From the IMG/VR virus record IMGVR_UViG_3300036760_000522, positions 186,001 through 250,000 of that record: 64,000 nucleotides of DNA; one strand, written 5' to 3'. A program made the translations under genes and the position numbers. The notes beneath the pieces are model-generated. The model had not been told where the DNA came from, did no database searches, and saw only the letters and a list, made by a program, of their open reading frames with translations. This document shows, piece by piece, positions 1 through 64,000 of this stretch (position 1 is the first letter of the stretch; each line of letters starts with the position of its first letter).

Positions 1-1149
1 CTCTTGCGACAAACAAAGACGTCCTCCGGCCAGCTTTGTGAACGGCTGGGCATTCGCACCAGAAAATCTCTGCGATGTAACCATCCGCCAGCTCTGACCA
101 AAGTCCCTGCTCACAAACCACGTCGCAATAGAAGGCACCACAGTGCTGTAGGCATAAAGACCGATGATCCCAGACTCCACTACCAATGACATCAACACAT
201 ATGCCGTGCTGCCAGCCAAAGGATTCGTGGCTGACGCCAATTGCGTCCAAGCGCTACTCGCCGACGGACTCGACAAAATAACCAAACCCACACTCAAGTC
301 GTCACTGACGATATACCAGACGTCCTCAACTTTGTCGTACGCTGTGAGGCGCTTTCCGTAGTCTCCTGCAAGGACAGGAAACGGTGGCGTCGAACACTGC
401 ACAGGTACCGGCAAGCTGACAAGGCTGAACGTGCTGCCATTCGCACTATAAACTATCTGGCTGTTGGAGCCACCCAACAGACCAATGGTCTTCCCAAGCC
501 CTGTGGCTAGGGATCGGATGGGTACTGACGACCCGTACGACACGCTTGTCCAACTAGCCACACCTCCAAGGTTACGTTCCAAAGTCGCCGTGCTGCCCAT
601 GTCACTCCAAGACGCCAGGAACACGTCATTGACACTGTCGTAGACCAAAGCTTGACAGATTTCGTCTGCGCCTAAACCGGCTCGTGTTTGCAACGTGAAC
701 ACAGGTACCGCCGCCAATGTGCCTTGGATGTACCCGTCAGTGTTTCCTGTAAACTGACGCAGACCAACAATGAAGGGTCCTGTTCGAGGCTTGACTGCTA
801 CACGCAAACACTCAGTTTCGTTGCTTTGATATGCCCCTATCACGCTGTTTCCAGTATCGCCCAATCCCGTAGCCACAAAGATCTTGAACTCATCAGCGGG
901 GTACCCCAAGTACGCGTTGGCCGTGATGATCGTGTAATGTGCCAAGTCTTCATTTGTTACAAGCGTACGATCCGCGAACTCAATGTCGGAACAGTCGTCT
1001 GCGACACCAAGAGATCCGAATTTCGTGAAAGACAACCAGTTGATTTCTGCAAACGTCCGCAAGCTTTCCAACATCTTGTTGACGTGGTCGTCGTCAAAGT
1101 CTTCACCTGTAAAAAAAGTGCCGAAAGGTTTGGGGTCTTGGTAGCTCAT
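1..1149 (-). CDS. Partial CDS (runs off the left edge): probable beta-propeller/Asp-box virion protein
   Basis: Absent from the ORF track. Manual translation from ATG 1149 (MSYQDPKPFG...) stays open for 383 codons to position 1. Contains Asp-box-like SRDFGQSW; starts 3 nt after the stop of the 2162-aa gene. Confidence 0.8.
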   Translation of the reverse strand, partial: MSYQDPKPFGTFFTGEDFDDDHVNKMLESLRTFAEINWLSFTKFGSLGVADDCSDIEFADRTLVTNEDLAHYTIITANAYLGYPADEFKIFVATGLGDTGNSVIGAYQSNETECLRVAVKPRTGPFIVGLRQFTGNTDGYIQGTLAAVPVFTLQTRAGLGADEICQALVYDSVNDVFLASWSDMGSTATLERNLGGVASWTSVSYGSSVPIRSLATGLGKTIGLLGGSNSQIVYSANGSTFSLVSLPVPVQCSTPPFPVLAGDYGKRLTAYDKVEDVWYIVSDDLSVGLVILSSPSASSAWTQLASATNPLAGSTAYVLMSLVVESGIIGLYAYSTVVPSIATWFVSRDFGQSWRMVTSQRFSGANAQPFTKLAGGRLCLSQE

Positions 1150-1152
1150 GGC

Positions 1153-4100
1153 TCAACACAGAGGCGATCCTAGGGGTCCGCCGATCTTAAAACAGTACAA
1201 ATCAGCCGTCATTGAGATAGCGTCGGATACTCCGATATCGAACGATTGAGGTCCGGGATCCACGGATACGCGCACTACGCCAGCACCCGGATCCCGCTCA
1301 ATCCGGTAGGTGTGGTACCGACCGTCCAGATAGTCGAGACTGATGGCACCCAAATATTTCCCATCTTGCTGATCCGAGACAATCGCGAAGCGCTCTGCTA
1401 TCCCGGAAGTCAACAAAGCAATCGCGACTGTAAACCCTGGCGCAGAAATTCCGAACCGAATCTGTGTGTCCCCGACACCAAGTGTCGAATCTGCGGCAAC
1501 TCGCAGTCGGAAAACAGCCTCCGTGATGAGACCAGGAGCATCGAGCAGCGGTGTCGGATTACGATACACTGTTGCCCCACCGACCGTACCATAGGACAAC
1601 GCACCCCCAGCAACGCTCGCGGAAACATCCACAGGAACGTCGCTCACAAGCTCCCAAGGCGTCGGCGCCGTCGTGTCGTTCTCAGGCAGAACTGTGCCGT
1701 CGTATGTCAAACAGACTTCTCTAACGTACTGGAATCCTCCAAGCTCAGGTCCACACGAATCATCAGCCGGCGCGATCAGCGCCAGGGCCCCAGTCGATTG
1801 TTCGATGACATCCAAACACGAGTACAAAATGTCATCCGGCACTTCAAGTCGAATGCGTGTTGAACCGTCATTCAAAACGAAGTCACCGTCATTGTTGAGC
1901 ACGTCTTCGGGGTTGTTCAGGACCGAGACGAACTCTGTAACGACGTAAGGAGCACGCGTCTCAAAAGTCTGCGTACTCGGCACCAACGGCGTACCTTCAT
2001 TGAGTTGGGTCCAAGCAGGCAAGCCAGGGTCTGCTAAGAAGTCAGGGTCCTTCCTCGGAACAATGCCGGTCGAGCTAGACTTGAAACTTGTCAGCTCATG
2101 TGGCAAAACTGTGTAGAGGCGCTCAGGACTCTCCATCACGTTCCACTGGTTGATGACTTGATGATGTGGAGCAATACGGAGCTCGGTCGGGCTCCGAGTA
2201 ATCCCGTATCGAACGTAGTTCCAACTCGACTGACACAGGTTTTCTGGACTGAACGAACCAAACACGATCGCGGGTAACGCAGCTGACAACGTCAACACGA
2301 TCCCAGAACTGCTACCTGGCAAGTCAGTAGAACTGTAGCTGATCCTGATCAGCGGATTAGGATCAGAGTCGAGAAACAAATCGACTTCTCCTGTACTGTC
2401 CTTGGACAACCGATACTTGTGCGAAATTGACCAGTCAGTCTCGCGAAGAATGCGATAATCAACTAACGATGGAGCAAGAGGCCATGTTGACGGGATCGTC
2501 AGAGTTGTCGAGCTCCCAACGCCGGAAATTTCATAGACGCCCTTGTTGGCCCCCGCGTCGACAATCAACAAATCGCCTGCAACCACACCAGAACCAAAAA
2601 AGTCCGCTAGAGGGTCTCCCAAGGCGTTACCGTTGATAGCGACGTTCCGTCCTGTGATCTTGGTCGAGGTGTGGTAACCCGTTAAAGCGTTAGGGTCGTA
2701 ACCCTTCCAAATACCAACAAAGCGTTGTAGGTCCGACCGTACTCGCCAAGCGTTGCAGTAATGCCAGTCTGCGACCGAAATCGATCCAACACTTACAGGT
2801 GTTGCCGATCCGAACGAGACCATGGCGTCAGTCGGGACAGGAACAGTGAACGAACTGTAGGCAAGTGACCCTACAAAAGTCCCGTCAATAAACAATGACA
2901 CCAAATCACCTGTCGTACTCTTCGACAAACGATACGTGTGAGGGTCTCCGTCAAACCAATCGAATGCAAAACGTCCAGGGACAAAGGGAACACCATCCGA
3001 GCAAAACGTCACATAGCGTACTCCTGCCAAAATCTCGAATTGCACACCAACGGCTCTGGCCCCATCGTACGCTTGAGCAAAGACCCCCGCAAAGCCAGAG
3101 CCATCGACGGTGTAGGAAATTGCTTCAACTCGAAACTCGAAAATGTAATCGACTCCTGACGCAATCACCCGCTGGTCTGAGAGAACAGGTTCCAGGTCTT
3201 CAATGAAGTAGAGAACGCCATCTGCGACCGAAGCGTCCGTCAGTCGAAGAATTCGTCCCACCATTGCAACGGCACTGCCGCCCGTTCGGGTCCAAACATA
3301 GGGCGAGAAATCCTCAGGCAGAGAACGTCCTCCATAGCTCAGCTTCGGAACCGCAGCGTCAGCGAGAAAACAGACTTGTGTCAGACGTTGACTGTCATCT
3401 ACTGCGAACATCAAACCGTACGGGTCGACGCCGTGTGTTTGTGTTCGGCCTTGCACTTCAACATCCACCACGAACTGTGAGGCTGAAGTGAGCAGCGGTT
3501 CCAGGCGTACGAAGCCTCGGAAGTCACCACCTATCAAACCAACTTGTGTGGCAGTAGAGGTGTCAGTAGCGCTTGTTGAGTCAAGCAGCAGAGTGTTAGT
3601 CGCTAGGATTGTTTCCGTTCCGTGGAAACCAATTGGGATCCACGGCTTGGCGTCGACCTCAGGCTCAACATTCGCCTCGTAACTCACGAAGCTGGATGGT
3701 GCCGTCTGTAACGCATTGGTCGGCAGGACTAAATACCGAACGAAATCCCACGCAGACACACTCGCAGCAGGACGAGACACTGAACCAAAGAAAACGTCCT
3801 GAACTTCGTCGAATGGTGAAGCCAGCTCTTCCAGAAACGGGGCTTCAACAGCAAGGATACGCAGAGTCTCAACAACTTCACCATCGACATAGAGCCGGAC
3901 TGTCCCGGAAAGATCACGGTAGAATCTGTAGCTGTGCAACACCCCCCAATCAAAATTGGCAGGCAGATTGGTTGGGTTGCCGAGTGTATCGACTCCTCCT
4001 GTCCACGCAGACACTAAGGCAGGATTGTCAGCGGATCCGCGTTTCAAGAGTCCAATTTTCTTGACGCCGGCAACATCCAAAAACCCGATTACGAAAGCCG

Positions 4101-7100
4101 AGACATCTTCAGTGAAGCCAGCAGCCACTCCTGTAAAGACGCCGTCGAGCGTCGCAGAAGTGATCTGAAAGCGCCAAGAAAGAGCTAGGATGTGAGGGAA
4201 GGACGTGTCGACTGTTCGAGTCCAGAAAATTGGTTGTCCAAAAGGGAAAGCTCCCGTCGATGCATCGATCACCGTTAGGACGCCAGCAGACGTGCTCGTG
4301 GTGCCTGTTCCACGGCGTACCCAAGGGACAGAATCAAGCTCAGGTAGTGTCGTGGCTTCGTAACTTACGAACGACTCGTTGACAATTCGTGTTTCCGAAG
4401 GGTACGCGATCCGGTGCGTCGGGCTGTTGAGCAATAGAAGCGTCGGATCGTTCAGAACCGGAGTATAGGCTCTCTCATAAGCACGATAGTGCAATTCCCG
4501 AAGCTGAGGCGGGTCAAGAGGTGCCGAGATGTCGAGGGGTGTGTAGTCACTCGGACGAATCAAAACGTTTCGGTACTGGTAAACGTGAGCTGATCGTGGC
4601 GAGACGTTGTTGAGTCGAAACTCCTTCGAGTTCAAACGCCGGATCTCTACGGTTGGGTTGCAACACCAGCTGTAGTTCACAGACACGAAGTCGTCAGGGT
4701 CAGGAGTAGTAGGCAGGACCACCTGACCCAACAACCCAATCACAGCATCCGGCACAACAAGGTTGCCGTTGACGATGACTTCAACATCGGAAGGGTCATC
4801 TGCAATCTCACCGTTGCGCGGATCAAAGAGTTCCCAAAACAAGGTTCCGCTGGATGGTTCCGGAACAGTGAAACTTGCTTGCAAGCGTGCTTGCGTCGAA
4901 GACGGTACGGACAATATTTTGAAAGTACCGGAAACCGTCGAGTACACAGTTCGGCTACCCGAACCTGTAAACAGTTCCAGCTTCACACTGTCCGCCGCGG
5001 ACAGTGAATCGTTGATCTGAACAGCCAACCCGACCACGGACGAACTCGTTGTCGGTGGTAGCCCCAAAGATCCGAGACGTAAGTATAGACCAACATGTTG
5101 TGCTGTGAGTGTCGCACCAGGCAACGTTACCTGTGACACACTGGTGATCGAAGCCCCAGAGCCTCTTTGTAGAACCAGCGGAGGGCGGGCAATGGGACCG
5201 CGATCTGTGAAAACGCTGCGTACAGTCAAAGGAACAGAAGACGAGAAGATTGCGGTATTGAAAGTCGGATCGGTCGGGTTACCTGCCACGTCCGTAGGCG
5301 TACCCAAAATGTTGACCGCCAACTGATACGATCCACTTCCAAGTCCCAGTGTTTCTAGAGAAACGCTTTCTGGACTGGTCGACCACACACGCTTGATTGC
5401 AACGCTCGTAGGACCTGTGATCGAATACTCGACAGGCGTCGTGAGCACACCGTTGGTCCGCATCGGCTGGTCAAACACGACAGTCACAACGCCTTCGTCT
5501 GTGACCGTCGTAGACTGGACCTGAGGACCAAGAATACCTGATGTGTAAAACACGTGATCGAAATCAAACAACGTATCCGCTCGTGTGCGGAGACCTCGAA
5601 TCTCAAGCAAGTAGTTCGCTTGATTGGTCAGCTTGTTCGTCGTCTCAAAAGCTATCTGTTCGACGGCCGAGAGATGACGCCAGCTGAGCGATCCGTTCTG
5701 GGAGTCCACCAAAGGTAACCGACGATCGATCTGAACGTCAATTGTAGTTAGTCCAGCTGTCGAAGCAGAACCTGTTGTGACAGGAAAGTCTGTTCCGTTG
5801 ACGTTCACTTGGTCGGAAATACCGACGGTGTCTCCCGACACAATGATAGGACCGACCGAAACGATCCGATAGACCCCCGGCACACGACCATTAAGAATTT
5901 CAATGTAGGAACCAACATCGTGACCAATGAACCCCCCATCGAGACGCAAAGTGTCCGAAAGAAAGTTGAGGTCCTGTACGTTGACCAGTAACCCTGTACT
6001 GCCCGTTTGAAGCACGTTCGCGATAGGGTTCGCACGCTGAATGTGCGCGGGCACACCGCCAGGTAGTGCGAGAAGTCGGTAGTGCGTGAGATCTTGAACG
6101 CCTGCGAACATCAGCTCAGGCACGGTCAACGTGACCCCAAACCCGTCGCTCGAAACAACGACAGGCACAGGGGTCTCGAGTTCAACCGTTACAAATTCAA
6201 ATATTGTAACGACGTCTTCGAGAACTCGCACGTTATCGGAAACGCGTGTGACGCTGTCTGTGACCGTATCGGAATCAGACAGGATCCGATCGACCTCAGC
6301 ACGCTCGGCTAAGACAGTATCGCCGGCTGTGACGCTGTCTTCGAGGACACGTGCGTTGTCTGAGTCTCGAGCGATCTCGTCTGGAATGTCGAAAATCGTG
6401 TCGTCAACATCAATGTCTACATCGATCGACTCCGCCAAGACGGTGTCCGTCGGACTAGCTACAACATCCGACAAAGAGACATCGACCAGACGATTCAAGA
6501 GAACAGCCAGATCGTCAAAAACAACGAGTAGTTCGATGAACTCTCGTACCCAAGCGACATCGCGAAGAATCGTCTCCGTCAGCGCCAATGAATCTGAAAC
6601 AACGACGCCACGTTCAGCGGTAACAAAGACTTGATCGGTGACCGCCGCAGTATCCGCCAGTGAAATGGCAATGGCCACTGAAGCTGAAACTGAATCCAGT
6701 ACGGTATCTGTGTCGGTAGCGAATCGCTCGTAAGGGACATCGATCGAGAGTGTGTCGCCGATGGAAATTGTGTCGCTAGCAATACCTCCTAGAATCGTCT
6801 CTACAGTGGTTGTGTCAGCAGCAACAATCGCATCCGAAAATTCCCGCTCATACAAGTTCCCAGCACTAAGGAGTTCCGTCAGCGAGACAATGTCTGCGAC
6901 TACCCGCTCATAGAAGACGTCAAGGGCAGTCGAGTCCGCAGTCGAGTCAATATCTTCGGAACTTCGCTGAAACTCGGCAGTTCTCGTAAGTTCGTCAAAA
7001 ACCGAAATCGTGTCGGCAGGGAAGACTGTCTCAACCAACAAAGAGGTGTCCGAAACACTGATCGTGTCGGATGCTTCCCGGGCGGTATTAGCCTCGGTGC

Positions 7101-7641
7101 TGATCTGATCGGTAAAGCTTGGGGCGTCCGAAACATCTCGTACATAGTTAGTCGCAACTTCCAATTGGTCGGTGACGGAAATCGTGTCATCACCAGAAAC
7201 ATTGGGCTCTGAAGTGACCTGATCCGTGAGTGTCGCAGTGTCGCTCGCATCACGGACGTAATCCGTGCTTGCTGCGATCTCGTCAGTAAAGCTGACGTTG
7301 TCGTTTACTCCGTAGAATCCCTCGATGACCAGTTGGTCAGCGACACTGAAGACATCGCTGACGCTACGTACGTAGTTGGTTTCGGCGAGACGCTCATCAA
7401 CCGCGCCTAAAACATCCGGCGAAGGTGTTCTTTGGAAGTCTAGACTCGTAAGTGCCGTGTCAGCGACGGAATCTGAATCCGAAGCTGACCGGTCGTAAGC
7501 GCTGGCACTCGACCCTGTGTCTGTGGTCGAAACAACGGACTCGTCGATGGTCGCCGAGTAGAGCGTACCAGTCGACGTGACTTCGCTCAGCGTGTGCGGG
7601 TCCTCGACCGCAATGGAATCGCCTAGTGTAACGTCGATCAC
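1153..7641 (-). CDS. Giant virion structural protein (2162 aa): N-terminal Asp/Ser/Thr repeat stalk followed by Ig-like and repeated lectin-like beta-sandwich domains (baseplate/fibre associated)
   Basis: Long ORF with beta-rich composition; ~20-aa repeats in the first ~490 aa; four (S/T)YxxxxxPE ... HxYR modules. Confidence 0.8.
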   Translation of the reverse strand: MIDVTLGDSIAVEDPHTLSEVTSTGTLYSATIDESVVSTTDTGSSASAYDRSASDSDSVADTALTSLDFQRTPSPDVLGAVDERLAETNYVRSVSDVFSVADQLVIEGFYGVNDNVSFTDEIAASTDYVRDASDTATLTDQVTSEPNVSGDDTISVTDQLEVATNYVRDVSDAPSFTDQISTEANTAREASDTISVSDTSLLVETVFPADTISVFDELTRTAEFQRSSEDIDSTADSTALDVFYERVVADIVSLTELLSAGNLYEREFSDAIVAADTTTVETILGGIASDTISIGDTLSIDVPYERFATDTDTVLDSVSASVAIAISLADTAAVTDQVFVTAERGVVVSDSLALTETILRDVAWVREFIELLVVFDDLAVLLNRLVDVSLSDVVASPTDTVLAESIDVDIDVDDTIFDIPDEIARDSDNARVLEDSVTAGDTVLAERAEVDRILSDSDTVTDSVTRVSDNVRVLEDVVTIFEFVTVELETPVPVVVSSDGFGVTLTVPELMFAGVQDLTHYRLLALPGGVPAHIQRANPIANVLQTGSTGLLVNVQDLNFLSDTLRLDGGFIGHDVGSYIEILNGRVPGVYRIVSVGPIIVSGDTVGISDQVNVNGTDFPVTTGSASTAGLTTIDVQIDRRLPLVDSQNGSLSWRHLSAVEQIAFETTNKLTNQANYLLEIRGLRTRADTLFDFDHVFYTSGILGPQVQSTTVTDEGVVTVVFDQPMRTNGVLTTPVEYSITGPTSVAIKRVWSTSPESVSLETLGLGSGSYQLAVNILGTPTDVAGNPTDPTFNTAIFSSSVPLTVRSVFTDRGPIARPPLVLQRGSGASITSVSQVTLPGATLTAQHVGLYLRLGSLGLPPTTSSSVVGLAVQINDSLSAADSVKLELFTGSGSRTVYSTVSGTFKILSVPSSTQARLQASFTVPEPSSGTLFWELFDPRNGEIADDPSDVEVIVNGNLVVPDAVIGLLGQVVLPTTPDPDDFVSVNYSWCCNPTVEIRRLNSKEFRLNNVSPRSAHVYQYRNVLIRPSDYTPLDISAPLDPPQLRELHYRAYERAYTPVLNDPTLLLLNSPTHRIAYPSETRIVNESFVSYEATTLPELDSVPWVRRGTGTTSTSAGVLTVIDASTGAFPFGQPIFWTRTVDTSFPHILALSWRFQITSATLDGVFTGVAAGFTEDVSAFVIGFLDVAGVKKIGLLKRGSADNPALVSAWTGGVDTLGNPTNLPANFDWGVLHSYRFYRDLSGTVRLYVDGEVVETLRILAVEAPFLEELASPFDEVQDVFFGSVSRPAASVSAWDFVRYLVLPTNALQTAPSSFVSYEANVEPEVDAKPWIPIGFHGTETILATNTLLLDSTSATDTSTATQVGLIGGDFRGFVRLEPLLTSASQFVVDVEVQGRTQTHGVDPYGLMFAVDDSQRLTQVCFLADAAVPKLSYGGRSLPEDFSPYVWTRTGGSAVAMVGRILRLTDASVADGVLYFIEDLEPVLSDQRVIASGVDYIFEFRVEAISYTVDGSGFAGVFAQAYDGARAVGVQFEILAGVRYVTFCSDGVPFVPGRFAFDWFDGDPHTYRLSKSTTGDLVSLFIDGTFVGSLAYSSFTVPVPTDAMVSFGSATPVSVGSISVADWHYCNAWRVRSDLQRFVGIWKGYDPNALTGYHTSTKITGRNVAINGNALGDPLADFFGSGVVAGDLLIVDAGANKGVYEISGVGSSTTLTIPSTWPLAPSLVDYRILRETDWSISHKYRLSKDSTGEVDLFLDSDPNPLIRISYSSTDLPGSSSGIVLTLSAALPAIVFGSFSPENLCQSSWNYVRYGITRSPTELRIAPHHQVINQWNVMESPERLYTVLPHELTSFKSSSTGIVPRKDPDFLADPGLPAWTQLNEGTPLVPSTQTFETRAPYVVTEFVSVLNNPEDVLNNDGDFVLNDGSTRIRLEVPDDILYSCLDVIEQSTGALALIAPADDSCGPELGGFQYVREVCLTYDGTVLPENDTTAPTPWELVSDVPVDVSASVAGGALSYGTVGGATVYRNPTPLLDAPGLITEAVFRLRVAADSTLGVGDTQIRFGISAPGFTVAIALLTSGIAERFAIVSDQQDGKYLGAISLDYLDGRYHTYRIERDPGAGVVRVSVDPGPQSFDIGVSDAISMTADLYCFKIGGPLGSPLC
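6170..7641 (-). repeat. Protein-level tandem repeat, ~18-21 aa unit (x-D-x5-D-x7-Y-x-R), over 20 copies
   Basis: e.g. SDVFSVADQ, SDTATLTDQ, DDTISVTDQ, SDAPSFTDQ, SDTISVSDT; degenerate at DNA level. Confidence 0.85.
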
Positions 7642-7748
7642 ACACTACCGCCCAAATCCGAACACCTACTAACGAACCGGATCAAAAGTGTTTTCCAGCG
7701 GCATCAGAAGGGACCTCACGTCTCAAAAAACAGCTGTTTCATCTGTTT

Positions 7749-8096
7749 TTGAACTGGGTTAAGCAGGAGAAGCGAAGGGACACGCGGAAATTGAAACAAA
7801 ACCACCAACGGCTCGCACACGAGCTCATGCAGTCACTGGGAAGCTGCCTCAAGCAGCCATTTCAACTTGTCGCTTACACTTCACACACGTCCCGAAATCC
7901 AGGCGCCGTCACATCGCTGTACTTCGTTGTGAGTTGTAAGCAAACCGACGTACGCGTTGATGTGACCTCCGACGGATTCGAAATCCAGCCCAACCAGGGG
8001 AACGCCAAGACACACACTACGGAGAGGGAACGCCACGATCAGAAGTCGTTGGTCGTACGCTTGCAAAGCTTACTCGACGGTTTCGGCCCGAACTGA
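7749..8096 (+). CDS. Hypothetical protein
   Basis: 115-aa ORF filling the gap at the start of the plus-strand island; start uncertain. Confidence 0.5.
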   Translation: MNWVKQEKRRDTRKLKQNHQRLAHELMQSLGSCLKQPFQLVAYTSHTSRNPGAVTSLYFVVSCKQTDVRVDVTSDGFEIQPNQGNAKTHTTERERHDQKSLVVRLQSLLDGFGPN

Positions 8097-8124
8097 GCGA
8101 AAGTGTTTTTGCTCTGTCTAGGTA

Positions 8125-8436
8125 GTGACCGTCCGTCGAATTGTCTCTCGCTACAAAGAAGGGATCATCCCGGCTTCTTACTTCAAGTCGGGCACAATAG
8201 TTCTCTACGGCAAGTACAAAAATCACCGCGGGAGAGTTGCGGGCTTTGGTCAAGACAAGTGGGGAAATCCGACGATTGAAATCGAACCCATTCCCAAAGG
8301 GCGCAAGCAAAACAAGGTCATCGGGCTCTACAGGATCTGGCGGGCGGATGTAAAAGAAAAAGCTCTGGCCGCTGTTCGCAAGACCGTAGCTCAACGCATT
8401 GTTGAACGACACCGCCAAGCAAATGGGACGTCCTAG
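8125..8436 (+). CDS. Small basic protein with KOW/SH3-like core; candidate internal virion protein
   Basis: GTIVLYGKYKNHRGRV core; N-terminal RRIVSRYKEG and C-terminal QRIVERHRQA leader-like motifs. Confidence 0.7.
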   Translation: MTVRRIVSRYKEGIIPASYFKSGTIVLYGKYKNHRGRVAGFGQDKWGNPTIEIEPIPKGRKQNKVIGLYRIWRADVKEKALAAVRKTVAQRIVERHRQANGTS

Positions 8437-8456
8437 TCATTGGTGTTTCAGTATCC

Positions 8457-9515
8457 GTGAAAGCACCGTTCCCGTACTTCGGCGGCAAAAGCCGGGTCGC
8501 TCAGGCTGTCTGGAAGGCGTTCGGAGAAAACGTACCGAACTACATAGAACCGTTCTGCGGGTCCTGTGCAGTGCTTCTTGCTCGCCCCGGTGGGCCCGGA
8601 AAGATTGAAACTGTCAACGACGGTTGTTCCTACATTTGCAATTTCTGGAGATCAATCAAACACAACCCACAAAAAACTGCCGAGTGGTGCGACTGGCCTG
8701 TGTCCGAACTCGATTTGCATGCACGTCACGCATGGCTCATCAAGCAGTCGATCGATCTCCGCGAGAAGCTCCGAGCTGATCCCGACTACCACGACGCCAA
8801 AATCGCAGGATGGTGGGTCTGGGGGATCTGCCAATGGATCGGAGGGGGTTGGTGCAAAACCCCCTACCAACAAAGGCCGCACCTACATGATGGCGACCGA
8901 GGTGTGAACGCGGCAGAAAAACAGCTGAAGCAACAAATCCCTGGGATCCACGCTTCCGGTGTGCACAGCTTTGGAACACGTCTCCCAGCTATCGGCAACG
9001 ATCGGGCGCTCAATGGCCTGACTGCATCACCGGCACTCGAATGGTTTCAAATGCTCTCACAACGCCTCAGGAGAGTTCGATTGGTCCACGGCGACTGGAC
9101 CAGGGTACTCGGGTCTTCGACGCTTGGGAAGGGCAGGAACGTCGGAGGAAGACGGCCTACAGCTGTTTTTCTCGACGCCCCTTACGACGACGAGTTACGG
9201 GACCCTGGACTCTACACTGAGGATACAAAAAACCTCTCAGTGAAAGTCCGCATTTGGGCCCTTGAGCACGGTGATGATCCAGACCTCAGGATCGCACTTT
9301 GTGGGCTTGCGTCGGAGCACGACGGCCACATGCCGGCGACTTGGCGTGTCCATCGTTGGACGGGGGCTTCCGGCTACTCACGTGGAAAAAACCGAAGTCG
9401 TACACGCCACGAAGAAACAATTTGGTTCAGTCCGCACTGCCTCCATGCCGAAATGGACGAAACACTTTCGGCGCTCCACAACTTCGATTCAATTTCAGAA
9501 GCCTCTGATTCGTAG
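8457..9515 (+). CDS. DNA adenine methyltransferase (D12/Dam-like)
   Basis: PFPYFGGKSR, YIEPFCGSCAV (motif I), VND and FLDAPY (DPPY variant). Confidence 0.85.
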   Translation: MKAPFPYFGGKSRVAQAVWKAFGENVPNYIEPFCGSCAVLLARPGGPGKIETVNDGCSYICNFWRSIKHNPQKTAEWCDWPVSELDLHARHAWLIKQSIDLREKLRADPDYHDAKIAGWWVWGICQWIGGGWCKTPYQQRPHLHDGDRGVNAAEKQLKQQIPGIHASGVHSFGTRLPAIGNDRALNGLTASPALEWFQMLSQRLRRVRLVHGDWTRVLGSSTLGKGRNVGGRRPTAVFLDAPYDDELRDPGLYTEDTKNLSVKVRIWALEHGDDPDLRIALCGLASEHDGHMPATWRVHRWTGASGYSRGKNRSRTRHEETIWFSPHCLHAEMDETLSALHNFDSISEASDS

Positions 9516-9523
9516 GTACTAAC

Positions 9524-9841
9524 ATGGCTTCCAAAATCACGATCGGCTGTAGCCCTTGGGGAGAAAACTGTGCACAGCTCGGACAACCCGGCTACGTTGA
9601 GCTCGCCCAGAGAGAGCTCAAGGCTTTCAAGGCTCAGCTAGAGCGTCACTTTGCCGCCAAACACAACGGCGCAAAGCCGACATGTCATCTTGTCATTGTC
9701 GGCAACGAACACGATTACGGGACATACTACGACGTCCAAGCCAGTTACCGAAACGGGACGGAAGAGGTCGACGCATTCTGGCTCGAGAGCAACACACCAG
9801 AAAACTGGGATGCTACAGCCACAGCCGAGCTCAACGCATGA
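9524..9841 (+). CDS. Hypothetical phage protein (HDYGTYYDV motif)
   Basis: Clean ORF 8 nt after the methylase; ATGA overlap with the next gene. Confidence 0.75.
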   Translation: MASKITIGCSPWGENCAQLGQPGYVELAQRELKAFKAQLERHFAAKHNGAKPTCHLVIVGNEHDYGTYYDVQASYRNGTEEVDAFWLESNTPENWDATATAELNA

Positions 9842-10083
9842 CTTTCACAGAATGGAAGCAAGCCTGCCTCACGACACTAGAAGATATCGGGCTACTCATC
9901 GATGACTTGTGGGATTCAGACGATCCTTACGAAGTCTTCCACATGAGCAGAGAGGCTTACAAAGCGCAACAAAGCCCGCGAAGTTTTGTCGAGGACATCT
10001 TCTCAGAGGAGATTGCGCGAGCTGAGGGCGAAGCTCAAGAACGGCGCGACGCGAACGCACACTACGTGGACAGCGAAGAATGA
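9838..10083 (+). CDS. Small acidic protein (81 aa)
   Basis: Start reassigned to ATG 9838 (ATGA overlap); 21 of 81 residues are Asp/Glu. Confidence 0.7.
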   Translation: MTFTEWKQACLTTLEDIGLLIDDLWDSDDPYEVFHMSREAYKAQQSPRSFVEDIFSEEIARAEGEAQERRDANAHYVDSEE

Positions 10084-10085
10084 AT

Positions 10086-10781
10086 TTAGATGTCGGCGTA
10101 ACCCCGGCCTCTTCGGGCACGAGGTCGAACCAGGAAGAATTCAAAAGATCCGTGAGTAGGAGACGCTACAGGTGTTCCGTGGACACCTGCGATTCCAACG
10201 TCGCGAAGCGTAATACCGCTCAAAGAAGTTCCTGGCGAGCCGTGGTTGAGCTTCCACCGACTCTGTAGACCGTTGACGATGTGATCGCTACCACGAGCCG
10301 CGAACAAAGCCTGGATCTCGTTGTCTGACAGAACCCTGGTGTAGAGCCGAATGTCTTCCAGGTAGCCGCCAAATGGGCGTCCACTGTCAACTGGACTAGC
10401 CCCGATTAGCAGATCAGATGTGTTAGTCCCAACCGAAGTTGGGACACCTCCAGAGCCATCCTCCACACCATTCACGTAGACTCGATGTTCCGTAGTGCCA
10501 TCTCGAATCCCGACAACAAAGTACGTTGTACTAGCCGAGATGGTTGTAGCCCCCGCAGCGACGGGATAGGACCCATTAAAAGTACCGAACTCTAAGACAT
10601 TGGAAGAGAGAACGCTGAATTCCCACCCTGATCCTGATCCTAGACTACCCTCTTTGGAGATGATCTCGTCGCGCGTTCCAGTGCTGTCACGACGAACCCA
10701 CGCCGTAACCGTCATGTTGTTCGTCGTCTCGTGATTGTCTGAGCAGTTGACCCAATTGGATCCGTTCAACAGGATCGACAT
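10086..10781 (-). CDS. LamG/concanavalin-A-like lectin domain protein
   Basis: MTVTAWV, RVYVNG, LLIGA, FGGYLEDIRLYTRVLSDNEIQAL: typical LamG_3 signature. Confidence 0.88.
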   Translation of the reverse strand: MSILLNGSNWVNCSDNHETTNNMTVTAWVRRDSTGTRDEIISKEGSLGSGSGWEFSVLSSNVLEFGTFNGSYPVAAGATTISASTTYFVVGIRDGTTEHRVYVNGVEDGSGGVPTSVGTNTSDLLIGASPVDSGRPFGGYLEDIRLYTRVLSDNEIQALFAARGSDHIVNGLQSRWKLNHGSPGTSLSGITLRDVGIAGVHGTPVASPTHGSFEFFLVRPRARRGRGYADI

Positions 10782-10811
10782 TGGACGGCCCGCATAAAAT
10801 CACAAACTGTG

Positions 10812-10845
10812 AAACCCATCTGGTTGTGGAGAACCAGATGGGTTT
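10812..10845. terminator. Perfect 14-bp inverted repeat, probable intrinsic terminator
   Basis: AAACCCATCTGGTT-gtggag-AACCAGATGGGTTT in the intergenic gap. Confidence 0.6.
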
Positions 10846-10891
10846 GTTGTTACGCCAACAAAACTTGGAGGGTGGGTGCCGAAAGTCCCGA

Positions 10892-11380
10892 TCAGGTAAC
10901 TCGCGCTCTGTAGGTGATTCGGAGCTTGTCTGCCGTAGTCTTGTTTACTGCCGTGAACGTCGACCGAGACAAAGCCGAACCACCAGGGCTCGTGTTCTGG
11001 TTCAACACAACAACCTCACGGATGTTGGTCGCCGACTTCGTACCGCCGCCAGACGGATACGAGATCACCCACTGGAACGTTCTGGTGGCCGCCAGAAGGG
11101 TTTTGCTGTCGACGGTATTCAACGTACCGGTCACAGGTGTAACCACGTTGGTCTGACCGCTGTTGGCAGCAACGCCCGACGTTCCGATCCTCATCTGATC
11201 GAAGTCGTTGGTATTGAGGCCTGTGGCCTGGCGCCAGATTTGGCGCTTGCCTGTGTTGACGACCAAGTTCAACGCGGTCCGGCGTTGAACGACCTTTGGC
11301 CCGTGCTTTCCAGAACGAATGACTTCAACTGTGAAGATCCCGCGGGCCGTCAGGGTCTCCGTTGCTTCGATGGGCTGCAT
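10892..11380 (-). CDS. Thr-rich tail-collar/fibre subunit-like protein (162 aa)
   Basis: Start reassigned to ATG 11380 (GGAGG SD upstream); NLVVNTG and IREVVVLN...SRSTFTAVNKT...LRITY resemble tail-collar fibre domains. Confidence 0.65.
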   Translation of the reverse strand: MQPIEATETLTARGIFTVEVIRSGKHGPKVVQRRTALNLVVNTGKRQIWRQATGLNTNDFDQMRIGTSGVAANSGQTNVVTPVTGTLNTVDSKTLLAATRTFQWVISYPSGGGTKSATNIREVVVLNQNTSPGGSALSRSTFTAVNKTTADKLRITYRARVT

Positions 11381-13223
11381 TGAGTGTTTCCTCCAACAGT
11401 TTGATATTGGCTTGCGCCTCCTCGAACGCCACGGATTCGGCATCGTCTGGAAGCAGCTCTAACACTCTGCGAGCGTAATAAAGACTTTCGTCGAGCTTCC
11501 CCAATTCAGCAAAAACAGTGGTCAGCCGCTGGCACGGCAGCCAGGTATAGCTAGCCATGTCGATCCACCAGATTGTGAAGGGTGGTTGCCCTATCGTGGT
11601 CGAAGCGTAGAGGTAGAAAGAAAGGGCTTCCTCGTAACGCTCAGCAATGTAAGCCAAATCTCCGAGACGTAGCCAATGCTCAGTCCGGCTCCAATCGTCT
11701 TCAGTGGCACGAATCAACACCTCTCGGGCCTTCCCCCATTGCTGTTCCGCGGTGTAAAGCTTCGCAAGCACAAGTCGTGTGTGATACCTGAGAGGCCCAT
11801 TCTTGGGAGGCAACGACAAGAACTCTTCAAGTCGTGCAATCGCACGCTTCGGGTCGTGTTCGCGCCACTCAGCTCCCAAATAGTGTAGCGAGTTTTCGTT
11901 GCGATTCGTGATCCAGTCATCCATCAGTGATTTGCGGTTCTGGACTTTCCTCTGCTTCTGTCGTGCCAGCTCACGGTCCTTTGCTCGTTCGTGTAAAGTT
12001 TGAACCTGTGGAAGTGTGATCGCCAAGTAGTCCGGCGGATAGTCCAACGTATTGTGTGTACCACGTGTGTAGCGAATCTTCGGGTCATTACGGCAGAGCC
12101 AAGGAAACACCCACCGTTGACCTGTACCTGTACGAAAAACAACGCCAACTTTCGCGCCCTTCGGCATCTGATCAAGACCGAGCAATGCTTCGAAACCTGA
12201 AATCAGACGCTCATGACCTTCCGTCATGAAAATCCAGTCAGACGTGCAATGGTCCAGGCACTGATTGCGGACCCACGCAAAATGGATCTGCTTTTGGATT
12301 TTCTCCTCGTCAGAAACTATCTCACCCAGTTCAATGAGATCCATCTTCGGCGGACCTGAAGGCTGATCCAAATCAAATACGACATCCGCGTACTTCTCAG
12401 CAATCTCTCGCGTGTTGTCGACAGTTCTCGGATCGATTCCGATCACCATCTCATCAGCGACTCCGCGAAAGCTCGCAAGCGTTGCTTCAAGGTCCTCAGC
12501 CTCGTCACGGACAGGCATCGTCACAGACAATGTGAACGACTTAGGGAAACCGCAGACCGCCAACAAATACGGGCCGAGTACCTCGATCCGCACATCTTTG
12601 AAGTATTGTGCCAAGTCACGCTTGAAGCTCATGGCATTGTATTTCACTGTGTGCTGAGGTTCTTCATCAGGACCCAGACGATCATTCGGTACCGAGAGTA
12701 ACGCTCGTCCCTCTTGAGCCGCCAACTTGAAAATCAAAGCCCGCGTCTCAGCAGACATGTGTTCGACGAACTCTGTCGCTACTACTATTGCTGGGGACTC
12801 TTCGTGAATCAGGTCACCGTTGGTTCCAACTAAGGCACGATGCGACAGCGCACGACGTATTTCACTTTCCTGATTCAAATCCGCGACTACCGTCTCGAGG
12901 TCTTTTTCCTTCGCTTGTTGCAAAGCCTCCGTGCTGTGGTCAACAACCAGGACATTGGCCTTACGGGTGTCTCTGAGACGCGCTCCCAATACCCCAGTAC
13001 CTCCACCGAGATCTACGACACGGGCATGGTACGGGAGAATGCGTTCAATCCTCGTGTACACTTGGCTCAACGCTTGTTTACGCCATTCCTCTTGATCCTT
13101 GTCTTTCCAAAGACGATTCCAAAGATCCGGCGAGTTCGCCAGACGCGCCTGACGCTCTGCCATAGCTGCATCCAAGGCAGCCCTGTCCGCCGTGACCGTA
13201 CCGGTCACATCTGAGGTATCCAT
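11325..13223 (-). CDS. SAM-methyltransferase + GT2 glycosyltransferase + TPR fusion
   Basis: VVDLGGGTG and TEFVEH (class I MTase); LSVTMPVRDEAEDL...FAWVRN...DWIF (GT2); C-terminal TPR-like helices; AAGGAG SD. Confidence 0.85.
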   Translation of the reverse strand: MDTSDVTGTVTADRAALDAAMAERQARLANSPDLWNRLWKDKDQEEWRKQALSQVYTRIERILPYHARVVDLGGGTGVLGARLRDTRKANVLVVDHSTEALQQAKEKDLETVVADLNQESEIRRALSHRALVGTNGDLIHEESPAIVVATEFVEHMSAETRALIFKLAAQEGRALLSVPNDRLGPDEEPQHTVKYNAMSFKRDLAQYFKDVRIEVLGPYLLAVCGFPKSFTLSVTMPVRDEAEDLEATLASFRGVADEMVIGIDPRTVDNTREIAEKYADVVFDLDQPSGPPKMDLIELGEIVSDEEKIQKQIHFAWVRNQCLDHCTSDWIFMTEGHERLISGFEALLGLDQMPKGAKVGVVFRTGTGQRWVFPWLCRNDPKIRYTRGTHNTLDYPPDYLAITLPQVQTLHERAKDRELARQKQRKVQNRKSLMDDWITNRNENSLHYLGAEWREHDPKRAIARLEEFLSLPPKNGPLRYHTRLVLAKLYTAEQQWGKAREVLIRATEDDWSRTEHWLRLGDLAYIAERYEEALSFYLYASTTIGQPPFTIWWIDMASYTWLPCQRLTTVFAELGKLDESLYYARRVLELLPDDAESVAFEEAQANIKLLEETLNAAHRSNGDPDGPRDLHS

Positions 13224-13268
13224 GTATTCTCCTTTGCCGTGCTCTCTAGAACACCGGCTGAACAGTCG

Positions 13269-14093
13269 TCAGCGGTCTTCGCGCCGACGTGGAGGTGTGG
13301 GATTGACGACAAAATGCTCAATCGTCTCAGGTTGCGTTCGCGGGATCACTTGCGTTCGCGCAGGGGCTGCATTTGTGAATGCCGGGGGTGGTCGTCGCTT
13401 GACCAGGATCGCAGTCAAATCAGATTCGCCTGTAAGCGTCGCTGACAAGATCCCATTGACCCACGAATACGTCTCGTCCGAGGTCGTGAACACGTCGAGC
13501 ACTGGAGCCCGATCATAGGCAGCTGCTGTACTTGTTTCGTCTGACGCAGCAACTGAGTCTTGGGGAAAGACGTCTTTGGCAAGACCTGCGGCCAAAGACT
13601 CAGCGACAGTAATCGTGTCTGAAAGTGTCAACGCGACGTCGATCGCGTAAGCCACTGAATCCGCCAACAACGCAGAATCCGAAACAACGCGCCCTAGCTC
13701 TGTCGCCGCCGAAACAGTGTCGGTAGTCGACATGTTGTCTGTCGACGTACTTTCCTGAACGAGTCCTGCTGTGATGCTGTCGGCAACAACTGCTGCATCC
13801 CCTAACGTGTATTGGTACTCTGCGGCAAGGGCGACTAGGTCTGGGTCCAAAGACAGTACATCATCTGAGGATCTGCCGTACGCCAGGCTTCCTGCTGCGG
13901 TATCCGGATCCAAAGAAGCTGTGTCGCCGAAAACACGCTCGTAGCTCAAGTCATCCAACAATGTATCGGTTGACGTATCCTCATCTTCCGAAGGCTGGCG
14001 GTCAAACATCGATGTACCTGTCGACAACAAATCGAACGCGGGTTCGTCGAGAACGCCAACAAGTTCGTCCGAAGTCACATCAAAAAGTGCCAT
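13269..14093 (-). CDS. Acidic repeat structural protein (same ~20-aa D-x5-D repeat as the giant protein)
   Basis: GDAAVVADS, TDNMSTTDT, SDSALLADS, SDTITVAES and others; Pro/Arg-rich tail. Confidence 0.8.
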   Translation of the reverse strand: MALFDVTSDELVGVLDEPAFDLLSTGTSMFDRQPSEDEDTSTDTLLDDLSYERVFGDTASLDPDTAAGSLAYGRSSDDVLSLDPDLVALAAEYQYTLGDAAVVADSITAGLVQESTSTDNMSTTDTVSAATELGRVVSDSALLADSVAYAIDVALTLSDTITVAESLAAGLAKDVFPQDSVAASDETSTAAAYDRAPVLDVFTTSDETYSWVNGILSATLTGESDLTAILVKRRPPPAFTNAAPARTQVIPRTQPETIEHFVVNPTPPRRREDR

Positions 14094-14101
14094 AGTTCAC
14101 C

Positions 14102-14491
14102 TCACACACAAAAACTGGAACGCAAACCTTGTTCGACAAAGCTCGGCAAGTTCACAACATCGAACCCCAGTGTTATCCGTTGCGACGGAGATGGGGCAAA
14201 AGCAAAATCGAGGACCCAACGGCCAAGCGACGAAGGAAAAAAGCGGATGCCGTAGCTTGACGAAGGCATCTCCGCCCAGTAAACCGAACCTGCGACGATC
14301 AAGCCGTCCGCAACACCGACACCGTCGACCAGGGTCCAACCAACCGCCTGGTTGTTGACCGTCAATGTGAATCCAATGCTCGCCGGCAAGAGACCGGTGA
14401 CTGGATTGAAGAAGTCCGAATTGAAGATATCAACCTGATCGAAGACGACCTGGTTGATTTGTACCGACCGATTGCGAAACGTCGCAGCCAT
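14102..14491 (-). CDS. Hypothetical beta-rich structural protein
   Basis: 129-aa ORF tightly packed in the operon. Confidence 0.7.
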   Translation of the reverse strand: MAATFRNRSVQINQVVFDQVDIFNSDFFNPVTGLLPASIGFTLTVNNQAVGWTLVDGVGVADGLIVAGSVYWAEMPSSSYGIRFFPSSLGRWVLDFAFAPSPSQRITLGFDVVNLPSFVEQGLRSSFCV

Positions 14492-14502
14492 CTCGGCTCA
14501 GA

Positions 14503-14889
14503 TCACGTCTCGGCAATGCTGAAAAACCCAGCCGGGAAAAATACGACATTGCCAATGTCGATGTCCTTCGGGGTAGCCAGGTCACCAAAGTAGAGCATGT
14601 TGCCAGCCGTCAACGCGTCGTACACTTTGACACCTACGGCAGGATTACCCCAAGCTTCAAGAGGAGTCGGAAACGTGATCGGAGCCGAGATGCTCGACAC
14701 GTTCAACACAGGTACAGCAAACGCCATGAGTTGCCGCACGTAAGACGGAGCAGTGACTTCCAATCCACCGCCAGCGCTTGTCGGAGCGGTCGTCGTAAGA
14801 GCCAAATACCAAGCGGTCGGAGGCGTGAAAAGGATCCCCCGAAGATTGTGATTCAGGTTTGCGACTCGCAAATAATCGCTCTTGTTCAC
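14503..14889 (-). CDS. Small phage tail-fibre-type protein
   Basis: YLALTTTAPTSAGGGLEV...SYVRQ...ITFP...YDALTAGNMLYFG pattern common to small phage fibre proteins; GGAGG SD. Confidence 0.75.
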   Translation of the reverse strand: MNKSDYLRVANLNHNLRGILFTPPTAWYLALTTTAPTSAGGGLEVTAPSYVRQLMAFAVPVLNVSSISAPITFPTPLEAWGNPAVGVKVYDALTAGNMLYFGDLATPKDIDIGNVVFFPAGFFSIAET

Positions 14890-14913
14890 GGAAGGTCCTC
14901 CACTTTCAATCGA

Positions 14914-15195
14914 TCAGGCGTGACAGGCGGCTTTGAGGTTCTTCAACGTCGTTGCGTACGGGAGAGCTGCAACCTTGCCCTGACTCGAGTACCAACCGTT
15001 TCGCAAGGAGTCGAAGTTAGCCAGGCTCGTGTCGAGAACGAAAGTCGTTTTGTTGTTTGCCTTTTCCGTCCGCAGCAGCGGGCATCCAGCAACAGACAAG
15101 TAGGCCGCGAAATACAAGTCAGTAGTTTTGTACTGAGGAGAAGGCGTTGAGTTGGGTTCTGATTTTTGCGGTGAGTTGGGTTCTGATTTTTCCAT
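14914..15195 (-). CDS. DUF5659-like small protein
   Basis: YKTTDLYFAAYL...TTFVL motif. Confidence 0.7.
   Translation of the reverse strand: MEKSEPNSPQKSEPNSTPSPQYKTTDLYFAAYLSVAGCPLLRTEKANNKTTFVLDTSLANFDSLRNGWYSSQGKVAALPYATTLKNLKAACHA
15148..15191. repeat. 20-bp direct repeat, period 24 bp (KSEPNS x2)
   Basis: TGAGTTGGGTTCTGATTTTT at 15148 and 15172. Confidence 0.9.
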
Positions 15196-15288
15196 CTTGT
15201 TTTGGACCTAAAACGTCAATTGACGATAAAGGGATAGGGTTTCTGGATCGGAGGTCGAATCGGGATATTGATTTTGAGTGTGACGGTC

Positions 15289-16458
15289 CTACAAAATGTT
15301 GATCGTAGGAGCCGAGTCCGTCACTGCCATTGTATCCCCCAACACAACATCGAGTGAATTGATGGATACTTGTGAGGATACGTGTCCTCGAACTTGCACA
15401 CGAACCAGCGTGGCCAACGTAAGACCTGAAACCAACGAAGCCGGAACCACGATTGAAGTCGCCGAAACGGATCCACCTGCCTGCTCAATTCGAACCTGAT
15501 CAAGCCGAATGATCGTCTGTCCTGTAATCAACTGAACGACAGTTTCCTTGCTGTCGAACGAGCCAAGGCCTACACCCGTAATCGTCACGGTCCCAGCCAA
15601 AACCACGAGTGTGATGTTGGGCAGTGGCGCAGTGAAGAGCGAAACTCCGTCGTCTTGTATCACAGACACAGCAGCGCCATTGGGCAAACCGCGACGAGAA
15701 TCTGGGTTGAAAGCTGAACTCCGATAGCCAAAAATCTGGCCCACCATGAAGCTTTCAACTGCGACAGTGGTTTCGATAAACTGCGGCGCAATCGCGTCCG
15801 CCAAATTCTCATGCGTACCACGACTCGTTGGCACCAAAGACAAAGCAGATGAATTGGTGCTTGCGCCAACCCCACTGATCGTTGCGACCGACACGTCTAA
15901 AACTCCGGCAACCGGGTTCAAAGCCGTGATGTACGTCGCAGCAGCAGGCATCGTCCGAGCAAGAGCCGCAGCACCAAGACCGAGAGGTGTGTTCGCAACA
16001 GACCCGTTCGCAACAGAGTCAATTTCCACATAGGAAGAGACTCCATGTGGACCTTCCAGAGCGACTCTGGAACCGCTTCCTGTGCCTTGGCGTGCGGTGA
16101 CACCCAAGGCAGTCAAAACCGTGTTGAGAGCGGCCAGAAGCGTTGTCAGTGAAGCGTACGCCGCTTGCGGTACAAGTACGACGGTGAACGATGATGCTGA
16201 GCTCGTTCGAATCCGCAAGTCGTCGTTACCTGCATTGATCGTCAACGGAAAGGATCCGACAATGTCAGATCCTTGGATGGTAGCTCCCGCCCCTGTCGTG
16301 GCGTGTGCCAAGACAGCTTCAACTTCCGCCACCGTGGGCCGTCCCACATAACGCTCTTGACCACGAGGCTCAACAGGGGCTCGATGTTGTGAGATGGGTT
16401 CTACGTCTCCGATGAGAAGAGGCCCCGGTAGATCGCCACGAACAACTCCTAAACGCAT
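15289..16458 (-). CDS. Virion structural protein with C-terminal IPT/TIG-like Ig domain
   Basis: Ala/Gly/Ser/Thr/Val rich; TVTITGVGL...GGSVSATSIVV; paralogous ends with 16838..17443. Confidence 0.75.
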   Translation of the reverse strand: MRLGVVRGDLPGPLLIGDVEPISQHRAPVEPRGQERYVGRPTVAEVEAVLAHATTGAGATIQGSDIVGSFPLTINAGNDDLRIRTSSASSFTVVLVPQAAYASLTTLLAALNTVLTALGVTARQGTGSGSRVALEGPHGVSSYVEIDSVANGSVANTPLGLGAAALARTMPAAATYITALNPVAGVLDVSVATISGVGASTNSSALSLVPTSRGTHENLADAIAPQFIETTVAVESFMVGQIFGYRSSAFNPDSRRGLPNGAAVSVIQDDGVSLFTAPLPNITLVVLAGTVTITGVGLGSFDSKETVVQLITGQTIIRLDQVRIEQAGGSVSATSIVVPASLVSGLTLATLVRVQVRGHVSSQVSINSLDVVLGDTMAVTDSAPTINIL

Positions 16459-16473
16459 TGCTTTTGCTCCTTA

Positions 16474-16827
16474 CTAGAGACGGCCTCGAGCTTCATCGAA
16501 CTTCAAATTCTGTAGTATCTGACCGTAGTCAGTGAAAAACTTGCTGATTGACCGAATGAACTCAAGGTCATCTGTGTTCCAAGCAAACTTTGCTTTCCTG
16601 AAATCGATCCGCATCCGGTTGATGAGTTTGACGTAGAGGGGTGCACGATCAAGCTGCCTGAACTCTGGAATTGCAGCTACAACTTGGTTGAGTTTGGCTT
16701 CTGCGAACTTGAGTAGGTTTCTCCGGTACGGGTCGGGAATGAGGTTTTTTGGTTGCCACCGACGATCGGTTCGGTAAAAATTCTGGCCTTCTGCATCCAG
16801 AATTTGTGGGATGATACTGAACGCCAC
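16474..16827 (-). CDS. Hypothetical protein
   Basis: 117-aa ORF within the operon. Confidence 0.7.
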   Translation of the reverse strand: MAFSIIPQILDAEGQNFYRTDRRWQPKNLIPDPYRRNLLKFAEAKLNQVVAAIPEFRQLDRAPLYVKLINRMRIDFRKAKFAWNTDDLEFIRSISKFFTDYGQILQNLKFDEARGRL

Positions 16828-16837
16828 ACGACTTCAT

Positions 16838-17443
16838 TCAAACAAGTGTGAACTGGTTACTCAACTGACCGTCGGCACGAACTCGAACCACATCCCCTGG
16901 AGCAAGGCCCACGATCAGGGTCGAGTCGATCACGATCGACGTAGCGCCTACAGCGCCCGGTGGAACCGCAATGATTTGCGCTTGCGTCAACGTGACATTT
17001 CCAACTCCGGCTCCCGTCAACGTCACGCTGGTAATGTCAGGCGACGTTGAAACGAAACCTGTTCCTGTGATCGTCAAATCTCCGGCAGCCGGTGAGTTGA
17101 GCGTCAAGGCTGTGATGACAGGAGCTGTCAAATCACTCGGACTGAACGTGAGGCTGGTGATCAACCCTGCATTCAAGAGGCCACGAATCTTGCCACCATC
17201 ACGACTGTGTACGACACGCGTCGTGAGTCGCAAATCGATGTAGCCAGGAATCAACGGCTCACCGGCTTTCGTGCGTCGTACGTAGCACGGTTGCTTCGGC
17301 TCATTCGCATAGCCGTCGCGTTTGTAGGCTCGAGGATCCCCTGTACTACCTAGGCGGTGAGCGCCCTTATTTGGCAGACCGTCGTCGATGTCGTCGACAA
17401 GAATCGGACCCTGAACCGTTTGGGCGTGTATGAGTCGCAGCAT
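16838..17443 (-). CDS. Virion structural protein with IPT/TIG-like Ig domain
   Basis: APVITAL...GDLTITGTGF...GAVGATSIVI; AGGAG SD. Confidence 0.8.
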   Translation of the reverse strand: MLRLIHAQTVQGPILVDDIDDGLPNKGAHRLGSTGDPRAYKRDGYANEPKQPCYVRRTKAGEPLIPGYIDLRLTTRVVHSRDGGKIRGLLNAGLITSLTFSPSDLTAPVITALTLNSPAAGDLTITGTGFVSTSPDITSVTLTGAGVGNVTLTQAQIIAVPPGAVGATSIVIDSTLIVGLAPGDVVRVRADGQLSNQFTLV

Positions 17444-17448
17444 TTTGA

Positions 17449-17483
17449 GGCTCCTACGTTCAGGAGCCCAATAAAGGAACTAG
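17449..17483 (-). promoter_or_regulatory. Putative late promoter plus hairpin sequestering the SD of 16838..17443
   Basis: CTAGTTCCTTTAT-tg-GGCTCCT-gaacgt-AGGAGCC-tcaaa-ATG. Confidence 0.55.
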
Positions 17484-18127
17484 CGAGGCAAGTAGTTCAC
17501 AAGCGCAGCCGAGAACGCTACCGTGCCCCCAGAGCCTCTTACCAGGACAGTGTCCTGTGGACCTTCCTCGTAACTCAAAACTGTCTGGGGAGCCACCTGA
17601 CGTTCTGGACCGCCTCTTTGGACAGCCACGTACAAGTTGGTACCGCCTGAAGCTGCCTCGTTCTTGAGGTAGAGATCACGGGTACGGAACAGCCAAAGCT
17701 CGAGTGAGCCGGCCACAGTCGCAGCGTTTGGTGCTGTACCCGCGATTTGCACTCGAGCGTGCCCATAGCGTTCCGCATCTGTCAAAACGATAGTCGGAGG
17801 GCCTGCCGTGCCGGCAACCCCGACATAATCCACAGGGACAAATCTCAGCCAAAAGTGTTGCGTATCGGAGATCCCTGCTAACGCAGCAAACGACGTAGGA
17901 TCGAAAGCGATCCGAATCTCATCGCGCGAATTGCTAATCGCCTGCAAGACGGCTGAATTGAGATTTGGGTCCAAATACCCTGAGGAGATGTCTGCGGTCA
18001 AAATCGGCGTGAAAGCGGCATCGAAATTAGTAGCCGCTTCCAAACGGTACCCTTTGACGCCGGACCGCTTTGGTGTCAACAAGTCGACGAGGTGTGGCCG
18101 ACGGCGAAAGATCGAAAAGTCCCTCAT
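17480..18127 (-). CDS. Hypothetical (probably structural) protein
   Basis: 215-aa beta-rich ORF; ATGA overlap with the upstream gene. Confidence 0.75.
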   Translation of the reverse strand: MRDFSIFRRRPHLVDLLTPKRSGVKGYRLEAATNFDAAFTPILTADISSGYLDPNLNSAVLQAISNSRDEIRIAFDPTSFAALAGISDTQHFWLRFVPVDYVGVAGTAGPPTIVLTDAERYGHARVQIAGTAPNAATVAGSLELWLFRTRDLYLKNEAASGGTNLYVAVQRGGPERQVAPQTVLSYEEGPQDTVLVRGSGGTVAFSAALVNYLPR

Positions 18128-18525
18128 GAGGTCGCTTCCTTTGCAACAAGTGCGTCATAAGTAGAAGCGGCTTCGTTACCTTTTGTTGCCCGAACTTGCT
18201 CTCGAGCATCGGCCCAAGTTGCAGCTTCAGCCCCTGCTAGGTTGGGTACTAGACGTGGCTTTTCCACGTGGTCTCTCTCACGCTTAGCGAGAACGTTTCG
18301 ATGCTGGGCTCGATATTTGTTCTCCTTGCCAGCCTTCGACATCCAGCCACCGGAGACGCCATCTTTCAATACAGTGCGGAAGGACGCCGTCAGCACCAAC
18401 TTGAGCGGACGGTTTTCATCGTCGAGTATTTGTTTAGCACCAGACTTGACAGAGTCGAACTCTTCGAACGAGAGTCGACGAGACACCTGAACCCCGTTCT
18501 GATCTTGAAATGTGTAAACAGGCAT
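18124..18525 (-). CDS. FmdB-like (MPxY) protein lacking the zinc-ribbon cysteines
   Basis: Starts MPVYTFQD; later VLKDGVSGGW. Confidence 0.65.
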   Translation of the reverse strand: MPVYTFQDQNGVQVSRRLSFEEFDSVKSGAKQILDDENRPLKLVLTASFRTVLKDGVSGGWMSKAGKENKYRAQHRNVLAKRERDHVEKPRLVPNLAGAEAATWADAREQVRATKGNEAASTYDALVAKEATS

Positions 18526-19326
18526 TTATTTTTCCCGACGCGGGACAACCCACTGTCTGGTAGTAGCTAACACCGCGGCTACATGCTTACAGACACGATT
18601 GTCACGCTCAGGGTCTCGTATGTTGGGTGGAGAGGCGGTTCCACGAGCCTTGCCGAGCTGAAAAGTTTCTTGCCGAGCGTGAAACTCTGGACCCAGCCAC
18701 TGCCATGCAGGACAAGAGCACGAAAGCTCGAGGTCAAGTTTCGTGAAATGTACTGCCGATCCCCGACGAACGGCTCGAACCTTTACGGCTTTGGCTCCGT
18801 TGCCACAATTCACACTAAAGATCCAACGCAGGTTTCTGGGATCAAATCGCTTCAAGGCAGCGGAACATCCAAGTGATCGCTCTTGGAACTTCGTATCCAA
18901 ACCTTCCAAGATCTGCTCCAGAGTTGCAGATGTCCGAATGCTTGAATCCCCGGACAACAACAGTGTCGGGGCTCCTTCCAAGCGCCAAAGCTCGACAACA
19001 AATGTCGCAGCCTTGTAGGTGTTGTCGGTATCGTCGCGATACGGATACTGTGTTTTTGTCGGAGGGTTTGGCGTGCCGAGACCAAAGTAGCTCGTCTCAC
19101 CACCGACGTCCCGAACATCTACACGTGAATGCTCCTTGGTCTTATCCGTAGGGTTCGTGATCCGCCAAATGGGCTCATCACGATTAGGCCGACGACGAGT
19201 GTCGTCAACGGGCTTCGCATGTGTCGACTGACCAGGAATGTCAGCGGGTAACGCGAGTCCACGACCAGGCGGATCTCCTGTAGGAGTCTCCGAAACCGCA
19301 CGCTGTGTTGTGAGGGCCTGTGACAC
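18526..19326 (-). CDS. SWIM zinc-finger protein
   Basis: CSCPAW...VCKHVAAVL. Confidence 0.8.
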   Translation of the reverse strand: MSQALTTQRAVSETPTGDPPGRGLALPADIPGQSTHAKPVDDTRRRPNRDEPIWRITNPTDKTKEHSRVDVRDVGGETSYFGLGTPNPPTKTQYPYRDDTDNTYKAATFVVELWRLEGAPTLLLSGDSSIRTSATLEQILEGLDTKFQERSLGCSAALKRFDPRNLRWIFSVNCGNGAKAVKVRAVRRGSAVHFTKLDLELSCSCPAWQWLGPEFHARQETFQLGKARGTASPPNIRDPERDNRVCKHVAAVLATTRQWVVPRREK

Positions 19327-19329
19327 AAC

Positions 19330-19437
19330 TTACTTCAACTTGAGTGCCCAAGACTCCAAACTATGCATGACCTTCTTGAACTCCGCAAGTGTGCGCACAG
19401 GGACAAGTGCGGACCGTCGATCGTAGCTGTAGGACAT
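19330..19437 (-). CDS. 35-aa peptide with MSYSYDRR leader
   Basis: Below the ORF-track cutoff: MSYSYDRRSALVPVRTLAEFKKVMHSLESWALKLK; AGGAG upstream; fills the gap exactly. Confidence 0.65.
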   Translation of the reverse strand: MSYSYDRRSALVPVRTLAEFKKVMHSLESWALKLK

Positions 19438-19450
19438 GATCTGACGACTC

Positions 19451-19756
19451 CTACCGACCGAACGATCGAACGATCCACTTTGATTTGAAGTCCCTCTCGA
19501 GACGCTCTATATACCGAAAAGCTTCTCCAATCGTGTGGTCAAGTTCGTACAAGTCTTTTTCGACCTTCTCGATTTCTGGATTGTCGTAGTTATCTGTGTA
19601 CACTACGCCGCTAGCGTCTCGACGCACGTCACCCAAAGCCAGGTGCAGGTGGCGAACCATAACACGAGCATCCAAAAGCTTGTCCACGGACTGCTTCAGG
19701 TAACCGAGAAGCTTGTCTGGAGATACTGACGCCCGTCGATCGTAACTGTAAGGCAT
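19451..19756 (-). CDS. Helical small protein with MPYSYDRRA leader; candidate internal virion protein
   Basis: 101-aa ORF whose 5' end is nearly identical to that of 19330..19437. Confidence 0.75.
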   Translation of the reverse strand: MPYSYDRRASVSPDKLLGYLKQSVDKLLDARVMVRHLHLALGDVRRDASGVVYTDNYDNPEIEKVEKDLYELDHTIGEAFRYIERLERDFKSKWIVRSFGR

Positions 19757-19762
19757 GATCTG

Positions 19763-21031
19763 TCAAACCTTCCAAGCGAGAGCGGCTTCCTTCTTCTTGA
19801 ACTGATTTGCTTCCCACTTCTTCTTGTCCTCTTCGGACATGTTTTCAGTGGGGTCTCCCGCCTCTTTCTTCTTGAACTGATTCGCCTCCCACTTCTTCTT
19901 GTCCTCTTCGGACATGTTCTCAGTGGGGTCCCCTGCTTCCTTTGTGAAGTTGTCCTTGTTCTTCTCGTGTTCAATCTTCCACTTCTTGGCGTCGGCTTCG
20001 GACATGTTCTCGGTCGGATCAGCCGGCTTGCCTTCTTCGAAGCGAGAGCGTTTGGCGTCGTCGTCTGAACTCGCCAAAACCGAGGGATCCAAGGAAAGTT
20101 CATTCTTGAGAAAACCGCCTAACCCAAGACGTGTTCTCATGATCTCACGTTTGAAGGCTTCCGACTTCTGTGTATCGATTGATCCGAGATGCACTAAAAC
20201 CGTTGCAATGCCGTCGACCACTTCGAGCAAATTGGTCAAAGACAACCGATAACGTTTCGCGTTAGCCTGGCGCATAGCCACCACAAGGCTCTTCCGCATG
20301 GTCTCAAACGCGATCGCTATTTGCGCGTCATCTACCGCAGCCAATTTGTTGACAACAGCATCCGGGACTGTGTGGCTCAAAACTGTAGCGAGTTCACGAG
20401 GGCTAGGACGTGAAGACCGATCTTCCAAAGAGCTTGCCAAATGCTCTAGCTGATCAGCAACCTGTCCGATGTCAGGCATCGTCGAGGCAACCACCGTAGG
20501 AGTTGTTATCACTCCTTCCGGATCCAAGCTCTCAACCAACGAGGCCACACGATCCAATGCCAATGCACCGCTCTCACGAGCTAGTTTTGCGATCTCACGG
20601 AGTTCGTCCGCGGCTTGTTTTGGCTTCATAGACACTCTATTTTCTTGCATCTGACGGTCCTCCGAACGACGCTGCACATAACGAATCCTCACGTCTTTGA
20701 GAACCCGTTCCAACTCTTCCACTTTCTCAGGCAAAAGCCCTTGCTTGATTTCCTCGTAGTCAAGACGATCTGCCGCGAGAGCTGTCGCCTCTAGAGCCTT
20801 TTGAAGCTTGAAGGCTGTCTCAGGGATGCTATTGACGAGATGGCCAGCGGTTTCGAAAATGTGATCCTTGTGTGAAGACTTGTTGATCAACACAGTTGTG
20901 TCCGCGATGTAGCGAACCAGTTGATCACAACGAAGACGCGCATCACCTAACTCCTCCATCAAATAGAGAAGAGCCCCCGCCTCCTTGGTCTGGTGCGCAG
21001 TCCGTTGCAAGCAACTGGTAAATTCATTCAC
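19763..21031 (-). CDS. Helical protein with C-terminal DPTENMSEED repeats; candidate head/internal protein
   Basis: 422-aa ORF with several KEA/RTA/KQA/KLA motifs. Confidence 0.8.
   Translation of the reverse strand: MNEFTSCLQRTAHQTKEAGALLYLMEELGDARLRCDQLVRYIADTTVLINKSSHKDHIFETAGHLVNSIPETAFKLQKALEATALAADRLDYEEIKQGLLPEKVEELERVLKDVRIRYVQRRSEDRQMQENRVSMKPKQAADELREIAKLARESGALALDRVASLVESLDPEGVITTPTVVASTMPDIGQVADQLEHLASSLEDRSSRPSPRELATVLSHTVPDAVVNKLAAVDDAQIAIAFETMRKSLVVAMRQANAKRYRLSLTNLLEVVDGIATVLVHLGSIDTQKSEAFKREIMRTRLGLGGFLKNELSLDPSVLASSDDDAKRSRFEEGKPADPTENMSEADAKKWKIEHEKNKDNFTKEAGDPTENMSEEDKKKWEANQFKKKEAGDPTENMSEEDKKKWEANQFKKKEAALAWKV
19785..20022 (-). repeat. 75-bp (25-aa) tandem repeat: two near-identical copies plus one diverged
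   Basis: KEAGDPTENMSEEDKKKWEANQFKK x2 and ADPTENMSEADAKKW. Confidence 0.9.
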
Positions 21032-21431
21032 CTGATGGATCCAATTTCTTCCGAAGAGCTTTCAAGTACGCTAGGGCGTTGGTATTCTCTTTGAGAGAAT
21101 ACAATGTGGTTTGACGAACAACCGTGACTCCTCGCTCTAGATCGTAGCGACCCAGTCCCCAGAGACGTGACATTGGGTCGTCACAAATCTTCAAGTCTCC
21201 CCCCTGCCTTGCGAAGTCGACAAGCTCGAGAGCAGAGACAACCTTTCGCTCAGGTATCAAAGGGCCGTTGCCGAACATAGGGAACTCCTCGAGAGCTTCC
21301 TTGTATCCAGGGTTTTGGACGATGATTCCGAACATGCCACGTTCATGATCATCCGCCCGATAAACGGTCAAACCATCCTTCTGGAGAGCTGAAATCCTCT
21401 CCAGAAGGAGCTCCTCCGTCATGGGCTTCAT
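21024..21431 (-). CDS. Hypothetical protein
   Basis: 135-aa ORF overlapping both neighbours. Confidence 0.7.
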   Translation of the reverse strand: MKPMTEELLLERISALQKDGLTVYRADDHERGMFGIIVQNPGYKEALEEFPMFGNGPLIPERKVVSALELVDFARQGGDLKICDDPMSRLWGLGRYDLERGVTVVRQTTLYSLKENTNALAYLKALRKKLDPSGE

Positions 21432-22351
21432 ACGAAAATCTCCGGGAACTCAGACATGATCGCGTCACGAGTCTCGACAGAGGTCTCAGCAGCCACAGCG
21501 GCTCGAAGCACATCCTGACGATCTCCATAGTCCGCCACCAAACGAGCGACCTTGCGCTTCACTGGCTGATCGAAGTCGTAGTTGTCTGGAAAGTCTGGAG
21601 TAATGGATCTTGCAACTTTCCTGCGTGTGTCAGTCGTGGCAACACGCGGAGTTAACGGTTTCATCGATCCAGGGCCATTCGTGTTTGTGATCCGCACGCC
21701 GTCCTGGACCACGACATCGTCCCCAGGACGTGCAGAAGTCTTGGGAGTACCGAGTGTCAAAGTAGACGAGATTCCTTCTTCACTAGCAATGCGCTTTGAA
21801 ACTGCGTCACGCCCAACGCTCATACTAGATTGAAAAAACGCAGCCTCATCTGTAGGCATACCAAGCAAAGCTTCGTCAACTGTCTGACCCTCTGCGGGGT
21901 CAATCTGAACATTGTTGAGCTGATTGTTGATCTCGGAAAGGCTTTCCAAACCTAGATTTGTCGAACTCTTCGCTGATGTGCGAAGCGTTCGAACGGTGTT
22001 CACATTGCCCGTCTCGATTGGGGCTTCTGTACTCGCCAGGTTCTTCTGCTGGACCGTTGGATCCATGACATTGCCGCCTTGAGCTGGACCGACTCTGATC
22101 CCAGCCCTCGGTGAAGCATGTCTCTTCGCAGTTGCAGGAGCGAGACTTGATGTTTCAGTTGCAACTCGACTCTTTAGCCAACCAGCTTTGATGGCCCCAC
22201 GAAGCTGAGGCAAAACGACCGGATCTTGGCCGTCGATCATCACTCGAGTCCCATCAAATAGGATGGTGGTGTCTTTTTCAACTGGAACGTTTAACCCTCC
22301 CAACAGGAAGCGTTGGGTGACTGTGTACTCGACGTATTGTTGTGTTCCCAT
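21428..22351 (-). CDS. Hypothetical protein (307 aa)
   Basis: Start reassigned to ATG 22351 (AAGGAG SD), which removes the overlap with the upstream gene. Confidence 0.75.
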   Translation of the reverse strand: MGTQQYVEYTVTQRFLLGGLNVPVEKDTTILFDGTRVMIDGQDPVVLPQLRGAIKAGWLKSRVATETSSLAPATAKRHASPRAGIRVGPAQGGNVMDPTVQQKNLASTEAPIETGNVNTVRTLRTSAKSSTNLGLESLSEINNQLNNVQIDPAEGQTVDEALLGMPTDEAAFFQSSMSVGRDAVSKRIASEEGISSTLTLGTPKTSARPGDDVVVQDGVRITNTNGPGSMKPLTPRVATTDTRRKVARSITPDFPDNYDFDQPVKRKVARLVADYGDRQDVLRAAVAAETSVETRDAIMSEFPEIFV

Positions 22352-22407
22352 TTTGGATCTCCTTCTATTTGTTTTTTTGGCGGATCGTTCAAGATCCGTA
22401 GAGTGTC

Positions 22408-23034
22408 TCAGTGCCCGTGTCCGAATGCCGTTTGGTACTTGGGCTTTCCGTCCCACTTGCTGGCAGAGTGTCCATCGATGGTGAATGACTGCCCCGACGG
22501 ACGGACTCGTTTGGTCGGACCCGTGAACTTGCCAGGAACGGCTACTACATAGTCAGTAGCCTCGTGCCCGCCTGTGGTTTTCTCTGCGATCTTTCGAACA
22601 AGGAGTACCTTGCCTCGAACCTCGACCACTTCATAGAAGTCGATGTTTGTCTGATCGTAGCCCCAACTCGTGTAGTAGATATCGCCAACGTCGGCATCGT
22701 GTTTGAACTCACGCCGCTCCTGTTGACGGTCCTCTTTCATCTTGAGCCGGGTTCTCTGGCCCGCAATTGTTTCTTCAATCTTCCGAGTCCGATCGGCCTC
22801 GCTGAGGAAACGGTAATTCCAGAGTGGCTTGTTGGCTTTGCCGGAGAAAGCGATCCCGTACGGCTTACTATTCGACTCCCAAGTCCAAATCGCGAGATCT
22901 GTACCCTCAGGGGTGATGGGATCCTTATCTCGTACCTCGGGCGGAAGATGAAACGACCGAGGTACGTGAAATCGACCCGGGAGGCCTGCCTCACGAAATC
23001 GGGCGACTACGTTCGAGATGATGACGGAATCCAC
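22408..23034 (-). CDS. SWGYDQTN-motif protein with an N-terminal VVARFREA leader
   Basis: VGDIYYTSWGYDQTNIDFYEVV; probable leaderless GTG start at 23034, 14 nt after the late-promoter motif. Confidence 0.75.
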   Translation of the reverse strand: MDSVIISNVVARFREAGLPGRFHVPRSFHLPPEVRDKDPITPEGTDLAIWTWESNSKPYGIAFSGKANKPLWNYRFLSEADRTRKIEETIAGQRTRLKMKEDRQQERREFKHDADVGDIYYTSWGYDQTNIDFYEVVEVRGKVLLVRKIAEKTTGGHEATDYVVAVPGKFTGPTKRVRPSGQSFTIDGHSASKWDGKPKYQTAFGHGH

Positions 23035-23057
23035 ATACACACAAACTGACAAAAGCA

Positions 23058-23687
23058 TTAGAGTGAGGAGGCGATCACTGTGTGCAAGGACTCATCGACA
23101 AAACGCCGCTTCGCTTGCGCATAGCGGCCCCAAAGAACGAAGACGACGGGTCGGCCAAGAGCATTGATGGCTTGAAGGGTCGCGTCTGTAAACGTTTCCC
23201 AGCCGTGGTCTCGGTGCGAACCAGGCTCACTGTCACGAACTGTCAGCACCGAATTGAGAAGCAAGATCCCTTGGCGAGCCCACCCCCACAAGGAGCCGTT
23301 CTGTCTAGTAACTCCAACATCCTGCTCAAGCTCGACGTAGATGTTCTGTAGGCTCGGTGGTGAGGCGTAACCGTGGGGCACGGAGAAGCAGAGGCCGTGA
23401 GCCTGTCCGAGCTTGTGATAGGGGTCCTGCCCCAAGATCACCACGCGGACGTCTTCGAGATGTGCCGCCTTGTAGGCGTTGAATATTTTGTGAGTAGGTG
23501 GATAGACAGGTAGCTGCTTCCGTTCGCTGCGTACGAAAGCAACCAACTCACGGAAGTACGCCTTTCTCGCCTCAGTACGAAAGAGTTCCTCCCATGCACC
23601 CCACAAGTTGTTCGTGTCCGCCACTCCTGTGAGCGAACACTGCACAAACGAAAGAGCCAAGAACCCGTAGGCTCCTGGCTCTTTCAA
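23058..23687 (-). pseudogene. ung: Family-1 uracil-DNA glycosylase, C-terminally truncated
   Basis: VILGQDPYH, HGLCFSV, PPSLQNI, LLLNSVLTV and VFVLWG present; stops at IASSL* before the HPSPLS motif. Confidence 0.8.
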
Positions 23688-23788
23688 TCTTCAAGGAGGT
23701 GTACGTACTGACTAACAATGCAGCGGGTTCAAAAGTAGTTTCCGTCTCAGGTCCGTTTGATGGGATCGCTACCAGTGGAGGACTGTCA

Positions 23789-24157
23789 ATGATTTACGAG
23801 TACAACGCCAAGCTTCTACGCGTCGTCGACGGGGACACTATTTGGCTTGATGTCAACCTTGGCTTCGGGATCCATGCGACGCTAGACTTTCGACTTTACG
23901 GAATCAACACTCCGGAAGTGATCGGAACAACCAAGACCGCTGGGCTCGCCGCCAAGGCCGAGCTTGAACGGCTTCTTTCCGTAGCTGCACAACTTGGAAA
24001 TCCTCTGAAAATTGAGAGTACGAAATCTGACAAGTACGGTCGATATTTAGCTGTCATCCACGTCAAACAAGCCGACGGTACGGAGATCGACGTCAACGAG
24101 GAACTGATCAAGCAAGGCCATGCGACGCGGTACTTTGGAGTTGGGCCCAAGGTTTGA
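23789..24157 (+). CDS. Thermonuclease (SNase family)
   Basis: RVVDGDT, RLYGINTPE, DKYGRYLA, VNEELIKQGHA; start reassigned to ATG 23789 (GGAGG SD). Confidence 0.9.
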   Translation: MIYEYNAKLLRVVDGDTIWLDVNLGFGIHATLDFRLYGINTPEVIGTTKTAGLAAKAELERLLSVAAQLGNPLKIESTKSDKYGRYLAVIHVKQADGTEIDVNEELIKQGHATRYFGVGPKV

Positions 24158-24171
24158 TCGGAAGTGTGGCC

Positions 24172-26070
24172 TCACACAAAAACAAAAACCTGCTCAGTAG
24201 CTGGCACCTTTCCTATTCTACCAAGAGGTAGAACCAAGGTGCGCTGCAAACGAAACCCTGCGAGACCTGCCAGTCGCACCAACTCGTCCGCAATCGGGAA
24301 CCGTTGTGCCCCTCGTCGCACATTCTTTGTGTTCACACAAAACAAACCACCGTCACGTAAGTGTCGTTTGGACTTCAACACGAACGGTTGAAGAAACCCT
24401 TCCAGCCAAAGATCCCACGTTGAATACCTGACCCAACTCTGCGCCGCACTATCAGAGTACTTCTCGACCGAAAAGTACGGAGGACTCGTTAGTACAAGAT
24501 CCGCGCGCAAGTCTGCCAGGTCCACGTCTTCGAACGGGTATTCAAAAAAGTCAAAATGGCCAACCACCGATTGCAAAGCTGTGTATGACGCACCAGCTTT
24601 AGGATGAGGATCAACGCCAACGTATCGTCTACCGCTTGCCAGAGTCCCTACAGCACGACCACCATAACCAGCACACGGATCCAAGACGGTACCGCCAACA
24701 GGGCACAACGCCTCCACCAGAGCCTTTGCAAAACAAGGGCGAAAATTGGTCGGGCCACGAACAACGGCCTGCAAAGCGCGAAACACACGTACAGGCTGCA
24801 CAGGATCACCAACAGCCAATTGAAACTTCACGGCCCTACGCACATATTCCTGGTCGTACCACGCCGATCGCACTGAAGGACGATCTTGATATCTAGCGTC
24901 ATATCTGTGTGGAAAGAACCGCTGACACAGCTTCGATCCTGAACGTGTTTCACGCACCAATCTATCTTCCACTAGTTCAGTTTTGGACAACAACAGCTTA
25001 GACCAATCTATCTCCGCCTCCTCCATCGACGGCACAACCAAAGGCAGCACAGTTCTCGAAAGAACAGCGACGACGCTCTCTACATACGTTAGTGTGCGAG
25101 CGTCCAGCCTCTTGATCGCAAGACTCGCAGTTTCAACGTCCAACTCGACTTTGCTGCTACGTGAAGGACGACCTGTACATCCAGGGGCTAAACCGTGTTG
25201 TTTCCTCCAACGCGAAACACTTGTGCGGGACACTTGAAGTACATCAGCGATGTCGTCGGTATGGAGGCCCCGATCAAATAACGATCGCAAACGATCGTAG
25301 GTCAACAGATCTCGAGGCGCTAAACCAGCCTTGGGCGTCTTGACAGCGATCTTGTAACCGAGGCTAGGATGTAGATGTGGACGCACCAAATCCAAAAACC
25401 TGTTCAGCGCTGTGCGCCCTTGAATGTGGAGGGATCCGTCCTCGTAGACTTTGCTTCTGATACCCAGACTTGTCAGAATTCCAACCTGCACGCGTTGATC
25501 CTCTAGTGAGGGACCAACAGTGATCCTTACGTAATTACCTGAACGCGATCCATCATCCATGAACCAGACAGCCAGAGCTAAGCCGTCTACCCACTCTACT
25601 GGCAAGCGTGTAAACGTTTTGGGCCCTGAACCTGACGGGTAGAACAACTGCCAATAAGGAAAGAGGGCTCGACACGCATGTGTGAACAATCGATGACCCA
25701 GATACTCCCCTTTATCTGCTTTCCGAATGGCTACTGTAAACACCCCCCACTCCTCAGCTTTCCACAACAAATACTCATGTTGTTTGACGGAGTGGTGTTC
25801 TTGGTATCGTGCTGTATTTGTACCAGAACGCCGTAAGTTACCGTCACCTAACATTGATCCAACTAGAATTGACCTCAGACGATCGGTCAAAGTATCTGGG
25901 AGCCCAAAGCGATCACTCTTAGTCAGTGTCGGAATGCCGTACTTCTGGCGAAGACGACTAACGTGTGCTTGGGAAATACCAAACACACGACCAATTTCGG
26001 TCTCTGTCTTGTGCTGATCAAGATAAAGGTCCCGCAGAAATTGTTCCGTCAATCGTGTCGACACCTTCAC
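24172..26070 (-). CDS. HTH + double-motif LAGLIDADG endonuclease + HTH + amino-DNA methyltransferase fusion
   Basis: LVGSMLGDG and LAVWFMDDG (LAGLIDADG_2); IADVLQVSRTSVSRW (HTH); VLDPCAGYGGR and LTSPPY (MTase). Confidence 0.85.
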   Translation of the reverse strand: MKVSTRLTEQFLRDLYLDQHKTETEIGRVFGISQAHVSRLRQKYGIPTLTKSDRFGLPDTLTDRLRSILVGSMLGDGNLRRSGTNTARYQEHHSVKQHEYLLWKAEEWGVFTVAIRKADKGEYLGHRLFTHACRALFPYWQLFYPSGSGPKTFTRLPVEWVDGLALAVWFMDDGSRSGNYVRITVGPSLEDQRVQVGILTSLGIRSKVYEDGSLHIQGRTALNRFLDLVRPHLHPSLGYKIAVKTPKAGLAPRDLLTYDRLRSLFDRGLHTDDIADVLQVSRTSVSRWRKQHGLAPGCTGRPSRSSKVELDVETASLAIKRLDARTLTYVESVVAVLSRTVLPLVVPSMEEAEIDWSKLLLSKTELVEDRLVRETRSGSKLCQRFFPHRYDARYQDRPSVRSAWYDQEYVRRAVKFQLAVGDPVQPVRVFRALQAVVRGPTNFRPCFAKALVEALCPVGGTVLDPCAGYGGRAVGTLASGRRYVGVDPHPKAGASYTALQSVVGHFDFFEYPFEDVDLADLRADLVLTSPPYFSVEKYSDSAAQSWVRYSTWDLWLEGFLQPFVLKSKRHLRDGGLFCVNTKNVRRGAQRFPIADELVRLAGLAGFRLQRTLVLPLGRIGKVPATEQVFVFV

Positions 26071-26210
26071 ACGATTAGCATACTTCTGTGCAACGATTCA
26101 GTGCTGTAGTGATTTTTCTCAGCAAACAAACCTGTCGGTAACCAGACACAGTACGAACCAAACACGGTTGCAATCGGAAAAAACGACGACGACCCAACAA
26201 TGATTGAAAT

Positions 26211-26247
26211 AGAAAAAGGCCGCCAGGGGTCTCCCAGCGGCCTTTCT
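26211..26247 (-). terminator. Intrinsic terminator after the major capsid gene
   Basis: AAAGGCCGC-TGGGAGACCCCTG-GCGGCCTTTTTCT on the minus strand. Confidence 0.85.
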
Positions 26248-26289
26248 AGATCAACGATTACAGATTGCTCAACTACTCTGAATCACTGA

Positions 26290-27174
26290 TCAAACTCTGG
26301 TCACGACCAGGCGGCTGACAGCACGTGGGTTGAACGCGCCGATGCCGATATTTTCAAAGACCGAAAATCCGATCAGACGGTTCTTGGGATCGTCGGCGCT
26401 CAAAACCGTGAGTTCTGTACGAACCGGGAACCGGCCAAAGTTCTCGGCTTCCGCGCAGATGTAGATGAACCCAACCGGTACGATTCTGCTCGTGATGATC
26501 TGCGCTCCCCACAACACAGCTTGTAGGCCTGTGTTGAGAAGGACGGCCTGGCTTTCGATATCCAGGATGTCCCGACCGAACTTGCGGATGTCCGCATAGT
26601 CGGTCGCGTTCATGAAGATCCGGGCGACCCGAAGCCCGTGACGCTCGACCTCTGCGAATGCGTCGGCCAAGAACGACGGTGAGACCGGTGCGACCACAGC
26701 CAAGTCAGGGTTGGTCTGACCGGGTAGTGTGTCGAAGCCGCTGACAGCAACGCTGTCAACGATTGCGAAACCGCGCTCGTCTTCAGCTGCTGCAATCTGC
26801 GCTTTCGCCAGGTCCTGAGCACGCTCGATCATGTCGAACCTGCGCTCCTTGATCTGGGAGAGCGGGATCTCAGGATTCGAAGCAATCTCGAAGACCGGGA
26901 AGATCACACGACGTGACTTCTGGATCGACTGGATGTTGGCGCCTTCTTCACCGACGACGAACGCCGTGACTTCAGGATCCTTGTCGTAAACAGGCAAGGC
27001 GCCGTCAGGCAGCTCTTCCACGAGGAAGCTCTTCCGGATGACTGCCACGTAGTCGCGTCGTAGACGCAACGATTGAATCATCGAAGCCGCAAGCTTCTCA
27101 CGCCCTTGCGGTGTTCTGATGTGTTCGCCGATTAGGCGCTGTCGGATCTCGTTACTGATTATGGAAGCTGACAT
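26290..27174 (-). CDS. Major capsid protein (HK97 fold)
   Basis: GREKLAASM...RRDY...ELPDGALPVYD, IFMNATDYADIRKFG, LWGAQII, IGAFNPRAV; follows protease, scaffold and decoration genes; strong terminator. Confidence 0.88.
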   Translation of the reverse strand: MSASIISNEIRQRLIGEHIRTPQGREKLAASMIQSLRLRRDYVAVIRKSFLVEELPDGALPVYDKDPEVTAFVVGEEGANIQSIQKSRRVIFPVFEIASNPEIPLSQIKERRFDMIERAQDLAKAQIAAAEDERGFAIVDSVAVSGFDTLPGQTNPDLAVVAPVSPSFLADAFAEVERHGLRVARIFMNATDYADIRKFGRDILDIESQAVLLNTGLQAVLWGAQIITSRIVPVGFIYICAEAENFGRFPVRTELTVLSADDPKNRLIGFSVFENIGIGAFNPRAVSRLVVTRV

Positions 27175-27194
27175 GTTTCACCTCAAATCCGAGA

Positions 27195-27818
27195 TCAGAC
27201 CCGGAGATCCAGAACCAGTAGTGTGTTGTTAGCGTCTGGGGCGATTCGTACGATCCCCATGAGGGTGACGAAGTCCCGGTTGTTCTGACCGGCTACGTTC
27301 CACTCGTAGGCATCTTCAATACGATTCGTCAAAAGACCATTGACGCTCGCGTAGAGTTTGTCGCCCTGCGCATACGTGAGAGCCGCAGAGCCACCAACTT
27401 GTTGTTGTGTTTCCCACAGGCTCACAGCGTCTGTGCCGAAACCACAGAGGAATGGGCCTCGACCCGAAGCGACGCCAGGCGTGTTCTCGAATGGGTTTCC
27501 GAGAGCGTCGTTGATGAAGAGACCGAGGGGCTTCTGGCCAGCAACGTAGGCCGCAGCAATCTGCACGGGGCCGCCGATGTAGCCGTTACCACCATCGGGG
27601 CGTGTGAACGCCACCGTGGCTCCCAAAACACCAACTCTGGTGATCCCACTCAAAGTGGTTGACTTGTTGGCTACTGCGGTGACGACTGGGGGATTCGCTT
27701 GCGTGAACGCATCTACCGTCAGGATCCCAATTGAGTTGCGGATCCCAGAGTGTAGAATTTGTACACGACCAGAGGTTTCCCTGAAGTCACCCGAGCCTTG
27801 ACCGATACTCAAAGGCAT
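27195..27818 (-). CDS. Capsid decoration/cement protein
   Basis: Position immediately before the MCP; PLGLFIND, YAQGDKLYASVNGLLT, MGIVRIAP. Confidence 0.7.
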   Translation of the reverse strand: MPLSIGQGSGDFRETSGRVQILHSGIRNSIGILTVDAFTQANPPVVTAVANKSTTLSGITRVGVLGATVAFTRPDGGNGYIGGPVQIAAAYVAGQKPLGLFINDALGNPFENTPGVASGRGPFLCGFGTDAVSLWETQQQVGGSAALTYAQGDKLYASVNGLLTNRIEDAYEWNVAGQNNRDFVTLMGIVRIAPDANNTLLVLDLRV

Positions 27819-27901
27819 AGATTTCTCCTAGCTGGGGTGGATTCGTCCCAGAAGGTGCTGGGCCACGATTCATTCCATCTGAGGCGCTAGTCTGATTTGG
27901 A

Positions 27902-29071
27902 CTAACGAAAAGCGTGACTCACGTCGGGTGGGGCGTCCCACAGACCTGCGAGGTTGTCAGATCCCGTCGCCGGGAGGTCTGATCCTGGAGTGCCGCCTAT
28001 ACGGCTCACACCCGGAGGTTTTGTTCCAAGTGTGCGACTTGCGGTCTTGACCCTGGTACCCGGATCATCAGCACTGGCAGTGATGCCAAAAGCTGCTTGA
28101 GCATTCTGGGCTTCAGGTGCTGAAGCGAAGATCTGTTGCAGATCAGGGTCCACTGCCACGTCATCGACCATCATCGACGGGCCCATGTCCTGAAAGAAGC
28201 CCATGTCATCATTGGCCATCTGCGGCTGTTGTTGAACGGGTTGCTGCTGCTGCTGAGCTTGCTGCTGCGGAGGCTGTTGTTGCAGCTGCTGCACAGCTTG
28301 TTGCACCATATCTTGGAGCTGAGCTTCTAGCTGCTGCTGTGACTGTACCTGCTGTTGCTGGACTTGTTGCTGAGCCAATTGCTGCACCATCTGGTTAGCA
28401 GTGACTGTGTCCCCCTGCTGCATGGCTGCGATCGCTTTTGCAGCAAGCTTCGCACGAGCTTCCTTCTGCTGTTCCTTATCATCATCTTGCTGCTGATCCT
28501 GAGCTTGCTTGCTCTTGTCTTTGTCAGCGTCGTCTTGCTGCTGCTGATCCTGAGCTTGCTTGCTCTTGTCTTTGTCAGCGTCGTCTTGCTGCTGCTGCTG
28601 CTGATCCTGAGCTTGCTTGCTCTTGTCTTTGTCAGCGTCGTCTTGCTGCTCGTCATCAGAGGCGAGACGTCGAACGGTATCGATCAAAACGCTATCGGGT
28701 AGGTGCATGAACCCGAGGGCCTGATCCTCCAAGAGTTGTGTCGAAGCGTTCTTGAGGAGATGCTTGGAAAGCTGGAGGCAGACCTCAGCTTTCTTCTCGA
28801 GCTTCTCGTCGTCTTCTTGCTCTTCGGCGGCGGTCTTGAAAGTGTCAGGCCTGAACGCAGGCATCCCGATCTCGTTTACACGAGTGTAGCCAGTAGAGTC
28901 GTACTCGTCCTTCCACCGACTCGGTGATACATCTTCTGCAAAGTCTGAAGGCGTACCGGTCACGTATGCGTCGGCAGCGGGTTGGGCCTGCAAATTCTCA
29001 GGCCGCATCGAATCAGGATCAGCCGCCAACTTGGCAATTCTCTCGCGGTCCCATGTAGATCGTTCACGCAT
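27902..29071 (-). CDS. Scaffolding/core protein with polyQ and acidic repeats
   Basis: Position between protease and capsid genes; low complexity; many (K/R)xA motifs. Confidence 0.75.
   Translation of the reverse strand: MRERSTWDRERIAKLAADPDSMRPENLQAQPAADAYVTGTPSDFAEDVSPSRWKDEYDSTGYTRVNEIGMPAFRPDTFKTAAEEQEDDEKLEKKAEVCLQLSKHLLKNASTQLLEDQALGFMHLPDSVLIDTVRRLASDDEQQDDADKDKSKQAQDQQQQQQDDADKDKSKQAQDQQQQDDADKDKSKQAQDQQQDDDKEQQKEARAKLAAKAIAAMQQGDTVTANQMVQQLAQQQVQQQQVQSQQQLEAQLQDMVQQAVQQLQQQPPQQQAQQQQQPVQQQPQMANDDMGFFQDMGPSMMVDDVAVDPDLQQIFASAPEAQNAQAAFGITASADDPGTRVKTASRTLGTKPPGVSRIGGTPGSDLPATGSDNLAGLWDAPPDVSHAFR
28485..28650 (-). repeat. Three tandem copies of DDADKDKSKQAQD(Q)n with n = 6, 4, 3
   Basis: Near-identical DNA units differing in CAG number. 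Confidence 0.92.
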
Positions 29072-29147
29072 AACTAAACTTCTCCGTCCGTTTTCGTCCC
29101 CGCAGAAAACTTGGTCACCTTCACCCAGATCACCGATAAAAAAGGAA

Positions 29148-30566
29148 TCACGTAGTTCCTAGGTCAAAGAGCTGACCTTTCTCGATCAAAGCTTTTTGCT
29201 CCGCCGCTGTGAGCACATGACCCAAAACCCTCTGACAAACCGCTAAAAATGCGGTATTTCCGCCATGTCGACGTGGACCTCCCACCTCAAGAACGGTTCG
29301 GTAAACCCGATCAGTCCCCGCCTGCTTGATTCGACCCATTTGGTCCAAAACCCTAGATATTACAAGTACTTCCGCTCCTGACAAAGATTTGTTGTTCGCA
29401 ACACGACGCCAACCACCAAGTCGATGCAAGACAAAACCTGTCAAGATTCGTTGCACACAGTCCGGATTCCGTATTCGAGCAGACAAGTAGCGCTCGACTG
29501 ATCTGAACTCGGGGATCTTAGAAGCTTCGTGTGTGAGGCCTCCATTCGTGTCATCTCGCAGAGTTGAACGAGGTGGAACAGGCCCGTTCAAGTCACTTCG
29601 AACCTTCTCCAAAGCCTTCTGCCGAATCAATTTAGCGACCTCATCAACAGCGGTATCAATATCGCTCGGGGAGCCAGAAGGCGTCACCTCGTTTGACGGA
29701 TCAACGAAGGGGTTCTGATCTTGTGCTGCTTTAAGCGAAGCACCAAGAGTCGCCGTTGGTGGACGTAAAGGCAAAACTTGGTTGAGCTGTGATGCGGCAG
29801 CTTCGCCTGGAAAAAGGTTACGAACAACTGCACCCTTGAATGCCGGATTCGCAACCCAAGATGCCTCGATGAATTTTACGCTGTCATTTTCTGAGGCGTT
29901 GCCACACAACTCTGCCACTTTGTGTGTCTTCCCAAAAGCGTCTTTGAACGTGTTTCCCTTCGCGTATTTTATGTGGCTGCAAAGCTCTGTGTCGTCAGTG
30001 GCCACGTTTCCGCAGAACGAACACTGGCTGTAGAGAATTGAACAACCCATGCTGAGAGAATTGATCTTCCCTGACTCGATCCCAGCAATCAAAGCTCGGT
30101 GCTTCCGATCAGTCGCCACCAAAATGTCAATGTAGACACTCGGGCCCGTGTCCCGGGCCACAGCGTCAATGATCCGTCCCTTGGAGAGCTCCTTGACCTG
30201 TAGGTGCTCCATGAAATTGTTGGCACCAATGAACGTACGATACGTTGCCAACAACAACGGACGGGACCACGCGTCGTTGTTGTTATTTATAAAACGAGAC
30301 GTCTCCGACGTGATGTAGTAATCAAGGAAACGCCGGTTGACTTCAAAGCTGCCTTGTAAGTGACGACCCAGTGGACCTGGACCATTTTCGGTATCCACTG
30401 ACGCCATGATCGTGGCGTGACTCAACAAGTACTGTGCCGGATCGTATTTCTGTAACACAGTGCTCTGTGTAGCAACCTTGCGCCCAGCGGTGACATGACG
30501 CTGCCAAGCATCAACTGAAGCCAAAGGCTCCGCGACTACTGCGTTGGCGTACTTAAGAAAGGCCAT
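29148..30566 (-). CDS. Prohead (maturation) protease with zinc-finger insertion
   Basis: NNNDAW, FMEH...SKGRIIDA, SLSMGC...CSFCG...CSH, FIEASWVANPAF. Confidence 0.8.
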   Translation of the reverse strand: MAFLKYANAVVAEPLASVDAWQRHVTAGRKVATQSTVLQKYDPAQYLLSHATIMASVDTENGPGPLGRHLQGSFEVNRRFLDYYITSETSRFINNNNDAWSRPLLLATYRTFIGANNFMEHLQVKELSKGRIIDAVARDTGPSVYIDILVATDRKHRALIAGIESGKINSLSMGCSILYSQCSFCGNVATDDTELCSHIKYAKGNTFKDAFGKTHKVAELCGNASENDSVKFIEASWVANPAFKGAVVRNLFPGEAAASQLNQVLPLRPPTATLGASLKAAQDQNPFVDPSNEVTPSGSPSDIDTAVDEVAKLIRQKALEKVRSDLNGPVPPRSTLRDDTNGGLTHEASKIPEFRSVERYLSARIRNPDCVQRILTGFVLHRLGGWRRVANNKSLSGAEVLVISRVLDQMGRIKQAGTDRVYRTVLEVGGPRRHGGNTAFLAVCQRVLGHVLTAAEQKALIEKGQLFDLGTT

Positions 30567-30750
30567 TTCTTTCCTGTTGCGTCACATGGCCGTCGACAGG
30601 GCACTTGTACATGTCTCGAGCCACACAAAACATCTCCGCACCGCACTCTGGACAAATCACGCGAAGCGTCGGACGAAGCACTGCACCTGTCTGCCCACCG
30701 GGGTAGACAGGTTTGACTTCAACGACATCTCCATACTTCACGAACGGCAC
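30553..30750 (-). CDS. Small zinc-ribbon protein
   Basis: CPECG...CPVDGH; starts PFVKYG, like the AFLKYA start of the protease. Confidence 0.65.
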   Translation of the reverse strand: MPFVKYGDVVEVKPVYPGGQTGAVLRPTLRVICPECGAEMFCVARDMYKCPVDGHVTQQERNGLS

Positions 30751-30752
30751 AA

Positions 30753-31013
30753 TCAGCCTTCCAGCAATTTGATTGTCGAACGAAGTGTTTGACCGTGGCC
30801 GCTTACCAACAGCGTTTCGCAGAGATACCGAGCCGCAACGTGCCCCTTGAAGCTGTCGAGAAAGGTCTTCAAACGTTGCTTGTCATCAGTCTTGAGGATC
30901 TGTTGCAAGTCATTGAGAACCTCTGGACGGATACTGCCTGCGGTTACACACTCCTGATAGGCGTGTGCCGCTTGTAACAAGGCTTGTTTGTTCGTCATCA
31001 CACCAATCACCAC
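30753..31013 (-). CDS. Hypothetical protein
   Basis: Fills the gap; start uncertain. Confidence 0.6.
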   Translation of the reverse strand: MVIGVMTNKQALLQAAHAYQECVTAGSIRPEVLNDLQQILKTDDKQRLKTFLDSFKGHVAARYLCETLLVSGHGQTLRSTIKLLEG

Positions 31014-31669
31014 CCAACAGGGGCGCCTTCCGGTCCCAAAATATCAGCTTGTCGAATCAAGTAGAGGTCTCGGGGACAAGCGAACAGTTTGACCTTCTGT
31101 CCTTTGCTCATCTTGTACGTGGTACGTCGCATGCTCGTCCCACACCTCGGACAATTCGGGCGGCCAATCTCAACTTCCGAACGTGTTGCACGATGTTGTC
31201 GATTCTGTGAAAACCAATACGTGGCTTGCTTGTCAGCAAGACCGGACCAGTAGAGGGACTCCGCAAGAGCCGCAAATCTGTAGAACTTCGCAGTTTCCTG
31301 TCGTATGGTTCTGTCCCCAATTTCAGACCCGTACCGCCTCCATTGATCATCGTAAGAGGCAACTTCAGACAGACCTGCATGAAACGATCTGGCCAGCTCG
31401 CGGTAGAACTCCGGGTTCTCGACCAACCACCAAACTGCGGCTGACTTCGTGCCGAACCCATTCACCGAAGACGGAAGACACACCGCGAACGTGATTCCTA
31501 CCTTAGCTAGAGACTCCTCCGTCGACTGTTGGTCGAATGGCCACGCAACCTTGATGTTAGGAGAGACCTCTACGATTCGCCCAACGTAGGGCGACAAACC
31601 GTGCGACCCGAACTTCTGAACCAAGTCACCGGGGCCGAACGAGCGATCGTAGTCCCAGTAGTTGGACAT
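31007..31669 (-). CDS. Hypothetical head-module protein with C-terminal zinc ribbon
   Basis: CPRCG...ACPRD. Confidence 0.75.
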   Translation of the reverse strand: MSNYWDYDRSFGPGDLVQKFGSHGLSPYVGRIVEVSPNIKVAWPFDQQSTEESLAKVGITFAVCLPSSVNGFGTKSAAVWWLVENPEFYRELARSFHAGLSEVASYDDQWRRYGSEIGDRTIRQETAKFYRFAALAESLYWSGLADKQATYWFSQNRQHRATRSEVEIGRPNCPRCGTSMRRTTYKMSKGQKVKLFACPRDLYLIRQADILGPEGAPVGW

Positions 31670-31674
31670 TCATT

Positions 31675-32610
31675 TCACGGTGCGAGAGCGCGCCCTGTAG
31701 ATGACTTGCCGTCCTGAACCGCCTGTGTTTGGTCGTCAGCGTAAGCCGCCATGTAGGGCTCATCAGCGTCGGTCTGTATGGGCCTCGAAGGAGAATTGAA
31801 CGTCGACATGTACGACTCGTCGGAATCGCTCTTCAAAACCTTGGCGTTCTTCAGGGTCTCAACTTGACGTTTAGCCAACGAGCCCTGTCCGTACATACCG
31901 GCTTCGACACGATCCGCGATCTTGTCCAAATGGTTGACAAGCCCCTTGGCTGTGTCAAACGGCATGCCCCAAGACGCGTGTCGCTCCTGAATTGTGTTTG
32001 CAGCTGTATCGAGGTTGCTCAAAACCGTATCGACTGCTGTCTTCTGTTCTTTCGTCATAACTGTTCCTCTCGTACTTGACTGAATTGTCAAAAGAGTATT
32101 CCCAACCCCTGGCTCAGACCGACCAGATAACTTGGCAAGCAAGCGGTTGTAGACCATGGGATCCAGGTCCGTGGTGGTCGTAGGCCCGGCACCGCGTATC
32201 GCCAGATCCAAAGCTGCTCGATACTTGGTCTCAGGATCCATCAGACGCAGAAGCTCAGAATTCAAGCGTTCACGAGCAAGCCTAAGTATCAAGCTCTCAT
32301 CGTGGTCACGACGTTGCGTCCACATAGCTCCGGCCGGAGGCTTGTGATCCTTGGGATCGACGCCGTGGTAAACAGCTTCAACCAACTTCGACATCGATTT
32401 TCGGAAATCATAAGAAGATCCGCCAATCGATTTGTAGTTCTTGCTACGGTCCGGATCGTTGTCTGTATCTGGGTCCCGCTCGGGTTCAGGATCGACTTGG
32501 TTGCGCTGCCTGTCGTGCCGTGGAGGCTTGGATCGAGGGGACTCCCTGACCAGACGAGTCTCTTCGTCCTCTTCACGCTCACCGACAGTTTTAGTCGCCC
32601 ACAACTCCAC
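31675..32610 (-). CDS. Hypothetical head-module protein
   Basis: 311-aa ORF; twin C-terminal motifs SDSDESYM and TDADEPYM. Confidence 0.75.
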   Translation of the reverse strand: MELWATKTVGEREEDEETRLVRESPRSKPPRHDRQRNQVDPEPERDPDTDNDPDRSKNYKSIGGSSYDFRKSMSKLVEAVYHGVDPKDHKPPAGAMWTQRRDHDESLILRLARERLNSELLRLMDPETKYRAALDLAIRGAGPTTTTDLDPMVYNRLLAKLSGRSEPGVGNTLLTIQSSTRGTVMTKEQKTAVDTVLSNLDTAANTIQERHASWGMPFDTAKGLVNHLDKIADRVEAGMYGQGSLAKRQVETLKNAKVLKSDSDESYMSTFNSPSRPIQTDADEPYMAAYADDQTQAVQDGKSSTGRALAP

Positions 32611-32641
32611 AAAAGAGACGGGCGAACAAACAGTTCACTGG

Positions 32642-33727
32642 CTACGCAGAGCGTGGCGCCAGCTGTTCGTGCAGGTATCCCGCGGGACCTTGCTGCCTCA
32701 GGTTCGTCGGATCAGGCACAAGACCCCACTTAGGCGGGTACCACTGAGGTATCGGAAATGGCTTAGGGCGGTAGCGCTTCTTGATCCTGACGCGCTTGAG
32801 CATCCCTTTGAAAGCGGAATGTGAAGCCCGGGAGTACTTACCGATCTCGCAGAACAAGTTCTGACAATCGATCAGTTTCAGGGGACGTCCCCACAAGCCC
32901 TTCCAGAGTAGTCCTCGAGAGTGGAACTCCTCTTCGGCTCTATCACAGACAACCTTGATGACGTCTGCTTCCGACAAGTCGCCGATATCCGTGAAGCACT
33001 TCCGGATCCCGTCTTTGGCACCAAGACCTGCAACGACGTAGTCGTTCTCCGAAAAATTACAGATCGGGCTATAGTTGATATCGACTGCCAACTGAAAAGC
33101 GAGGAACGGACCAAACGACGGGATCGCATGAATCCTGTGGTAAAGGGTCTCGTACGTGTCAGCCGTGTACACAAGCATCGGCAGCTCACCCAACATCGAC
33201 TGCTCCAACAGGCGTAAATGTGCGTGGTGCTTGCTCCTCAAGTTGTCAATGTTTGGACACGGGAGTACGTAAGCGCTGTTGTAGATGGCCTCTCCATAGA
33301 CCTTCAACAGGTCCAGCGACCTTGCGTACAATGCGTATGAGAAGGTTTTCCACGTCAACTCGCCATGTTGTGAAGTCAACCATTCCCAAGTCTCGATCTT
33401 GTTGAACATACGAAAAAGCATGATCCGGAAAAGGATTTCCTCAGGCGATTGGATCCCTTCGTAGATCACGTGGCGAACCAGGTACTGGCTCACACGATCC
33501 GACACCCGGTACACATTCGTGAAACGGTACCCGTTGAGAATCGGATTCGTAGTCCACGGAGGATCCTCTCCGTGGAATCGACGATAGAAAACGTCCTGAC
33601 GAGCGTACGCGAAAGACCAATACAGGTCGTAAATGTCTGTTACAACGAGATGTCGGTTACCAGAGATACGTATGGCCCTCTTGGCCATCGACTTCGGCGC
33701 TAAGATCTTACCCAACTTACCTGTCAC
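32642..33727 (-). CDS. aGPT-PPase1 / 5-hmdU DNA kinase helical-domain family protein (thymidine hypermodification)
   Basis: YWSFAYARQDVF...PPWTTNPIL...RFTNVYRVSDRVSQYL, LFRMFNKIETW, GPFLAFQLAVD, DCQNLFCEIGKY. Confidence 0.8.
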   Translation of the reverse strand: MTGKLGKILAPKSMAKRAIRISGNRHLVVTDIYDLYWSFAYARQDVFYRRFHGEDPPWTTNPILNGYRFTNVYRVSDRVSQYLVRHVIYEGIQSPEEILFRIMLFRMFNKIETWEWLTSQHGELTWKTFSYALYARSLDLLKVYGEAIYNSAYVLPCPNIDNLRSKHHAHLRLLEQSMLGELPMLVYTADTYETLYHRIHAIPSFGPFLAFQLAVDINYSPICNFSENDYVVAGLGAKDGIRKCFTDIGDLSEADVIKVVCDRAEEEFHSRGLLWKGLWGRPLKLIDCQNLFCEIGKYSRASHSAFKGMLKRVRIKKRYRPKPFPIPQWYPPKWGLVPDPTNLRQQGPAGYLHEQLAPRSA

Positions 33728-35565
33728 CCGAACCGACCTTCTTCCTGTTGTTGGGCTTCATCTTTGTGATTCATCTCGAGCTTCAGGTACTTGGAAATAC
33801 GTTCCAAGACATCCGTCTTGTCAACCAAGAGACGCCCCACCTCGTTGTAGAGCGAGCGCAAAACCTCATTGAATATAGCGTCGTTGACAGTGAAAAGGTC
33901 ACGTTCGATTTTGGACTTTGTATCACTCGGGTCGATATTCAACGTCTCAAGAATGAGGTCGATTGAGATCGATCCCTTCGAGTACAGATTGTACAGATCG
34001 TTGAATGTATCTTGGCTGTCTCTCAGCGGCAAGCGTGTGAAAGACAGCTTCGGATGCAACACGACTTCCTGTCCCCACTCGTCCTCCTCGATGAACCCCA
34101 TACGTCTTGCTATCGGGCGGAAAAGGTACTCCTCGACGTACTCCTGCAAGATCTCCCGAAGATGCAAGTAACGTTGATTGATGACCTCAAGCTTGAGACG
34201 GTCACCGGAGTACAAAGACTCCCCAGACATCAAACTTTCCGTCACGCCGAGACCTGCCAAGATTCTACGTTGGACTTGCTCATACTCCGCTGACAAATCC
34301 AGGAGACGATCTCGGGCCCCCATCTCCTCCCAGTGAACTTCATAGTTGGCGACAATCGAGTAGTCAGGATCGACAAGCGCCAGATCCACCTGCTCACGCA
34401 ACGCGTCAGTATCGATATCGCTCAACCCTTCGGCCCACACGATGCGCTTAGGAGTCATTGCCCGAGACGCGATGGACGTCTGAGCCTGCCGAAGTTTATC
34501 AACGTAGATCAGCGACCTAAGGCATCTCCCCAATATAGGTTGACCTATACTGATGTCAGCGTCTTTGCTGCCTGTCAAAATGTAACCGAACGATCCTGCG
34601 TCTGGATCGGTACCAAGGGGTATTGTCTTGCCTGCTTCGAGACATGTGCGAACTTCATTCGGAATCTGTTCGACCAATTTTTTCGCGTCTACATCTCCGG
34701 TTTTCGCACGCTCAATCATTTGACGGTCGCGCTCAGACGGAATCAACTCAATGAGAGGACGGTCACTGTAGCTGAACGTGGTGATTTTTACTTTATCAAT
34801 AGGTATTACTATCAGTCGATCCCACCCTGCATAGTGTTTCTTGTAGTAAGCTGATTCGGCCGCGTCCGTCTCGGGGGTGTCTTCCCAAATTGTCTTGTCT
34901 TGATCGACTGTAGTTCCGTCCTCACGCAAGACGGCTTCCTTGATCGTCTTCTTCGTGCGACCCAAGTCTTCCGGGACTTCAACTGAAGAGTCCTCCGCAA
35001 AAATGCACGTGACGCCGTCGAGCCAGTAATGATGTACGATCGTGATCAGTCGTTGGAACAACTTGATCTTCTTACACATCCGCTCGAAGCGAGACAGAAT
35101 GTACTTTCCGTAATTCTCCGGTGAGCTGAAACCCTCTGGTGCTCTGAGCGGTTTCGGGGCAGTCAGTCGAACTTTCGAGAGAGGAAGCTCTGTGTGGATG
35201 TCAATGGCTTGTCCGACGATCTCATCCGAGTTGTAGAAGTGCCGGAAAATCTCTCGTCGCTCACGAACGCTTTGCGGCAGCTCGAGAAAGTCCGTGGATA
35301 GCTGGGGGCTGTAGAAATTGCTCTGGGAGCTTTGCATGGTCCCACCAGCAGCACCCAAACCAATCCCCGTCCCGCCTCCAAGGCCCATGCTGCTGAGTCC
35401 GAACCCACCCAAAGCACCACTCGACTGAACACGACGAGCAAGACGCTCCTTGAACGTCAGCTGGCTACTGTACGCCCCAGACACGTAAGGCTTGGTTAAT
35501 CTGCGCGGATCTGGAACCTGAATCGCAGCGGAATACCGTCCCGGAAAATTTGAGTAAGCCATCAA
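33724..35565 (-). CDS. Portal protein
   Basis: FYNSDEIVGQAIDIHTELP, ILGRCLRSL, ILAGLGVTESLMSGE, IARRMGF; lies between terminase and head genes. Confidence 0.8.
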   Translation of the reverse strand: MMAYSNFPGRYSAAIQVPDPRRLTKPYVSGAYSSQLTFKERLARRVQSSGALGGFGLSSMGLGGGTGIGLGAAGGTMQSSQSNFYSPQLSTDFLELPQSVRERREIFRHFYNSDEIVGQAIDIHTELPLSKVRLTAPKPLRAPEGFSSPENYGKYILSRFERMCKKIKLFQRLITIVHHYWLDGVTCIFAEDSSVEVPEDLGRTKKTIKEAVLREDGTTVDQDKTIWEDTPETDAAESAYYKKHYAGWDRLIVIPIDKVKITTFSYSDRPLIELIPSERDRQMIERAKTGDVDAKKLVEQIPNEVRTCLEAGKTIPLGTDPDAGSFGYILTGSKDADISIGQPILGRCLRSLIYVDKLRQAQTSIASRAMTPKRIVWAEGLSDIDTDALREQVDLALVDPDYSIVANYEVHWEEMGARDRLLDLSAEYEQVQRRILAGLGVTESLMSGESLYSGDRLKLEVINQRYLHLREILQEYVEEYLFRPIARRMGFIEEDEWGQEVVLHPKLSFTRLPLRDSQDTFNDLYNLYSKGSISIDLILETLNIDPSDTKSKIERDLFTVNDAIFNEVLRSLYNEVGRLLVDKTDVLERISKYLKLEMNHKDEAQQQEEGRFG

Positions 35566-35984
35566 GCTTCGATTTCACCGAACAAGTCGTCTAAGGTGTC
35601 AGGCGTGGAAACAGGAGCCAAGCGGCGTGTGGGTTTCTGTTGCTTCTCTCTAGACTGCTGCTCTTTTCGCACACGGTCCTCTTCAGCCTCTGCCCTAGCG
35701 CGTTCTACAATTCTCTCCACCACACTGGTTCGACGAAGACCTTGAGCGACTGCCCCGGCAAACCTCAGGTAAGCGTTGGCAAAAATAAGGTATCCAGACG
35801 CCACAGACGATGAGGGAGACGATCTACGTGCCGTCTCCCGCAAATTCACCGACGATTGGTACACGTCGCGAGTCACACGCTCCAAATCCGCCACCAAACC
35901 CTTGTGGGTATCGTGCATCGAAAGCAACTCCCGATCAGAGTCAACTTCGGCATTGGGCGCGGTAGGTGTGGGCACGGTCGGCAT
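35562..35984 (-). CDS. Hypothetical helical protein
   Basis: 140-aa ORF. Confidence 0.7.
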   Translation of the reverse strand: MPTVPTPTAPNAEVDSDRELLSMHDTHKGLVADLERVTRDVYQSSVNLRETARRSSPSSSVASGYLIFANAYLRFAGAVAQGLRRTSVVERIVERARAEAEEDRVRKEQQSREKQQKPTRRLAPVSTPDTLDDLFGEIEA

Positions 35985-35986
35985 AG

Positions 35987-36505
35987 CTAGATAGACACCT
36001 GTATCCCGAGAAACTCACTGTTCACAGATTTTGGCAATTGTGCAACATGTCCAACCACCGCTGCCGGGGCAAATAAGCTGCCTGACAGTGTCAATTCGTC
36101 TTCAGGTGTCCAGAAACCACGACTTGAAAAATACAAGAGTTGGTTGACTGTGTAGATCAACAGAACCAACGGACCGCCACCAATGCGTGAGGCGTAGGTG
36201 TAGCGCTCGTAAGTAGACGTAGAAATAAGACACCCACCAAAAAGCATGGTTGCGTATCGATAGACAAGCTGTTGGCGAGTCGTCGAAGCAAAGTCGTCCC
36301 CTGGTTCATCTGATCCCCAGATCAAAAACCCACAAGCTCGCCCGTCAGAATAGTCCACCGTCCGATCATCAATCGGCACATCGGCCCAACGAATCCCTTG
36401 GCCCCCAGGCCATCCTCCAACAACCATGGTTGGCTGAATGGTAACGGTCGTCGAGTCTTCCTTGTAGAAGACGACACAATCCCGTGTACGAAGCGTGTCC
36501 AACAT
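35987..36505 (-). CDS. Decoration-protein paralog 3 (172 aa)
   Basis: Start reassigned to ATG 36505 (MLDTLRTRDCVVF) to match the paralogs. Confidence 0.8.
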   Translation of the reverse strand: MLDTLRTRDCVVFYKEDSTTVTIQPTMVVGGWPGGQGIRWADVPIDDRTVDYSDGRACGFLIWGSDEPGDDFASTTRQQLVYRYATMLFGGCLISTSTYERYTYASRIGGGPLVLLIYTVNQLLYFSSRGFWTPEDELTLSGSLFAPAAVVGHVAQLPKSVNSEFLGIQVSI

Positions 36506-36510
36506 GAAGA

Positions 36511-37032
36511 TCACATAATCGTTTGAAGGGTCAAATAGTTGGCCGTAATGACGGTTGGTGCTTGAACAACAAGGCCTGTGTAGTTTGTGTTTGGAGCTCG
36601 AGGGTCGGCTGACAAGGTCCACTCGTCTTCCACTGTCCAAAAACCACGAAGAGAGAAACGCAGCTTTGAACCTTCCACGTAGACCAAGGGGACCAAAGGG
36701 CCGCCCCCTGTACGAGAGGTGTAAGTGTACTGCTCAAAAGTTGTCGTAGCGATCAGCCAACTGCCAATGCACAAAATGACAGCGCCGTATCTAACCTGGT
36801 TGCCGACAAGCGAGATGTACTGATCCGAGGATTCATCTGATCCCCAGAGGGCAAAACCTCCGAACGAACCGTCTGAGTACGTCGTAAGAAATTCGTCTTG
36901 CGGAGAATCCTGCCACTGAAATCCTTGACCACCAGGCCATCCTCCAACCTGAGCCACAGGCGTGATCGCAACTGGATAGGCGTCGCTTCGGTGGAAAACG
37001 ACACAATCCCGAGTCCTGAAAAGTTCGGCCAT
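36511..37032 (-). CDS. Decoration-protein paralog 2 (173 aa)
   Basis: RTRDCVVF, GGWPGGQG, GFALWGSDE, SLRGFWTVEDE. Confidence 0.85.
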   Translation of the reverse strand: MAELFRTRDCVVFHRSDAYPVAITPVAQVGGWPGGQGFQWQDSPQDEFLTTYSDGSFGGFALWGSDESSDQYISLVGNQVRYGAVILCIGSWLIATTTFEQYTYTSRTGGGPLVPLVYVEGSKLRFSLRGFWTVEDEWTLSADPRAPNTNYTGLVVQAPTVITANYLTLQTIM

Positions 37033-37550
37033 TACAAAGTCGTCTGGATGGTCAAGTAGTTCTCGGTCACCGCGGTTGGTGCTTGAACAACAAGGCCTGT
37101 GTAGTTTGTGTTTGGGGCCCGTGGATCAGCCGAGAGCGTCCACTCGTCTTCCACTGTCCAAAAACCACGAAGAGAGAAACGCAAACGGTCTGAAGCGTTG
37201 TACGTCAGTGGTACAAGGGGACCTGCTGTTCGAGATGCGTAGGTGTAGCGCTCGTAAGTCGAGGTCATGATAAGCCACGACCCTACAGCCATTGTCGAAA
37301 CTCGGTAAAACGGCTGGTTACGTGTCATCGATGTGAACTGATCCGAGATCTCGTTAGAACCCCAAAGAATGAAGCCGCCCGGCTCACCATCAGAGTAGGA
37401 AACTAAAAACTCATCCCGCGTAGAAAGAACCCAACGAATCCCTTGGCCCCCAGGCCATCCTCCCGCGGCCAACGCTTCAGACACAGTGACGGGGTACTCA
37501 TCACTGCGAAACAAGATCACGCAGTCTCGTGTGCGAAATTGCTCTGACAC
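37032..37550 (-). CDS. Decoration-protein paralog 1 (172 aa)
   Basis: RTRDCVIL, GGWPGGQG, GFILWGSNE, SLRGFWTVEDE. Confidence 0.85.
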   Translation of the reverse strand: MSEQFRTRDCVILFRSDEYPVTVSEALAAGGWPGGQGIRWVLSTRDEFLVSYSDGEPGGFILWGSNEISDQFTSMTRNQPFYRVSTMAVGSWLIMTSTYERYTYASRTAGPLVPLTYNASDRLRFSLRGFWTVEDEWTLSADPRAPNTNYTGLVVQAPTAVTENYLTIQTTL

Positions 37551-37553
37551 GTC

Positions 37554-37802
37554 TCAGTCCTTGGGTGTTCGAGTACGTGTTGGCATCTTGCTCCACGCAG
37601 CTATTACTTTTTCCAACAAGCTGAGCTGTAACAGGGATCCACTAACCAGCGCCTCCCAGTTTCCTCGACACCTCCGAAACACATTTCGAATCGCAGCAAA
37701 GTCCTGTGGAGAAGTCACCAGGTCTTCTCCACATAAGTGGTCCACGAACTGACGAATCACACGATTCGCAAAGATCACGTCTGGTATCTCAACAGAATCC
37801 AT
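37554..37802 (-). CDS. Hypothetical protein
   Basis: 82-aa ORF; GAGG SD. Confidence 0.7.
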   Translation of the reverse strand: MDSVEIPDVIFANRVIRQFVDHLCGEDLVTSPQDFAAIRNVFRRCRGNWEALVSGSLLQLSLLEKVIAAWSKMPTRTRTPKD

Positions 37803-37808
37803 GCAACC

Positions 37809-39794
37809 TCAGAATCTGGCACGTCGAGGAACGAACCGCGGCGAAACCCCGTGGCGACGTGCCCGCATCATCTGGTATCGACGAGGCGTCATAGTTGTAT
37901 AGGTAGGGTCTCGCGAAAACAATGAGCCGTTGGCCGCATGTTTCTGATTTGCGAGAAACTCTGAAGAGAGGGACACAGCTCGTACGTATGCATCAGCAGA
38001 GTCGTCGAAAGAACCGTGCTTCTGAGGTGCTTGGACATTCACCATATACTTCGTCTTCAAAGTAGCCTGCAAAGCAAACAACTCCAGGATGAAATCCGAG
38101 TGCCGCTCTCCGTCACGAGCCCGCTCTGGAATAGGGAAGTCGTAGAGCCGAAGTCGACCGTCGTACATCAACATCTTGGTGTTTTGAAACATCTTGCTAC
38201 GTTGATCAGGTGTGAAAAACTGTGATGTGAATTGCTTGAGACCCTTCTTGTGCAACGCCTGCTCCAGAGGCAAACCGTTCCACCGGTCGAACAAGCCAGC
38301 TGTGACGTGAAACCACGAACAAACTAGCTCAATCCACTTGGCGATCTCGTCAAAATCTAGCCGTTCCACATCCTGCAAAGACTTTGCAAACTCTGTCGAA
38401 TAGCGACCTTCCAAATGTGGGTTTAGGTCTTTCCACTGACACCCTGCACGCCAAACCTCATGATAGTCCAGGACGACGCTGTCGCGCTCCGGGTGCGTGA
38501 TACAAATCACTGTACCGTCATTGACCAAACCTACGTCTAACCCCATCTGGTGAGGTTCACGAGGACGTGCACGAGACTTAGGTCTCAAGTCACGGTCGAC
38601 GCAAGCCAACAAGTCCGGCTTGCGTTCAATCCACCCAACGCTTTGATCGGAAAACCGGGCACCGTACTCCGTCATGAACACGACGGGGTTTTTGTGGTAC
38701 TCAGTCCGAAAGTAGGCGCCCGAGACTGTGGGGTTGACTTCCCAGGTCGGGGCTTGAATCGCCAAGGTGTAAGCCGCACCAGGATCGTTACGCATCGCCA
38801 AATCGTACTGGTCGAAAAACTTCCCTGACTTTCCTAAAGGTGATGAGATCAGGATGATTCTCGATTCAACGAGGGCTTCCTGTTGTGTCACGGAATCAAC
38901 GAGTATTCGTTTTGTGACTGGATCCTTTCGTGTGTAGGCCGCAGTCGAAGGCGTCAATGCCGAGTAAATCTCTTCAGCCGATCTTCCACCCTTAGTCAAG
39001 TAATGAGCGACCTCATCCAACACGATCAATATATTACCGGGACCACGCAAACTTCGTGCAACACAAGGTTTGAACGTCACACGAATCGACGCTTTACCGG
39101 AAAACGTCGTGTACTTACCGTCACTCTCTCGAGTAGAGACCCCGTGTTTCTCGAGATCACGCGGTGTACGAAAATTCATGAACGTGAGGTTGTTGTTGGC
39201 AATGAACGGCTTGAAATATGAACATCTCCCAACATGAGTTGCCACCTCATTGAACAACAATCCGGCTTGTTCCTTGTCCGTGCCAATGGACGTCAGCTGA
39301 ATCCGACTGCCATCAATGAGTCCGTAGTAAGCTTGAGGGTCATACAAATTCAGTAGCCGATAGACCTCATAGCTTGCAAAGATCCCTGCCATGGCAGTCT
39401 TGCCAGACCGTCGACCAACAGCCAAAACCAATTCACGTCGATCATATGAGGGCTCGTTGATGTTACAGCGACCCTCATTGTACAAATAGTGGAGGTACTC
39501 CACCTCCGTGAACTCGTACAACGTACGAGTTTTGAACATGTCCGTGATGATGATCCGATCTGTCAGATCATCCGGCAAACGATCCAACAGATCGAGTCCG
39601 TAGTAGAGCTTGATGATGAATCGCTGAACCGGGTAGAGCTTCATGCCGAGTCCCCAGGAACTCTCGGCATACGTGAGCACATCAAAAATCGGTGCTATTA
39701 CGTTGTTGTCACCATCTGCCTTGGCAATATCCCGACCAGCTTGTCGAATGAGTGATGCAAGCGACCCAGCGGGAGTCTCGATATTCGCAGCCAT
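37809..39794 (-). CDS. terL: Terminase large subunit
   Basis: Walker A GRRSGKT, Walker B LIVLDE, coupling motif ISSP, nuclease GLDVG, DRWN, DDSADA. Confidence 0.92.
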   Translation of the reverse strand: MAANIETPAGSLASLIRQAGRDIAKADGDNNVIAPIFDVLTYAESSWGLGMKLYPVQRFIIKLYYGLDLLDRLPDDLTDRIIITDMFKTRTLYEFTEVEYLHYLYNEGRCNINEPSYDRRELVLAVGRRSGKTAMAGIFASYEVYRLLNLYDPQAYYGLIDGSRIQLTSIGTDKEQAGLLFNEVATHVGRCSYFKPFIANNNLTFMNFRTPRDLEKHGVSTRESDGKYTTFSGKASIRVTFKPCVARSLRGPGNILIVLDEVAHYLTKGGRSAEEIYSALTPSTAAYTRKDPVTKRILVDSVTQQEALVESRIILISSPLGKSGKFFDQYDLAMRNDPGAAYTLAIQAPTWEVNPTVSGAYFRTEYHKNPVVFMTEYGARFSDQSVGWIERKPDLLACVDRDLRPKSRARPREPHQMGLDVGLVNDGTVICITHPERDSVVLDYHEVWRAGCQWKDLNPHLEGRYSTEFAKSLQDVERLDFDEIAKWIELVCSWFHVTAGLFDRWNGLPLEQALHKKGLKQFTSQFFTPDQRSKMFQNTKMLMYDGRLRLYDFPIPERARDGERHSDFILELFALQATLKTKYMVNVQAPQKHGSFDDSADAYVRAVSLSSEFLANQKHAANGSLFSRDPTYTTMTPRRYQMMRARRHGVSPRFVPRRARF

Positions 39795-39799
39795 GGCAT

Positions 39800-40396
39800 T
39801 TAACGAGCCAGACTGTCGACGCGTTCCTCCCAGCCTACCAACCTGTTCTCCAGGGCATTGAAAAACACGTTTACCTGTTCAGGTGCCAAGGTCGCTTGTG
39901 CCGCGTCGCGGATAACGTCAATAAAGTGTGAGAACACCTTCTGGAATTTCTCTCCACGCAAGTTGATAGACCCGCCATTCATGCGTTGCAGCTCGACTTC
40001 CAATCGCATCAGCTCGCGTAACGCGATAACACGAGTTCGTGAAACCGTCGTCGAGTCGTAGCCGTTCCTGTCCAACAGCTCTCGATTGAAATGCATAGCC
40101 GAAACCTCTTCGGCTATCTCACGACGGACCGTGTACAACAAATCGAGGGTCGCCCCACCCTTGCGTTCTTCAGCGTAACGTATCAGATCGTTGTTTTTCA
40201 GATAGAGCTTGCGTTGGACGTCTACCTGCTCATTTGTAGAATCTTGATCAAGAATCTTTTTTGCCGCCGTGCGAAGACCGTGTTGTCGACGACCCCGAGC
40301 AATTGGGATGAGATCACCACCAGCCGCCGCCCGAGCAGCTTCCAAAGCCTCGGGTGTTCCAACTACGTCATTTGGCTGGTCGTCTAACGGCTTCAC
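39800..40396 (-). CDS. Probable terminase small subunit
   Basis: Helical 198-aa protein directly upstream of terL (positional inference). Confidence 0.5.
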   Translation of the reverse strand: MKPLDDQPNDVVGTPEALEAARAAAGGDLIPIARGRRQHGLRTAAKKILDQDSTNEQVDVQRKLYLKNNDLIRYAEERKGGATLDLLYTVRREIAEEVSAMHFNRELLDRNGYDSTTVSRTRVIALRELMRLEVELQRMNGGSINLRGEKFQKVFSHFIDVIRDAAQATLAPEQVNVFFNALENRLVGWEERVDSLAR

Positions 40397-40761
40397 AAAT
40401 CCTCCGTCTTGATCAAATACTGAGACAAGTTGTAAACAGAGTCGTACCCACGATCCTTTGGAACTTGTTTCTCAATCGCCCGTTCCAAATCACGCCCTGT
40501 CTCGTACAAGTTTTGTACCGCGAGGTTCTTTGGTGACGGAGAGAACACATCCTTTGGGCGTATGTCCCGACGATCGGGCTCAACAGCTTCCGGATTGTTA
40601 CCTGCCAAATCAGCCCCCTGTTCACGCTGCAAAGGGACCGTGATCCCCTTTGGTTTGTTGACAGGTTGTGTATTCTTCCGCGCACGAGAGCGTCCGCCTG
40701 GCAATTGATCCGCCAAACGTAAATACGCCTGTACAACTCTCCGTGCAGATTCCGAACTCAC
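40393..40761 (-). CDS. Small protein with RRVVQAYLRLA leader; candidate internal virion protein
   Basis: 122-aa ORF overlapping both neighbours. Confidence 0.75.
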   Translation of the reverse strand: MSSESARRVVQAYLRLADQLPGGRSRARKNTQPVNKPKGITVPLQREQGADLAGNNPEAVEPDRRDIRPKDVFSPSPKNLAVQNLYETGRDLERAIEKQVPKDRGYDSVYNLSQYLIKTEDL

Positions 40762-42044
40762 AAGTTTTGTCTACCTATTTGTATCGAGGCACTCGACACA
40801 CACGAGTCTTTTTCCGCCGTGATCGTGATTGGCTTTTGTGTCAACCCGTATTCCTTCACAATCGAAGGGGGTGCAGAAGCCCCGGAAGCGACCTTCTGAA
40901 CAAGTACAGGTTCTGGCCTTGGGGGATCAGCTGAAATTCGCTTGTTGAGGACTGAACAGAGATCCGTTCCTGTGGCTCGGTGAACACAGGAAGCGCACTT
41001 CGGTCCTTGTTTCACACGCACGACTTCTGTCTTTGCTCGAAACTGACGAGCAGCCGTACGGCAAGACCCGTAATCGTCGTAGACAGTAGGATCAATGAAG
41101 GTCCTTCCTTGACCAGACGCGAGCAACTCACGCAACGCAACAGCCTCCGCCTTCAATTCCGCGGGCAAAAACTTCGTCTGCAAAGAAGACAACAGCGCAT
41201 TGCCTTGCATCCCAGTGTTCACCAACTGAGACGCAACACGAACTACTGGTGTCAGACGTGGAAGATCTTTGCGGATCAAACGATCCGGAGAGATCAGAGC
41301 GCTTCCCTCTACCACTTTCGGAAAACTAGTACGTGGAGGCGCGGAAGGAGGCGTAGGTAGGAATGCATTTCGTATACGAGTTTTTGGGTCTGCCTCAGCA
41401 CTTCCTCGGACCCCACGAGACTGCTCCACGCTCTCTGCCAAGGCGGGAGTGTAAGGAACGTCGAGAACGAGCTGTTTGTGAAAAACACCACAATGGTTGT
41501 TGTGTTTGTGACAACAGTCTTGACACGCGGTCTTTGCAACCAAGTACCTACTAGTGCTCGCAAAACGGTGCACGAAATCGATCTCATTGGCAGATCGATT
41601 GGCACAGTTGGGGAAGTCTTCAGCTGCGATATAGAGACGGCCCAAAAGTCCTCGCTCTGCAAGTGTCTGTAACACTTCGTTCTTCGCGAGCAGCAGACTT
41701 GTCGTATCATGGTGTGACAGCAAGGCGGTCCGGATCTCTTGTGAATTCGCTGTGCGCATGACAGCCAAACGTGCTGTGCGAACAACTTCACGAATCGTCG
41801 CCTCTGGTGAGGACCGCAGCTTCCCATGAGCTGTAGAAAGATCCCCCATCGTTTTAGGTTCACCCCGATTGGGAACCAAGCGCTCCGAAGGTCCGTCTTC
41901 CAAACCCCACAAAACTTGCAGATCCGGAACCGTGTCCAGATTCTGTTTCGGAAGCACAGTGTCTCGACTCCTCAGCCAGGACAAATCCACCAGGCTGCTA
42001 TCTTTGATCATGCGCGAGAGGTTCATCAGGTCTCCTGGGGCCAA
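40758..42044 (-). CDS. Cys-cluster protein (two CxxC...C modules)
   Basis: ACQDCCHKHNNHCGVFHKQL and KCASCVHR...CSVLNKRI; RVA/RTA/KVA motifs. Confidence 0.78.
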   Translation of the reverse strand: MAPGDLMNLSRMIKDSSLVDLSWLRSRDTVLPKQNLDTVPDLQVLWGLEDGPSERLVPNRGEPKTMGDLSTAHGKLRSSPEATIREVVRTARLAVMRTANSQEIRTALLSHHDTTSLLLAKNEVLQTLAERGLLGRLYIAAEDFPNCANRSANEIDFVHRFASTSRYLVAKTACQDCCHKHNNHCGVFHKQLVLDVPYTPALAESVEQSRGVRGSAEADPKTRIRNAFLPTPPSAPPRTSFPKVVEGSALISPDRLIRKDLPRLTPVVRVASQLVNTGMQGNALLSSLQTKFLPAELKAEAVALRELLASGQGRTFIDPTVYDDYGSCRTAARQFRAKTEVVRVKQGPKCASCVHRATGTDLCSVLNKRISADPPRPEPVLVQKVASGASAPPSIVKEYGLTQKPITITAEKDSCVSSASIQIGRQNL

Positions 42045-43003
42045 TCGTAGAGTGGATCTGGCCGGTATTCGACGGTAGTCGGTGAAAAACGCACGTAAGG
42101 AGTTGTCACGTCTTGCTCGCTGTAACTCGTGTTCATCAAACCCCGATCAATAACCGACAGACTGGGCTCGTGATCCGGCAGCTGAGATTGTGTGTTGACC
42201 AGATTACCTCCGTCACCCCGATAGTAATCAGCCCGCGCAACAGGACTCTCGCTGTCGTTCGGAAGAAAGCCAAACGAATGCCGACTGTCACTCATGGGTG
42301 AAGACTCGTGTGTCGGAGGGACATCTTGCCCCGGCTGCTGCGACACAGGGCCCCAGTACCCGTAATCAATTCCTTGTCCTCGGGCACCATAGCCCATACC
42401 AAAATCCCACGCGTCAGTTGGAGTTTCGTCCCACGCGTCATCAGGAACGGTCGATGTGGCAAAATCCAAACTGGACCAAACCTGATCGTCTTCCGAAAGA
42501 GGATCCCCACAACAACCGGCTGTCCAATCGTAACGGTACGAAGCCTCCTTAGGTCTCGACTTGTTGTTGGAATTCTCCGTGTCCTGCAAAACTTTCTCGG
42601 ATCTTTCAGGTCGGTTACGAAGGTCTTCAGACTCTTCTACGAAAAGCTCAATGTCCTTCTGATCATCCGATGGAAGCTCCTTCAGTTCAGCCTTCCAATG
42701 AGGTGCATTGATTTCGTCGTGTAGGACGTCCGTAGCAGCACTCAAATTCTCACACGCCTGGTTCAACATGCGCCGGACGTCTTGCACGCTCGAGACGTAG
42801 CCACGTCCACCAATCAGCCCATCTGGACTGACTGTGGAGCTCTTGATTCGACTAAAATGGCGATACGCCGACAGTGCGTGGCCTAGACCCACGCTGGCCG
42901 CCCACAACGTCCTTGCAAGAGGTTTGAGAGATCGCGAAGCAAACGGGTAATCCTTTGGGATCTGTCGTTTCAACGCTGTCGGAGGCGGAGGTTGCTCAGG
43001 CAT
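42026..43003 (-). CDS. Hypothetical protein with acidic low-complexity C-terminal half
   Basis: 325-aa ORF. Confidence 0.75.
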   Translation of the reverse strand: MPEQPPPPTALKRQIPKDYPFASRSLKPLARTLWAASVGLGHALSAYRHFSRIKSSTVSPDGLIGGRGYVSSVQDVRRMLNQACENLSAATDVLHDEINAPHWKAELKELPSDDQKDIELFVEESEDLRNRPERSEKVLQDTENSNNKSRPKEASYRYDWTAGCCGDPLSEDDQVWSSLDFATSTVPDDAWDETPTDAWDFGMGYGARGQGIDYGYWGPVSQQPGQDVPPTHESSPMSDSRHSFGFLPNDSESPVARADYYRGDGGNLVNTQSQLPDHEPSLSVIDRGLMNTSYSEQDVTTPYVRFSPTTVEYRPDPLYDWPQET

Positions 43004-43235
43004 TCGACTCCTTCAGTGGGGCTCCGTTGTCCTGAAATAGGCGCTCAATATACAGGTCTCCGCCGTCACGTCGGATCCCCCATAAATCTCGTGATGCTAA
43101 ATTGACTAGCGTGTCGGCTGATACTCGCCGAAAACCGTTCAAGTCAGGGATCGTTGCGACCTTTACACGTGTTGTCACACGTGTTGGGGCACTAAGAAAG
43201 CTGTCGAAGCTTGTAGTCGAAAATTCGATCCTCAT
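42996..43235 (-). CDS. Small hypothetical protein
   Basis: RDLWGI...YIERLF; overlaps both neighbours. Confidence 0.7.
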   Translation of the reverse strand: MRIEFSTTSFDSFLSAPTRVTTRVKVATIPDLNGFRRVSADTLVNLASRDLWGIRRDGGDLYIERLFQDNGAPLKESNA

Positions 43236-44137
43236 GTAACCACCAGTCGAACCAAAACGTCCACGTAGTTGTTCAAACTGTACCCAGAAACACGAAGTGT
43301 CTCCTCGTACGTCCCAGGCAACAACCCATCAACAGGCTCAACCAAAATACTCACGGCCTGTACCCCTGCCGTCACTGTACCAGACACAGGCGTGAACGAA
43401 GAAAGCCACGAGAGCGACAGGCCCGTCAATCGAGCTACTTGAAACTCGAGAACCGAGCCCGAAGCCCCGGTGTTCGACACATTGAACTGCTGACTAGGAA
43501 CTACCGGGAACGGTCCGCTTATTGGACGTACGACGCTGAATTGAACCAACGGCGTCGACAACACAATGACAGCCTTGGGCCTCACAGTGATGAGCACAGG
43601 AACCGCCTGTGGAGTGTTCAGAGCTGTTGGGTCCTGCACAGTAATCATCCCGGAATAGGGGCTACTGGAGGCCACCAAGTCCGTGGAATCGACGGCCACA
43701 CTGAACGACCCTGACTCATTGGATGCTAAATTTCCTACCGAGCCTGGCGTAGCTTGAATGTACGGTGCCGACGAAGTTAGGACGGCGTTCAACAACGAAC
43801 CAAATGTGCCACTGTTGGCGACCGAGACCGTTTGGGCCACTGACAGTCCGCGACCTTCATCAACAGCGAACCCTAGAGACGTTGGAGGTCCAACCAAGAT
43901 CTTCGGTTTGTAGGTCGCCTTGAGTGTGTCAATAGACTCGCTCATCGCTTGAACCACCTCACCAGGCAAAGGTGTCGTATCGCGAAACAACCCAAACGGC
44001 GTCACGATCTCAACAACGGAGTACACAGGGTACGCGCCCGTGACATCCAGTCTGGTCTTCCAACGCCAGACGCGTCCTGCGACAGTAGTGCTAAATCCTA
44101 CGTCCTGAACGCTGATACTGGCTGCCGAGATCGCCAC
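43232..44137 (-). CDS. Structural protein with two BACON/Ig-like domains
   Basis: Repeated QTVSVANSG...L / QQFNVSNTG...L and YSGMITV / YEETLRV. Confidence 0.75.
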   Translation of the reverse strand: MAISAASISVQDVGFSTTVAGRVWRWKTRLDVTGAYPVYSVVEIVTPFGLFRDTTPLPGEVVQAMSESIDTLKATYKPKILVGPPTSLGFAVDEGRGLSVAQTVSVANSGTFGSLLNAVLTSSAPYIQATPGSVGNLASNESGSFSVAVDSTDLVASSSPYSGMITVQDPTALNTPQAVPVLITVRPKAVIVLSTPLVQFSVVRPISGPFPVVPSQQFNVSNTGASGSVLEFQVARLTGLSLSWLSSFTPVSGTVTAGVQAVSILVEPVDGLLPGTYEETLRVSGYSLNNYVDVLVRLVVT

Positions 44138-44168
44138 AAACTCGGCAAATGAACAAACGAATTAGTGA

Positions 44169-44438
44169 TTACGCAACGGCGTCAGCCGGGCAGCCCTCAC
44201 AGGGCGTGACCGGCAAGGGTCCAAATTCTGGAGCGTTACGGTCGTCGTCAGTCGTCTCGAACCACATCTGACCAACCCCAAGCGCACCCAAACCACCCCT
44301 GAGAATGTGCTTACCTGTCTTGCACTTAGCGTGAACGAAATGTCCTTGTCCGTAAAAGATGCGCGGACCATTCACTTCAACGTCGAGGGCTTTCGCAACT
44401 CGAATACTGGAGGCTTCCAAAGAATCAGCAGTAATCAT
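44169..44438 (-). CDS. Small Cys/His-containing protein (89 aa)
   Basis: Start reassigned to ATG 44438, 1 nt after the upstream stop. Confidence 0.55.
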   Translation of the reverse strand: MITADSLEASSIRVAKALDVEVNGPRIFYGQGHFVHAKCKTGKHILRGGLGALGVGQMWFETTDDDRNAPEFGPLPVTPCEGCPADAVA

Positions 44439-44439
44439 G

Positions 44440-45102
44440 TCACTCACAGACGTTTCCACCCCTATTTGCCCACTGGGGCAAAGAGACGGCGCGCAAGATA
44501 TTAAAATTTTTCGCAGCAATAGTGCTGAAAATCTTCTCATACGGAACGTACTTTGAATCTTCTTCGGCCGCGCCTTTCAAGCGATCAACAGCACGAAAAA
44601 AATAGTGACGCACACCACTCTGTGGGATGCTCAGGCGCAAAGCCACTTCAGACTGACAGGTAGTCTGCCACATGCCCACCAAAATGTTGACGTCTCGAGA
44701 ACTGAACAGCGATGACAAGTCAGTACGCATGTCCTCTTCCGTGACCTGCGGTATGCTCAACAAGAATTTTAGCCGCTTGATCCCGCGAGCAAGTCGGTAG
44801 CTGACAGCCGCTTGTGTCACTTCGAAGATCGCTGCAATGTCGGCCTGCTTCTTCCGCAAAATGTAGTAGAGCAAAATCAAATCGGCCTCACGCCCCGGGA
44901 TACGATCCAACAAAGGCATGATTTTCTCTTCATACGAACTGGTGGCAAAGAACGCTTCCAAATCCTCGGTACTGACGCCCTCGATAGAATCAGCGTCGAC
45001 ACTGTCACCTGTGTCGTCAGCAAAAAAGGCGTCGTCTTCAGACGAGAATCGGGTAGCCAATCTCATCGGATCAATCGGGATCACATATCCGGCAGTACTC
45101 AC
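44440..45102 (-). CDS. Tandem sigma-70 region-4-like HTH protein (phage transcription factor)
   Basis: LDRIPGREADLILLYY...KQADIAAIFEVTQAAVSYRLARG plus a second HTH CQSEVALRLSIPQSGVRHYFFRA; GGAGG SD. Confidence 0.75.
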   Translation of the reverse strand: MSTAGYVIPIDPMRLATRFSSEDDAFFADDTGDSVDADSIEGVSTEDLEAFFATSSYEEKIMPLLDRIPGREADLILLYYILRKKQADIAAIFEVTQAAVSYRLARGIKRLKFLLSIPQVTEEDMRTDLSSLFSSRDVNILVGMWQTTCQSEVALRLSIPQSGVRHYFFRAVDRLKGAAEEDSKYVPYEKIFSTIAAKNFNILRAVSLPQWANRGGNVCE

Positions 45103-45122
45103 GTGCTTACCTCCACGAAGAA

Positions 45123-46973
45123 TTAAATCGCAAGTGACGACATGTAGTCTTGCGAGTCGTTACCAACCACAACATCCGACTGCGGAAAGAACGCAGACAA
45201 CAAACCTTCAAACTGTATGCCAATGGACTGCAAACGTTTGGTGGCGGAGGCCTGATCAGGCTCCGCAGAGATCGTTGTTACGTCCACATCCTGTAGGGAC
45301 ATCAGTTCCAGATTCAACTTGACGGTCGACTCCGCAGTCTGCAAACGAGCGTACTGTGCCTTGGTCACAGACGCCAGCCCGGACTGATAGATCCTGTCAA
45401 CAGAGCCATAGGCCTTCAAGAGATCCGTGAGTACTTTCTTCGGCACTCGACAGACTCCGCTCAAATTATCACTCGTGTCGCCAAACATGGCTCGCAATTC
45501 GAGCATTTTTCCGGGAGGTACACCAAAACGACGAGATACCTCCGCAGAATCAAAGAGCACTTCATTACGTGCGCCCGTAGCTGGCACCAAAACGTGTGTA
45601 CGGTCAGTAACCAACTGTAGAAAATCCCGGTCCGATGAAAAGATGAGGTTGTTTTGATCAACCAGATCGCGCCTCACCAAAGTCGCAATCACGTCATCCG
45701 CCTCCTCAGCAGGGTTCCAGTGTTGTCTGACCCCTACAACGGGTAGCAGCGTGCGCAGCGTAGCAACCACCCACGAGATGTCCTGGGACTTCCTCGTGGC
45801 CTTGTAGGCAGCATATCGGGCCTTGCGACGTGCTGAGGACCCGTCCCACGCCACCCGCAAGGCTGCGGTCGAGTAACGCTTTCGAAGGGAATCCAAGCTG
45901 CGCAAAAATCCAAGGACGGCTCCGGACGGCTCCCCTTGATGAGTCAGGGTGTTCAGCCCTTTAGCGTAGAAGCAACGGTACGCCAAGGCGTGACCGTCTA
46001 CGATGACGTTGTGTATCAACTTCCCTCCATCCTCTTGTTGTGACGAGAACTGTCGTGACAAGTTGTCGACCTCTTCCCAAAGTTTCTGCAAACGATCAAC
46101 TATGCTCGCCACGTGTTTTAGGTGGCGCCACCACTGACGTATCGTTCGCAAGCCAGTATCAGACAAGCGATACGCGACGACAAACGTGCACAACAAATGT
46201 CCACGACTCTCCAGACGATGGAGACGGTTGTAGTCATCGCAATCACGATGCAACGACTGCCATTGCTGTCGAATCGTGGTATCAAAAGCCAGGAATCCGC
46301 ACAAATAACGCCCAGAAACGTACCACTGATTGACGGATCGGTAATCCCTATAAACATTCACCAGAAAATCTGGCGTCAAAGAGTTCCAACAGAAAATCGC
46401 TCGGGTGTCACGAGTCCACTTCAGCAAAACATCAATACGATCGCGCTGATTGGACCACGTGGCTCGCTCCACAACTTGCAAGGCAGAACGAGGGATCGTC
46501 AACAAGGCTTCCTTGGACCTCAACTTGAGACGAACTTGCACCATGTCGCGTTCCGGTATCTCCTCGTGAACGTCAGCTTGCAAGCCATGATATATGCCTG
46601 TAGTGATCACGACGACGTCGCCGATGCCTATGCCCTGATCCGTGAAAGTGCGGATCTGATTTTGCAATTTCTCTACAGCGTCATCACTTACAGTTGATAG
46701 AGTTCTATTATGTCCTGGTTTCACCAGAACAGAAGTCACGAATTTGGTGCCCTCGAGTTTGAAAAAATCATCAGTTCGACGACGCCCGTCAAGTCTGACA
46801 AATGCGTAGCCGTCCACCAAATACTGATAGGTTCGGCTGCCGCCGACTACAGACACAGCAGCCGGAACAAATACCTCAGCACCCTTCAGTGATCGTGTAA
46901 TAGCGTCCGAAAGGATCTTGGGGTCCTCTTGCTCACCACGAGCGCTCAACTCCAGGACTACCCACTCGCCCAC
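45123..46973 (-). CDS. NusG-family (NGN + KOW) domain fused to a Pol I-type 5'-3' exonuclease/flap endonuclease
   Basis: EWVVL...EVFVP...LVDGYAFV and IGDVVVITTGIYHGLQA (NusG/KOW); IVDGHALAYR, EADDVIA, SSDRDFLQL, GDTSDNL (5'-3' exonuclease). Confidence 0.85.
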   Translation of the reverse strand: MGEWVVLELSARGEQEDPKILSDAITRSLKGAEVFVPAAVSVVGGSRTYQYLVDGYAFVRLDGRRRTDDFFKLEGTKFVTSVLVKPGHNRTLSTVSDDAVEKLQNQIRTFTDQGIGIGDVVVITTGIYHGLQADVHEEIPERDMVQVRLKLRSKEALLTIPRSALQVVERATWSNQRDRIDVLLKWTRDTRAIFCWNSLTPDFLVNVYRDYRSVNQWYVSGRYLCGFLAFDTTIRQQWQSLHRDCDDYNRLHRLESRGHLLCTFVVAYRLSDTGLRTIRQWWRHLKHVASIVDRLQKLWEEVDNLSRQFSSQQEDGGKLIHNVIVDGHALAYRCFYAKGLNTLTHQGEPSGAVLGFLRSLDSLRKRYSTAALRVAWDGSSARRKARYAAYKATRKSQDISWVVATLRTLLPVVGVRQHWNPAEEADDVIATLVRRDLVDQNNLIFSSDRDFLQLVTDRTHVLVPATGARNEVLFDSAEVSRRFGVPPGKMLELRAMFGDTSDNLSGVCRVPKKVLTDLLKAYGSVDRIYQSGLASVTKAQYARLQTAESTVKLNLELMSLQDVDVTTISAEPDQASATKRLQSIGIQFEGLLSAFFPQSDVVVGNDSQDYMSSLAI

Positions 46974-46976
46974 AAG

Positions 46977-48404
46977 TTACACGCCTGTTGCCAGAGTGGT
47001 GTGGAACTGCCAAAATTTCAGACGCCATTCCGGAGGCGTCAAAAATCCTTCTCGTGAGAGGACTTTAGGCTTCGGCACTGGATCCGTCTTCTGTCCTCGT
47101 GACGCTTCTCGAGGAACAGCCACTACATCCATGGATGTCAACGCCTGCACATCAGGGGATCCCAAATTTCCGATCCCGTCTGCACGCAACCCAGTCACTG
47201 TAGGCGCCGCCACGACAAGCTTGGCCGGATTGTGTTGTGGCAGTGCTGGCGTCGACTCTTTAGCTGTCGGTTCCTTAGCTGTCGACATTGCTGTAGGTGC
47301 AGCTGTCGACACAGGAGCAGGTATTGTAGGTGCAGCCACAAAAAACACAGGAGCCTGTTGCTGCGCTGGTCTGTCAGGAGCGCCAGAAGCACACAAGACT
47401 GCATCGCAGATCAAACTTGATCGTGTAACACGTCCAGGCTTCATCAAGTATTCAACCAAACGGATCACGCCGGCTTGATACTTAGTCCAAACACGAGCCG
47501 CCAAGTCACGATCGACGCGTGAGTAGTCAGCTACCATATTGTTGGCCAGACGAAAGCTATTCATCGCAGCCTCAGCCAAGCCCTCAGAAACTGCGTCCGG
47601 AGAAACACGGTCACAGATCTCCTCAATCAACTGTACCGCTGTGGAGGTGTCGCCAAGAGCCAGTAGGATCTCATAGTACCGTGTAACATCCGACAGATTC
47701 AAGTGCTCACGTGCCGAAGTCAGTGTGACAGGACCCAACTGGGCTAGCATCTCCAACGTGTTTAGAGCGTCACGCACATGCCCCAAGGAGTGGTCCACCA
47801 CCGTCCACACAGCGTCGTCTTCGTACGTCACACCCTCTTGAGTAAGAACCCACGTAAGACGTGCAAACACGTGTTCCCGAGTGATCCTCCGAATCTGATG
47901 CTCCTCACAGCGGGAACGGATCGGTGCCCGTATCTTGTCAGGTTCCGTAGTGCAGAAAATACCTACTAGTAGTTTGTCTTCCAACGGCTTCAGCAAAACG
48001 TCCTGGGCATCCCGACTCATGCGATGAACTTCGTCGAAAATGTAAATTCGTTTTGACGCGCCTGCGACCAGAAACGGCAGACTATCGACAATGGCTCTGA
48101 CATTGTCGATAGTGCCTCGACTAGCAGCGTCCATCTCCTGCAAAGCCGGGGCAGTCTCATTCAGTGTATCGAGGCAGTTTTCACACTGATTGCACGGCTC
48201 AGAGTCCTCAGTTAGGGCCTGACACAACAAAGCGCGGGCCAGGATGCGGGCCAGGGTTGTTTTGCCGCGTCCAGCTCCTCCACTGAAAATGTAGCTCGTG
48301 TCGAGCCCTGTGCCTCGACGCAAACGCGACTTCAGGACTTGGACGGCTCCCTCTTGGCCGAGCACGTCGCTGAACCGCAGCGGCCTGTACCTAACATCCC
48401 ACAT
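46977..48404 (-). CDS. dnaX: DNA polymerase III gamma/tau clamp loader
   Basis: RYRPLRFSDVLGQ, GGAGRGKTT, CNQCENC, DEVH, IRSRC. Confidence 0.92.
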   Translation of the reverse strand: MWDVRYRPLRFSDVLGQEGAVQVLKSRLRRGTGLDTSYIFSGGAGRGKTTLARILARALLCQALTEDSEPCNQCENCLDTLNETAPALQEMDAASRGTIDNVRAIVDSLPFLVAGASKRIYIFDEVHRMSRDAQDVLLKPLEDKLLVGIFCTTEPDKIRAPIRSRCEEHQIRRITREHVFARLTWVLTQEGVTYEDDAVWTVVDHSLGHVRDALNTLEMLAQLGPVTLTSAREHLNLSDVTRYYEILLALGDTSTAVQLIEEICDRVSPDAVSEGLAEAAMNSFRLANNMVADYSRVDRDLAARVWTKYQAGVIRLVEYLMKPGRVTRSSLICDAVLCASGAPDRPAQQQAPVFFVAAPTIPAPVSTAAPTAMSTAKEPTAKESTPALPQHNPAKLVVAAPTVTGLRADGIGNLGSPDVQALTSMDVVAVPREASRGQKTDPVPKPKVLSREGFLTPPEWRLKFWQFHTTLATGV

Positions 48405-48416
48405 CGCTGGCAGTGG

Positions 48417-48926
48417 TCAGGAAGACTGTAAGAGGTCGCTGCTGCCGTTTGTCTCTTGATCGGCTTCCTGTAAGCTATCAGTCGACAAGAACGAAATGTC
48501 GATCTTCTGTGCAACGCTCACAAACCCTGTCAGCTGATCATGCCAGGCACCGTGCCGCTCCAGGATCTTTTGGAACTCGGCGATGTCTGGCTCACGAAGC
48601 TTCCAGGTCATCTCCCCTGTTTCTTCGTCTTCTTCACCTGTACAGCGTTCCAAGTAGTGGTCAACTAACGCGGTGCGTTGATCTGCATCAAGAGTTTTCC
48701 AGACGTCCGCCGCGATCTCGATGACGAAATCACAATCCAGAGCCCATTCCAAGAAGCCACTGATCCGCCGGGATTTTCCCGGGATCGGGCGGCCATTCTT
48801 ATCGGTCGATGCCTCACTTACAAAAACGTACATCAAACGGGCATCTGCCAACTCAGAGTGGTATTTTGGAATCAACGCCACCGCAACCTTCTCCACAGCT
48901 TCACCTTCAGACCAAACTTTCGACAT
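48417..48926 (-). CDS. Putative phage metallopeptidase-like protein (degenerate metal site)
   Basis: DFVIEI...W...QRTALVDHYLERC...PDIAEF...ERHG; AAGGAGG SD. Confidence 0.7.
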   Translation of the reverse strand: MSKVWSEGEAVEKVAVALIPKYHSELADARLMYVFVSEASTDKNGRPIPGKSRRISGFLEWALDCDFVIEIAADVWKTLDADQRTALVDHYLERCTGEEDEETGEMTWKLREPDIAEFQKILERHGAWHDQLTGFVSVAQKIDISFLSTDSLQEADQETNGSSDLLQSS

Positions 48927-48941
48927 AATTTGAGACCTCCT

Positions 48942-49637
48942 TCAAATCGACACAACACCAGCACCAGCAAAAAGTCGTCGCAATTCGGCGTCACCAAGTT
49001 CCTCCCACAGCTCGCCGGGATCTTTGGTCATCCCGCCTCGTTTTCTGGCCACGCGCAAACAGACGTCGTGTATCCGGAACTCCGAGCCGTAATGATCCTG
49101 AAATCTCCGCACAGCCCGCCTACCCTCCAAATCCGCATCAGCTAGGAGGACTATGTCCGAAACCATGCGTCGGAGAAATCTGAGCATCAGGCGCGACGGA
49201 GACAAGCCAAGGACCGCAGCTGTCTCCGGGAACACGCGCTCAACAGGGAAGAAATCAAAGACACCCTCAACCAACACAGCGCGTTGTGCTGCCCAAATTA
49301 TCGGAGCCGTAACCCCTAAGCCAAACGAGCACAACACGTTGCGATCCACCACATAGTCGTGGTACCCGCGAACAGCTTGGTCGATGCTTCGAAACTGAAA
49401 TCCTCGCACACACCCAAGAGCATCCGTTAGGGGAAAGAGGAAAGCGTTGTCCAGCTTTCGACCCGCCCACCACAGCTGAAACTCCTTCGGCACGAAAGAG
49501 GGCAGAGGGGAATTCAAAAATCCCACTTGATGCCGAACGATCTGATCGTTTGACGCACCTCGTGCCCACAGGGCTTCCTGTGCCTGTGTTCCATCTAAGC
49601 CCTGAGCATGGTGAACAAGATCATCTAGCCAGGTCAT
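48942..49637 (-). CDS. DnaG-like primase catalytic/Toprim domain without zinc-binding domain
   Basis: FLFPL...GFQFR, LVEGVFD, ADAD, KDPGE. Confidence 0.8.
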   Translation of the reverse strand: MTWLDDLVHHAQGLDGTQAQEALWARGASNDQIVRHQVGFLNSPLPSFVPKEFQLWWAGRKLDNAFLFPLTDALGCVRGFQFRSIDQAVRGYHDYVVDRNVLCSFGLGVTAPIIWAAQRAVLVEGVFDFFPVERVFPETAAVLGLSPSRLMLRFLRRMVSDIVLLADADLEGRRAVRRFQDHYGSEFRIHDVCLRVARKRGGMTKDPGELWEELGDAELRRLFAGAGVVSI

Positions 49638-50244
49638 GAATCACAACCACAGCGCGATCCGCCTTGATCAAGCACACAGACACATGATCATCAGAACGAA
49701 AATAGAAGCCTGCATCCTTCGGATCCGCGAACAGGAGAGCGACGTTGTCAGCCAAAGCATCCCCAGCACAGACTACTTTGAGAGATTGAACCGTCGTGAC
49801 ACAGCCACGCGTCAGCATCAAATGATCAGCATCGCTCTCGGATAGACCTCCTTCGCAAACGAGGTGCAAGAGTTTGTATGGCAAAACGAGAGAACTCGGG
49901 TACAGGCCTGCTTCTCTGACTCTGTCGTACGCTGATCGAAAAGAAGTGCAGCGATTTCCCCACGAGTAAAAAGTCGACAGCTTGTCCAGCTCACTGTACA
50001 ACGCACTCAAAAGAGAGGCTTCTTTTTCCATCTCACAAACAGCGAAAGCGTGACGCACCATCCCCTCCAAAGGTCGAGTTAAGGTGAACCTTCCACTAGT
50101 CAATGAAGCGACGACAGGGGTGTCATTCTCACGAACCTGACGGGCCCCACAAATAGGAGCCACGAAATCACCATCGGGCCCCATCCGACGCCCAATACGC
50201 TCAAACTGCAAGCAGCATCGAAGAGCGGACACCAACATTTTCAC
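49621..50244 (-). CDS. Hypothetical protein
   Basis: 207-aa ORF within the operon. Confidence 0.7.
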   Translation of the reverse strand: MKMLVSALRCCLQFERIGRRMGPDGDFVAPICGARQVRENDTPVVASLTSGRFTLTRPLEGMVRHAFAVCEMEKEASLLSALYSELDKLSTFYSWGNRCTSFRSAYDRVREAGLYPSSLVLPYKLLHLVCEGGLSESDADHLMLTRGCVTTVQSLKVVCAGDALADNVALLFADPKDAGFYFRSDDHVSVCLIKADRAVVVIHDLAR

Positions 50245-50768
50245 TCACCCAATCGTTGCAAGCTCAAGCGTCTGGACACTGCCCTCAACCACTTGCTCCG
50301 TCTGGTCCTCCACACTAAAATAAGGCTTTGCCACCAAGTCAGGGTTGGTGCAGAAACAGCTTGCAGTATCCACACAAGTTCAAATACTTGGGGCAAGTTT
50401 TGCTCAAGCCAAGCAAGGTCTTGTAGTTGGTCGCGATATGTTGTTAAAACATCACCCCTGGTTGTTTTCGAAGTGTAGTACGGACACGCTAGTGCCATCT
50501 CAACGTCTTCACAAATCGTGCCGGGCCACGACACAACATCCTCCGACCCTAACATACACAAACCGATCGTCGCTTCACCCGCCAACGCAATCCTGTTGTA
50601 GTTGGGATTGTCGATCTCACCGATCCGACGGCGAGTGTCAAGAGGATGCCGGTAGTTGTGTTTACAATGGTGCGGCTGCCGCTGCTCGATCTCAGCTAGT
50701 CGTCTGACCAACTCCTCGTTCACAAGGTAGCGGACACGAGCCTCGACTTCTTGTCGTGATCGCATCAC
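50241..50768 (-). CDS. Hypothetical Cys-containing protein
   Basis: 175-aa ORF within the operon. Confidence 0.7.
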   Translation of the reverse strand: MMRSRQEVEARVRYLVNEELVRRLAEIEQRQPHHCKHNYRHPLDTRRRIGEIDNPNYNRIALAGEATIGLCMLGSEDVVSWPGTICEDVEMALACPYYTSKTTRGDVLTTYRDQLQDLAWLEQNLPQVFELVWILQAVSAPTLTWWQSLILVWRTRRSKWLRAVSRRLSLQRLGE

Positions 50769-50771
50769 TAA

Positions 50772-51455
50772 CTACGCTCGACGCAAAACGAGATGGGTAC
50801 CATCAGAGACCTCTTCCTCTTGACACCGGTAAGCCGAGTGTGCGTGATCCAGAAAAGCGGTCTTCTGTGTGACCAGAAGGACGTCGAAACCAAGACGGTC
50901 CGCTAAATCTCGAATGAAACGCCCCGCGGCGTCAACGTAGTCGTCAGACACAGCTGCCAACGACTCATCTAAGATCAGAAATGGCCAAAGCTTCAATTTC
51001 TTGATCGCCAAGATTCTCAAGATCAAAGATACCACGGAACTAGGGCCTCCTCCGAAGGAGTCCAAAGGGGGTCCGACATGTGAAAAAGGGTCGTCTAGAG
51101 TACCTCGACGTATAGCGAACTCGACTGAAATCTTGTTGTACTTCGGACCAACATCCGACTCCAAACTGAGATTCAGGTCGTGGAACACTGTGTGTAAGCC
51201 TTCCGTCGCCACACGCTCTACAGAGCGAACTTGTTGGTTGACGAGCTGATCCATCAAAATGTGGAACAGCTCACCGACCTTGGACAGAATCTCGATCTCT
51301 GCGTCCAAATCGCGGATTTTTTTCGCACAAGAATCTGCATCAGATTGTACGGAGTCACGCAAAGTGTGTAGCTTGACGGCTTTCTGTACGACCAGATCTG
51401 TGCGCCGCGTGAGATCCGCTACGTCATGGACGTTGTGAAGCGCGACACTTGACAC
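50772..51455 (-). CDS. sbcC: SbcC/Rad50 C-terminal half (signature motif + Walker B)
   Basis: Coiled coil, then SFGGG, FLILDESLAAVS, LLVTQ. Confidence 0.8.
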   Translation of the reverse strand: MSSVALHNVHDVADLTRRTDLVVQKAVKLHTLRDSVQSDADSCAKKIRDLDAEIEILSKVGELFHILMDQLVNQQVRSVERVATEGLHTVFHDLNLSLESDVGPKYNKISVEFAIRRGTLDDPFSHVGPPLDSFGGGPSSVVSLILRILAIKKLKLWPFLILDESLAAVSDDYVDAAGRFIRDLADRLGFDVLLVTQKTAFLDHAHSAYRCQEEEVSDGTHLVLRRA

Positions 51456-52693
51456 AGGTGTGCTCCCTCTTGTCCTTCAGTAGGAACCACCAATTTTCCT
51501 GACTCCGTCAAGTGATACTCATCCACTGTACAAAAGGCCAAACGAGTCGAACTTTTTTTCTCCTCAGTGCCGGTGGTAGCAGCAGCCTTGGACGGTATCA
51601 GCAATGCACGAAGCTCCACCAAATGGCTCTTGGACTTGTCAAATAGAGACAAAAAACTACGAATGTTGATGTTAGAAGCAAACGTGGGTTTCTCTGCCTG
51701 CCGGACAGGATCTGTCTCGACGGGCATGCTCGTCACAACATCCGAATCCAAACTGCAACGAAACAGCAGCTTTGAATCTTCGTACGTGACTCGCACCTTG
51801 TCTTGTGGACGGTCCCCGAACTCTGCAATCATCTGCCGCAGCACTCGAACAATCTGGTCCCGAGGCACACGCAGAATGAACTTGGCGTATTCGTCCGGCG
51901 GATAGCCGTAGCGACTATGCTCTTGAACGTGCCTCGTCCAACCAAACACTGACTTGATCTCGGACGAGCCGGGGACCTGGTCTTTCGCGAAACACATCCG
52001 CTCTTCAACCTGAACACGGACTGTCGGAGAACACTTGGACAAGTAACTGATCAACATAGGGACATGGTGCGCATGGATGCCAAACCCTTTGTCCTTCAGT
52101 GACGGACTGTGAAAATGACAAACACGTTGTCCGTCCGCTGCAAAAAAAGTGCCGTTACCAGATGCGTACTCTGCACGAGCACTGTCGAACAACTGTGCAA
52201 CACGCAACGGATTCGACTCATCGGTGCCGTCAGGTGCCAAGTAGTCCGCCACCTGTGACAAGGCTTCCCGCAAGAGTACTGTCGAGAACACGTAATCCGT
52301 ATCCTGTGCGCTTCTCTTGATACTCGTAAATGCAGATTTATAGAAATCTGGATCATGTGACGATCTATCAGCGGTGACGCCCTCCTCGGTACGATACTTC
52401 ACCCAATGGCGGTCTCCGTCCTTGCCAGGCTCAATCTCAATCCAACCGTTCAAATGCTTCAAAGCTTCGACACGATCAGCCGGCCACGAAAACATCATGG
52501 CGCCTTCACCATCAACCATTTCGCACGGTATGGACACTCGAGAGTAGTGAAAGCGGTCCTGAGAATGCACCAACATCTGGTCATCCTGTGTAGTAAACAG
52601 GTAGGCTTTCTCGTGGTCCACACTCAAAGGCTTGACTACCGAGACACGGTTCAAAGCCTCATTCAGATCCTTCAGCTGTACCCTGACCTTCAT
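51419..52693 (-). CDS. DNA polymerase III beta sliding-clamp-like protein
   Basis: Starts MKVRVQLKDLNEALNRV; FFAADGQRV; three-domain size; DnaX nearby. Confidence 0.65.
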   Translation of the reverse strand: MKVRVQLKDLNEALNRVSVVKPLSVDHEKAYLFTTQDDQMLVHSQDRFHYSRVSIPCEMVDGEGAMMFSWPADRVEALKHLNGWIEIEPGKDGDRHWVKYRTEEGVTADRSSHDPDFYKSAFTSIKRSAQDTDYVFSTVLLREALSQVADYLAPDGTDESNPLRVAQLFDSARAEYASGNGTFFAADGQRVCHFHSPSLKDKGFGIHAHHVPMLISYLSKCSPTVRVQVEERMCFAKDQVPGSSEIKSVFGWTRHVQEHSRYGYPPDEYAKFILRVPRDQIVRVLRQMIAEFGDRPQDKVRVTYEDSKLLFRCSLDSDVVTSMPVETDPVRQAEKPTFASNINIRSFLSLFDKSKSHLVELRALLIPSKAAATTGTEEKKSSTRLAFCTVDEYHLTESGKLVVPTEGQEGAHLCQVSRFTTSMT

Positions 52694-52968
52694 TTCATTT
52701 CTCCTTCAAACGCAGCTAGCGCCTTCTCTACTTCTTGTAGTTTGCCTTCAAAGTCTTTCAATCGCTCCTCGAGATCCGCTTGTAGCTTCTCCCGTGTCTC
52801 CTTCAGGGTCTTCGGGTTGTACCCCGCCTTCTCGATTTCCTGAGTCAGAGCAATCAGCTCCTGTTTCTTGGCGGCTAAGAGTCCACCCAAGGTGCTCCGC
52901 TTCTCCGAAGCAGCAGCATAACGTTTACTCAGCTCATCGACCTTGGCTTGAATCAGTTCTGGCGTCAT
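52690..52968 (-). CDS. Pure coiled-coil protein (92 aa)
   Basis: Start reassigned to ATG 52968 (10 nt after GGTGT); heptad pattern. Confidence 0.75.
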   Translation of the reverse strand: MTPELIQAKVDELSKRYAAASEKRSTLGGLLAAKKQELIALTQEIEKAGYNPKTLKETREKLQADLEERLKDFEGKLQEVEKALAAFEGEMK

Positions 52969-53836
52969 ATTTTTTCTTACACCCAAACGAGTAGTCACAA
53001 AACTGGCACTGCTGACGCGTCGGCTTAGGCACGAAGACCTGATCAGGGTCCTCTCCGTCGGCTAGATGGCGTAACAGTCCACGAATCTCTACAACAACAC
53101 CAAGAGTGGCCTCGTAGAGGTCGTCTAGATCATTTTTTACAGGCTCGTACCAATCAACGCTTTCTGGTGGCCAATATCTCCAGAAAACAAAACCCACACG
53201 ATCTGGCACGTAACCATAGCGACGCTCACAGAGCATTGCGTACCAAGCTAGCTGTTTGGGGTCTTCGTACTTCTCACGCCAGCGAGACCCCTTACCATCC
53301 AAGATCACACGATCGTTGTTGGGCCGGGTCCTGTGCATCATGAAGTCAGACCGTCCTGCAAGAGTTGCGGCCGGGAGACGCAAATCCAACTTGTGCTCAA
53401 CGCGAACTTTTTTGCCGAGTAACCTGTAGTGTCGAATTATCTGGAGACCACGAGCGACTGTGGCCCGCACATCCGACATAAGTTCATTCAGGTCAACGTA
53501 GAGCGCTTTGGGATGCTCAGCGTCCCGCCAACCTAAGTACGCCTTAGGACTCCCGTCCTTGTCCTGTGTGCGATAACGTATCGTGCGCGTCACGGTCTCG
53601 TCGACACGTGCCAATAGCCAAGCTGTGGCGTCAGCGTCCCGCCAACCCTCATCGACATAAAATCTGCCGAACAGGTTCCCCACGGCGTCCCCATAAAGGG
53701 TCGCAAGTGTATCTGGCAACCCGGGCAAAATCGTACCGTTCACGTAACGATGCCAATAAGCGTAGGGACAGTTCCCGTACAGCCTTCGACCGGAATACGA
53801 GATGTACCCGTCCCAAAGACCGTCAACTCTGATCAT
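52934..53836 (-). CDS. PD-(D/E)XK (RecB/AddB/Cas4-like) nuclease with 4-Cys cluster
   Basis: ISYS...CPY, GRSDF, ILDGK, QLAWYA, CQFCDYSFGC. Confidence 0.85.
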   Translation of the reverse strand: MIRVDGLWDGYISYSGRRLYGNCPYAYWHRYVNGTILPGLPDTLATLYGDAVGNLFGRFYVDEGWRDADATAWLLARVDETVTRTIRYRTQDKDGSPKAYLGWRDAEHPKALYVDLNELMSDVRATVARGLQIIRHYRLLGKKVRVEHKLDLRLPAATLAGRSDFMMHRTRPNNDRVILDGKGSRWREKYEDPKQLAWYAMLCERRYGYVPDRVGFVFWRYWPPESVDWYEPVKNDLDDLYEATLGVVVEIRGLLRHLADGEDPDQVFVPKPTRQQCQFCDYSFGCKKKYDARTDSSQGR

Positions 53837-54804
53837 GAAGCAATGCGAGCCCGTTCCAGATAGGCCAACGCACGTACCCGTACCTCTGGTGCAAAATCTA
53901 GCTTCTCGACACTCGTCACGAAGTCATCATCCGCGGATGTTTCAAGCTCCGTCTCAAGCTGTTTCACAAACTGATTGATCACAACAACCTGTTGGTCTTC
54001 TCTGGTCTTCCGATCGAAGTCAAAGACTTCTTCAGGCGGAGCCACAGTAAGAGGAATGTCCTCCACCTCAATGCCGTCCTGTGTGATCGTCAGGACAGCT
54101 ACCTTCGGCACGCGATTGATGTTCTCGTGCGTCAATGCTCCTCGAGACACAGCGCCTTGATTGACGAAGATTCGACCATTCAAACTTACAATGCCTTGAT
54201 CCCGATGCCAATGACCGAAACAAAATACATCCGGACCGCCTTCGTAGATGAGAGTCTGATACCGGAAGACTGGCTCGCCAAAGAACTCCTCGACGTGTGC
54301 CGGCGGATTCTCGCCGGCCAACGCGTGGACCACCGCAATCAAATGTGTGTCCCCCGGTTGCTTTCGTATTGCCTGGATCTCTTCCACCGTCCGATGAGCA
54401 CTATACGGAACGCCCACTACACGCACTCTCAAACCACCGTCCTCGAAGACGACGTCACGGAGATGGCGAAAACAGGTCTGATACAAGACACCCAACGGTT
54501 GCTGAGATATCGTATCCAAATTATCCCCGACGACATCGTGGTTACCCTCAACGCACCAGACAGGGCACGGGTAGTTCGCGTGTAGCTCCAACACCTTCAC
54601 AACAAGTGCGTGAGATGTCCTGGACGCGGTCTTAACGTGAATAAAGTCTCCGCCATCCAAAACAGCCACAGCGCGACGTGCCTTAGCAATCTCTCCGATT
54701 TGTGTGAGGCTAGACAGAATCTCGGCCAGATAGTCCCCCTTCCAACTAGGAGGTGAGCGGTCAGCGGCGTGTACGTCAGTACGGTAAACAAAAACCAGAC
54801 TCAT
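53833..54804 (-). CDS. sbcD: SbcD/Mre11 metallophosphoesterase nuclease
   Basis: TDVH, GGDF, GNHD, VVH, GHWH, NQGAVSR. Confidence 0.88.
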   Translation of the reverse strand: MSLVFVYRTDVHAADRSPPSWKGDYLAEILSSLTQIGEIAKARRAVAVLDGGDFIHVKTASRTSHALVVKVLELHANYPCPVWCVEGNHDVVGDNLDTISQQPLGVLYQTCFRHLRDVVFEDGGLRVRVVGVPYSAHRTVEEIQAIRKQPGDTHLIAVVHALAGENPPAHVEEFFGEPVFRYQTLIYEGGPDVFCFGHWHRDQGIVSLNGRIFVNQGAVSRGALTHENINRVPKVAVLTITQDGIEVEDIPLTVAPPEEVFDFDRKTREDQQVVVINQFVKQLETELETSADDDFVTSVEKLDFAPEVRVRALAYLERARIAS

Positions 54805-56156
54805 GCGACCTCGCTATGGACGTGCACGACCGTAATGATTTGTCCGCACGTCGGACAAACTCCGAGTTCCTTCATCTCCTGATCAAGCCGACGAAACTCC
54901 GACTCGTGGTTAGACAGGTCTTGTGACAGTTTATGGATCGTTCCAGTAAACTCGGTAAACTTGATCAACATGCGACCAATAGCTTGCAATTGTCTGGCTT
55001 CAGCTACCAAAGCCGACGGTTCCGGAGGAATGGCCAGATTCGATGTGGACAACAATCGGCGATAAGTCTGTGCACGCAGACTCAACGTTTCCAAGAACCT
55101 GCCAACTTGGGTCAATTCTCGCGCCTGCTGTTGAACACCGTCGTAAACCGGCAAATCACACGTAGCTGGACCCTCGGCCGCAGCAACTGTCGACGTCAGA
55201 GTCCTATGAAGAGCTTCGAAAACCACCACGAGACGCAAACACCTTGAAGCTTCTCGTATAGTGTCTGGAACCTCGATGCGAGGAGACAGTGCGCGTTCAA
55301 CGTTGCCAACGAAACTGTTCAAGCGCTCTGAGCTAACCGAGTAACCGTGGACCTGTCGAACCGCCTGATCAAGATCTCGAACCTGATAGTAATGAGGGAC
55401 CTTGGGTCTCAAAGCTTTCGTGATCGCTTCGTACCAACGCTTCAAAATCAAGGCGCGGTCCAGAAACGAAACTACGACCCCGACACGTTCACGTGCAGTA
55501 TTTACTGCCTGCTGCTGTTCTCGCACAGCTTCAACAGGTACTTGATCGAGGCCTACATAGCGTGTGAGTCTTCCGTTGTAGTCCGCAAGATCCTCGCATC
55601 GGACACGTCGTTCTGAAACTGCCGACTTGCGATCCTTAGAAACCAAAGATGACGCCGAGTTGATTCCGTCCAAACGAGCCACGTCACTCAAGACATCCGC
55701 GACCACAGGTCCAGACTGGTCCAGTAAGAAGACAGGCTCGAACTGTTTGGCAATCTGGATCAGCTCCTTGCTGGTCCCGATACGAACGGTGCGAAAGTCT
55801 GGCAACAGAAAGTCAGGTGTTCCGCGCTCCAAGCCCTCATACACATCCGTCCGACCGTTCCGCGTCACCGTATAGCGGTTCTCTGAATCTCCCTTGGCCC
55901 AAACCACTTCGATCTGAGAGGTCTTGACTCGAACCGACGCAAAGCAGCGGCACTTCTTGGCTCCACGTAGGCGACGTTCACACGTCAGGCCATGTCTGAC
56001 GAAGGAGGTCCCCACCGCGCCTGTCAACGCGTATCGTAAGGCCCGAGCAATCGCACTCTTGCCGGTGTTGCTGCGACCAACGATCGAAACGAATCCTTGT
56101 ACCACCAAACGGACATGTGTGATGGACTGGAAGTTGTTGACCTCGACTTCGATCAA
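54801..56156 (-). CDS. sbcC: SbcC/Rad50 N-terminal half (Walker A to zinc hook)
   Basis: VNNFQS, GRSNTGKS, Q-loop, terminal CPTCGQ. Confidence 0.85.
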   Translation of the reverse strand: MIEVEVNNFQSITHVRLVVQGFVSIVGRSNTGKSAIARALRYALTGAVGTSFVRHGLTCERRLRGAKKCRCFASVRVKTSQIEVVWAKGDSENRYTVTRNGRTDVYEGLERGTPDFLLPDFRTVRIGTSKELIQIAKQFEPVFLLDQSGPVVADVLSDVARLDGINSASSLVSKDRKSAVSERRVRCEDLADYNGRLTRYVGLDQVPVEAVREQQQAVNTARERVGVVVSFLDRALILKRWYEAITKALRPKVPHYYQVRDLDQAVRQVHGYSVSSERLNSFVGNVERALSPRIEVPDTIREASRCLRLVVVFEALHRTLTSTVAAAEGPATCDLPVYDGVQQQARELTQVGRFLETLSLRAQTYRRLLSTSNLAIPPEPSALVAEARQLQAIGRMLIKFTEFTGTIHKLSQDLSNHESEFRRLDQEMKELGVCPTCGQIITVVHVHSEVA

Positions 56157-57613
56157 GTTTCCTCTAGAGGCGCTAACAGATCATCCTCGTCAACTGCGTC
56201 CGCAACCTCTTCAACTTCCACCTCCACATCTGACCCATCGTCCCCATCTGCATCCATGCCAAGGCTCGACAAGAGGGCGTCATCCTCGCTCACAACAGTG
56301 TCTTCCGGTTCAGGCACTAACATGTTGTCACTGTCGTCACGAATCGCTGTAAGAACCAGAGTTTTCAGTTTCTCGAAAGATGCAGAATTCTGAATCAGGT
56401 ATTCTCGCAACTGCTCGCGTCCCCTGAAAGTATGGTCGGCGTACACGTAAGAAGATCCCGCCTTCTTGACAAGGCGATTGACCACCGCGGCTTCAATCAA
56501 ACTGTAGTGGTCGTCGTAACCATGGTTGAATCGAATGAAGACTCCTGCGACGCGCCCCTCCATAGCGTCTAGCTTCGACTTAACCACACGCACCCGTGTG
56601 TGGTTTCCGTACGGATAGTACACGTCCTTGCCAGTCACCTTGTCTCGGCGTTTGATACGCTCTGATTTCGTGCGGTTAAAACTCAAGCGCAAATAGGCGT
56701 AGAACTTCAACGCTTTCCCGCCAGCTGTGTTGGTATCCATCTGCGGGGCCCCGTAGCTACCGCCCCCAATCAACGATCTGGTTTGGTTTACCAGGATGAG
56801 TGCCATGCCCGTTGGAGACAACTTAGTGCTGCCCAACAACGCCGCAAGTTTTGGTAACGTATCTGAAAGTCCTCTCGCGCGAGCACCGATGGTAGCGTGT
56901 TCGTCGAGTCCCTTCTCGAGTTCGGACCTCGGAACCATGGCTGCAACAGAGTCAATCACGGCCAAATCACAACCCTGACGCATGGCCATTGCCAACAACT
57001 TCCAGCTCTCTTCCATCGAAGTCGGTTCGTAGTGCAGGAGTCGCTCCTCGAGATTGACGCCTATTTTTCGAGCATACCTGGGATTGAGAGCATGCTCGTG
57101 ATCCAGATACAGGCACCAACCCCCCTGTCGTTGACACGCAGCAATAGCTTCGAGGGCAGCGGTTGTCTTACCGCTCGCCTCAGGCCCAAAGATCTCAGTG
57201 ATCTTGCGTCGCGGATACCCGAGACAAATGGGCTTTCCGTTTTCCGCTAGCGTGCCGCCAATCAAGTGATCCAGAAGAAATGAACCAGAAGAAACAGAAG
57301 CGTAATTGTCACTGTGTTTGACTACTGCCTTAACCCCTGTTCGACGTTGTATTTCAGTGCGTGCAGCAGCAACCTGCTTCGCGGATTCCGCAGCACGCTT
57401 ACGTTGATCCGTCAATACCACCTGATCGGACAACGGTGAACGTGTGTTTTTGGGCTTAGCAGGCACAGGTTTCTTGTCGACTACCTCCTGCACTGCGGCT
57501 TTCACAGGTTTCTTCGCAGCATTTACTGATTCCAATTTCACTTCCTTATGGGGAACGGTCTCAACAGGGACCGACGAACTCCTCACAGAGCTGAACAACT
57601 TCCTAGCAGCCAT
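56153..57613 (-). CDS. recA: RecA recombinase with basic N-terminal and acidic C-terminal extensions
   Basis: EIFGPEASGKTT, VIDSVAAM, ILVNQ, GGKALKFYA. Confidence 0.95.
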   Translation of the reverse strand: MAARKLFSSVRSSSVPVETVPHKEVKLESVNAAKKPVKAAVQEVVDKKPVPAKPKNTRSPLSDQVVLTDQRKRAAESAKQVAAARTEIQRRTGVKAVVKHSDNYASVSSGSFLLDHLIGGTLAENGKPICLGYPRRKITEIFGPEASGKTTAALEAIAACQRQGGWCLYLDHEHALNPRYARKIGVNLEERLLHYEPTSMEESWKLLAMAMRQGCDLAVIDSVAAMVPRSELEKGLDEHATIGARARGLSDTLPKLAALLGSTKLSPTGMALILVNQTRSLIGGGSYGAPQMDTNTAGGKALKFYAYLRLSFNRTKSERIKRRDKVTGKDVYYPYGNHTRVRVVKSKLDAMEGRVAGVFIRFNHGYDDHYSLIEAAVVNRLVKKAGSSYVYADHTFRGREQLREYLIQNSASFEKLKTLVLTAIRDDSDNMLVPEPEDTVVSEDDALLSSLGMDADGDDGSDVEVEVEEVADAVDEDDLLAPLEET

Positions 57614-58272
57614 TGCTTGAGACCCTCTTCATTTGGATCGACTGGAACCTTGGAGAACCTGAAAAAGCGCTGTCCCTCCTTAGACACCAAACCTCGATGA
57701 TGGGGCCGCAGATCCTGCTCTTGAGGGCCCATACGAAAAAACGAACTCTTCTCAGACGGCGTCAGGTCCGCCACCTCCAAAGAGCCGTCGAGAACAGACC
57801 AAAACCAAGCCGCGGAACGCGCTATCAAATAGGCATCAGCTTCATCATGAGTCCAGCGTCGTACACCTGTATCGGCCTTCGCGGCTTCTTTCATGTCCTG
57901 TTTATCCATCTTGCCGCGTCGCACGGAAGGATCCAACTTGGCTAGCATCTTGACTGTCGAAGGATCGAAAAAAACAACATCTCGGCGGCACAAATAAACA
58001 GCTTCGTTGACGTACACGAACAATGCGTAGAGGCCCGGACTCCAGGACTCACCAAAAGGCGGGGACTCGACACCGACAGCTTCGATCTCCGGGTGATCGC
58101 AAATCAACTTGACCAACAAAGATCGAAGCTGAAGGTACCGAACAAGGAACACTTCTCGTGCCGAAGTACGAAAGACTCCCTTGGCACGTACACGATCTGC
58201 ACCCAACATCCTCGAATCGTGTACGCACCAACCGAAGCCGGTCAACGACGGATCAACACCTAGTGTGATCAA
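57583..58272 (-). CDS. ruvC: RuvC-like Holliday junction resolvase
   Basis: LGVDPSLTGFGW, VGVE, DEADAYLIA. Confidence 0.85.
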   Translation of the reverse strand: MITLGVDPSLTGFGWCVHDSRMLGADRVRAKGVFRTSAREVFLVRYLQLRSLLVKLICDHPEIEAVGVESPPFGESWSPGLYALFVYVNEAVYLCRRDVVFFDPSTVKMLAKLDPSVRRGKMDKQDMKEAAKADTGVRRWTHDEADAYLIARSAAWFWSVLDGSLEVADLTPSEKSSFFRMGPQEQDLRPHHRGLVSKEGQRFFRFSKVPVDPNEEGLKQWLLGSCSAL

Positions 58273-59153
58273 ACGTTGTCAATCAAATCTGAGAAGTCAT
58301 CAGACCCCGTGTCAGCAGCTACAGAAGAAGAGGCGTCGAGCCCCAACTTTTCGCTCAACTCCAGAGTCGTCATTGTACGGAACGGTATCAGTTTCTTCCC
58401 GTAGAACGCGTAGGCCTTCTCCAAAATCTCGTAATGCAAGTCCGGCCAACGAAGTTTTCCGCTCTCGTCACGAGCTGTCCAAAAGGCCTTACCGGCAGGA
58501 TCCACGTTGAAGTTCTGGTACCCACTATTTGTGCACACCAACATCAGATCTTGTGTGGCTAACGACAGGTCATTCTCCTTCAATGACTTTTGCAGCTCAT
58601 TGAGCCGTTGATACACCGCGGAGCTAGGCCGCCATGGGACAACATACCAATCCTTCTGCACGCGTTCCTTCATGAGATTGCCTTGTCGATCCGTCGGATA
58701 GACCACCAAGACTGTCGTGAAGTAGACCTTCGAGTCTCCCATCTTCTCCCAAATTTTGTCGGCTTCCGGGCCCTCTTTGCCCGTACGCATAGCGTACCCG
58801 ACGCCTTCCTTGTAGTACGCTGTGGTCGGCACGAATCTAACCTGAGAAGTGTCCAGCACCTCATGGGGCTGCAACTGCCCGACTGGCTTGTTGCGTTCCT
58901 CAGCGCGTCGTGTGAGTGCCTTAACAATTCCAGTCTTCAGCTCAGCATCGGTGATATCCGGCTTTTTCAGCTTCAATGCACGCGTCACCGCTACCTTGAG
59001 CGGGCTGAAGTACAGCAAAGCCACGCGGTAGCGGTGATCTTTTTCGCCCTTGAACCATGAAGACCGTGTTGTGTACTTGGACACCTCGTCATCGGACAAG
59101 CCAATATCTGCGTCACCAACATCCGGAACTTCTACCTCAAATTCTTCTGACAT
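58269..59153 (-). CDS. T4 gp32-like single-stranded DNA-binding protein
   Basis: WFK...YRV, acidic tail DDFSDLIDNV, position next to recA/ruvC; AGGAG SD. Confidence 0.65.
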   Translation of the reverse strand: MSEEFEVEVPDVGDADIGLSDDEVSKYTTRSSWFKGEKDHRYRVALLYFSPLKVAVTRALKLKKPDITDAELKTGIVKALTRRAEERNKPVGQLQPHEVLDTSQVRFVPTTAYYKEGVGYAMRTGKEGPEADKIWEKMGDSKVYFTTVLVVYPTDRQGNLMKERVQKDWYVVPWRPSSAVYQRLNELQKSLKENDLSLATQDLMLVCTNSGYQNFNVDPAGKAFWTARDESGKLRWPDLHYEILEKAYAFYGKKLIPFRTMTTLELSEKLGLDASSSVAADTGSDDFSDLIDNV

Positions 59154-59163
59154 TTTTCACTCC

Positions 59164-59239
59164 TAGAGGGGTTTAGTGGGGAGCGGAGAACTGACAAGGG
59201 GTTTGTTTCAAGGACAGTCTCCACCACCCCGATCCTCTA
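59164..59239 (-). promoter_or_regulatory. Long imperfect stem-loop in the 5' leader of the SSB gene
   Basis: TAGAGG..GGGG..GGAGA.CTG / CAG.TCTCC..CCCC..CCTCTA, ending at the SD. Confidence 0.55.
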
Positions 59240-60019
59240 CTACACCAAGTCATCCAAAAACTTTTGCATGGCAATTTCGTCAGGATCAGTAGGCGCGTCC
59301 TCCGCCTCTTTAAGTTCAGACGCCGCAAACAAGTCGTCGAACGCCTCTTCTGCGGTTTGCGGTTTTTCAATTTCAGGTGTCGCTTCTTCCGTTTCAACCT
59401 CTCCGTCACCTTCATTTTGTGGCGGAGAGGTTGAAACAGGACCACCTTCCAGCCAATTCAAGAGACTCTCGTCGTCATCTGGCATAGTCTTCGACGATCT
59501 AGTATCCTTTCGCGGCTCCTCCCCCTCGTCACCGTAAAACGCTCCTGTTTTGAGCGAAGAAACTATCAAGCTGCGTTGCATCCGAATAGACGACACTGTG
59601 CTTTCTAGTTCCTGATGCCGATGTCGGATCACCCGATTAACAAGTTTGAGTTCCTTGATCGCGAGACTGCATATCGAGATCTTGGAACGATCCTCTTTCA
59701 AAATGTGGTTGATCATGGCTACCCGATCTCGGAGATTGGGCAGCATGGTTACACGCCTATCAGTCGACAGAAGATCGTCGCTTGAGACTTGGTACGCAGC
59801 CTCGTACGCAGCCAGGTCCATCTCGAGTTGGTGGAGTTCCCGGTAGACTTCGGACGAAAAGAGGCTCACACGGTTCAGGAAACCGCGCGTTTTGAAAATC
59901 AGGTCCTGTAAATACGGAGGACCGAGGGACGCTGGATCAGAAACCAGATCGACCGTCAGTGTCGCAAGCTCTTTGTAGATCTGCTCAATTCGCTCGGGGC
60001 TCACCGGTGGATACAACAC
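59240..60019 (-). CDS. Coiled-coil protein with acidic tail (possible recombination mediator)
   Basis: Helical N-half and acidic C-tail; start may be GTG 60004. Confidence 0.7.
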   Translation of the reverse strand: MLYPPVSPERIEQIYKELATLTVDLVSDPASLGPPYLQDLIFKTRGFLNRVSLFSSEVYRELHQLEMDLAAYEAAYQVSSDDLLSTDRRVTMLPNLRDRVAMINHILKEDRSKISICSLAIKELKLVNRVIRHRHQELESTVSSIRMQRSLIVSSLKTGAFYGDEGEEPRKDTRSSKTMPDDDESLLNWLEGGPVSTSPPQNEGDGEVETEEATPEIEKPQTAEEAFDDLFAASELKEAEDAPTDPDEIAMQKFLDDLV

Positions 60020-62213
60020 CGGTGAGTGCAGACTCCAAAACCGAGGACAAAACCGTGTTCCTATTGACCACTTGGTTGTTGTCTACAGCCCGCTGAACAG
60101 CTTGCACCGAGCCGATCAACCAAACGCGTTTCCGAGCCCTCGTCACTGCCGTGTACAGGAGATTGCGCTGCAACATGATGCCCTGTGAAGGCATGATCGG
60201 CAAAATAATGTGATCGAATTCCGAGCCTTGACAGCGATGCACGGTGACTGCGTAAGCCAGCTTCAATTTCTTCGCAGCCTCATGAGGCTCAAAGTCAACC
60301 AAGAAAACAGGGCCATCAGGATTTGTGTCGTGTATGCGAACCGACATCGTACCGTCACGACCAATCGTTCTCAATGTTCCGACATCCCCATTGTAAACGT
60401 TGAGACGGTAGTCATTCGCGATCACCATTACTCGATCGCCCTCTCGAAATCGTGTAGCTCCGTGTTTGTACTCGGGCGGTCCTTCAGGATTCAAAGCATC
60501 CCGCAAACTCATATTCAAACTGTCGACGCCTATTGTGCCTTTGTACTTGGGCGACAGGATCTGAAAATTGGCATGCTGATTCTTCAGTTTCACAGCCATA
60601 TCCACAATCAGCTTCAGGATTGCGTCTTCGCTCTCGAGGGGTTTGAACCGAAACTCTGAAGTGGCCGCCTGCTGCAAGTTAGGCAATTGCCCACCATGAA
60701 TCGCGTGTGCCGCCGAGACGATCTCCCCTTTCACAGACTGGCGAAACACCTCCGTGAGTCTGACCTGTGGAATTTTACTGCAACGAAGCAGCTCACACAA
60801 AACGTGGCCCGGTCCGACACTCGGCAACTGGGCGTCGTCGCCGACCAAAATCAGCCGTGTTCCAGGGTGCAATGCAACCAAGAGTCGATACAGCAATTCT
60901 TGGTCGACCATGGACATCTCGTCCAAAATAACGGCGTCGGCGGTGTAGCGACGAAAGGCATTGAAACCCCAGGACTCGCCGTCATAACCAAGAGCTCTGT
61001 GTACCGTAGAGGCTGGACGGCCAGTCATCGCTGACAACCGTTTAGCCGCGATCCCTGTAGGAGCCATCAATTTCACATTGAGCTTGGCTTCCTCGAGTAA
61101 GTGCACAATCGCTCGAGTCGTCTGTGTTTTTCCTGTTCCAGGCAACCCTGTGATGACCAGTACGTGTTCACGGGCCAAGGTCTCGACTGCTTGTCGTTGT
61201 GACGCCGACAACGTCATGTGAGACTTTTCGTAAGCAATCAAAAATGGATCGAGGTCCACCTTGATCGTCGAGGATGTAACCAGCGATACCAAGTGCTTCG
61301 CGGTATCCCGCTCATATCTGTACAAATCGTTCAAGTAGAGACCCGCACGATCAATCGTCACCGCCTTTTGACGTGACAAGGCCTTCACCGCTTCGTCAAT
61401 CGCGCCCTTCTCGTCGGGCTTGTACTCCAACGGTTCCACATCTTCTTGCCGTGGGAGAGTCTCCAGAATCCGGAGCAACCCTGTTCGACCTAAGTAGAGA
61501 TGTCCCCGTCGAGAGCCCTCCTGCAAGGCCCACAGAATGGCTCCTTGCACACGTCGAGGATCTGATAGTGCAACCCCTAAATGTAAAGCTACACGGTCAA
61601 CCCGTGCGAAAGGCAGGAAGCCGATCTCCGTCAACCGATACGGGTTTCCCAAGATCACTCCAGGGGCTTCAGACCCAAAACGGATCATAGCCGCTTGAGT
61701 TTCCGTAGGACTGAGCCCTCCATCCCTCAGCAACACAGACAGGTCTCGTCGTTGTAGCGCTAGATCCCAAGCCAGTGTGGCGCCGGACAAGGCCTCACGC
61801 GTGACAACGTTGTTGGCCAAGTCTGAGATCTCGGATGCTTTTTCGGACAAAGCGTCAAACGTCTCTTCTTTGTACCGCTCTGCAATCAGACTGACGACGC
61901 GATAATCTGCCAACCCGTCGATGCAGCGCAGGAAAAGCACGATCTCTTGCAAATTCGGCGTGCTCAAGTAATCCCACGTACGAAACGAAAACGCGTCACC
62001 GTAGCGCTTGTTACGTGTCCACCTACCAACCAAACGAATCGGGATCCCCTCGTAAACTGTGGCAAGCCCGTACAGATTGCCCTTGGCTTTTACGGGTCTC
62101 CCAGTACCTGCGTCTAGCGACAAAATGTAGTAAGACTCTCGATTGAAAATGATCGAGTTGACAACGCCATCAATGACGCTGTCTTCCTTCTTCGACGACT
62201 CGTCCTCGAACAC
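59985..62213 (-). CDS. recD2: RecD2-type SF1B helicase
   Basis: NPYRL, GLPGTGKT, DEMSM, GDDAQLPSVGPG, LTEVFRQ, TVHRCQGSE, YTAVTRA. Confidence 0.93.
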   Translation of the reverse strand: MFEDESSKKEDSVIDGVVNSIIFNRESYYILSLDAGTGRPVKAKGNLYGLATVYEGIPIRLVGRWTRNKRYGDAFSFRTWDYLSTPNLQEIVLFLRCIDGLADYRVVSLIAERYKEETFDALSEKASEISDLANNVVTREALSGATLAWDLALQRRDLSVLLRDGGLSPTETQAAMIRFGSEAPGVILGNPYRLTEIGFLPFARVDRVALHLGVALSDPRRVQGAILWALQEGSRRGHLYLGRTGLLRILETLPRQEDVEPLEYKPDEKGAIDEAVKALSRQKAVTIDRAGLYLNDLYRYERDTAKHLVSLVTSSTIKVDLDPFLIAYEKSHMTLSASQRQAVETLAREHVLVITGLPGTGKTQTTRAIVHLLEEAKLNVKLMAPTGIAAKRLSAMTGRPASTVHRALGYDGESWGFNAFRRYTADAVILDEMSMVDQELLYRLLVALHPGTRLILVGDDAQLPSVGPGHVLCELLRCSKIPQVRLTEVFRQSVKGEIVSAAHAIHGGQLPNLQQAATSEFRFKPLESEDAILKLIVDMAVKLKNQHANFQILSPKYKGTIGVDSLNMSLRDALNPEGPPEYKHGATRFREGDRVMVIANDYRLNVYNGDVGTLRTIGRDGTMSVRIHDTNPDGPVFLVDFEPHEAAKKLKLAYAVTVHRCQGSEFDHIILPIMPSQGIMLQRNLLYTAVTRARKRVWLIGSVQAVQRAVDNNQVVNRNTVLSSVLESALTGVVSTGEPRAN

Positions 62214-62216
62214 TGT

Positions 62217-63149
62217 CTATCGATCTATGCTAGGAACCGCGGCCATCGCCAGCGTATGAAAATGTGTGGGGTCCTTAGCGGTCGTCAAATCCAAATCAAA
62301 ATTTGGAATCACAGCCTGGGCAATGAGCTTGGCCTTGAACTCGCCAACTTCACGGTCGGACAAACCGTACACGGCTATCTCCTTGTCGGACATCGAGGCC
62401 ACTCGTCCCATATTTCCGATAAGGCAATTCATCTCCATGCGACTGAATGTGACGGCACAACGGGCGTAATCGACCCAAGCCTCGAAGGCCAGCGGTGCAA
62501 CACAACGAGCTAAACCAGCCTTGACCCGAGCGAATTCCTGTATCTCCCACTGAGCGTGTGAGTCCGTCCGCAGAGTCAGGAAATGGAGCAGATTGTGGAG
62601 ATCAATCTTCCAGTACCACTCCGTATACAAGCCTAGACTGAGAGGAACACGAGCAAGCTCCCGAGCGATCTCCTCGGTTAGAGCATCAACGTACCCAGAA
62701 CTAACGTGGCTGTAGAGCACTTTCCACGTCGACATCCAACGATCATAGGTTTCACGGTCGGTCTGTTCACTGCGCCCCTGGCGGTTCGCACTGCTCTGTT
62801 TTCGGAAGACTTCAAACTCCGGAACGTAGAATTGTAAAGGAGCCAACGAATACCGCATTGAGAATTCGTTCACATTTGCCGTGCGATGTCGGATCAACTG
62901 ACGCGCAACGAAAATCGGCAGTTTCACGTGAAACTTCAACTCCACCATTTCTAGTGGTGTGGTGTGGTGCTGACGAACCAAATACCGGATTAGGCCACGA
63001 TCGTCACTTACGGTCTTCGTGCCCGGTCCATAGGAAACCCGAGCAGCCTGTACGATCGAGGCGTCCCCGCCCATATAGTCGACGAGAGCAACGAACCCGT
63101 GATTCAAAACCGGAAAGTACTTGCCTTTGACTTCGTCTGCGGTGGGCAT
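62217..63149 (-). CDS. thyX: Flavin-dependent thymidylate synthase
   Basis: AARVSY, HTTPLE, RHRTANVNEFSMRY, ELARVPL, AQWEI. Confidence 0.95.
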   Translation of the reverse strand: MPTADEVKGKYFPVLNHGFVALVDYMGGDASIVQAARVSYGPGTKTVSDDRGLIRYLVRQHHTTPLEMVELKFHVKLPIFVARQLIRHRTANVNEFSMRYSLAPLQFYVPEFEVFRKQSSANRQGRSEQTDRETYDRWMSTWKVLYSHVSSGYVDALTEEIARELARVPLSLGLYTEWYWKIDLHNLLHFLTLRTDSHAQWEIQEFARVKAGLARCVAPLAFEAWVDYARCAVTFSRMEMNCLIGNMGRVASMSDKEIAVYGLSDREVGEFKAKLIAQAVIPNFDLDLTTAKDPTHFHTLAMAAVPSIDR

Positions 63150-63182
63150 GGGAGCCCTAACACCGGCTCAGAAACCAAGGAT

Positions 63183-63962
63183 TTAGCACAAATCTACGAA
63201 AGCAATCTCAGAGATACACGCTGTACCGAGCTTGCGAGCCGCCTGAGCCTTCGACGACGTTGACTCCGGATCCGACATAACCAAGTACGTGAGACCGCGC
63301 ACAACGGACGATTTGACCGATGCGCCTGCCTGCTCAGCCAAACGTTCAAGCTCAGCTCTAGGTCGCGACGACTTGCCTGTGAAGCACACCGACTTGCCTG
63401 TGAGCTTACCTGAAGAACGTTCCCGCAAAGAAACTCCAGCCTCCAAAATGTCATCCACCATGGCGTGGTTCTTTGTCAGCCAAGCGACCAAAGCCTCAGC
63501 TCGAGAAGGACCGACGCTTGGCACAGTACACAGCTGATTCGATCGCGCTGTCCGAAGCTTTTCCACAGTGTAGAAACCCGCCAACACGAGTGCTTCGAAT
63601 GTGATCTCCCCACAAAGCGGAACACAAAGTGACCCAAGGAACTTGGGTAAGGAAACAGGTAGCGGGCGACGCAGCTCCGACAATAACTTCCTCGCAGATA
63701 CCTCTCCCAAGCCAGAAATCCCGACCAAGTCCTCGTACCGAAGCCGGTACAGGTCCGCAACAGACTCCACGTGTTTTCCGACGACGAGTTTCTCGATCAC
63801 GACCTCGCCCCATTCCAAGATCCCAAGCCCTTTGACCCAGCGACGAATTCGGCCCACCGTTTGAGCCGGGCAATTTTCGACATTGGTGCAGACAAGATGC
63901 TCTCCTTCCCAGTGGACAGCGGACTGACACGCTGGACACACTTCAGGAAACAATGCCAACAC
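63183..63962 (-). CDS. ligA: NAD-dependent DNA ligase, C-terminal part only (Zn finger, HhH, BRCT)
   Basis: CPAC...CTN...CPAQ, HhH motifs, LTGKSVCFTG...SSKAQAARKLG; in-frame TAA at 63995-63993 upstream. Confidence 0.85.
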   Translation of the reverse strand: MLALFPEVCPACQSAVHWEGEHLVCTNVENCPAQTVGRIRRWVKGLGILEWGEVVIEKLVVGKHVESVADLYRLRYEDLVGISGLGEVSARKLLSELRRPLPVSLPKFLGSLCVPLCGEITFEALVLAGFYTVEKLRTARSNQLCTVPSVGPSRAEALVAWLTKNHAMVDDILEAGVSLRERSSGKLTGKSVCFTGKSSRPRAELERLAEQAGASVKSSVVRGLTYLVMSDPESTSSKAQAARKLGTACISEIAFVDLC

Positions 63963-64000
63963 CCCTTTCGAAAAAACACAACAACTGATAGTTTACCCAC

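What the first reader, a model, noticed from the sequence alone, without database searches (positions are those of the whole stretch)
32642..33727. Thymidine-hypermodification enzyme inserted directly behind the portal gene
Seen: a full aGPT-PPase1/5-hmdU-kinase-like ORF overlaps the portal stop (GTGA) inside the head module. No dUMP hydroxymethylase or amino-acid:DNA transferase is visible in the window, while thyX (makes dTMP) and a truncated ung are present. Known: this family acts on 5-hmdU in DNA in phages with hypermodified thymidine. Inference: partial base hypermodification, timed late and possibly coupled to packaging, or a different substrate.
Basis: partly seen in the sequence, partly recalled or inferred. 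Interest (0 to 1): 0.65.

Follow-up and report, generated by a model that had tools for sequence, protein, structure and literature searches.

The report
Orphan base-modification enzyme behind phage portal
A 300-kb jumbo phage carries, right after its portal gene, one intact enzyme of a family linked to thymine hypermodification, but none of the partner genes; the gene was recently captured from bacterial anti-phage operons, so it does not by itself show that the phage's DNA is modified.

Summary
The ORF is real. Window 32642-33727 (- strand) matches Pfam PF18723 (HMUDK_hel, formerly aGPT-Pplase clade 1) end to end (E 6e-96). It lies directly downstream of the portal gene in the head operon.

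The phage genome (301.5 kb, terminal repeats) has no hmU source (no ThyA-like enzyme, no Tet/JBP). It also lacks the 5-hmdU DNA kinase, MazG_C kinase, amino-acid:DNA transferase and TAGT glycosyltransferase. So this is not a self-contained thymidine-hypermodification pathway.

The gene is a recent capture. Only a 91-97% sister phage has it; 0 of 39 other related jumbo-phage records do. It is under purifying selection (dN/dS 0.13) and keeps the family's invariant motifs, including a Cys-Glu pair.

Its nearest kin (50-55% identity, over 8000 proteins, at least 560 bacterial species) are bacterial. There the gene sits with nucleotide kinases, ThyA-like enzymes, TIR and Nmad2 proteins. One operon of that type (DS-4) is an experimentally validated anti-phage system.

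My best reading is a late-expressed orphan accessory enzyme acting on host-made hydroxymethyl- or phosphomethyl-pyrimidine, possibly as counter-defence. That function is inferred, not shown.

The parts
32642..33727 (-). Stand-alone PF18723 (HMUDK_hel / aGPT-Pplase clade 1) gene, 361 aa as the longest ORF. The probable start is ATG at 33688 (348 aa). It has a conserved Cys293-Glu294 pair.
33724..35565 (-). Portal protein gene. Its TGA stop overlaps the GTG of the longest ORF downstream.
31675..32610 (-). 311-aa protein. It is a minimal version of the 900-1360 aa protein that follows the portal gene in related jumbo phages; the central variable region is missing here.
31007..31669 (-). Conserved 220-aa head-module protein of unknown function.
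29148..30566 (-). Prohead (head maturation) protease.
26290..27174 (-). Major head protein.
37809..39794 (-). Terminase large subunit.
62217..63149 (-). ThyX flavin-dependent thymidylate synthase. It makes dTMP and is not specific to the PF18723 gene: the nearest relative without that gene also has ThyX.
23058..23687 (-). UDG-superfamily ORF of 209 aa with partial model coverage.

Best explanation
The ORF encodes an intact stand-alone member of PF18723. Shown: it is a helical enzyme with a DNA-glycosylase-like (HhH) predicted fold that keeps the family's invariant motifs. Shown: this phage lineage acquired it recently from the large bacterial branch of the family, it sits between the portal gene and the next head gene, and it is kept by purifying selection.

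Inferred: Cys293 corresponds to the catalytic cysteine of the clade-2 transferases (Cys247 in PaMx11 gp46), which attacks C6 of a pyrimidine. Inferred: the gene is co-transcribed late with the head genes.

The phage encodes no way to make 5-hmdU, no base kinase and no transferase. It therefore cannot run a thymidine-hypermodification pathway on its own.

Inferred: the enzyme acts on 5-hydroxymethyl- or 5-phosphomethyl-pyrimidine, in DNA or as nucleotides, supplied by the host. The likely source is the host's own ThyA-like/kinase/PF18723/TIR/Nmad2 defence operons (DS-4 type). It would then intercept or compete for that intermediate, which is a counter-defence or accessory role.
For: Family identity and intactness:
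- Pfam match at E 6e-96, full length.
- 120 invariant columns shared with 19 homologues.
- The CE...KY motif is shared with M6 gp55 (hhalign probability 98.6%).
- The motif around Cys293 resembles M6 gp51 Cys247. The role of Cys247 comes from PMC11472151.
- AF2 model with pLDDT 79. Best structural match is 8z2n, PaMx11 gp46: Z 10.2, 227 residues aligned, rmsd 4.0. Next come QNG1 and Ogg-type glycosylases.

Orphan status:
- Whole-genome searches are negative for PF00303, PF12851, PF18748, PF18724, PF20691 and PF18722.
- phmmer and tblastn with 20 partner proteins found only a Tmk-like gene.

Recent capture:
- Only the sister phage has the gene, in the same position.
- 0 of 39 other related records have it, including 9 that are at least 90% complete.
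- In the tree the phage pair sits on a long stem nested inside bacterial sequences.

Selection: dN/dS is 0.13, similar to the neighbouring genes.

Bacterial context:
- Over 8000 homologues at 50-55% identity and at least 560 species genomes.
- 71 of 77 loci have recognisable partners and 58 of 77 have a kinase.
- One cassette sits inside a type I restriction-modification locus.
- DS-4/NTTI (TS, kinase, PF18723, TIR, Nmad2) was validated as anti-phage (PMC13092281).
Against: - No biochemical activity has ever been shown for a clade-1 protein. Pfam treats the domain as the helical domain of the kinase, so it may be an adaptor rather than an enzyme.
- The host is unknown, so whether it carries a DS-4-like system is untested.
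- Late expression is unusual for a counter-defence gene unless the protein is packaged, and I saw no packaging signal.
- Other viruses with close homologues mostly do carry a ThyA-like gene (6 of 9 records). In those, the family does look like part of a modification pathway.
- A very divergent hmU-forming enzyme could escape the Pfam models.
Confidence: 0.4

Rival explanations
1. The enzyme takes part in partial hypermodification of the phage's own thymidines, late and perhaps during packaging, with partner enzymes that are too divergent to recognise or are supplied by the host.
For: The family is genetically linked to T-hypermodification clusters: M6 gp54/gp55, the SP10 fusion and the LuckyBarnes cluster. 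Close viral homologues sit next to ThyA-like, kinase and radical-SAM genes. Many phage T-dioxygenases escape the Tet_JBP model (PMC13229309).
Against: The genome has no PF00303, PF12851, PF18748, PF18724 or PF18722 match even at E<=1. The phage makes ordinary dTMP with ThyX. Clade 1 was dispensable for the transfer step in vitro. The gene is absent from all 39 other relatives, so it is not part of the clade's DNA biology.
Confidence: 0.15
2. The protein is a catalytically silent DNA-binding, base-flipping adaptor, as in Pfam's view of it as the kinase's helical domain. Alone, it either recruits a host kinase or simply occupies sites or partners of the host system as a dominant-negative decoy.
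For: PF18723 is fused to or adjacent to a nucleotide kinase in 58 of 77 bacterial loci and in phage clusters. The kinase alone phosphorylates hmdU DNA in vitro (PMC8989533).
Against: The invariant Cys-Glu, Asp and Lys-His motifs are kept across phage and bacterial copies. That conservation suggests catalysis rather than binding alone.
Confidence: 0.15
3. The gene is a neutral or selfish passenger inserted behind the portal gene, with no role in the phage life cycle.
For: The gene is lineage-specific. The same slot holds a LAGLIDADG homing endonuclease in a relative. All known partners are missing.
Against: dN/dS is 0.13 over dS 0.36 against the sister phage. The frame is intact in two independent assemblies and G+C matches the surrounding genome. 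All family-invariant residues are retained despite a long stem branch.
Confidence: 0.12
4. The enzyme works with the phage's own ThyX and Tmk-like genes in an unprecedented ThyX-based route to a C5-modified pyrimidine.
For: Another viral contig places a close homologue two genes from ThyX and next to MazG (L011). This genome has ThyX and a Tmk-like gene.
Against: ThyX and Tmk are also present in the nearest relative that lacks the gene (G036). The Tmk-like gene lies 192 kb away and is split by a frameshift. No ThyX hydroxymethylase is known.
Confidence: 0.05

Closest known systems
Clade-1 aGPT-Pplase / HMUDK_hel proteins of thymidine-hypermodifying phages (M6 gp55, SP10 gp186 C-terminal domain)
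   Same: Same Pfam family (PF18723). The hhalign probability to M6 gp55 is 98.6%, with shared PPWT, KH, AGPGA and CE..KY motifs.
   Different: Identity is only about 24-33%. Those genes sit beside a P-loop 5-hmdU DNA kinase, a clade-2 transferase and a dUMP hydroxymethylase in the DNA-metabolism module. Here the gene is alone in the head operon.
Bacterial PF18723 proteins of nucleotide-modifying defence operons (DefensePredictor DS-4/'NTTI'; TIR-ThsB-Nmad2-MazG_C cassettes)
   Same: These are the closest sequence relatives: 50-55% identity, the same length, all motifs shared, and the phage copy nested among them in the tree.
   Different: The bacterial genes are embedded in 5-6 gene operons with a kinase, a ThyA-like enzyme or MazG_C, TIR and Nmad2, or with an HTH/ImmA regulator pair. 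None of these partners is in the phage.
Clade-2 amino-acid:DNA transferases (PaMx11 gp46/PUGT, M6 gp51, YuA Pplase2; PF18724)
   Same: Best structural match: Z 10.2, 227 residues aligned, rmsd 4.0. A similar ...L-C... motif lies near the C-terminus, with an acidic residue six positions upstream.
   Different: There is no PF18724 sequence match and hhalign to M6 gp51 failed. Substrate, nucleophile and metal dependence are unknown for clade 1.
Virion-delivered anti-restriction proteins encoded in late or head operons (T4 IPI*, P1 DarA/DarB)
   Same: The gene sits among head genes and would be made late. This is an analogy from my own knowledge, not a tested relationship.
   Different: There is no sequence relationship, and no evidence here that the protein is packaged.

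Membership tests
Pfam PF18723 HMUDK_hel (aGPT-Pplase clade 1) | Full-length profile match above the gathering score | tested here: met
   321.5 bits against a cut-off of 25, model positions 2-280 of 281; 322 bits in the six-frame genome search.
Pfam PF18723 HMUDK_hel (aGPT-Pplase clade 1) | Family-invariant motifs, including the C-terminal Cys-Glu pair | tested here: met
   120 invariant columns shared with 19 homologues. The CE..KY motif is also shared with M6 gp55.
Pfam PF18723 HMUDK_hel (aGPT-Pplase clade 1) | All-alpha, HhH DNA-glycosylase-like fold | tested here: inconclusive
   Top VIA matches are gp46/PUGT (Z 10.2), QNG1 (Z 9.3) and Ogg/AGOG (Z 7-8.5), which is consistent. Foldseek E-values are all above 0.1, and Z below about 13 is weak for helical proteins.
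Pfam PF18723 HMUDK_hel (aGPT-Pplase clade 1) | Fused to or next to a nucleotide kinase (P-loop HMUDK, Tmk-like or MazG_C) | tested here: not met
   No PF18748 or PF18722 match anywhere in the genome. The only Tmk-like gene is 192 kb away and frameshifted.
Phage thymidine-hypermodification pathway (Lee et al. 2018, 2021) | A source of 5-hmdU: dUMP hydroxymethylase (ThyA family) or T-dioxygenase (Tet/JBP) | tested here: not met
   No PF00303 and no PF12851 match in 301,550 bp. ThyX is present instead.
Phage thymidine-hypermodification pathway (Lee et al. 2018, 2021) | 5-hmdU DNA kinase (PF18748) | tested here: not met
   (E<=1, no match). M6 gp54 used as a query found nothing significant.
Phage thymidine-hypermodification pathway (Lee et al. 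2018, 2021) | Clade-2 amino-acid:DNA transferase (PF18724) | tested here: not met
Phage thymidine-hypermodification pathway (Lee et al. 2018, 2021) | Hypermodified thymidine in virion DNA | not testable with these tools
   This needs nucleoside LC-MS or raw nanopore signal. Only contigs of a sediment metagenome are available.
DS-4/NTTI-type bacterial defence operon (DefensePredictor) | Operon of TS-like, dNMP kinase, PF18723, TIR and Nmad2 genes | tested here: not met
   Only the PF18723 gene is present. phmmer and tblastn with TIR, ThsB, Nmad2, MazG_C and ThyA-like queries were negative.
DS-4/NTTI-type bacterial defence operon (DefensePredictor) | PF18723 component belongs to the same sequence branch | tested here: met
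   50-55% identity to bacterial copies that sit in such cassettes. The phage copy is nested in a clade dominated by MazG_C/TIR/Nmad2 contexts, SH-aLRT 92. Identity to the E. coli DS-4 protein itself was not measured.

The most novel reading that the evidence does not exclude
The phage captured one component of a bacterial nucleotide-modifying immune system (DS-4 type: ThyA-like, kinase, PF18723, TIR, Nmad2). It uses that component, made late and possibly delivered with the virion, as a counter-defence enzyme or decoy. The protein would intercept the 5-hydroxymethyl- or 5-phosphomethyl-pyrimidine intermediate that the host system installs or produces.
Probability: 0.2. Interest if true: 0.75.

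Novelty: new variant of a known kind. Interest (0 to 1): 0.45.

Why it matters
No activity has been assigned to the clade-1 'aGPT-Pplase'/HMUDK_hel proteins, although they are very widespread: over 8000 close homologues and at least 560 bacterial species for this branch alone. They also occur in a validated anti-phage system.

A naturally isolated, selectively maintained orphan copy is a useful handle, because whatever it does it must do without its usual kinase and hydroxymethylase partners. If it neutralises DS-4-type immunity, that would be a new anti-defence principle and would point to the chemistry of that system.

The finding also carries a practical warning. A PF18723 match alone should not be annotated as evidence of hypermodified phage DNA.

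Tried and rejected
- Megablast of the 8-kb region against the phage collection found no match.
- P0001 had no hit in the PDB sequence search, NCBIfam or PADLOC.
- Foldseek against PDB gave nothing at E<=1e-3. The VIA re-alignment was used instead.
- hhalign of the clade-1 alignment against the single M6 gp51 sequence failed (probability 0.08). The Cys293 to Cys247 equivalence therefore rests on motif and position only.
- Promoter and terminator scans around the gene were not above the shuffled expectation. A weak hairpin at 32638-32622 was not taken as a terminator.
- The weak PHROG 800 'terminase small subunit' hit was rejected as a packaging link. RefSeq labels the M6 5-hmdU DNA kinase gp54 'terminase small subunit', so that label probably comes from mis-annotated kinase or PF18723 proteins.
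- Tmk-like and ThyX were rejected as partners specific to this gene. Both are present in the nearest relative that lacks it, and the Tmk-like gene is frameshifted.
- The idea that the gene replaces the missing central region of the 311-aa protein was rejected. It lies upstream of that protein's conserved N-terminus, and none of the large homologues matches PF18723.
- Not used: read laying, complex prediction (no binding claim is made) and the large representative protein search (the word search was already saturated).

Full report
**1. The observation**

The window is bases 186001-250000 of a 301,550-bp IMG/VR virus record with direct terminal repeats, that is, a jumbo phage. The ORF at 32642-33727 on the - strand translates to 361 aa (P0001). 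It matches Pfam PF18723 at E 6.3e-96, covering positions 2-280 of the 281-position model. [quoted passage not shown] The only other library hit is PHROG 2396, of unknown function.

The ORF immediately upstream, 33724-35565 (-), is the portal. Around it on the same strand lie the terminase large subunit, the prohead protease and the major head protein. The GTGA overlap with the portal stop exists in the sequence.

The start codon is less certain. Comparison with the sister phage shows that the 36 nt after GTGA have diverged and carry a 15-nt indel, while conservation resumes 19 nt before the ATG at 33688. The close homologue P0004 was called from that ATG, and the bacterial homologues start at the equivalent position. 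The real start is therefore probably ATG 33688. Either way the gene follows the portal gene directly, on the same strand, and no promoter or terminator signal stands out above chance.

**2. Partner genes**

I searched the whole genome in six frames. There is exactly one PF18723 gene. The following were all absent at E<=1:
- thymidylate-synthase/dUMP-hydroxymethylase family, PF00303
- Tet/JBP dioxygenase, PF12851
- P-loop 5-hmdU DNA kinase, PF18748
- clade-2 amino-acid:DNA transferase, PF18724
- TET-associated glycosyltransferase, PF20691
- MazG_C kinase, PF18722

phmmer and tblastn with 20 partner proteins taken from other loci found only a Tmk-like gene. That gene lies 192 kb away and is split by a frameshift.

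ThyX (window 62217-63149) and a UDG-superfamily ORF (23058-23687) are present. The nearest relative that lacks the PF18723 gene (G036, portal 72% identical) also has ThyX and Tmk. These two genes are therefore ordinary thymidylate metabolism, not partners.

**3. What the literature says about the family**

The experimentally defined steps of thymidine hypermodification are:
- dUMP hydroxymethylase or T-dioxygenase producing 5-hmdU
- the P-loop 5-HMUDK producing 5-PmdU
- the clade-2 aGPT-Pplase, now AADT (PF18724), producing the amino-acid or polyamine adduct

These steps come from PMC5889632, PMC8989533, PMC13458397 and PMC13229309. In my own Pfam scan, M6 gp51 is PF18724, gp54 is PF18748 and gp55 is PF18723. 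gp55 was dispensable for the transfer reaction in vitro. I found no paper that assigns an activity to a clade-1 protein.

**4. The protein itself**

P0001 shares 120 invariant columns with 19 homologues. It shares the PPWT, KH..HL, AG.GA and D.....CE..KY motifs with M6 gp55 (hhalign probability 98.6%).

The AlphaFold model has mean pLDDT 79. Its best structural match is PaMx11 gp46/PUGT (8z2n: Z 10.2, 227 residues aligned, rmsd 4.0). Next come the queuine-salvage enzyme QNG1 (Z about 9) and Ogg/AGOG/AlkA-type HhH glycosylases (Z 6-8.5). Foldseek alone gave only weak hits.

The motif D287-C-Q-N-L-F-C293-E294 resembles E241-V-E-T-V-L-C247 of M6 gp51. Cys247 is the proposed C6-attacking nucleophile in gp46 (PMC11472151). 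I therefore infer, but have not shown, that P0001 is a catalytically competent pyrimidine-C5 enzyme rather than a mere helical adaptor.

**5. Where the gene came from**

Sixty-nine viral contigs encode related portals at 42-97% identity. Only the sister phage (IMGVR_UViG_3300037424_001177) has the PF18723 gene, and it has it in the same place. The whole-record search was run on 40 of these 69 contigs. In that search, none of the 39 other related records has the gene anywhere, including nine that are at least 90% complete.

In the relatives the portal gene is followed directly by a 900-1360 aa protein. Its N-terminal 65 aa or so and C-terminal 245 aa or so correspond to the window's 311-aa ORF. 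In one relative a LAGLIDADG homing endonuclease occupies the same slot. In another the large protein carries HAD and topoisomerase-IB domains.

Against the sister phage the gene has dN/dS 0.13 (dS 0.36), like its neighbours. Its G+C content is unremarkable. The gene is thus a recent, lineage-specific acquisition that is being maintained.

**6. Closest relatives and their context**

The word-based search returned about 8000 proteins, the best at 50-55% identity and of the same length. Many come from bacterial chromosomes such as Myxococcus, Corallococcus and Marinobacterium. By comparison, identity to homologues in cultured phages is only 25-33%. A motif scan hit at least 560 of the species-representative bacterial genomes, across many phyla, but only 10 IMG/VR contigs.

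In 77 bacterial loci, 71 have recognisable partners and 58 have a nucleotide kinase. The kinase is either MazG_C or Tmk-like, and the Tmk-like form is often fused to the PF18723 domain. The partner counts were:
- ThyA-like enzyme: 20 loci
- radical-SAM enzyme: 11 loci
- TIR and/or Nmad2: 25 loci
- ImmA-like peptidase or the adjacent conserved protein of about 270 aa with no Pfam match: 40 loci

Pfam scans of example loci confirmed two operon types:
- HTH, ImmA-like peptidase (Peptidase_M78), a conserved protein of unknown function, PF18723, MazG-MazG_C
- ThsB-TIR, Nmad2, Tmk-like kinase, PF18723, ThyA-like enzyme, dCTP-deaminase-like enzyme

One cassette lies inside a type I restriction-modification locus.

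The DefensePredictor study cloned an E. coli operon (DS-4, working name NTTI). It contains a thymidylate synthase, a kinase, a PF18723 protein, a TIR protein and Nmad2. The study lists that operon among its validated defence systems (PMC13092281 and its supplement).

A maximum-likelihood tree places the phage pair on a long stem (1.23 changes per site) nested inside the bacterial sequences. It falls in a 27-row clade (SH-aLRT 92) dominated by MazG_C/TIR/Nmad2 contexts.

Other viral contigs with close homologues mostly do carry a ThyA-like gene (6 of 9 records). One contig combines the gene with QueD/QueE-like genes, MazG and ThyX. The complete lack of partners in this phage is therefore unusual even among viruses.

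**7. Interpretation**

Shown:
- The ORF is a genuine, intact, selected, recently acquired stand-alone PF18723 gene in the head operon.
- The phage lacks every known partner.

Inferred:
- The gene is expressed late together with the portal.
- The protein has catalytic competence through Cys293 and Glu294.
- Because it cannot make its usual substrate, the enzyme most plausibly acts on hydroxymethyl- or phosphomethyl-pyrimidine supplied by the host. The likely source is the host's own PF18723-containing defence operon, which would give the phage protein a counter-defence or accessory role.

I give this reading 0.4. The rivals are self-hypermodification with hidden or host partners (0.15), a non-catalytic adaptor or decoy (0.15), a passenger gene (0.12) and a ThyX-based route (0.05).

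**8. Novelty**

The family and both of its known settings are described: phage hypermodification clusters and bacterial defence operons. A solitary copy wired into a jumbo-phage head operon is a new arrangement of a known kind. The practical lesson is that a PF18723 hit alone is not evidence of hypermodified DNA.

The source sample is a sediment metagenome. No RNA or virion data are available.

Noticed in passing
window 31675-32610 (-); L114-L151, L171: The 311-aa protein after the PF18723 gene is a minimal version of a 900-1360 aa protein that follows the portal gene in 60+ related jumbo phages. The N-terminal 65 aa or so and the C-terminal 245 aa or so are conserved, and the variable central 600-1000 aa are missing here. 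This may be an internal-head or cargo-carrier protein.
   Followed up: partly
L179:9960-13334: In one relative the homologue of that protein carries HAD_SAK_1 and eukaryotic-type topoisomerase I (IB) catalytic domains ahead of the conserved N-terminal segment.
   Followed up: partly
L178:7795-8904: A LAGLIDADG homing endonuclease with HTH domains sits between the portal gene and the next gene in a related 412-kb phage. This is the same slot that holds the PF18723 gene here.
   Followed up: partly
L163, L165, L168, L172-L174, L176, L180 (portal); L164, L165, L170, L177 (TerL): Several relatives have portal ORFs of 980-1470 aa and terminase ORFs of 1070-1176 aa, about twice the usual size. Only part of the portal query (for example residues 328-612) matched, which suggests inteins or inserted domains.
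   Followed up: no
G000:C1:26700-27600 (outside the window): The only thymidylate-kinase-like gene of the genome is split between two reading frames. The N-terminal P-loop part ends in a stop and the C-terminal part continues in another frame. This could be a frameshift, a pseudogene or an assembly error.
   Followed up: partly
window 23058-23687 (-): A 209-aa UDG-superfamily ORF lies among the structural genes and matches only positions 7-102 of the 141-position model. It may be a divergent UDG family rather than a truncated ung.
   Followed up: partly
window, 51 ORFs scanned together: The window also encodes RecA, a RecD2-like helicase, a 5'-3' exonuclease, a DNA pol III delta'-like clamp-loader protein, two sigma-70 region-4 proteins, a LAGLIDADG endonuclease, a PD-(D/E)XK nuclease, a BRCT/HhH protein and a phage metallopeptidase. 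I did not map these hits to individual ORFs.
   Followed up: no
L011:297-6114 (IMGVR_UViG_3300014325_000037): A 26-kb viral contig groups QueE-like radical SAM, QueD/PTPS, PF18723, MazG, ThyX, a methyltransferase and a GIY-YIG nuclease. It looks like a possible combined deazaguanine and pyrimidine modification module without a ThyA-like gene.
   Followed up: partly
L002:16686-17249 (Pseudomonas phage M6 gp54): RefSeq labels the experimentally proven 5-hmdU DNA kinase gp54 'terminase small subunit'. This probably explains the weak PHROG 800 'terminase small subunit' hit of P0001 and could mislead automated annotation.
   Followed up: partly
G000 versus relatives G004-G038: This phage (301.5 kb, terminal repeats, CheckV 62%) is 100-230 kb smaller than the complete relatives (398-529 kb). 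Thymidylate synthesis is patchy across 15 relatives: ThyX in 7, ThyA in 4, Tmk in 1.
   Followed up: partly

What the first reader, a model, noticed from the sequence alone, without database searches (positions are those of the whole stretch)
45123..46973. NusG transcription-elongation domain fused in frame to a 5'-3' exonuclease
Seen: NGN+KOW (about aa 1-160), a helical linker with ~38-aa periodicity, then a complete Pol I-type 5'-3' nuclease. An internal GGAGG followed by TTG at 46019 could also yield the nuclease alone. Known: NusG paralogs bind elongating RNAP, and these nucleases remove RNA primers, flaps and RNA in hybrids. Inference: an RNAP-tethered nuclease (R-loop removal, torpedo-like termination, host shut-off, or replication-coupled late transcription), or a recent stop-codon loss joining two genes.
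Basis: partly seen in the sequence, partly recalled or inferred. Interest (0 to 1): 0.74.

Follow-up and report, generated by a model that had tools for sequence, protein, structure and literature searches.

The report
NusG paralog fused to flap endonuclease
A clade of huge sediment and soil bacteriophages makes one 616-residue protein that joins a NusG-type RNA-polymerase elongation-factor module, through a long helical stalk, to the phage's only replication flap nuclease; I found no paper describing this architecture, and it may physically couple late transcription to DNA replication.

Summary
Window 45123-46973 (minus strand) is one 616-aa ORF: NGN (aa 1-111), KOW (112-172), a fast-evolving helical hairpin (173-318), and a complete Pol I-type 5' nuclease (319-~590) with every catalytic carboxylate. 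A C-terminal clamp-binding-like motif follows.

It is not an artefact or a recent stop-codon loss. Hundreds of 600-680-aa homologues at 36-50% identity keep the same architecture. All lie on viral contigs of up to 529 kb, in the same gene block: clamp loader, this gene, tandem sigma-region-4 protein.

It did arise by joining neighbouring genes. Distant relatives have NusG-like and FEN genes separate and adjacent. Two IMG/VR loci and about a fifth of close cluster representatives have NusG+stalk without FEN. More distant relatives have NusG-like directly next to the sigma4 gene, with no FEN at all.

The family profile matches NusG over both domains (E 1e-9). A complex prediction gives weak support (0.47 against controls of 0.00) for docking on the RNAP beta' clamp helices.

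The proposed internal TTG sits in a column that is start-capable in 38 of 41 homologues, but the GGAGG is not conserved.

An RNAP-tethered nuclease is plausible but unproven. Independent modules remain a strong rival.

The parts
46641..46973 (-). NGN domain (aa 1-111) of a phage-specific NusG paralogue. It contains the invariant L52, G55, Y56 and F58 ('LVDGYAFV', the counterpart of NusG 'FPGYVFV').
   Evidence: Family profile against PDB NusG 2lq8, E 1.1e-9. Pfam NusG in 36 of 39 members. TIGR00922 in 39 of 39. AF2 pLDDT about 90. The predicted interface with beta' 278-294 uses residues 52-56.
46458..46640 (-). KOW domain (aa 112-172), a five-stranded barrel.
   Evidence: Pfam KOW in 31 of 39 members. 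NusG KOW chains 1nz9 and 2mi6 matched. AF2 strands 120-169.
46020..46457 (-). Helical stalk (aa 173-318): Trp-rich, fast-evolving, 146-200 aa in homologues, predicted as a long helical hairpin.
   Evidence: AF2 helices 175-194, 201-269 and 272-313, pLDDT 56-87. Mean column identity is 27% here against 57% in the N-terminal module. No credible PDB homologue. BLAST-undetectable beyond near relatives. In L048 and L051 it belongs to the NusG-like ORF.
46017..46028 (-). GGAGG (46028-46024), a 4-nt spacer, then TTG codon 319 (46019-46017): a candidate internal start that would give the nuclease alone (298 aa). It is the relic of the ancestral FEN start codon.
   Evidence: Sequence read directly. The column is ATG in 31, GTG in 5 and TTG in 2 of 41 homologues. 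It coincides with the FEN start in split relatives. The SD-like motif is not conserved.
45285..46007 (-). Pol I / FEN-type 5'-3' nuclease (aa 323-563: PIN-like domain plus H3TH/SAM fold) with a complete acidic active site.
   Evidence: Pfam. Taq alignment. Foldseek to M. smegmatis FenA, E 1e-16, TM 0.77. Invariant D326, D377, E424, D426, D427, D448, D450, D499 and D502.
45186..45209 (-). C-terminal tail motif E589-G-L-L-S-A-F-F596 (family consensus [IL]-[IL]-x-x-F-F after 'I-Q/N-P'). It resembles a sliding-clamp-binding (beta-motif or PIP-like) peptide.
   Evidence: Conserved in fused and split FENs. F595 is at least 90% conserved. Binding was not tested.
46977..48404 (-). Upstream neighbour: clamp loader (DnaX/gamma-like AAA+). 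Its stop lies 3 nt before the GTG start.
   Evidence: Pfam DNA_pol3_delta2 8e-23, PHROG clamp loader 1.5e-51. Synteny in all loci.
44440..45102 (-). Downstream neighbour: 220-aa protein with two sigma-70 region-4-like HTH domains and no region 2. It is the constant partner of the NusG-like gene across the wider family.
   Evidence: Pfam Sigma70_r4_2 1.6e-11. FliA and SigF sigma4 in PDB. It lies next to the NusG-like gene even without a FEN between them.
51419..52693 (-). Phage-encoded divergent beta-type sliding clamp, the likely partner of the nuclease's C-terminal motif.
   Evidence: AF2 model with Foldseek: the top 50 hits are all beta clamps, E 1e-16. Atlas features 0.94. Profile hit to 1vpk, E 0.0036.

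Best explanation
SHOWN. This is an old, conserved gene fusion specific to a clade of huge (about 100-530 kb) phages. It joins three parts:
(i) a phage-specific NusG/Spt5-family module (NGN+KOW);
(ii) a ~150-aa helical hairpin stalk that first evolved as a C-terminal extension of that NusG paralogue;
(iii) the phage's only flap endonuclease, which is catalytically intact and carries a clamp-binding-like tail.
The gene sits between the clamp loader and a tandem sigma-region-4 protein, at the border between the replication module and the late (terminase, portal) genes.

INFERRED.
- The phage has no detectable RNA polymerase of its own. The NGN therefore docks on the beta' clamp helices of host RNAP and, with the sigma4-like neighbour, drives or protects late transcription of the long co-directional gene array.
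- The stalk holds the nuclease on the elongation complex. There it can act on 5' flaps, RNA-DNA hybrids (R-loops) or transcript-primed or collision intermediates on replicating phage DNA.
- The C-terminal motif links the same molecule to the phage's beta-type clamp.
- Initiation at the conserved start-capable codon 319 probably also supplies free nuclease for ordinary Okazaki-primer removal.
For: Conservation and synteny:
- More than 600 homologues; the best 120 are 591-662 aa and cover 92-99% of the query.
- 49 of 51 IMG/VR loci have NGN-KOW and FEN in one frame, flanked by the clamp loader and the sigma4 gene.
- Only viral clusters were found. No fused copy was found in 185,579 species genomes.

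Domain identity.

Origin from neighbouring genes, with the stalk belonging to the NusG side.

Only FEN in the genome:
- The 974-aa Pol A lacks a 5' nuclease domain.
- The genome holds a single FEN match.

No phage RNAP: no Rpb2_6 or T7-type RNAP match.

Late-module position: terminase and portal lie downstream.

NGN-beta' docking: ipSAE 0.47 against a best control of 0.00, verdict 'weak support'. That mark was reached by 51 of 78 solved complexes and 2 of 108 mismatches, but passes at or below 0.60 are more often wrong than right unless the guess was likely beforehand. The interface is beta' 278-294 with NGN 6, 8, 52-56, 83-106, which includes invariant L52, G55 and Y56.

Internal start:
- 38 of 41 sequences have a start-capable codon at column 319.
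- 7 of the 10 non-ATG codons are GTG or TTG, against about 25% expected.
- This is not seen at the other conserved Met columns.

Clamp side: tail motif and a phage beta clamp.
Against: - Covalent linkage is not obligatory. L048 and L051 keep NusG+stalk and FEN as separate, overlapping ORFs. About 14 of the 72 closest cluster representatives are NusG+stalk proteins without FEN motifs.
- The wider family pairs the NusG-like gene with the sigma4 gene and has no FEN between them. The ancestral role of the NusG module is therefore nuclease-independent.
- As the sole FEN, the nuclease must also serve the replisome.
- RNAP binding has only weak, possibly memorised, computational support, and that against E. 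coli beta' because the host is unknown.
- The stalk model has only moderate confidence. No activity, expression or interaction data exist.
- The SD-like GGAGG before codon 319 is not conserved. This genome uses SD motifs rarely.
Confidence: 0.45

Rival explanations
1. Independent modules. The NusG paralogue (with the sigma4-like protein) regulates late transcription, and the FEN processes Okazaki fragments at the clamp. The fusion is a tolerated by-product of overlapping neighbouring ORFs, where one indel is enough. At most it gives co-expression or stoichiometry. The flexible stalk lets each end work alone, and internal initiation or proteolysis may separate them.
For: - Split and fused forms interconvert within the clade.
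- ORFs overlap by 26-44 nt in split forms, so one indel fuses them.
- NusG-like/sigma4 pairs exist with no FEN between them.
- The FEN is the only one in the genome and carries a clamp-binding-like tail beside a clamp and clamp loader.
- A conserved start-capable codon sits at the FEN boundary.
Against: - The fused state dominates: 49 of 51 IMG/VR loci and about three quarters of close cluster representatives, across 36-50% identity. That argues for selection, or at least for no cost.
- The stalk keeps its length and helical character although its sequence drifts.
- NusG-FEN adjacency already existed before the fusion, in the stalk-less outgroup.
Confidence: 0.32
2. Clamp-coupled late-transcription activator, analogous to T4 gp55/gp33/gp45.
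- The NGN occupies the beta' clamp helices (the sigma2/gp55 site).
- The tandem sigma4 neighbour occupies the beta-flap (the sigma4/gp33 site).
- The FEN end, through its flap or nick recognition and clamp-binding tail, connects RNAP to sliding clamps loaded on replicating DNA.
Late genes would then fire only on replicating templates.
For: - The gene block holds a beta-type clamp, clamp loader, NusG-FEN and sigma4x2, directly upstream of terminase and portal.
- The NGN is predicted on the beta' clamp-helix tip (weak support).
- The sigma-like partner has region 4 only.
- The nuclease has a conserved hydrophobic C-terminal motif.
The T4 mechanism itself is cited from my own knowledge. It was not retrieved here.
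Against: - No homology to gp55 or gp33.
- NGN domains are elongation factors, not initiation factors.
- Clamp binding is untested.
- Relatives without a FEN between NusG-like and sigma4 would need another clamp link.
- The genome has other weak sigma region-2 matches (E 0.005-0.03, below the family cut-off) elsewhere.
Confidence: 0.12
3. The NGN-KOW module has been repurposed and does not bind RNAP. It targets the nuclease to another partner (primase, helicase, SSB, ribosome) or to nucleic acid.
For: The module is very divergent. Every NusG-subfamily model scores far below its cut-off. The window's own NGN is below the Pfam threshold. The gene lies in the replication module next to the clamp loader and a Toprim primase-like gene.
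Against: - The hallmark NGN strand motif is invariant and forms the predicted beta' interface.
- The constant genomic partner is a sigma-like transcription protein.
Confidence: 0.07
4. Assembly or annotation artefact, or a very recent stop-codon loss peculiar to this genome.
For: None beyond the a priori possibility. Two related loci are split.
Against: - Hundreds of independent fused homologues from many samples.
- A 95%-identical fused copy in another IMG/VR record, L005.
- A roughly 93%-identical contig from another sediment run spans 44400-46452 with only one in-frame 3-nt indel.
Confidence: 0.01

Closest known systems
Specialised bacterial NusG paralogues (RfaH, LoaP, UpxY, ActX/TaA) and housekeeping NusG
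   Same: - Two-domain NGN+KOW core, with the conserved 'GY-FV' strand.
- Family-level sequence and fold matches.
- Encoded at the head of a long co-directional gene array, as specialised paralogues typically are (review PMC7819879, section 'Diversity of the NusG Family').
   Different: - Scores far below every subfamily cut-off (at most about 2e-11, against equivalog thresholds of 100-145 bits).
- Virus-encoded.
- Carries a ~150-aa helical extension and, in most members, a covalently attached nuclease.
- The review text holds no occurrence of 'nuclease', 'fused' or 'fusion'.
Pol I N-terminal / stand-alone bacterial and phage flap endonucleases (Taq 5' nuclease, M. smegmatis FenA, E. coli ExoIX, T5 D15, T4 RNase H)
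   Same: - PIN-like plus H3TH fold and a full set of metal-binding carboxylates.
- Sits in a replication module.
- Sole FEN of a phage whose Pol A lacks this domain, as in T4, T5 and T7 (my own knowledge).
   Different: - N-terminally fused to a transcription-factor module and stalk.
- About 25-29% identity to solved relatives.
- Has its own conserved C-terminal [IL][IL]xxFF tail.
Phage T4 late-transcription machinery (gp55, gp33, gp45 clamp, gp44/62 loader)
   Same: Resemblance of logic only. Clamp, clamp loader, an RNAP clamp-helix binder, a flap-site (sigma4-like) binder and a clamp-binding tail are encoded together, upstream of the late genes.
   Different: - No sequence homology.
- The clamp here is beta-type, not gp45-type.
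- A nuclease is part of the chain.
- Nothing is experimentally shown.

Membership tests
NusG/Spt5 superfamily | N-terminal NGN alpha/beta domain | tested here: met
   Family profile aligns to T. maritima NusG residues 9-169, E 1.1e-9. Pfam NusG in 36 of 39 members. AF2 pLDDT about 90 and Foldseek NusG hits at E 5e-9 and 5e-8. The window's own sequence alone is just below the Pfam gathering score (18-21 bits against 22.2).
NusG/Spt5 superfamily | C-terminal KOW beta-barrel | tested here: met
   Pfam KOW in 31 of 39 members. PDB NusG KOW chains 1nz9 and 2mi6 matched. AF2 strands 120-169.
NusG/Spt5 superfamily | NGN binds the RNAP beta' clamp helices | tested here: inconclusive
   Complex prediction against E. 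coli beta' 235-345: ipSAE 0.47, best control 0.00, verdict 'weak support'. The interface is the clamp-helix tip (278-294) with invariant NGN residues. It may reflect memory of solved NusG-RNAP complexes. The host is unknown.
Named NusG subfamilies (housekeeping NusG, RfaH, LoaP, UpxY) | Score above the NCBIfam curated cut-off for the subfamily model | tested here: not met
   Window protein: RfaH 21.6 bits against 144.5, UpxY 19 against 100, nusG 16.9 against 135.7. The best family member reaches only E 2e-11. It is a separate paralogue family.
5'-3' exonuclease / FEN (Pol I N-terminal type) | PIN-like N domain plus H3TH/SAM C domain above Pfam thresholds | tested here: met
   PF02739 108.7 bits (cut-off 34.3). 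PF01367 44 bits (cut-off 40). Foldseek FenA TM 0.77, E 1e-16.
5'-3' exonuclease / FEN (Pol I N-terminal type) | Conserved metal-binding carboxylates | tested here: met
   D326, D377, E424, D426, D427, D448, D450, D499 and D502 align with the Taq VDG, FD, EADD, DKD and GDESDN motifs. All are invariant in 40 sequences.
5'-3' exonuclease / FEN (Pol I N-terminal type) | Structure-specific 5' nuclease activity | not testable with these tools
   Needs a biochemical assay.
Sliding-clamp client proteins | Short C-terminal hydrophobic clamp-binding motif that binds the clamp pocket | tested here: inconclusive
   The motif [IL][IL]xxFF is conserved in fused and split FENs, and the phage encodes a beta-type clamp.
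T4-type clamp-activated late transcription | Homologues of gp55 and gp33 | tested here: not met
   Pfam and PHROG scans name NusG, KOW, FEN and sigma70_r4 only. No gp55 or gp33 family was reported. The resemblance is one of logic only.

The most novel reading that the evidence does not exclude
The NusG-stalk-FEN protein, the tandem sigma4 protein, the phage beta clamp and its loader together form a replication-coupled late-transcription machine.
- A NusG-type NGN replaces sigma region 2 at the beta' clamp helices.
- The sigma4-like protein takes the beta-flap.
- The flap nuclease end, bound to the sliding clamp at nicks or flaps of replicating DNA, serves as the mobile activator or tether.
This would be a convergent, non-homologous counterpart of T4 gp55/gp33/gp45. 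It would also be the first case of a NusG-family protein wired directly to the replisome.
Probability: 0.12. Interest if true: 0.9.

Novelty: new variant of a known kind. Interest (0 to 1): 0.62.

Why it matters
NusG/Spt5 is the only transcription factor family conserved in all cellular life. The review read here (PMC7819879) describes paralogues that consist of NGN plus KOW and act by recruiting other proteins.

A large, virus-only family in which a NusG module is permanently joined to a DNA/RNA 5' nuclease would be a new way of using this factor. An enzymatic activity, rather than a ribosome or Rho, would be delivered to the elongation complex.

The protein is also the phage's sole flap endonuclease and sits between the clamp loader and a sigma-like gene. 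It therefore offers a concrete, testable handle on how huge phages without their own RNA polymerase coordinate late transcription with replication, remove R-loops or settle transcription-replication conflicts.

The natural split, stalk-only and fused variants are ready-made comparisons for experiments.

If the two halves prove independent, the family still defines a new phage NusG paralogue with a constant tandem-sigma4 partner.

Tried and rejected
- Nucleotide and protein searches of 50,697 deposited phage genomes found no close relative. Only the nuclease half matched, to SPO1-like and other phages at no more than 31% identity.
- Seven literature searches were run (NusG with exonuclease, flap endonuclease, jumbo or huge phages; 'phage-encoded NusG'; 'NusG paralog'). 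Six found no relevant paper. The seventh found a NusG review that does not mention nucleases or fusions. Absence from this library does not prove absence from the literature.
- A profile of the stalk against PDB gave only coiled-coil noise (dynactin p50, E 2e-4 and weaker). I rejected these hits as compositional.
- A conserved internal Shine-Dalgarno is rejected. Many homologues have no SD-like motif before the conserved ATG. In this genome GGAGG precedes only 3% of predicted starts, against 1% of background positions.
- The promoter and terminator scan of 43000-49000 gave counts no higher than shuffles.
- No phage RNAP (Rpb2_6 or T7-type) and no Pol III alpha was found. The T7-type search had no positive control.
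- Pfam beta-clamp models missed the clamp. It was found only by structure.
- Read laying gave little. The source run's contigs were mostly filtered out. One relative's contig confirms continuity across 44400-46452.
- The host was not identified.
- The complex prediction returned only 'weak support'. It is reported as such and is not counted as proof.
- The first FEN-motif regular expression was too strict. It mislabelled fused proteins as 'long noFEN', so I used length classes instead.
Full report
WHAT IS THERE

The window is part of a 301,550-bp virus record with direct terminal repeats and 53% G+C. It was assembled from a sediment metagenome.

The finding's coordinates hold one uninterrupted ORF on the minus strand, 45123..46973. 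It is 616 aa long and starts with a GTG placed 3 nt after the stop of the upstream gene.

Pfam places the two halves of a Pol I-type 5'-3' nuclease at aa 323-484 (E 3e-31) and aa 485-563 (E 3e-11). It gives a sub-threshold NusG NGN match at aa 21-103 (18.1 bits against a gathering score of 22.2).

IS THE N-TERMINUS REALLY NusG-LIKE?

Yes, at family level.

- An alignment of 39 homologous N-termini (A2) gives a profile that matches T. maritima NusG across both NGN and KOW (2lq8, E 1.1e-9). It also matches eight further NusG chains at E below 0.01, and isolated KOW domains.
- 36 of 39 members hit Pfam NusG and 31 of 39 hit KOW.
- All 39 hit TIGR00922. Most also hit UpxY, LoaP and RfaH, but far below every curated cut-off. 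It is therefore a separate paralogue family.
- The AlphaFold2 model (mean pLDDT 86.7) has a confident NGN (1-111) and a KOW barrel (120-169). Foldseek retrieves NusG chains at E 5e-9 and 5e-8.
- The family-invariant L52, G55, Y56 and F58 correspond to the NusG 'FPGYVFV' strand.

THE NUCLEASE

- The closest solved folds are M. smegmatis FenA (E 1e-16, TM 0.77), E. coli ExoIX, the Taq 5' nuclease and T5 D15.
- The alignment to Taq pairs D326, D377, E424, D426, D427, D448, D450, D499 and D502 with the Taq acidic motifs. All are invariant in 40 sequences. The enzyme should be active.
- The phage's family-A polymerase (974 aa) has no 5' nuclease domain.
- The genome holds only this one FEN. It must therefore also be the replicative primer- and flap-removing enzyme.
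- After the H3TH domain comes a conserved tail, I-Q/N-P-x-x-[IL]-[IL]-x-x-F-F (E589-F596 in the window). Many members have a second terminal motif, G-F-x-K-[TS]-[ST].
- The tail looks like a clamp-binding peptide, and the phage has its own clamp. The 424-aa ORF at 51419-52693 was missed by Pfam. It models as a beta-type sliding clamp: the Foldseek top 50 hits are all beta clamps, at E 1e-16.

THE LINKER

- Residues 173-318 are predicted as three helices (175-194, 201-269, 272-313). They form a long hairpin at moderate confidence.
- The region is Trp-rich and 146-200 aa long in homologues. Its mean column identity is only 27%, against 57% for the N-terminal module.
- BLAST cannot follow it beyond near relatives.
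- It has no meaningful PDB homologue.
- A 36-38-residue periodicity shows weakly in 4 of 8 members but not in the window's own protein.

IS THE FUSION REAL AND CONSERVED?

Yes.

- The 5.8-billion-protein search found more than 600 homologues. The best 120 are 591-662 aa, 39-50% identical, and cover 92-99% of the query. JGI's automatic name for them is '5'-3' exonuclease/transcription antitermination factor NusG'.
- IMG/VR yielded 198 related loci. In 49 of the 51 loci that carry the family, NGN-KOW and FEN are in one frame. These lie on contigs of up to 529 kb.
- The ESM-Atlas cluster (161 members) is 100% viral.
- A scan of 185,579 species genomes returned only cellular Pol I nuclease domains among its best 80 matches, and no fused copy.
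- A contig from another sediment run, about 93% identical, spans 44400-46452 with a single in-frame 3-nt indel.
- I found no paper describing the architecture.

HOW IT AROSE

The gene block is constant in every locus that reaches far enough: PhageMetallopep, clamp loader, NusG-like, FEN, then a protein with two sigma region-4-like domains. Three further architectures exist.

(a) L059, L070 and L074 are the outgroup clade. A 207-212-aa NusG-like gene and a 315-334-aa FEN gene are separate but adjacent, or overlap by 4 nt. There is no stalk.

(b) L048 and L051 have NusG-like plus stalk (298 and 380 aa, ending in basic tails) and FEN as separate ORFs. The ORFs overlap by 26-44 nt in different frames. 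Among the 72 closest 50%-identity cluster representatives, about 53 are fused-length and 15 are 270-420 aa without FEN motifs. At least one of those 15 is a truncated fused protein.

(c) Further out, 160-220-aa NusG-like genes lie directly next to the sigma4x2 gene with no FEN between them. In L164 that sigma4x2 protein is 54% identical to the window's. L166 and L167 show the same arrangement.

A tree of the concatenated NGN-KOW and FEN columns, rooted on clade (a), gives a 100%-supported stalk-bearing clade. L048 and L051 nest inside the fused sequences with weak support (83-86). A secondary fission is therefore likely, but a single origin of the fusion is not excluded.

Covalent linkage is favoured, yet it is not obligatory.

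THE INTERNAL START

TTG codon 319 (46019-46017) is preceded by GGAGG with a 4-nt spacer.

- The aligned column is ATG in 31, GTG in 5 and TTG in 2 of 41 homologues.
- After a structural Met in the FEN, it is the most 'start-capable' column in the whole alignment.
- 7 of its 10 non-ATG codons can start translation. About 25% would be expected from Val and Leu codon usage.
- The conserved Met columns at positions 490 and 558 show nothing similar.
- Counted as independent events this is roughly 5 of 7, p about 0.01 by my own binomial estimate.
- The column coincides with the FEN start codon of the split relatives.
- Against this, SD-like motifs upstream are not conserved, and the genome rarely uses them.

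I rate production of a free nuclease from this site as plausible, at about 0.35. It is not shown.

MECHANISM

Shown: the domain identities, the conservation, the synteny, the origin and the intact active site.

Inferred: that the NGN binds host RNAP.
- No phage RNAP was found.
- The complex prediction of NGN 1-112 with E. coli beta' 235-345 scored 0.47 against 0.00 for three controls. The contacts lie at the clamp-helix tip (278-294) and at NGN residues that include the invariant 52-56.
- The tool's verdict is 'weak support'. Passes at or below 0.60 are more often wrong than right unless the guess was likely beforehand, and such a pass may reflect memory of solved NusG complexes.

The gene lies at the border between the replication and recombination genes and the terminase/portal late module. 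It sits within a long co-directional run of about 47 genes. That is where a processivity or antitermination factor and a sigma-like activator would be expected.

The best-supported working model is therefore a NusG-type late-transcription factor that carries the phage's flap nuclease on a helical stalk. This places the nuclease at transcribing RNAP, where it could act on R-loops, flaps or transcript-primed or collision intermediates. Through its tail the same molecule would be linked to the sliding clamp.

The main rival is that the two ends work independently and the fusion is merely tolerated. The split variants and the FEN-less NusG/sigma4 pairs keep that rival strong.

A bolder reading is a T4-like, clamp-coupled late-transcription device built from non-homologous parts. 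The evidence does not exclude it, and I give it about 0.12.

VERDICT

This is a new, virus-specific architectural variant of the NusG family joined to a known nuclease type. Its function is untested.

Noticed in passing
window 51419-52693 (-): A 424-aa ORF with no Pfam or PHROG hit is a divergent beta-type sliding clamp. AF2 gives pLDDT 70.9 and pTM 0.72, and the Foldseek top 50 hits are all bacterial beta clamps at E 1e-16. It is conserved in L002 and L003.
   Followed up: yes
window 44440-45102 (-); L164 3005-3607; L166 2751-3107; L167 4523-5281: A 220-aa protein has two sigma-70 region-4-like HTH domains and no region 2. It is the constant neighbour of the phage NusG-like gene, even in phages with no FEN between them (54% identity in L164). 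It is likely the functional partner of the NusG paralogue.
   Followed up: partly
window 32642-33727 (-): A 5-hmdU DNA kinase helical domain (Pfam HMUDK_hel, E 6e-96), with ThyX at 62217-63149. The phage probably hypermodifies thymidine in its DNA.
   Followed up: no
L048 3670-3680: In the split relative L048, the overlap between the NusG-stalk ORF and the FEN ORF contains an A7 run (CAGAAAAAAATG) right at the FEN start. Transcriptional or ribosomal slippage there could also yield a fused product. L051 has no such run.
   Followed up: no
L003 1-1077: The Mre11-like phosphoesterase of this relative is called as a 735-aa product with a faint LAGLIDADG hit. The window's version (53833-54804) is 323 aa. 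This may be an intein or homing-endonuclease insertion.
   Followed up: no
window 46970-46989: A roughly 93%-identical relative in another sediment run (X4) has 149 nt in place of 18 nt between the clamp-loader stop and the NusG-FEN start. The tight coupling of the two ORFs is therefore not universal.
   Followed up: no
window 1153-7641 (-): A very large ORF (2162 aa) lies at the left end of the window. It was not examined.
   Followed up: no
window 56153-57613 (-): The phage RecA (Pfam RecA 1e-49) is 486 aa, with an N-terminal extension of about 80 aa. It is flanked by a RuvC-like resolvase, an SbcCD-like pair, a PD-(D/E)XK nuclease and a RecD2 helicase, which together make a full recombination module.
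   Followed up: no
G000:C1:263150-264279: Two ORFs (414 and 246 aa) outside the window give weak sigma-70 region-2 matches (E 0.005-0.03). They may be further phage sigma factors.
   Followed up: no
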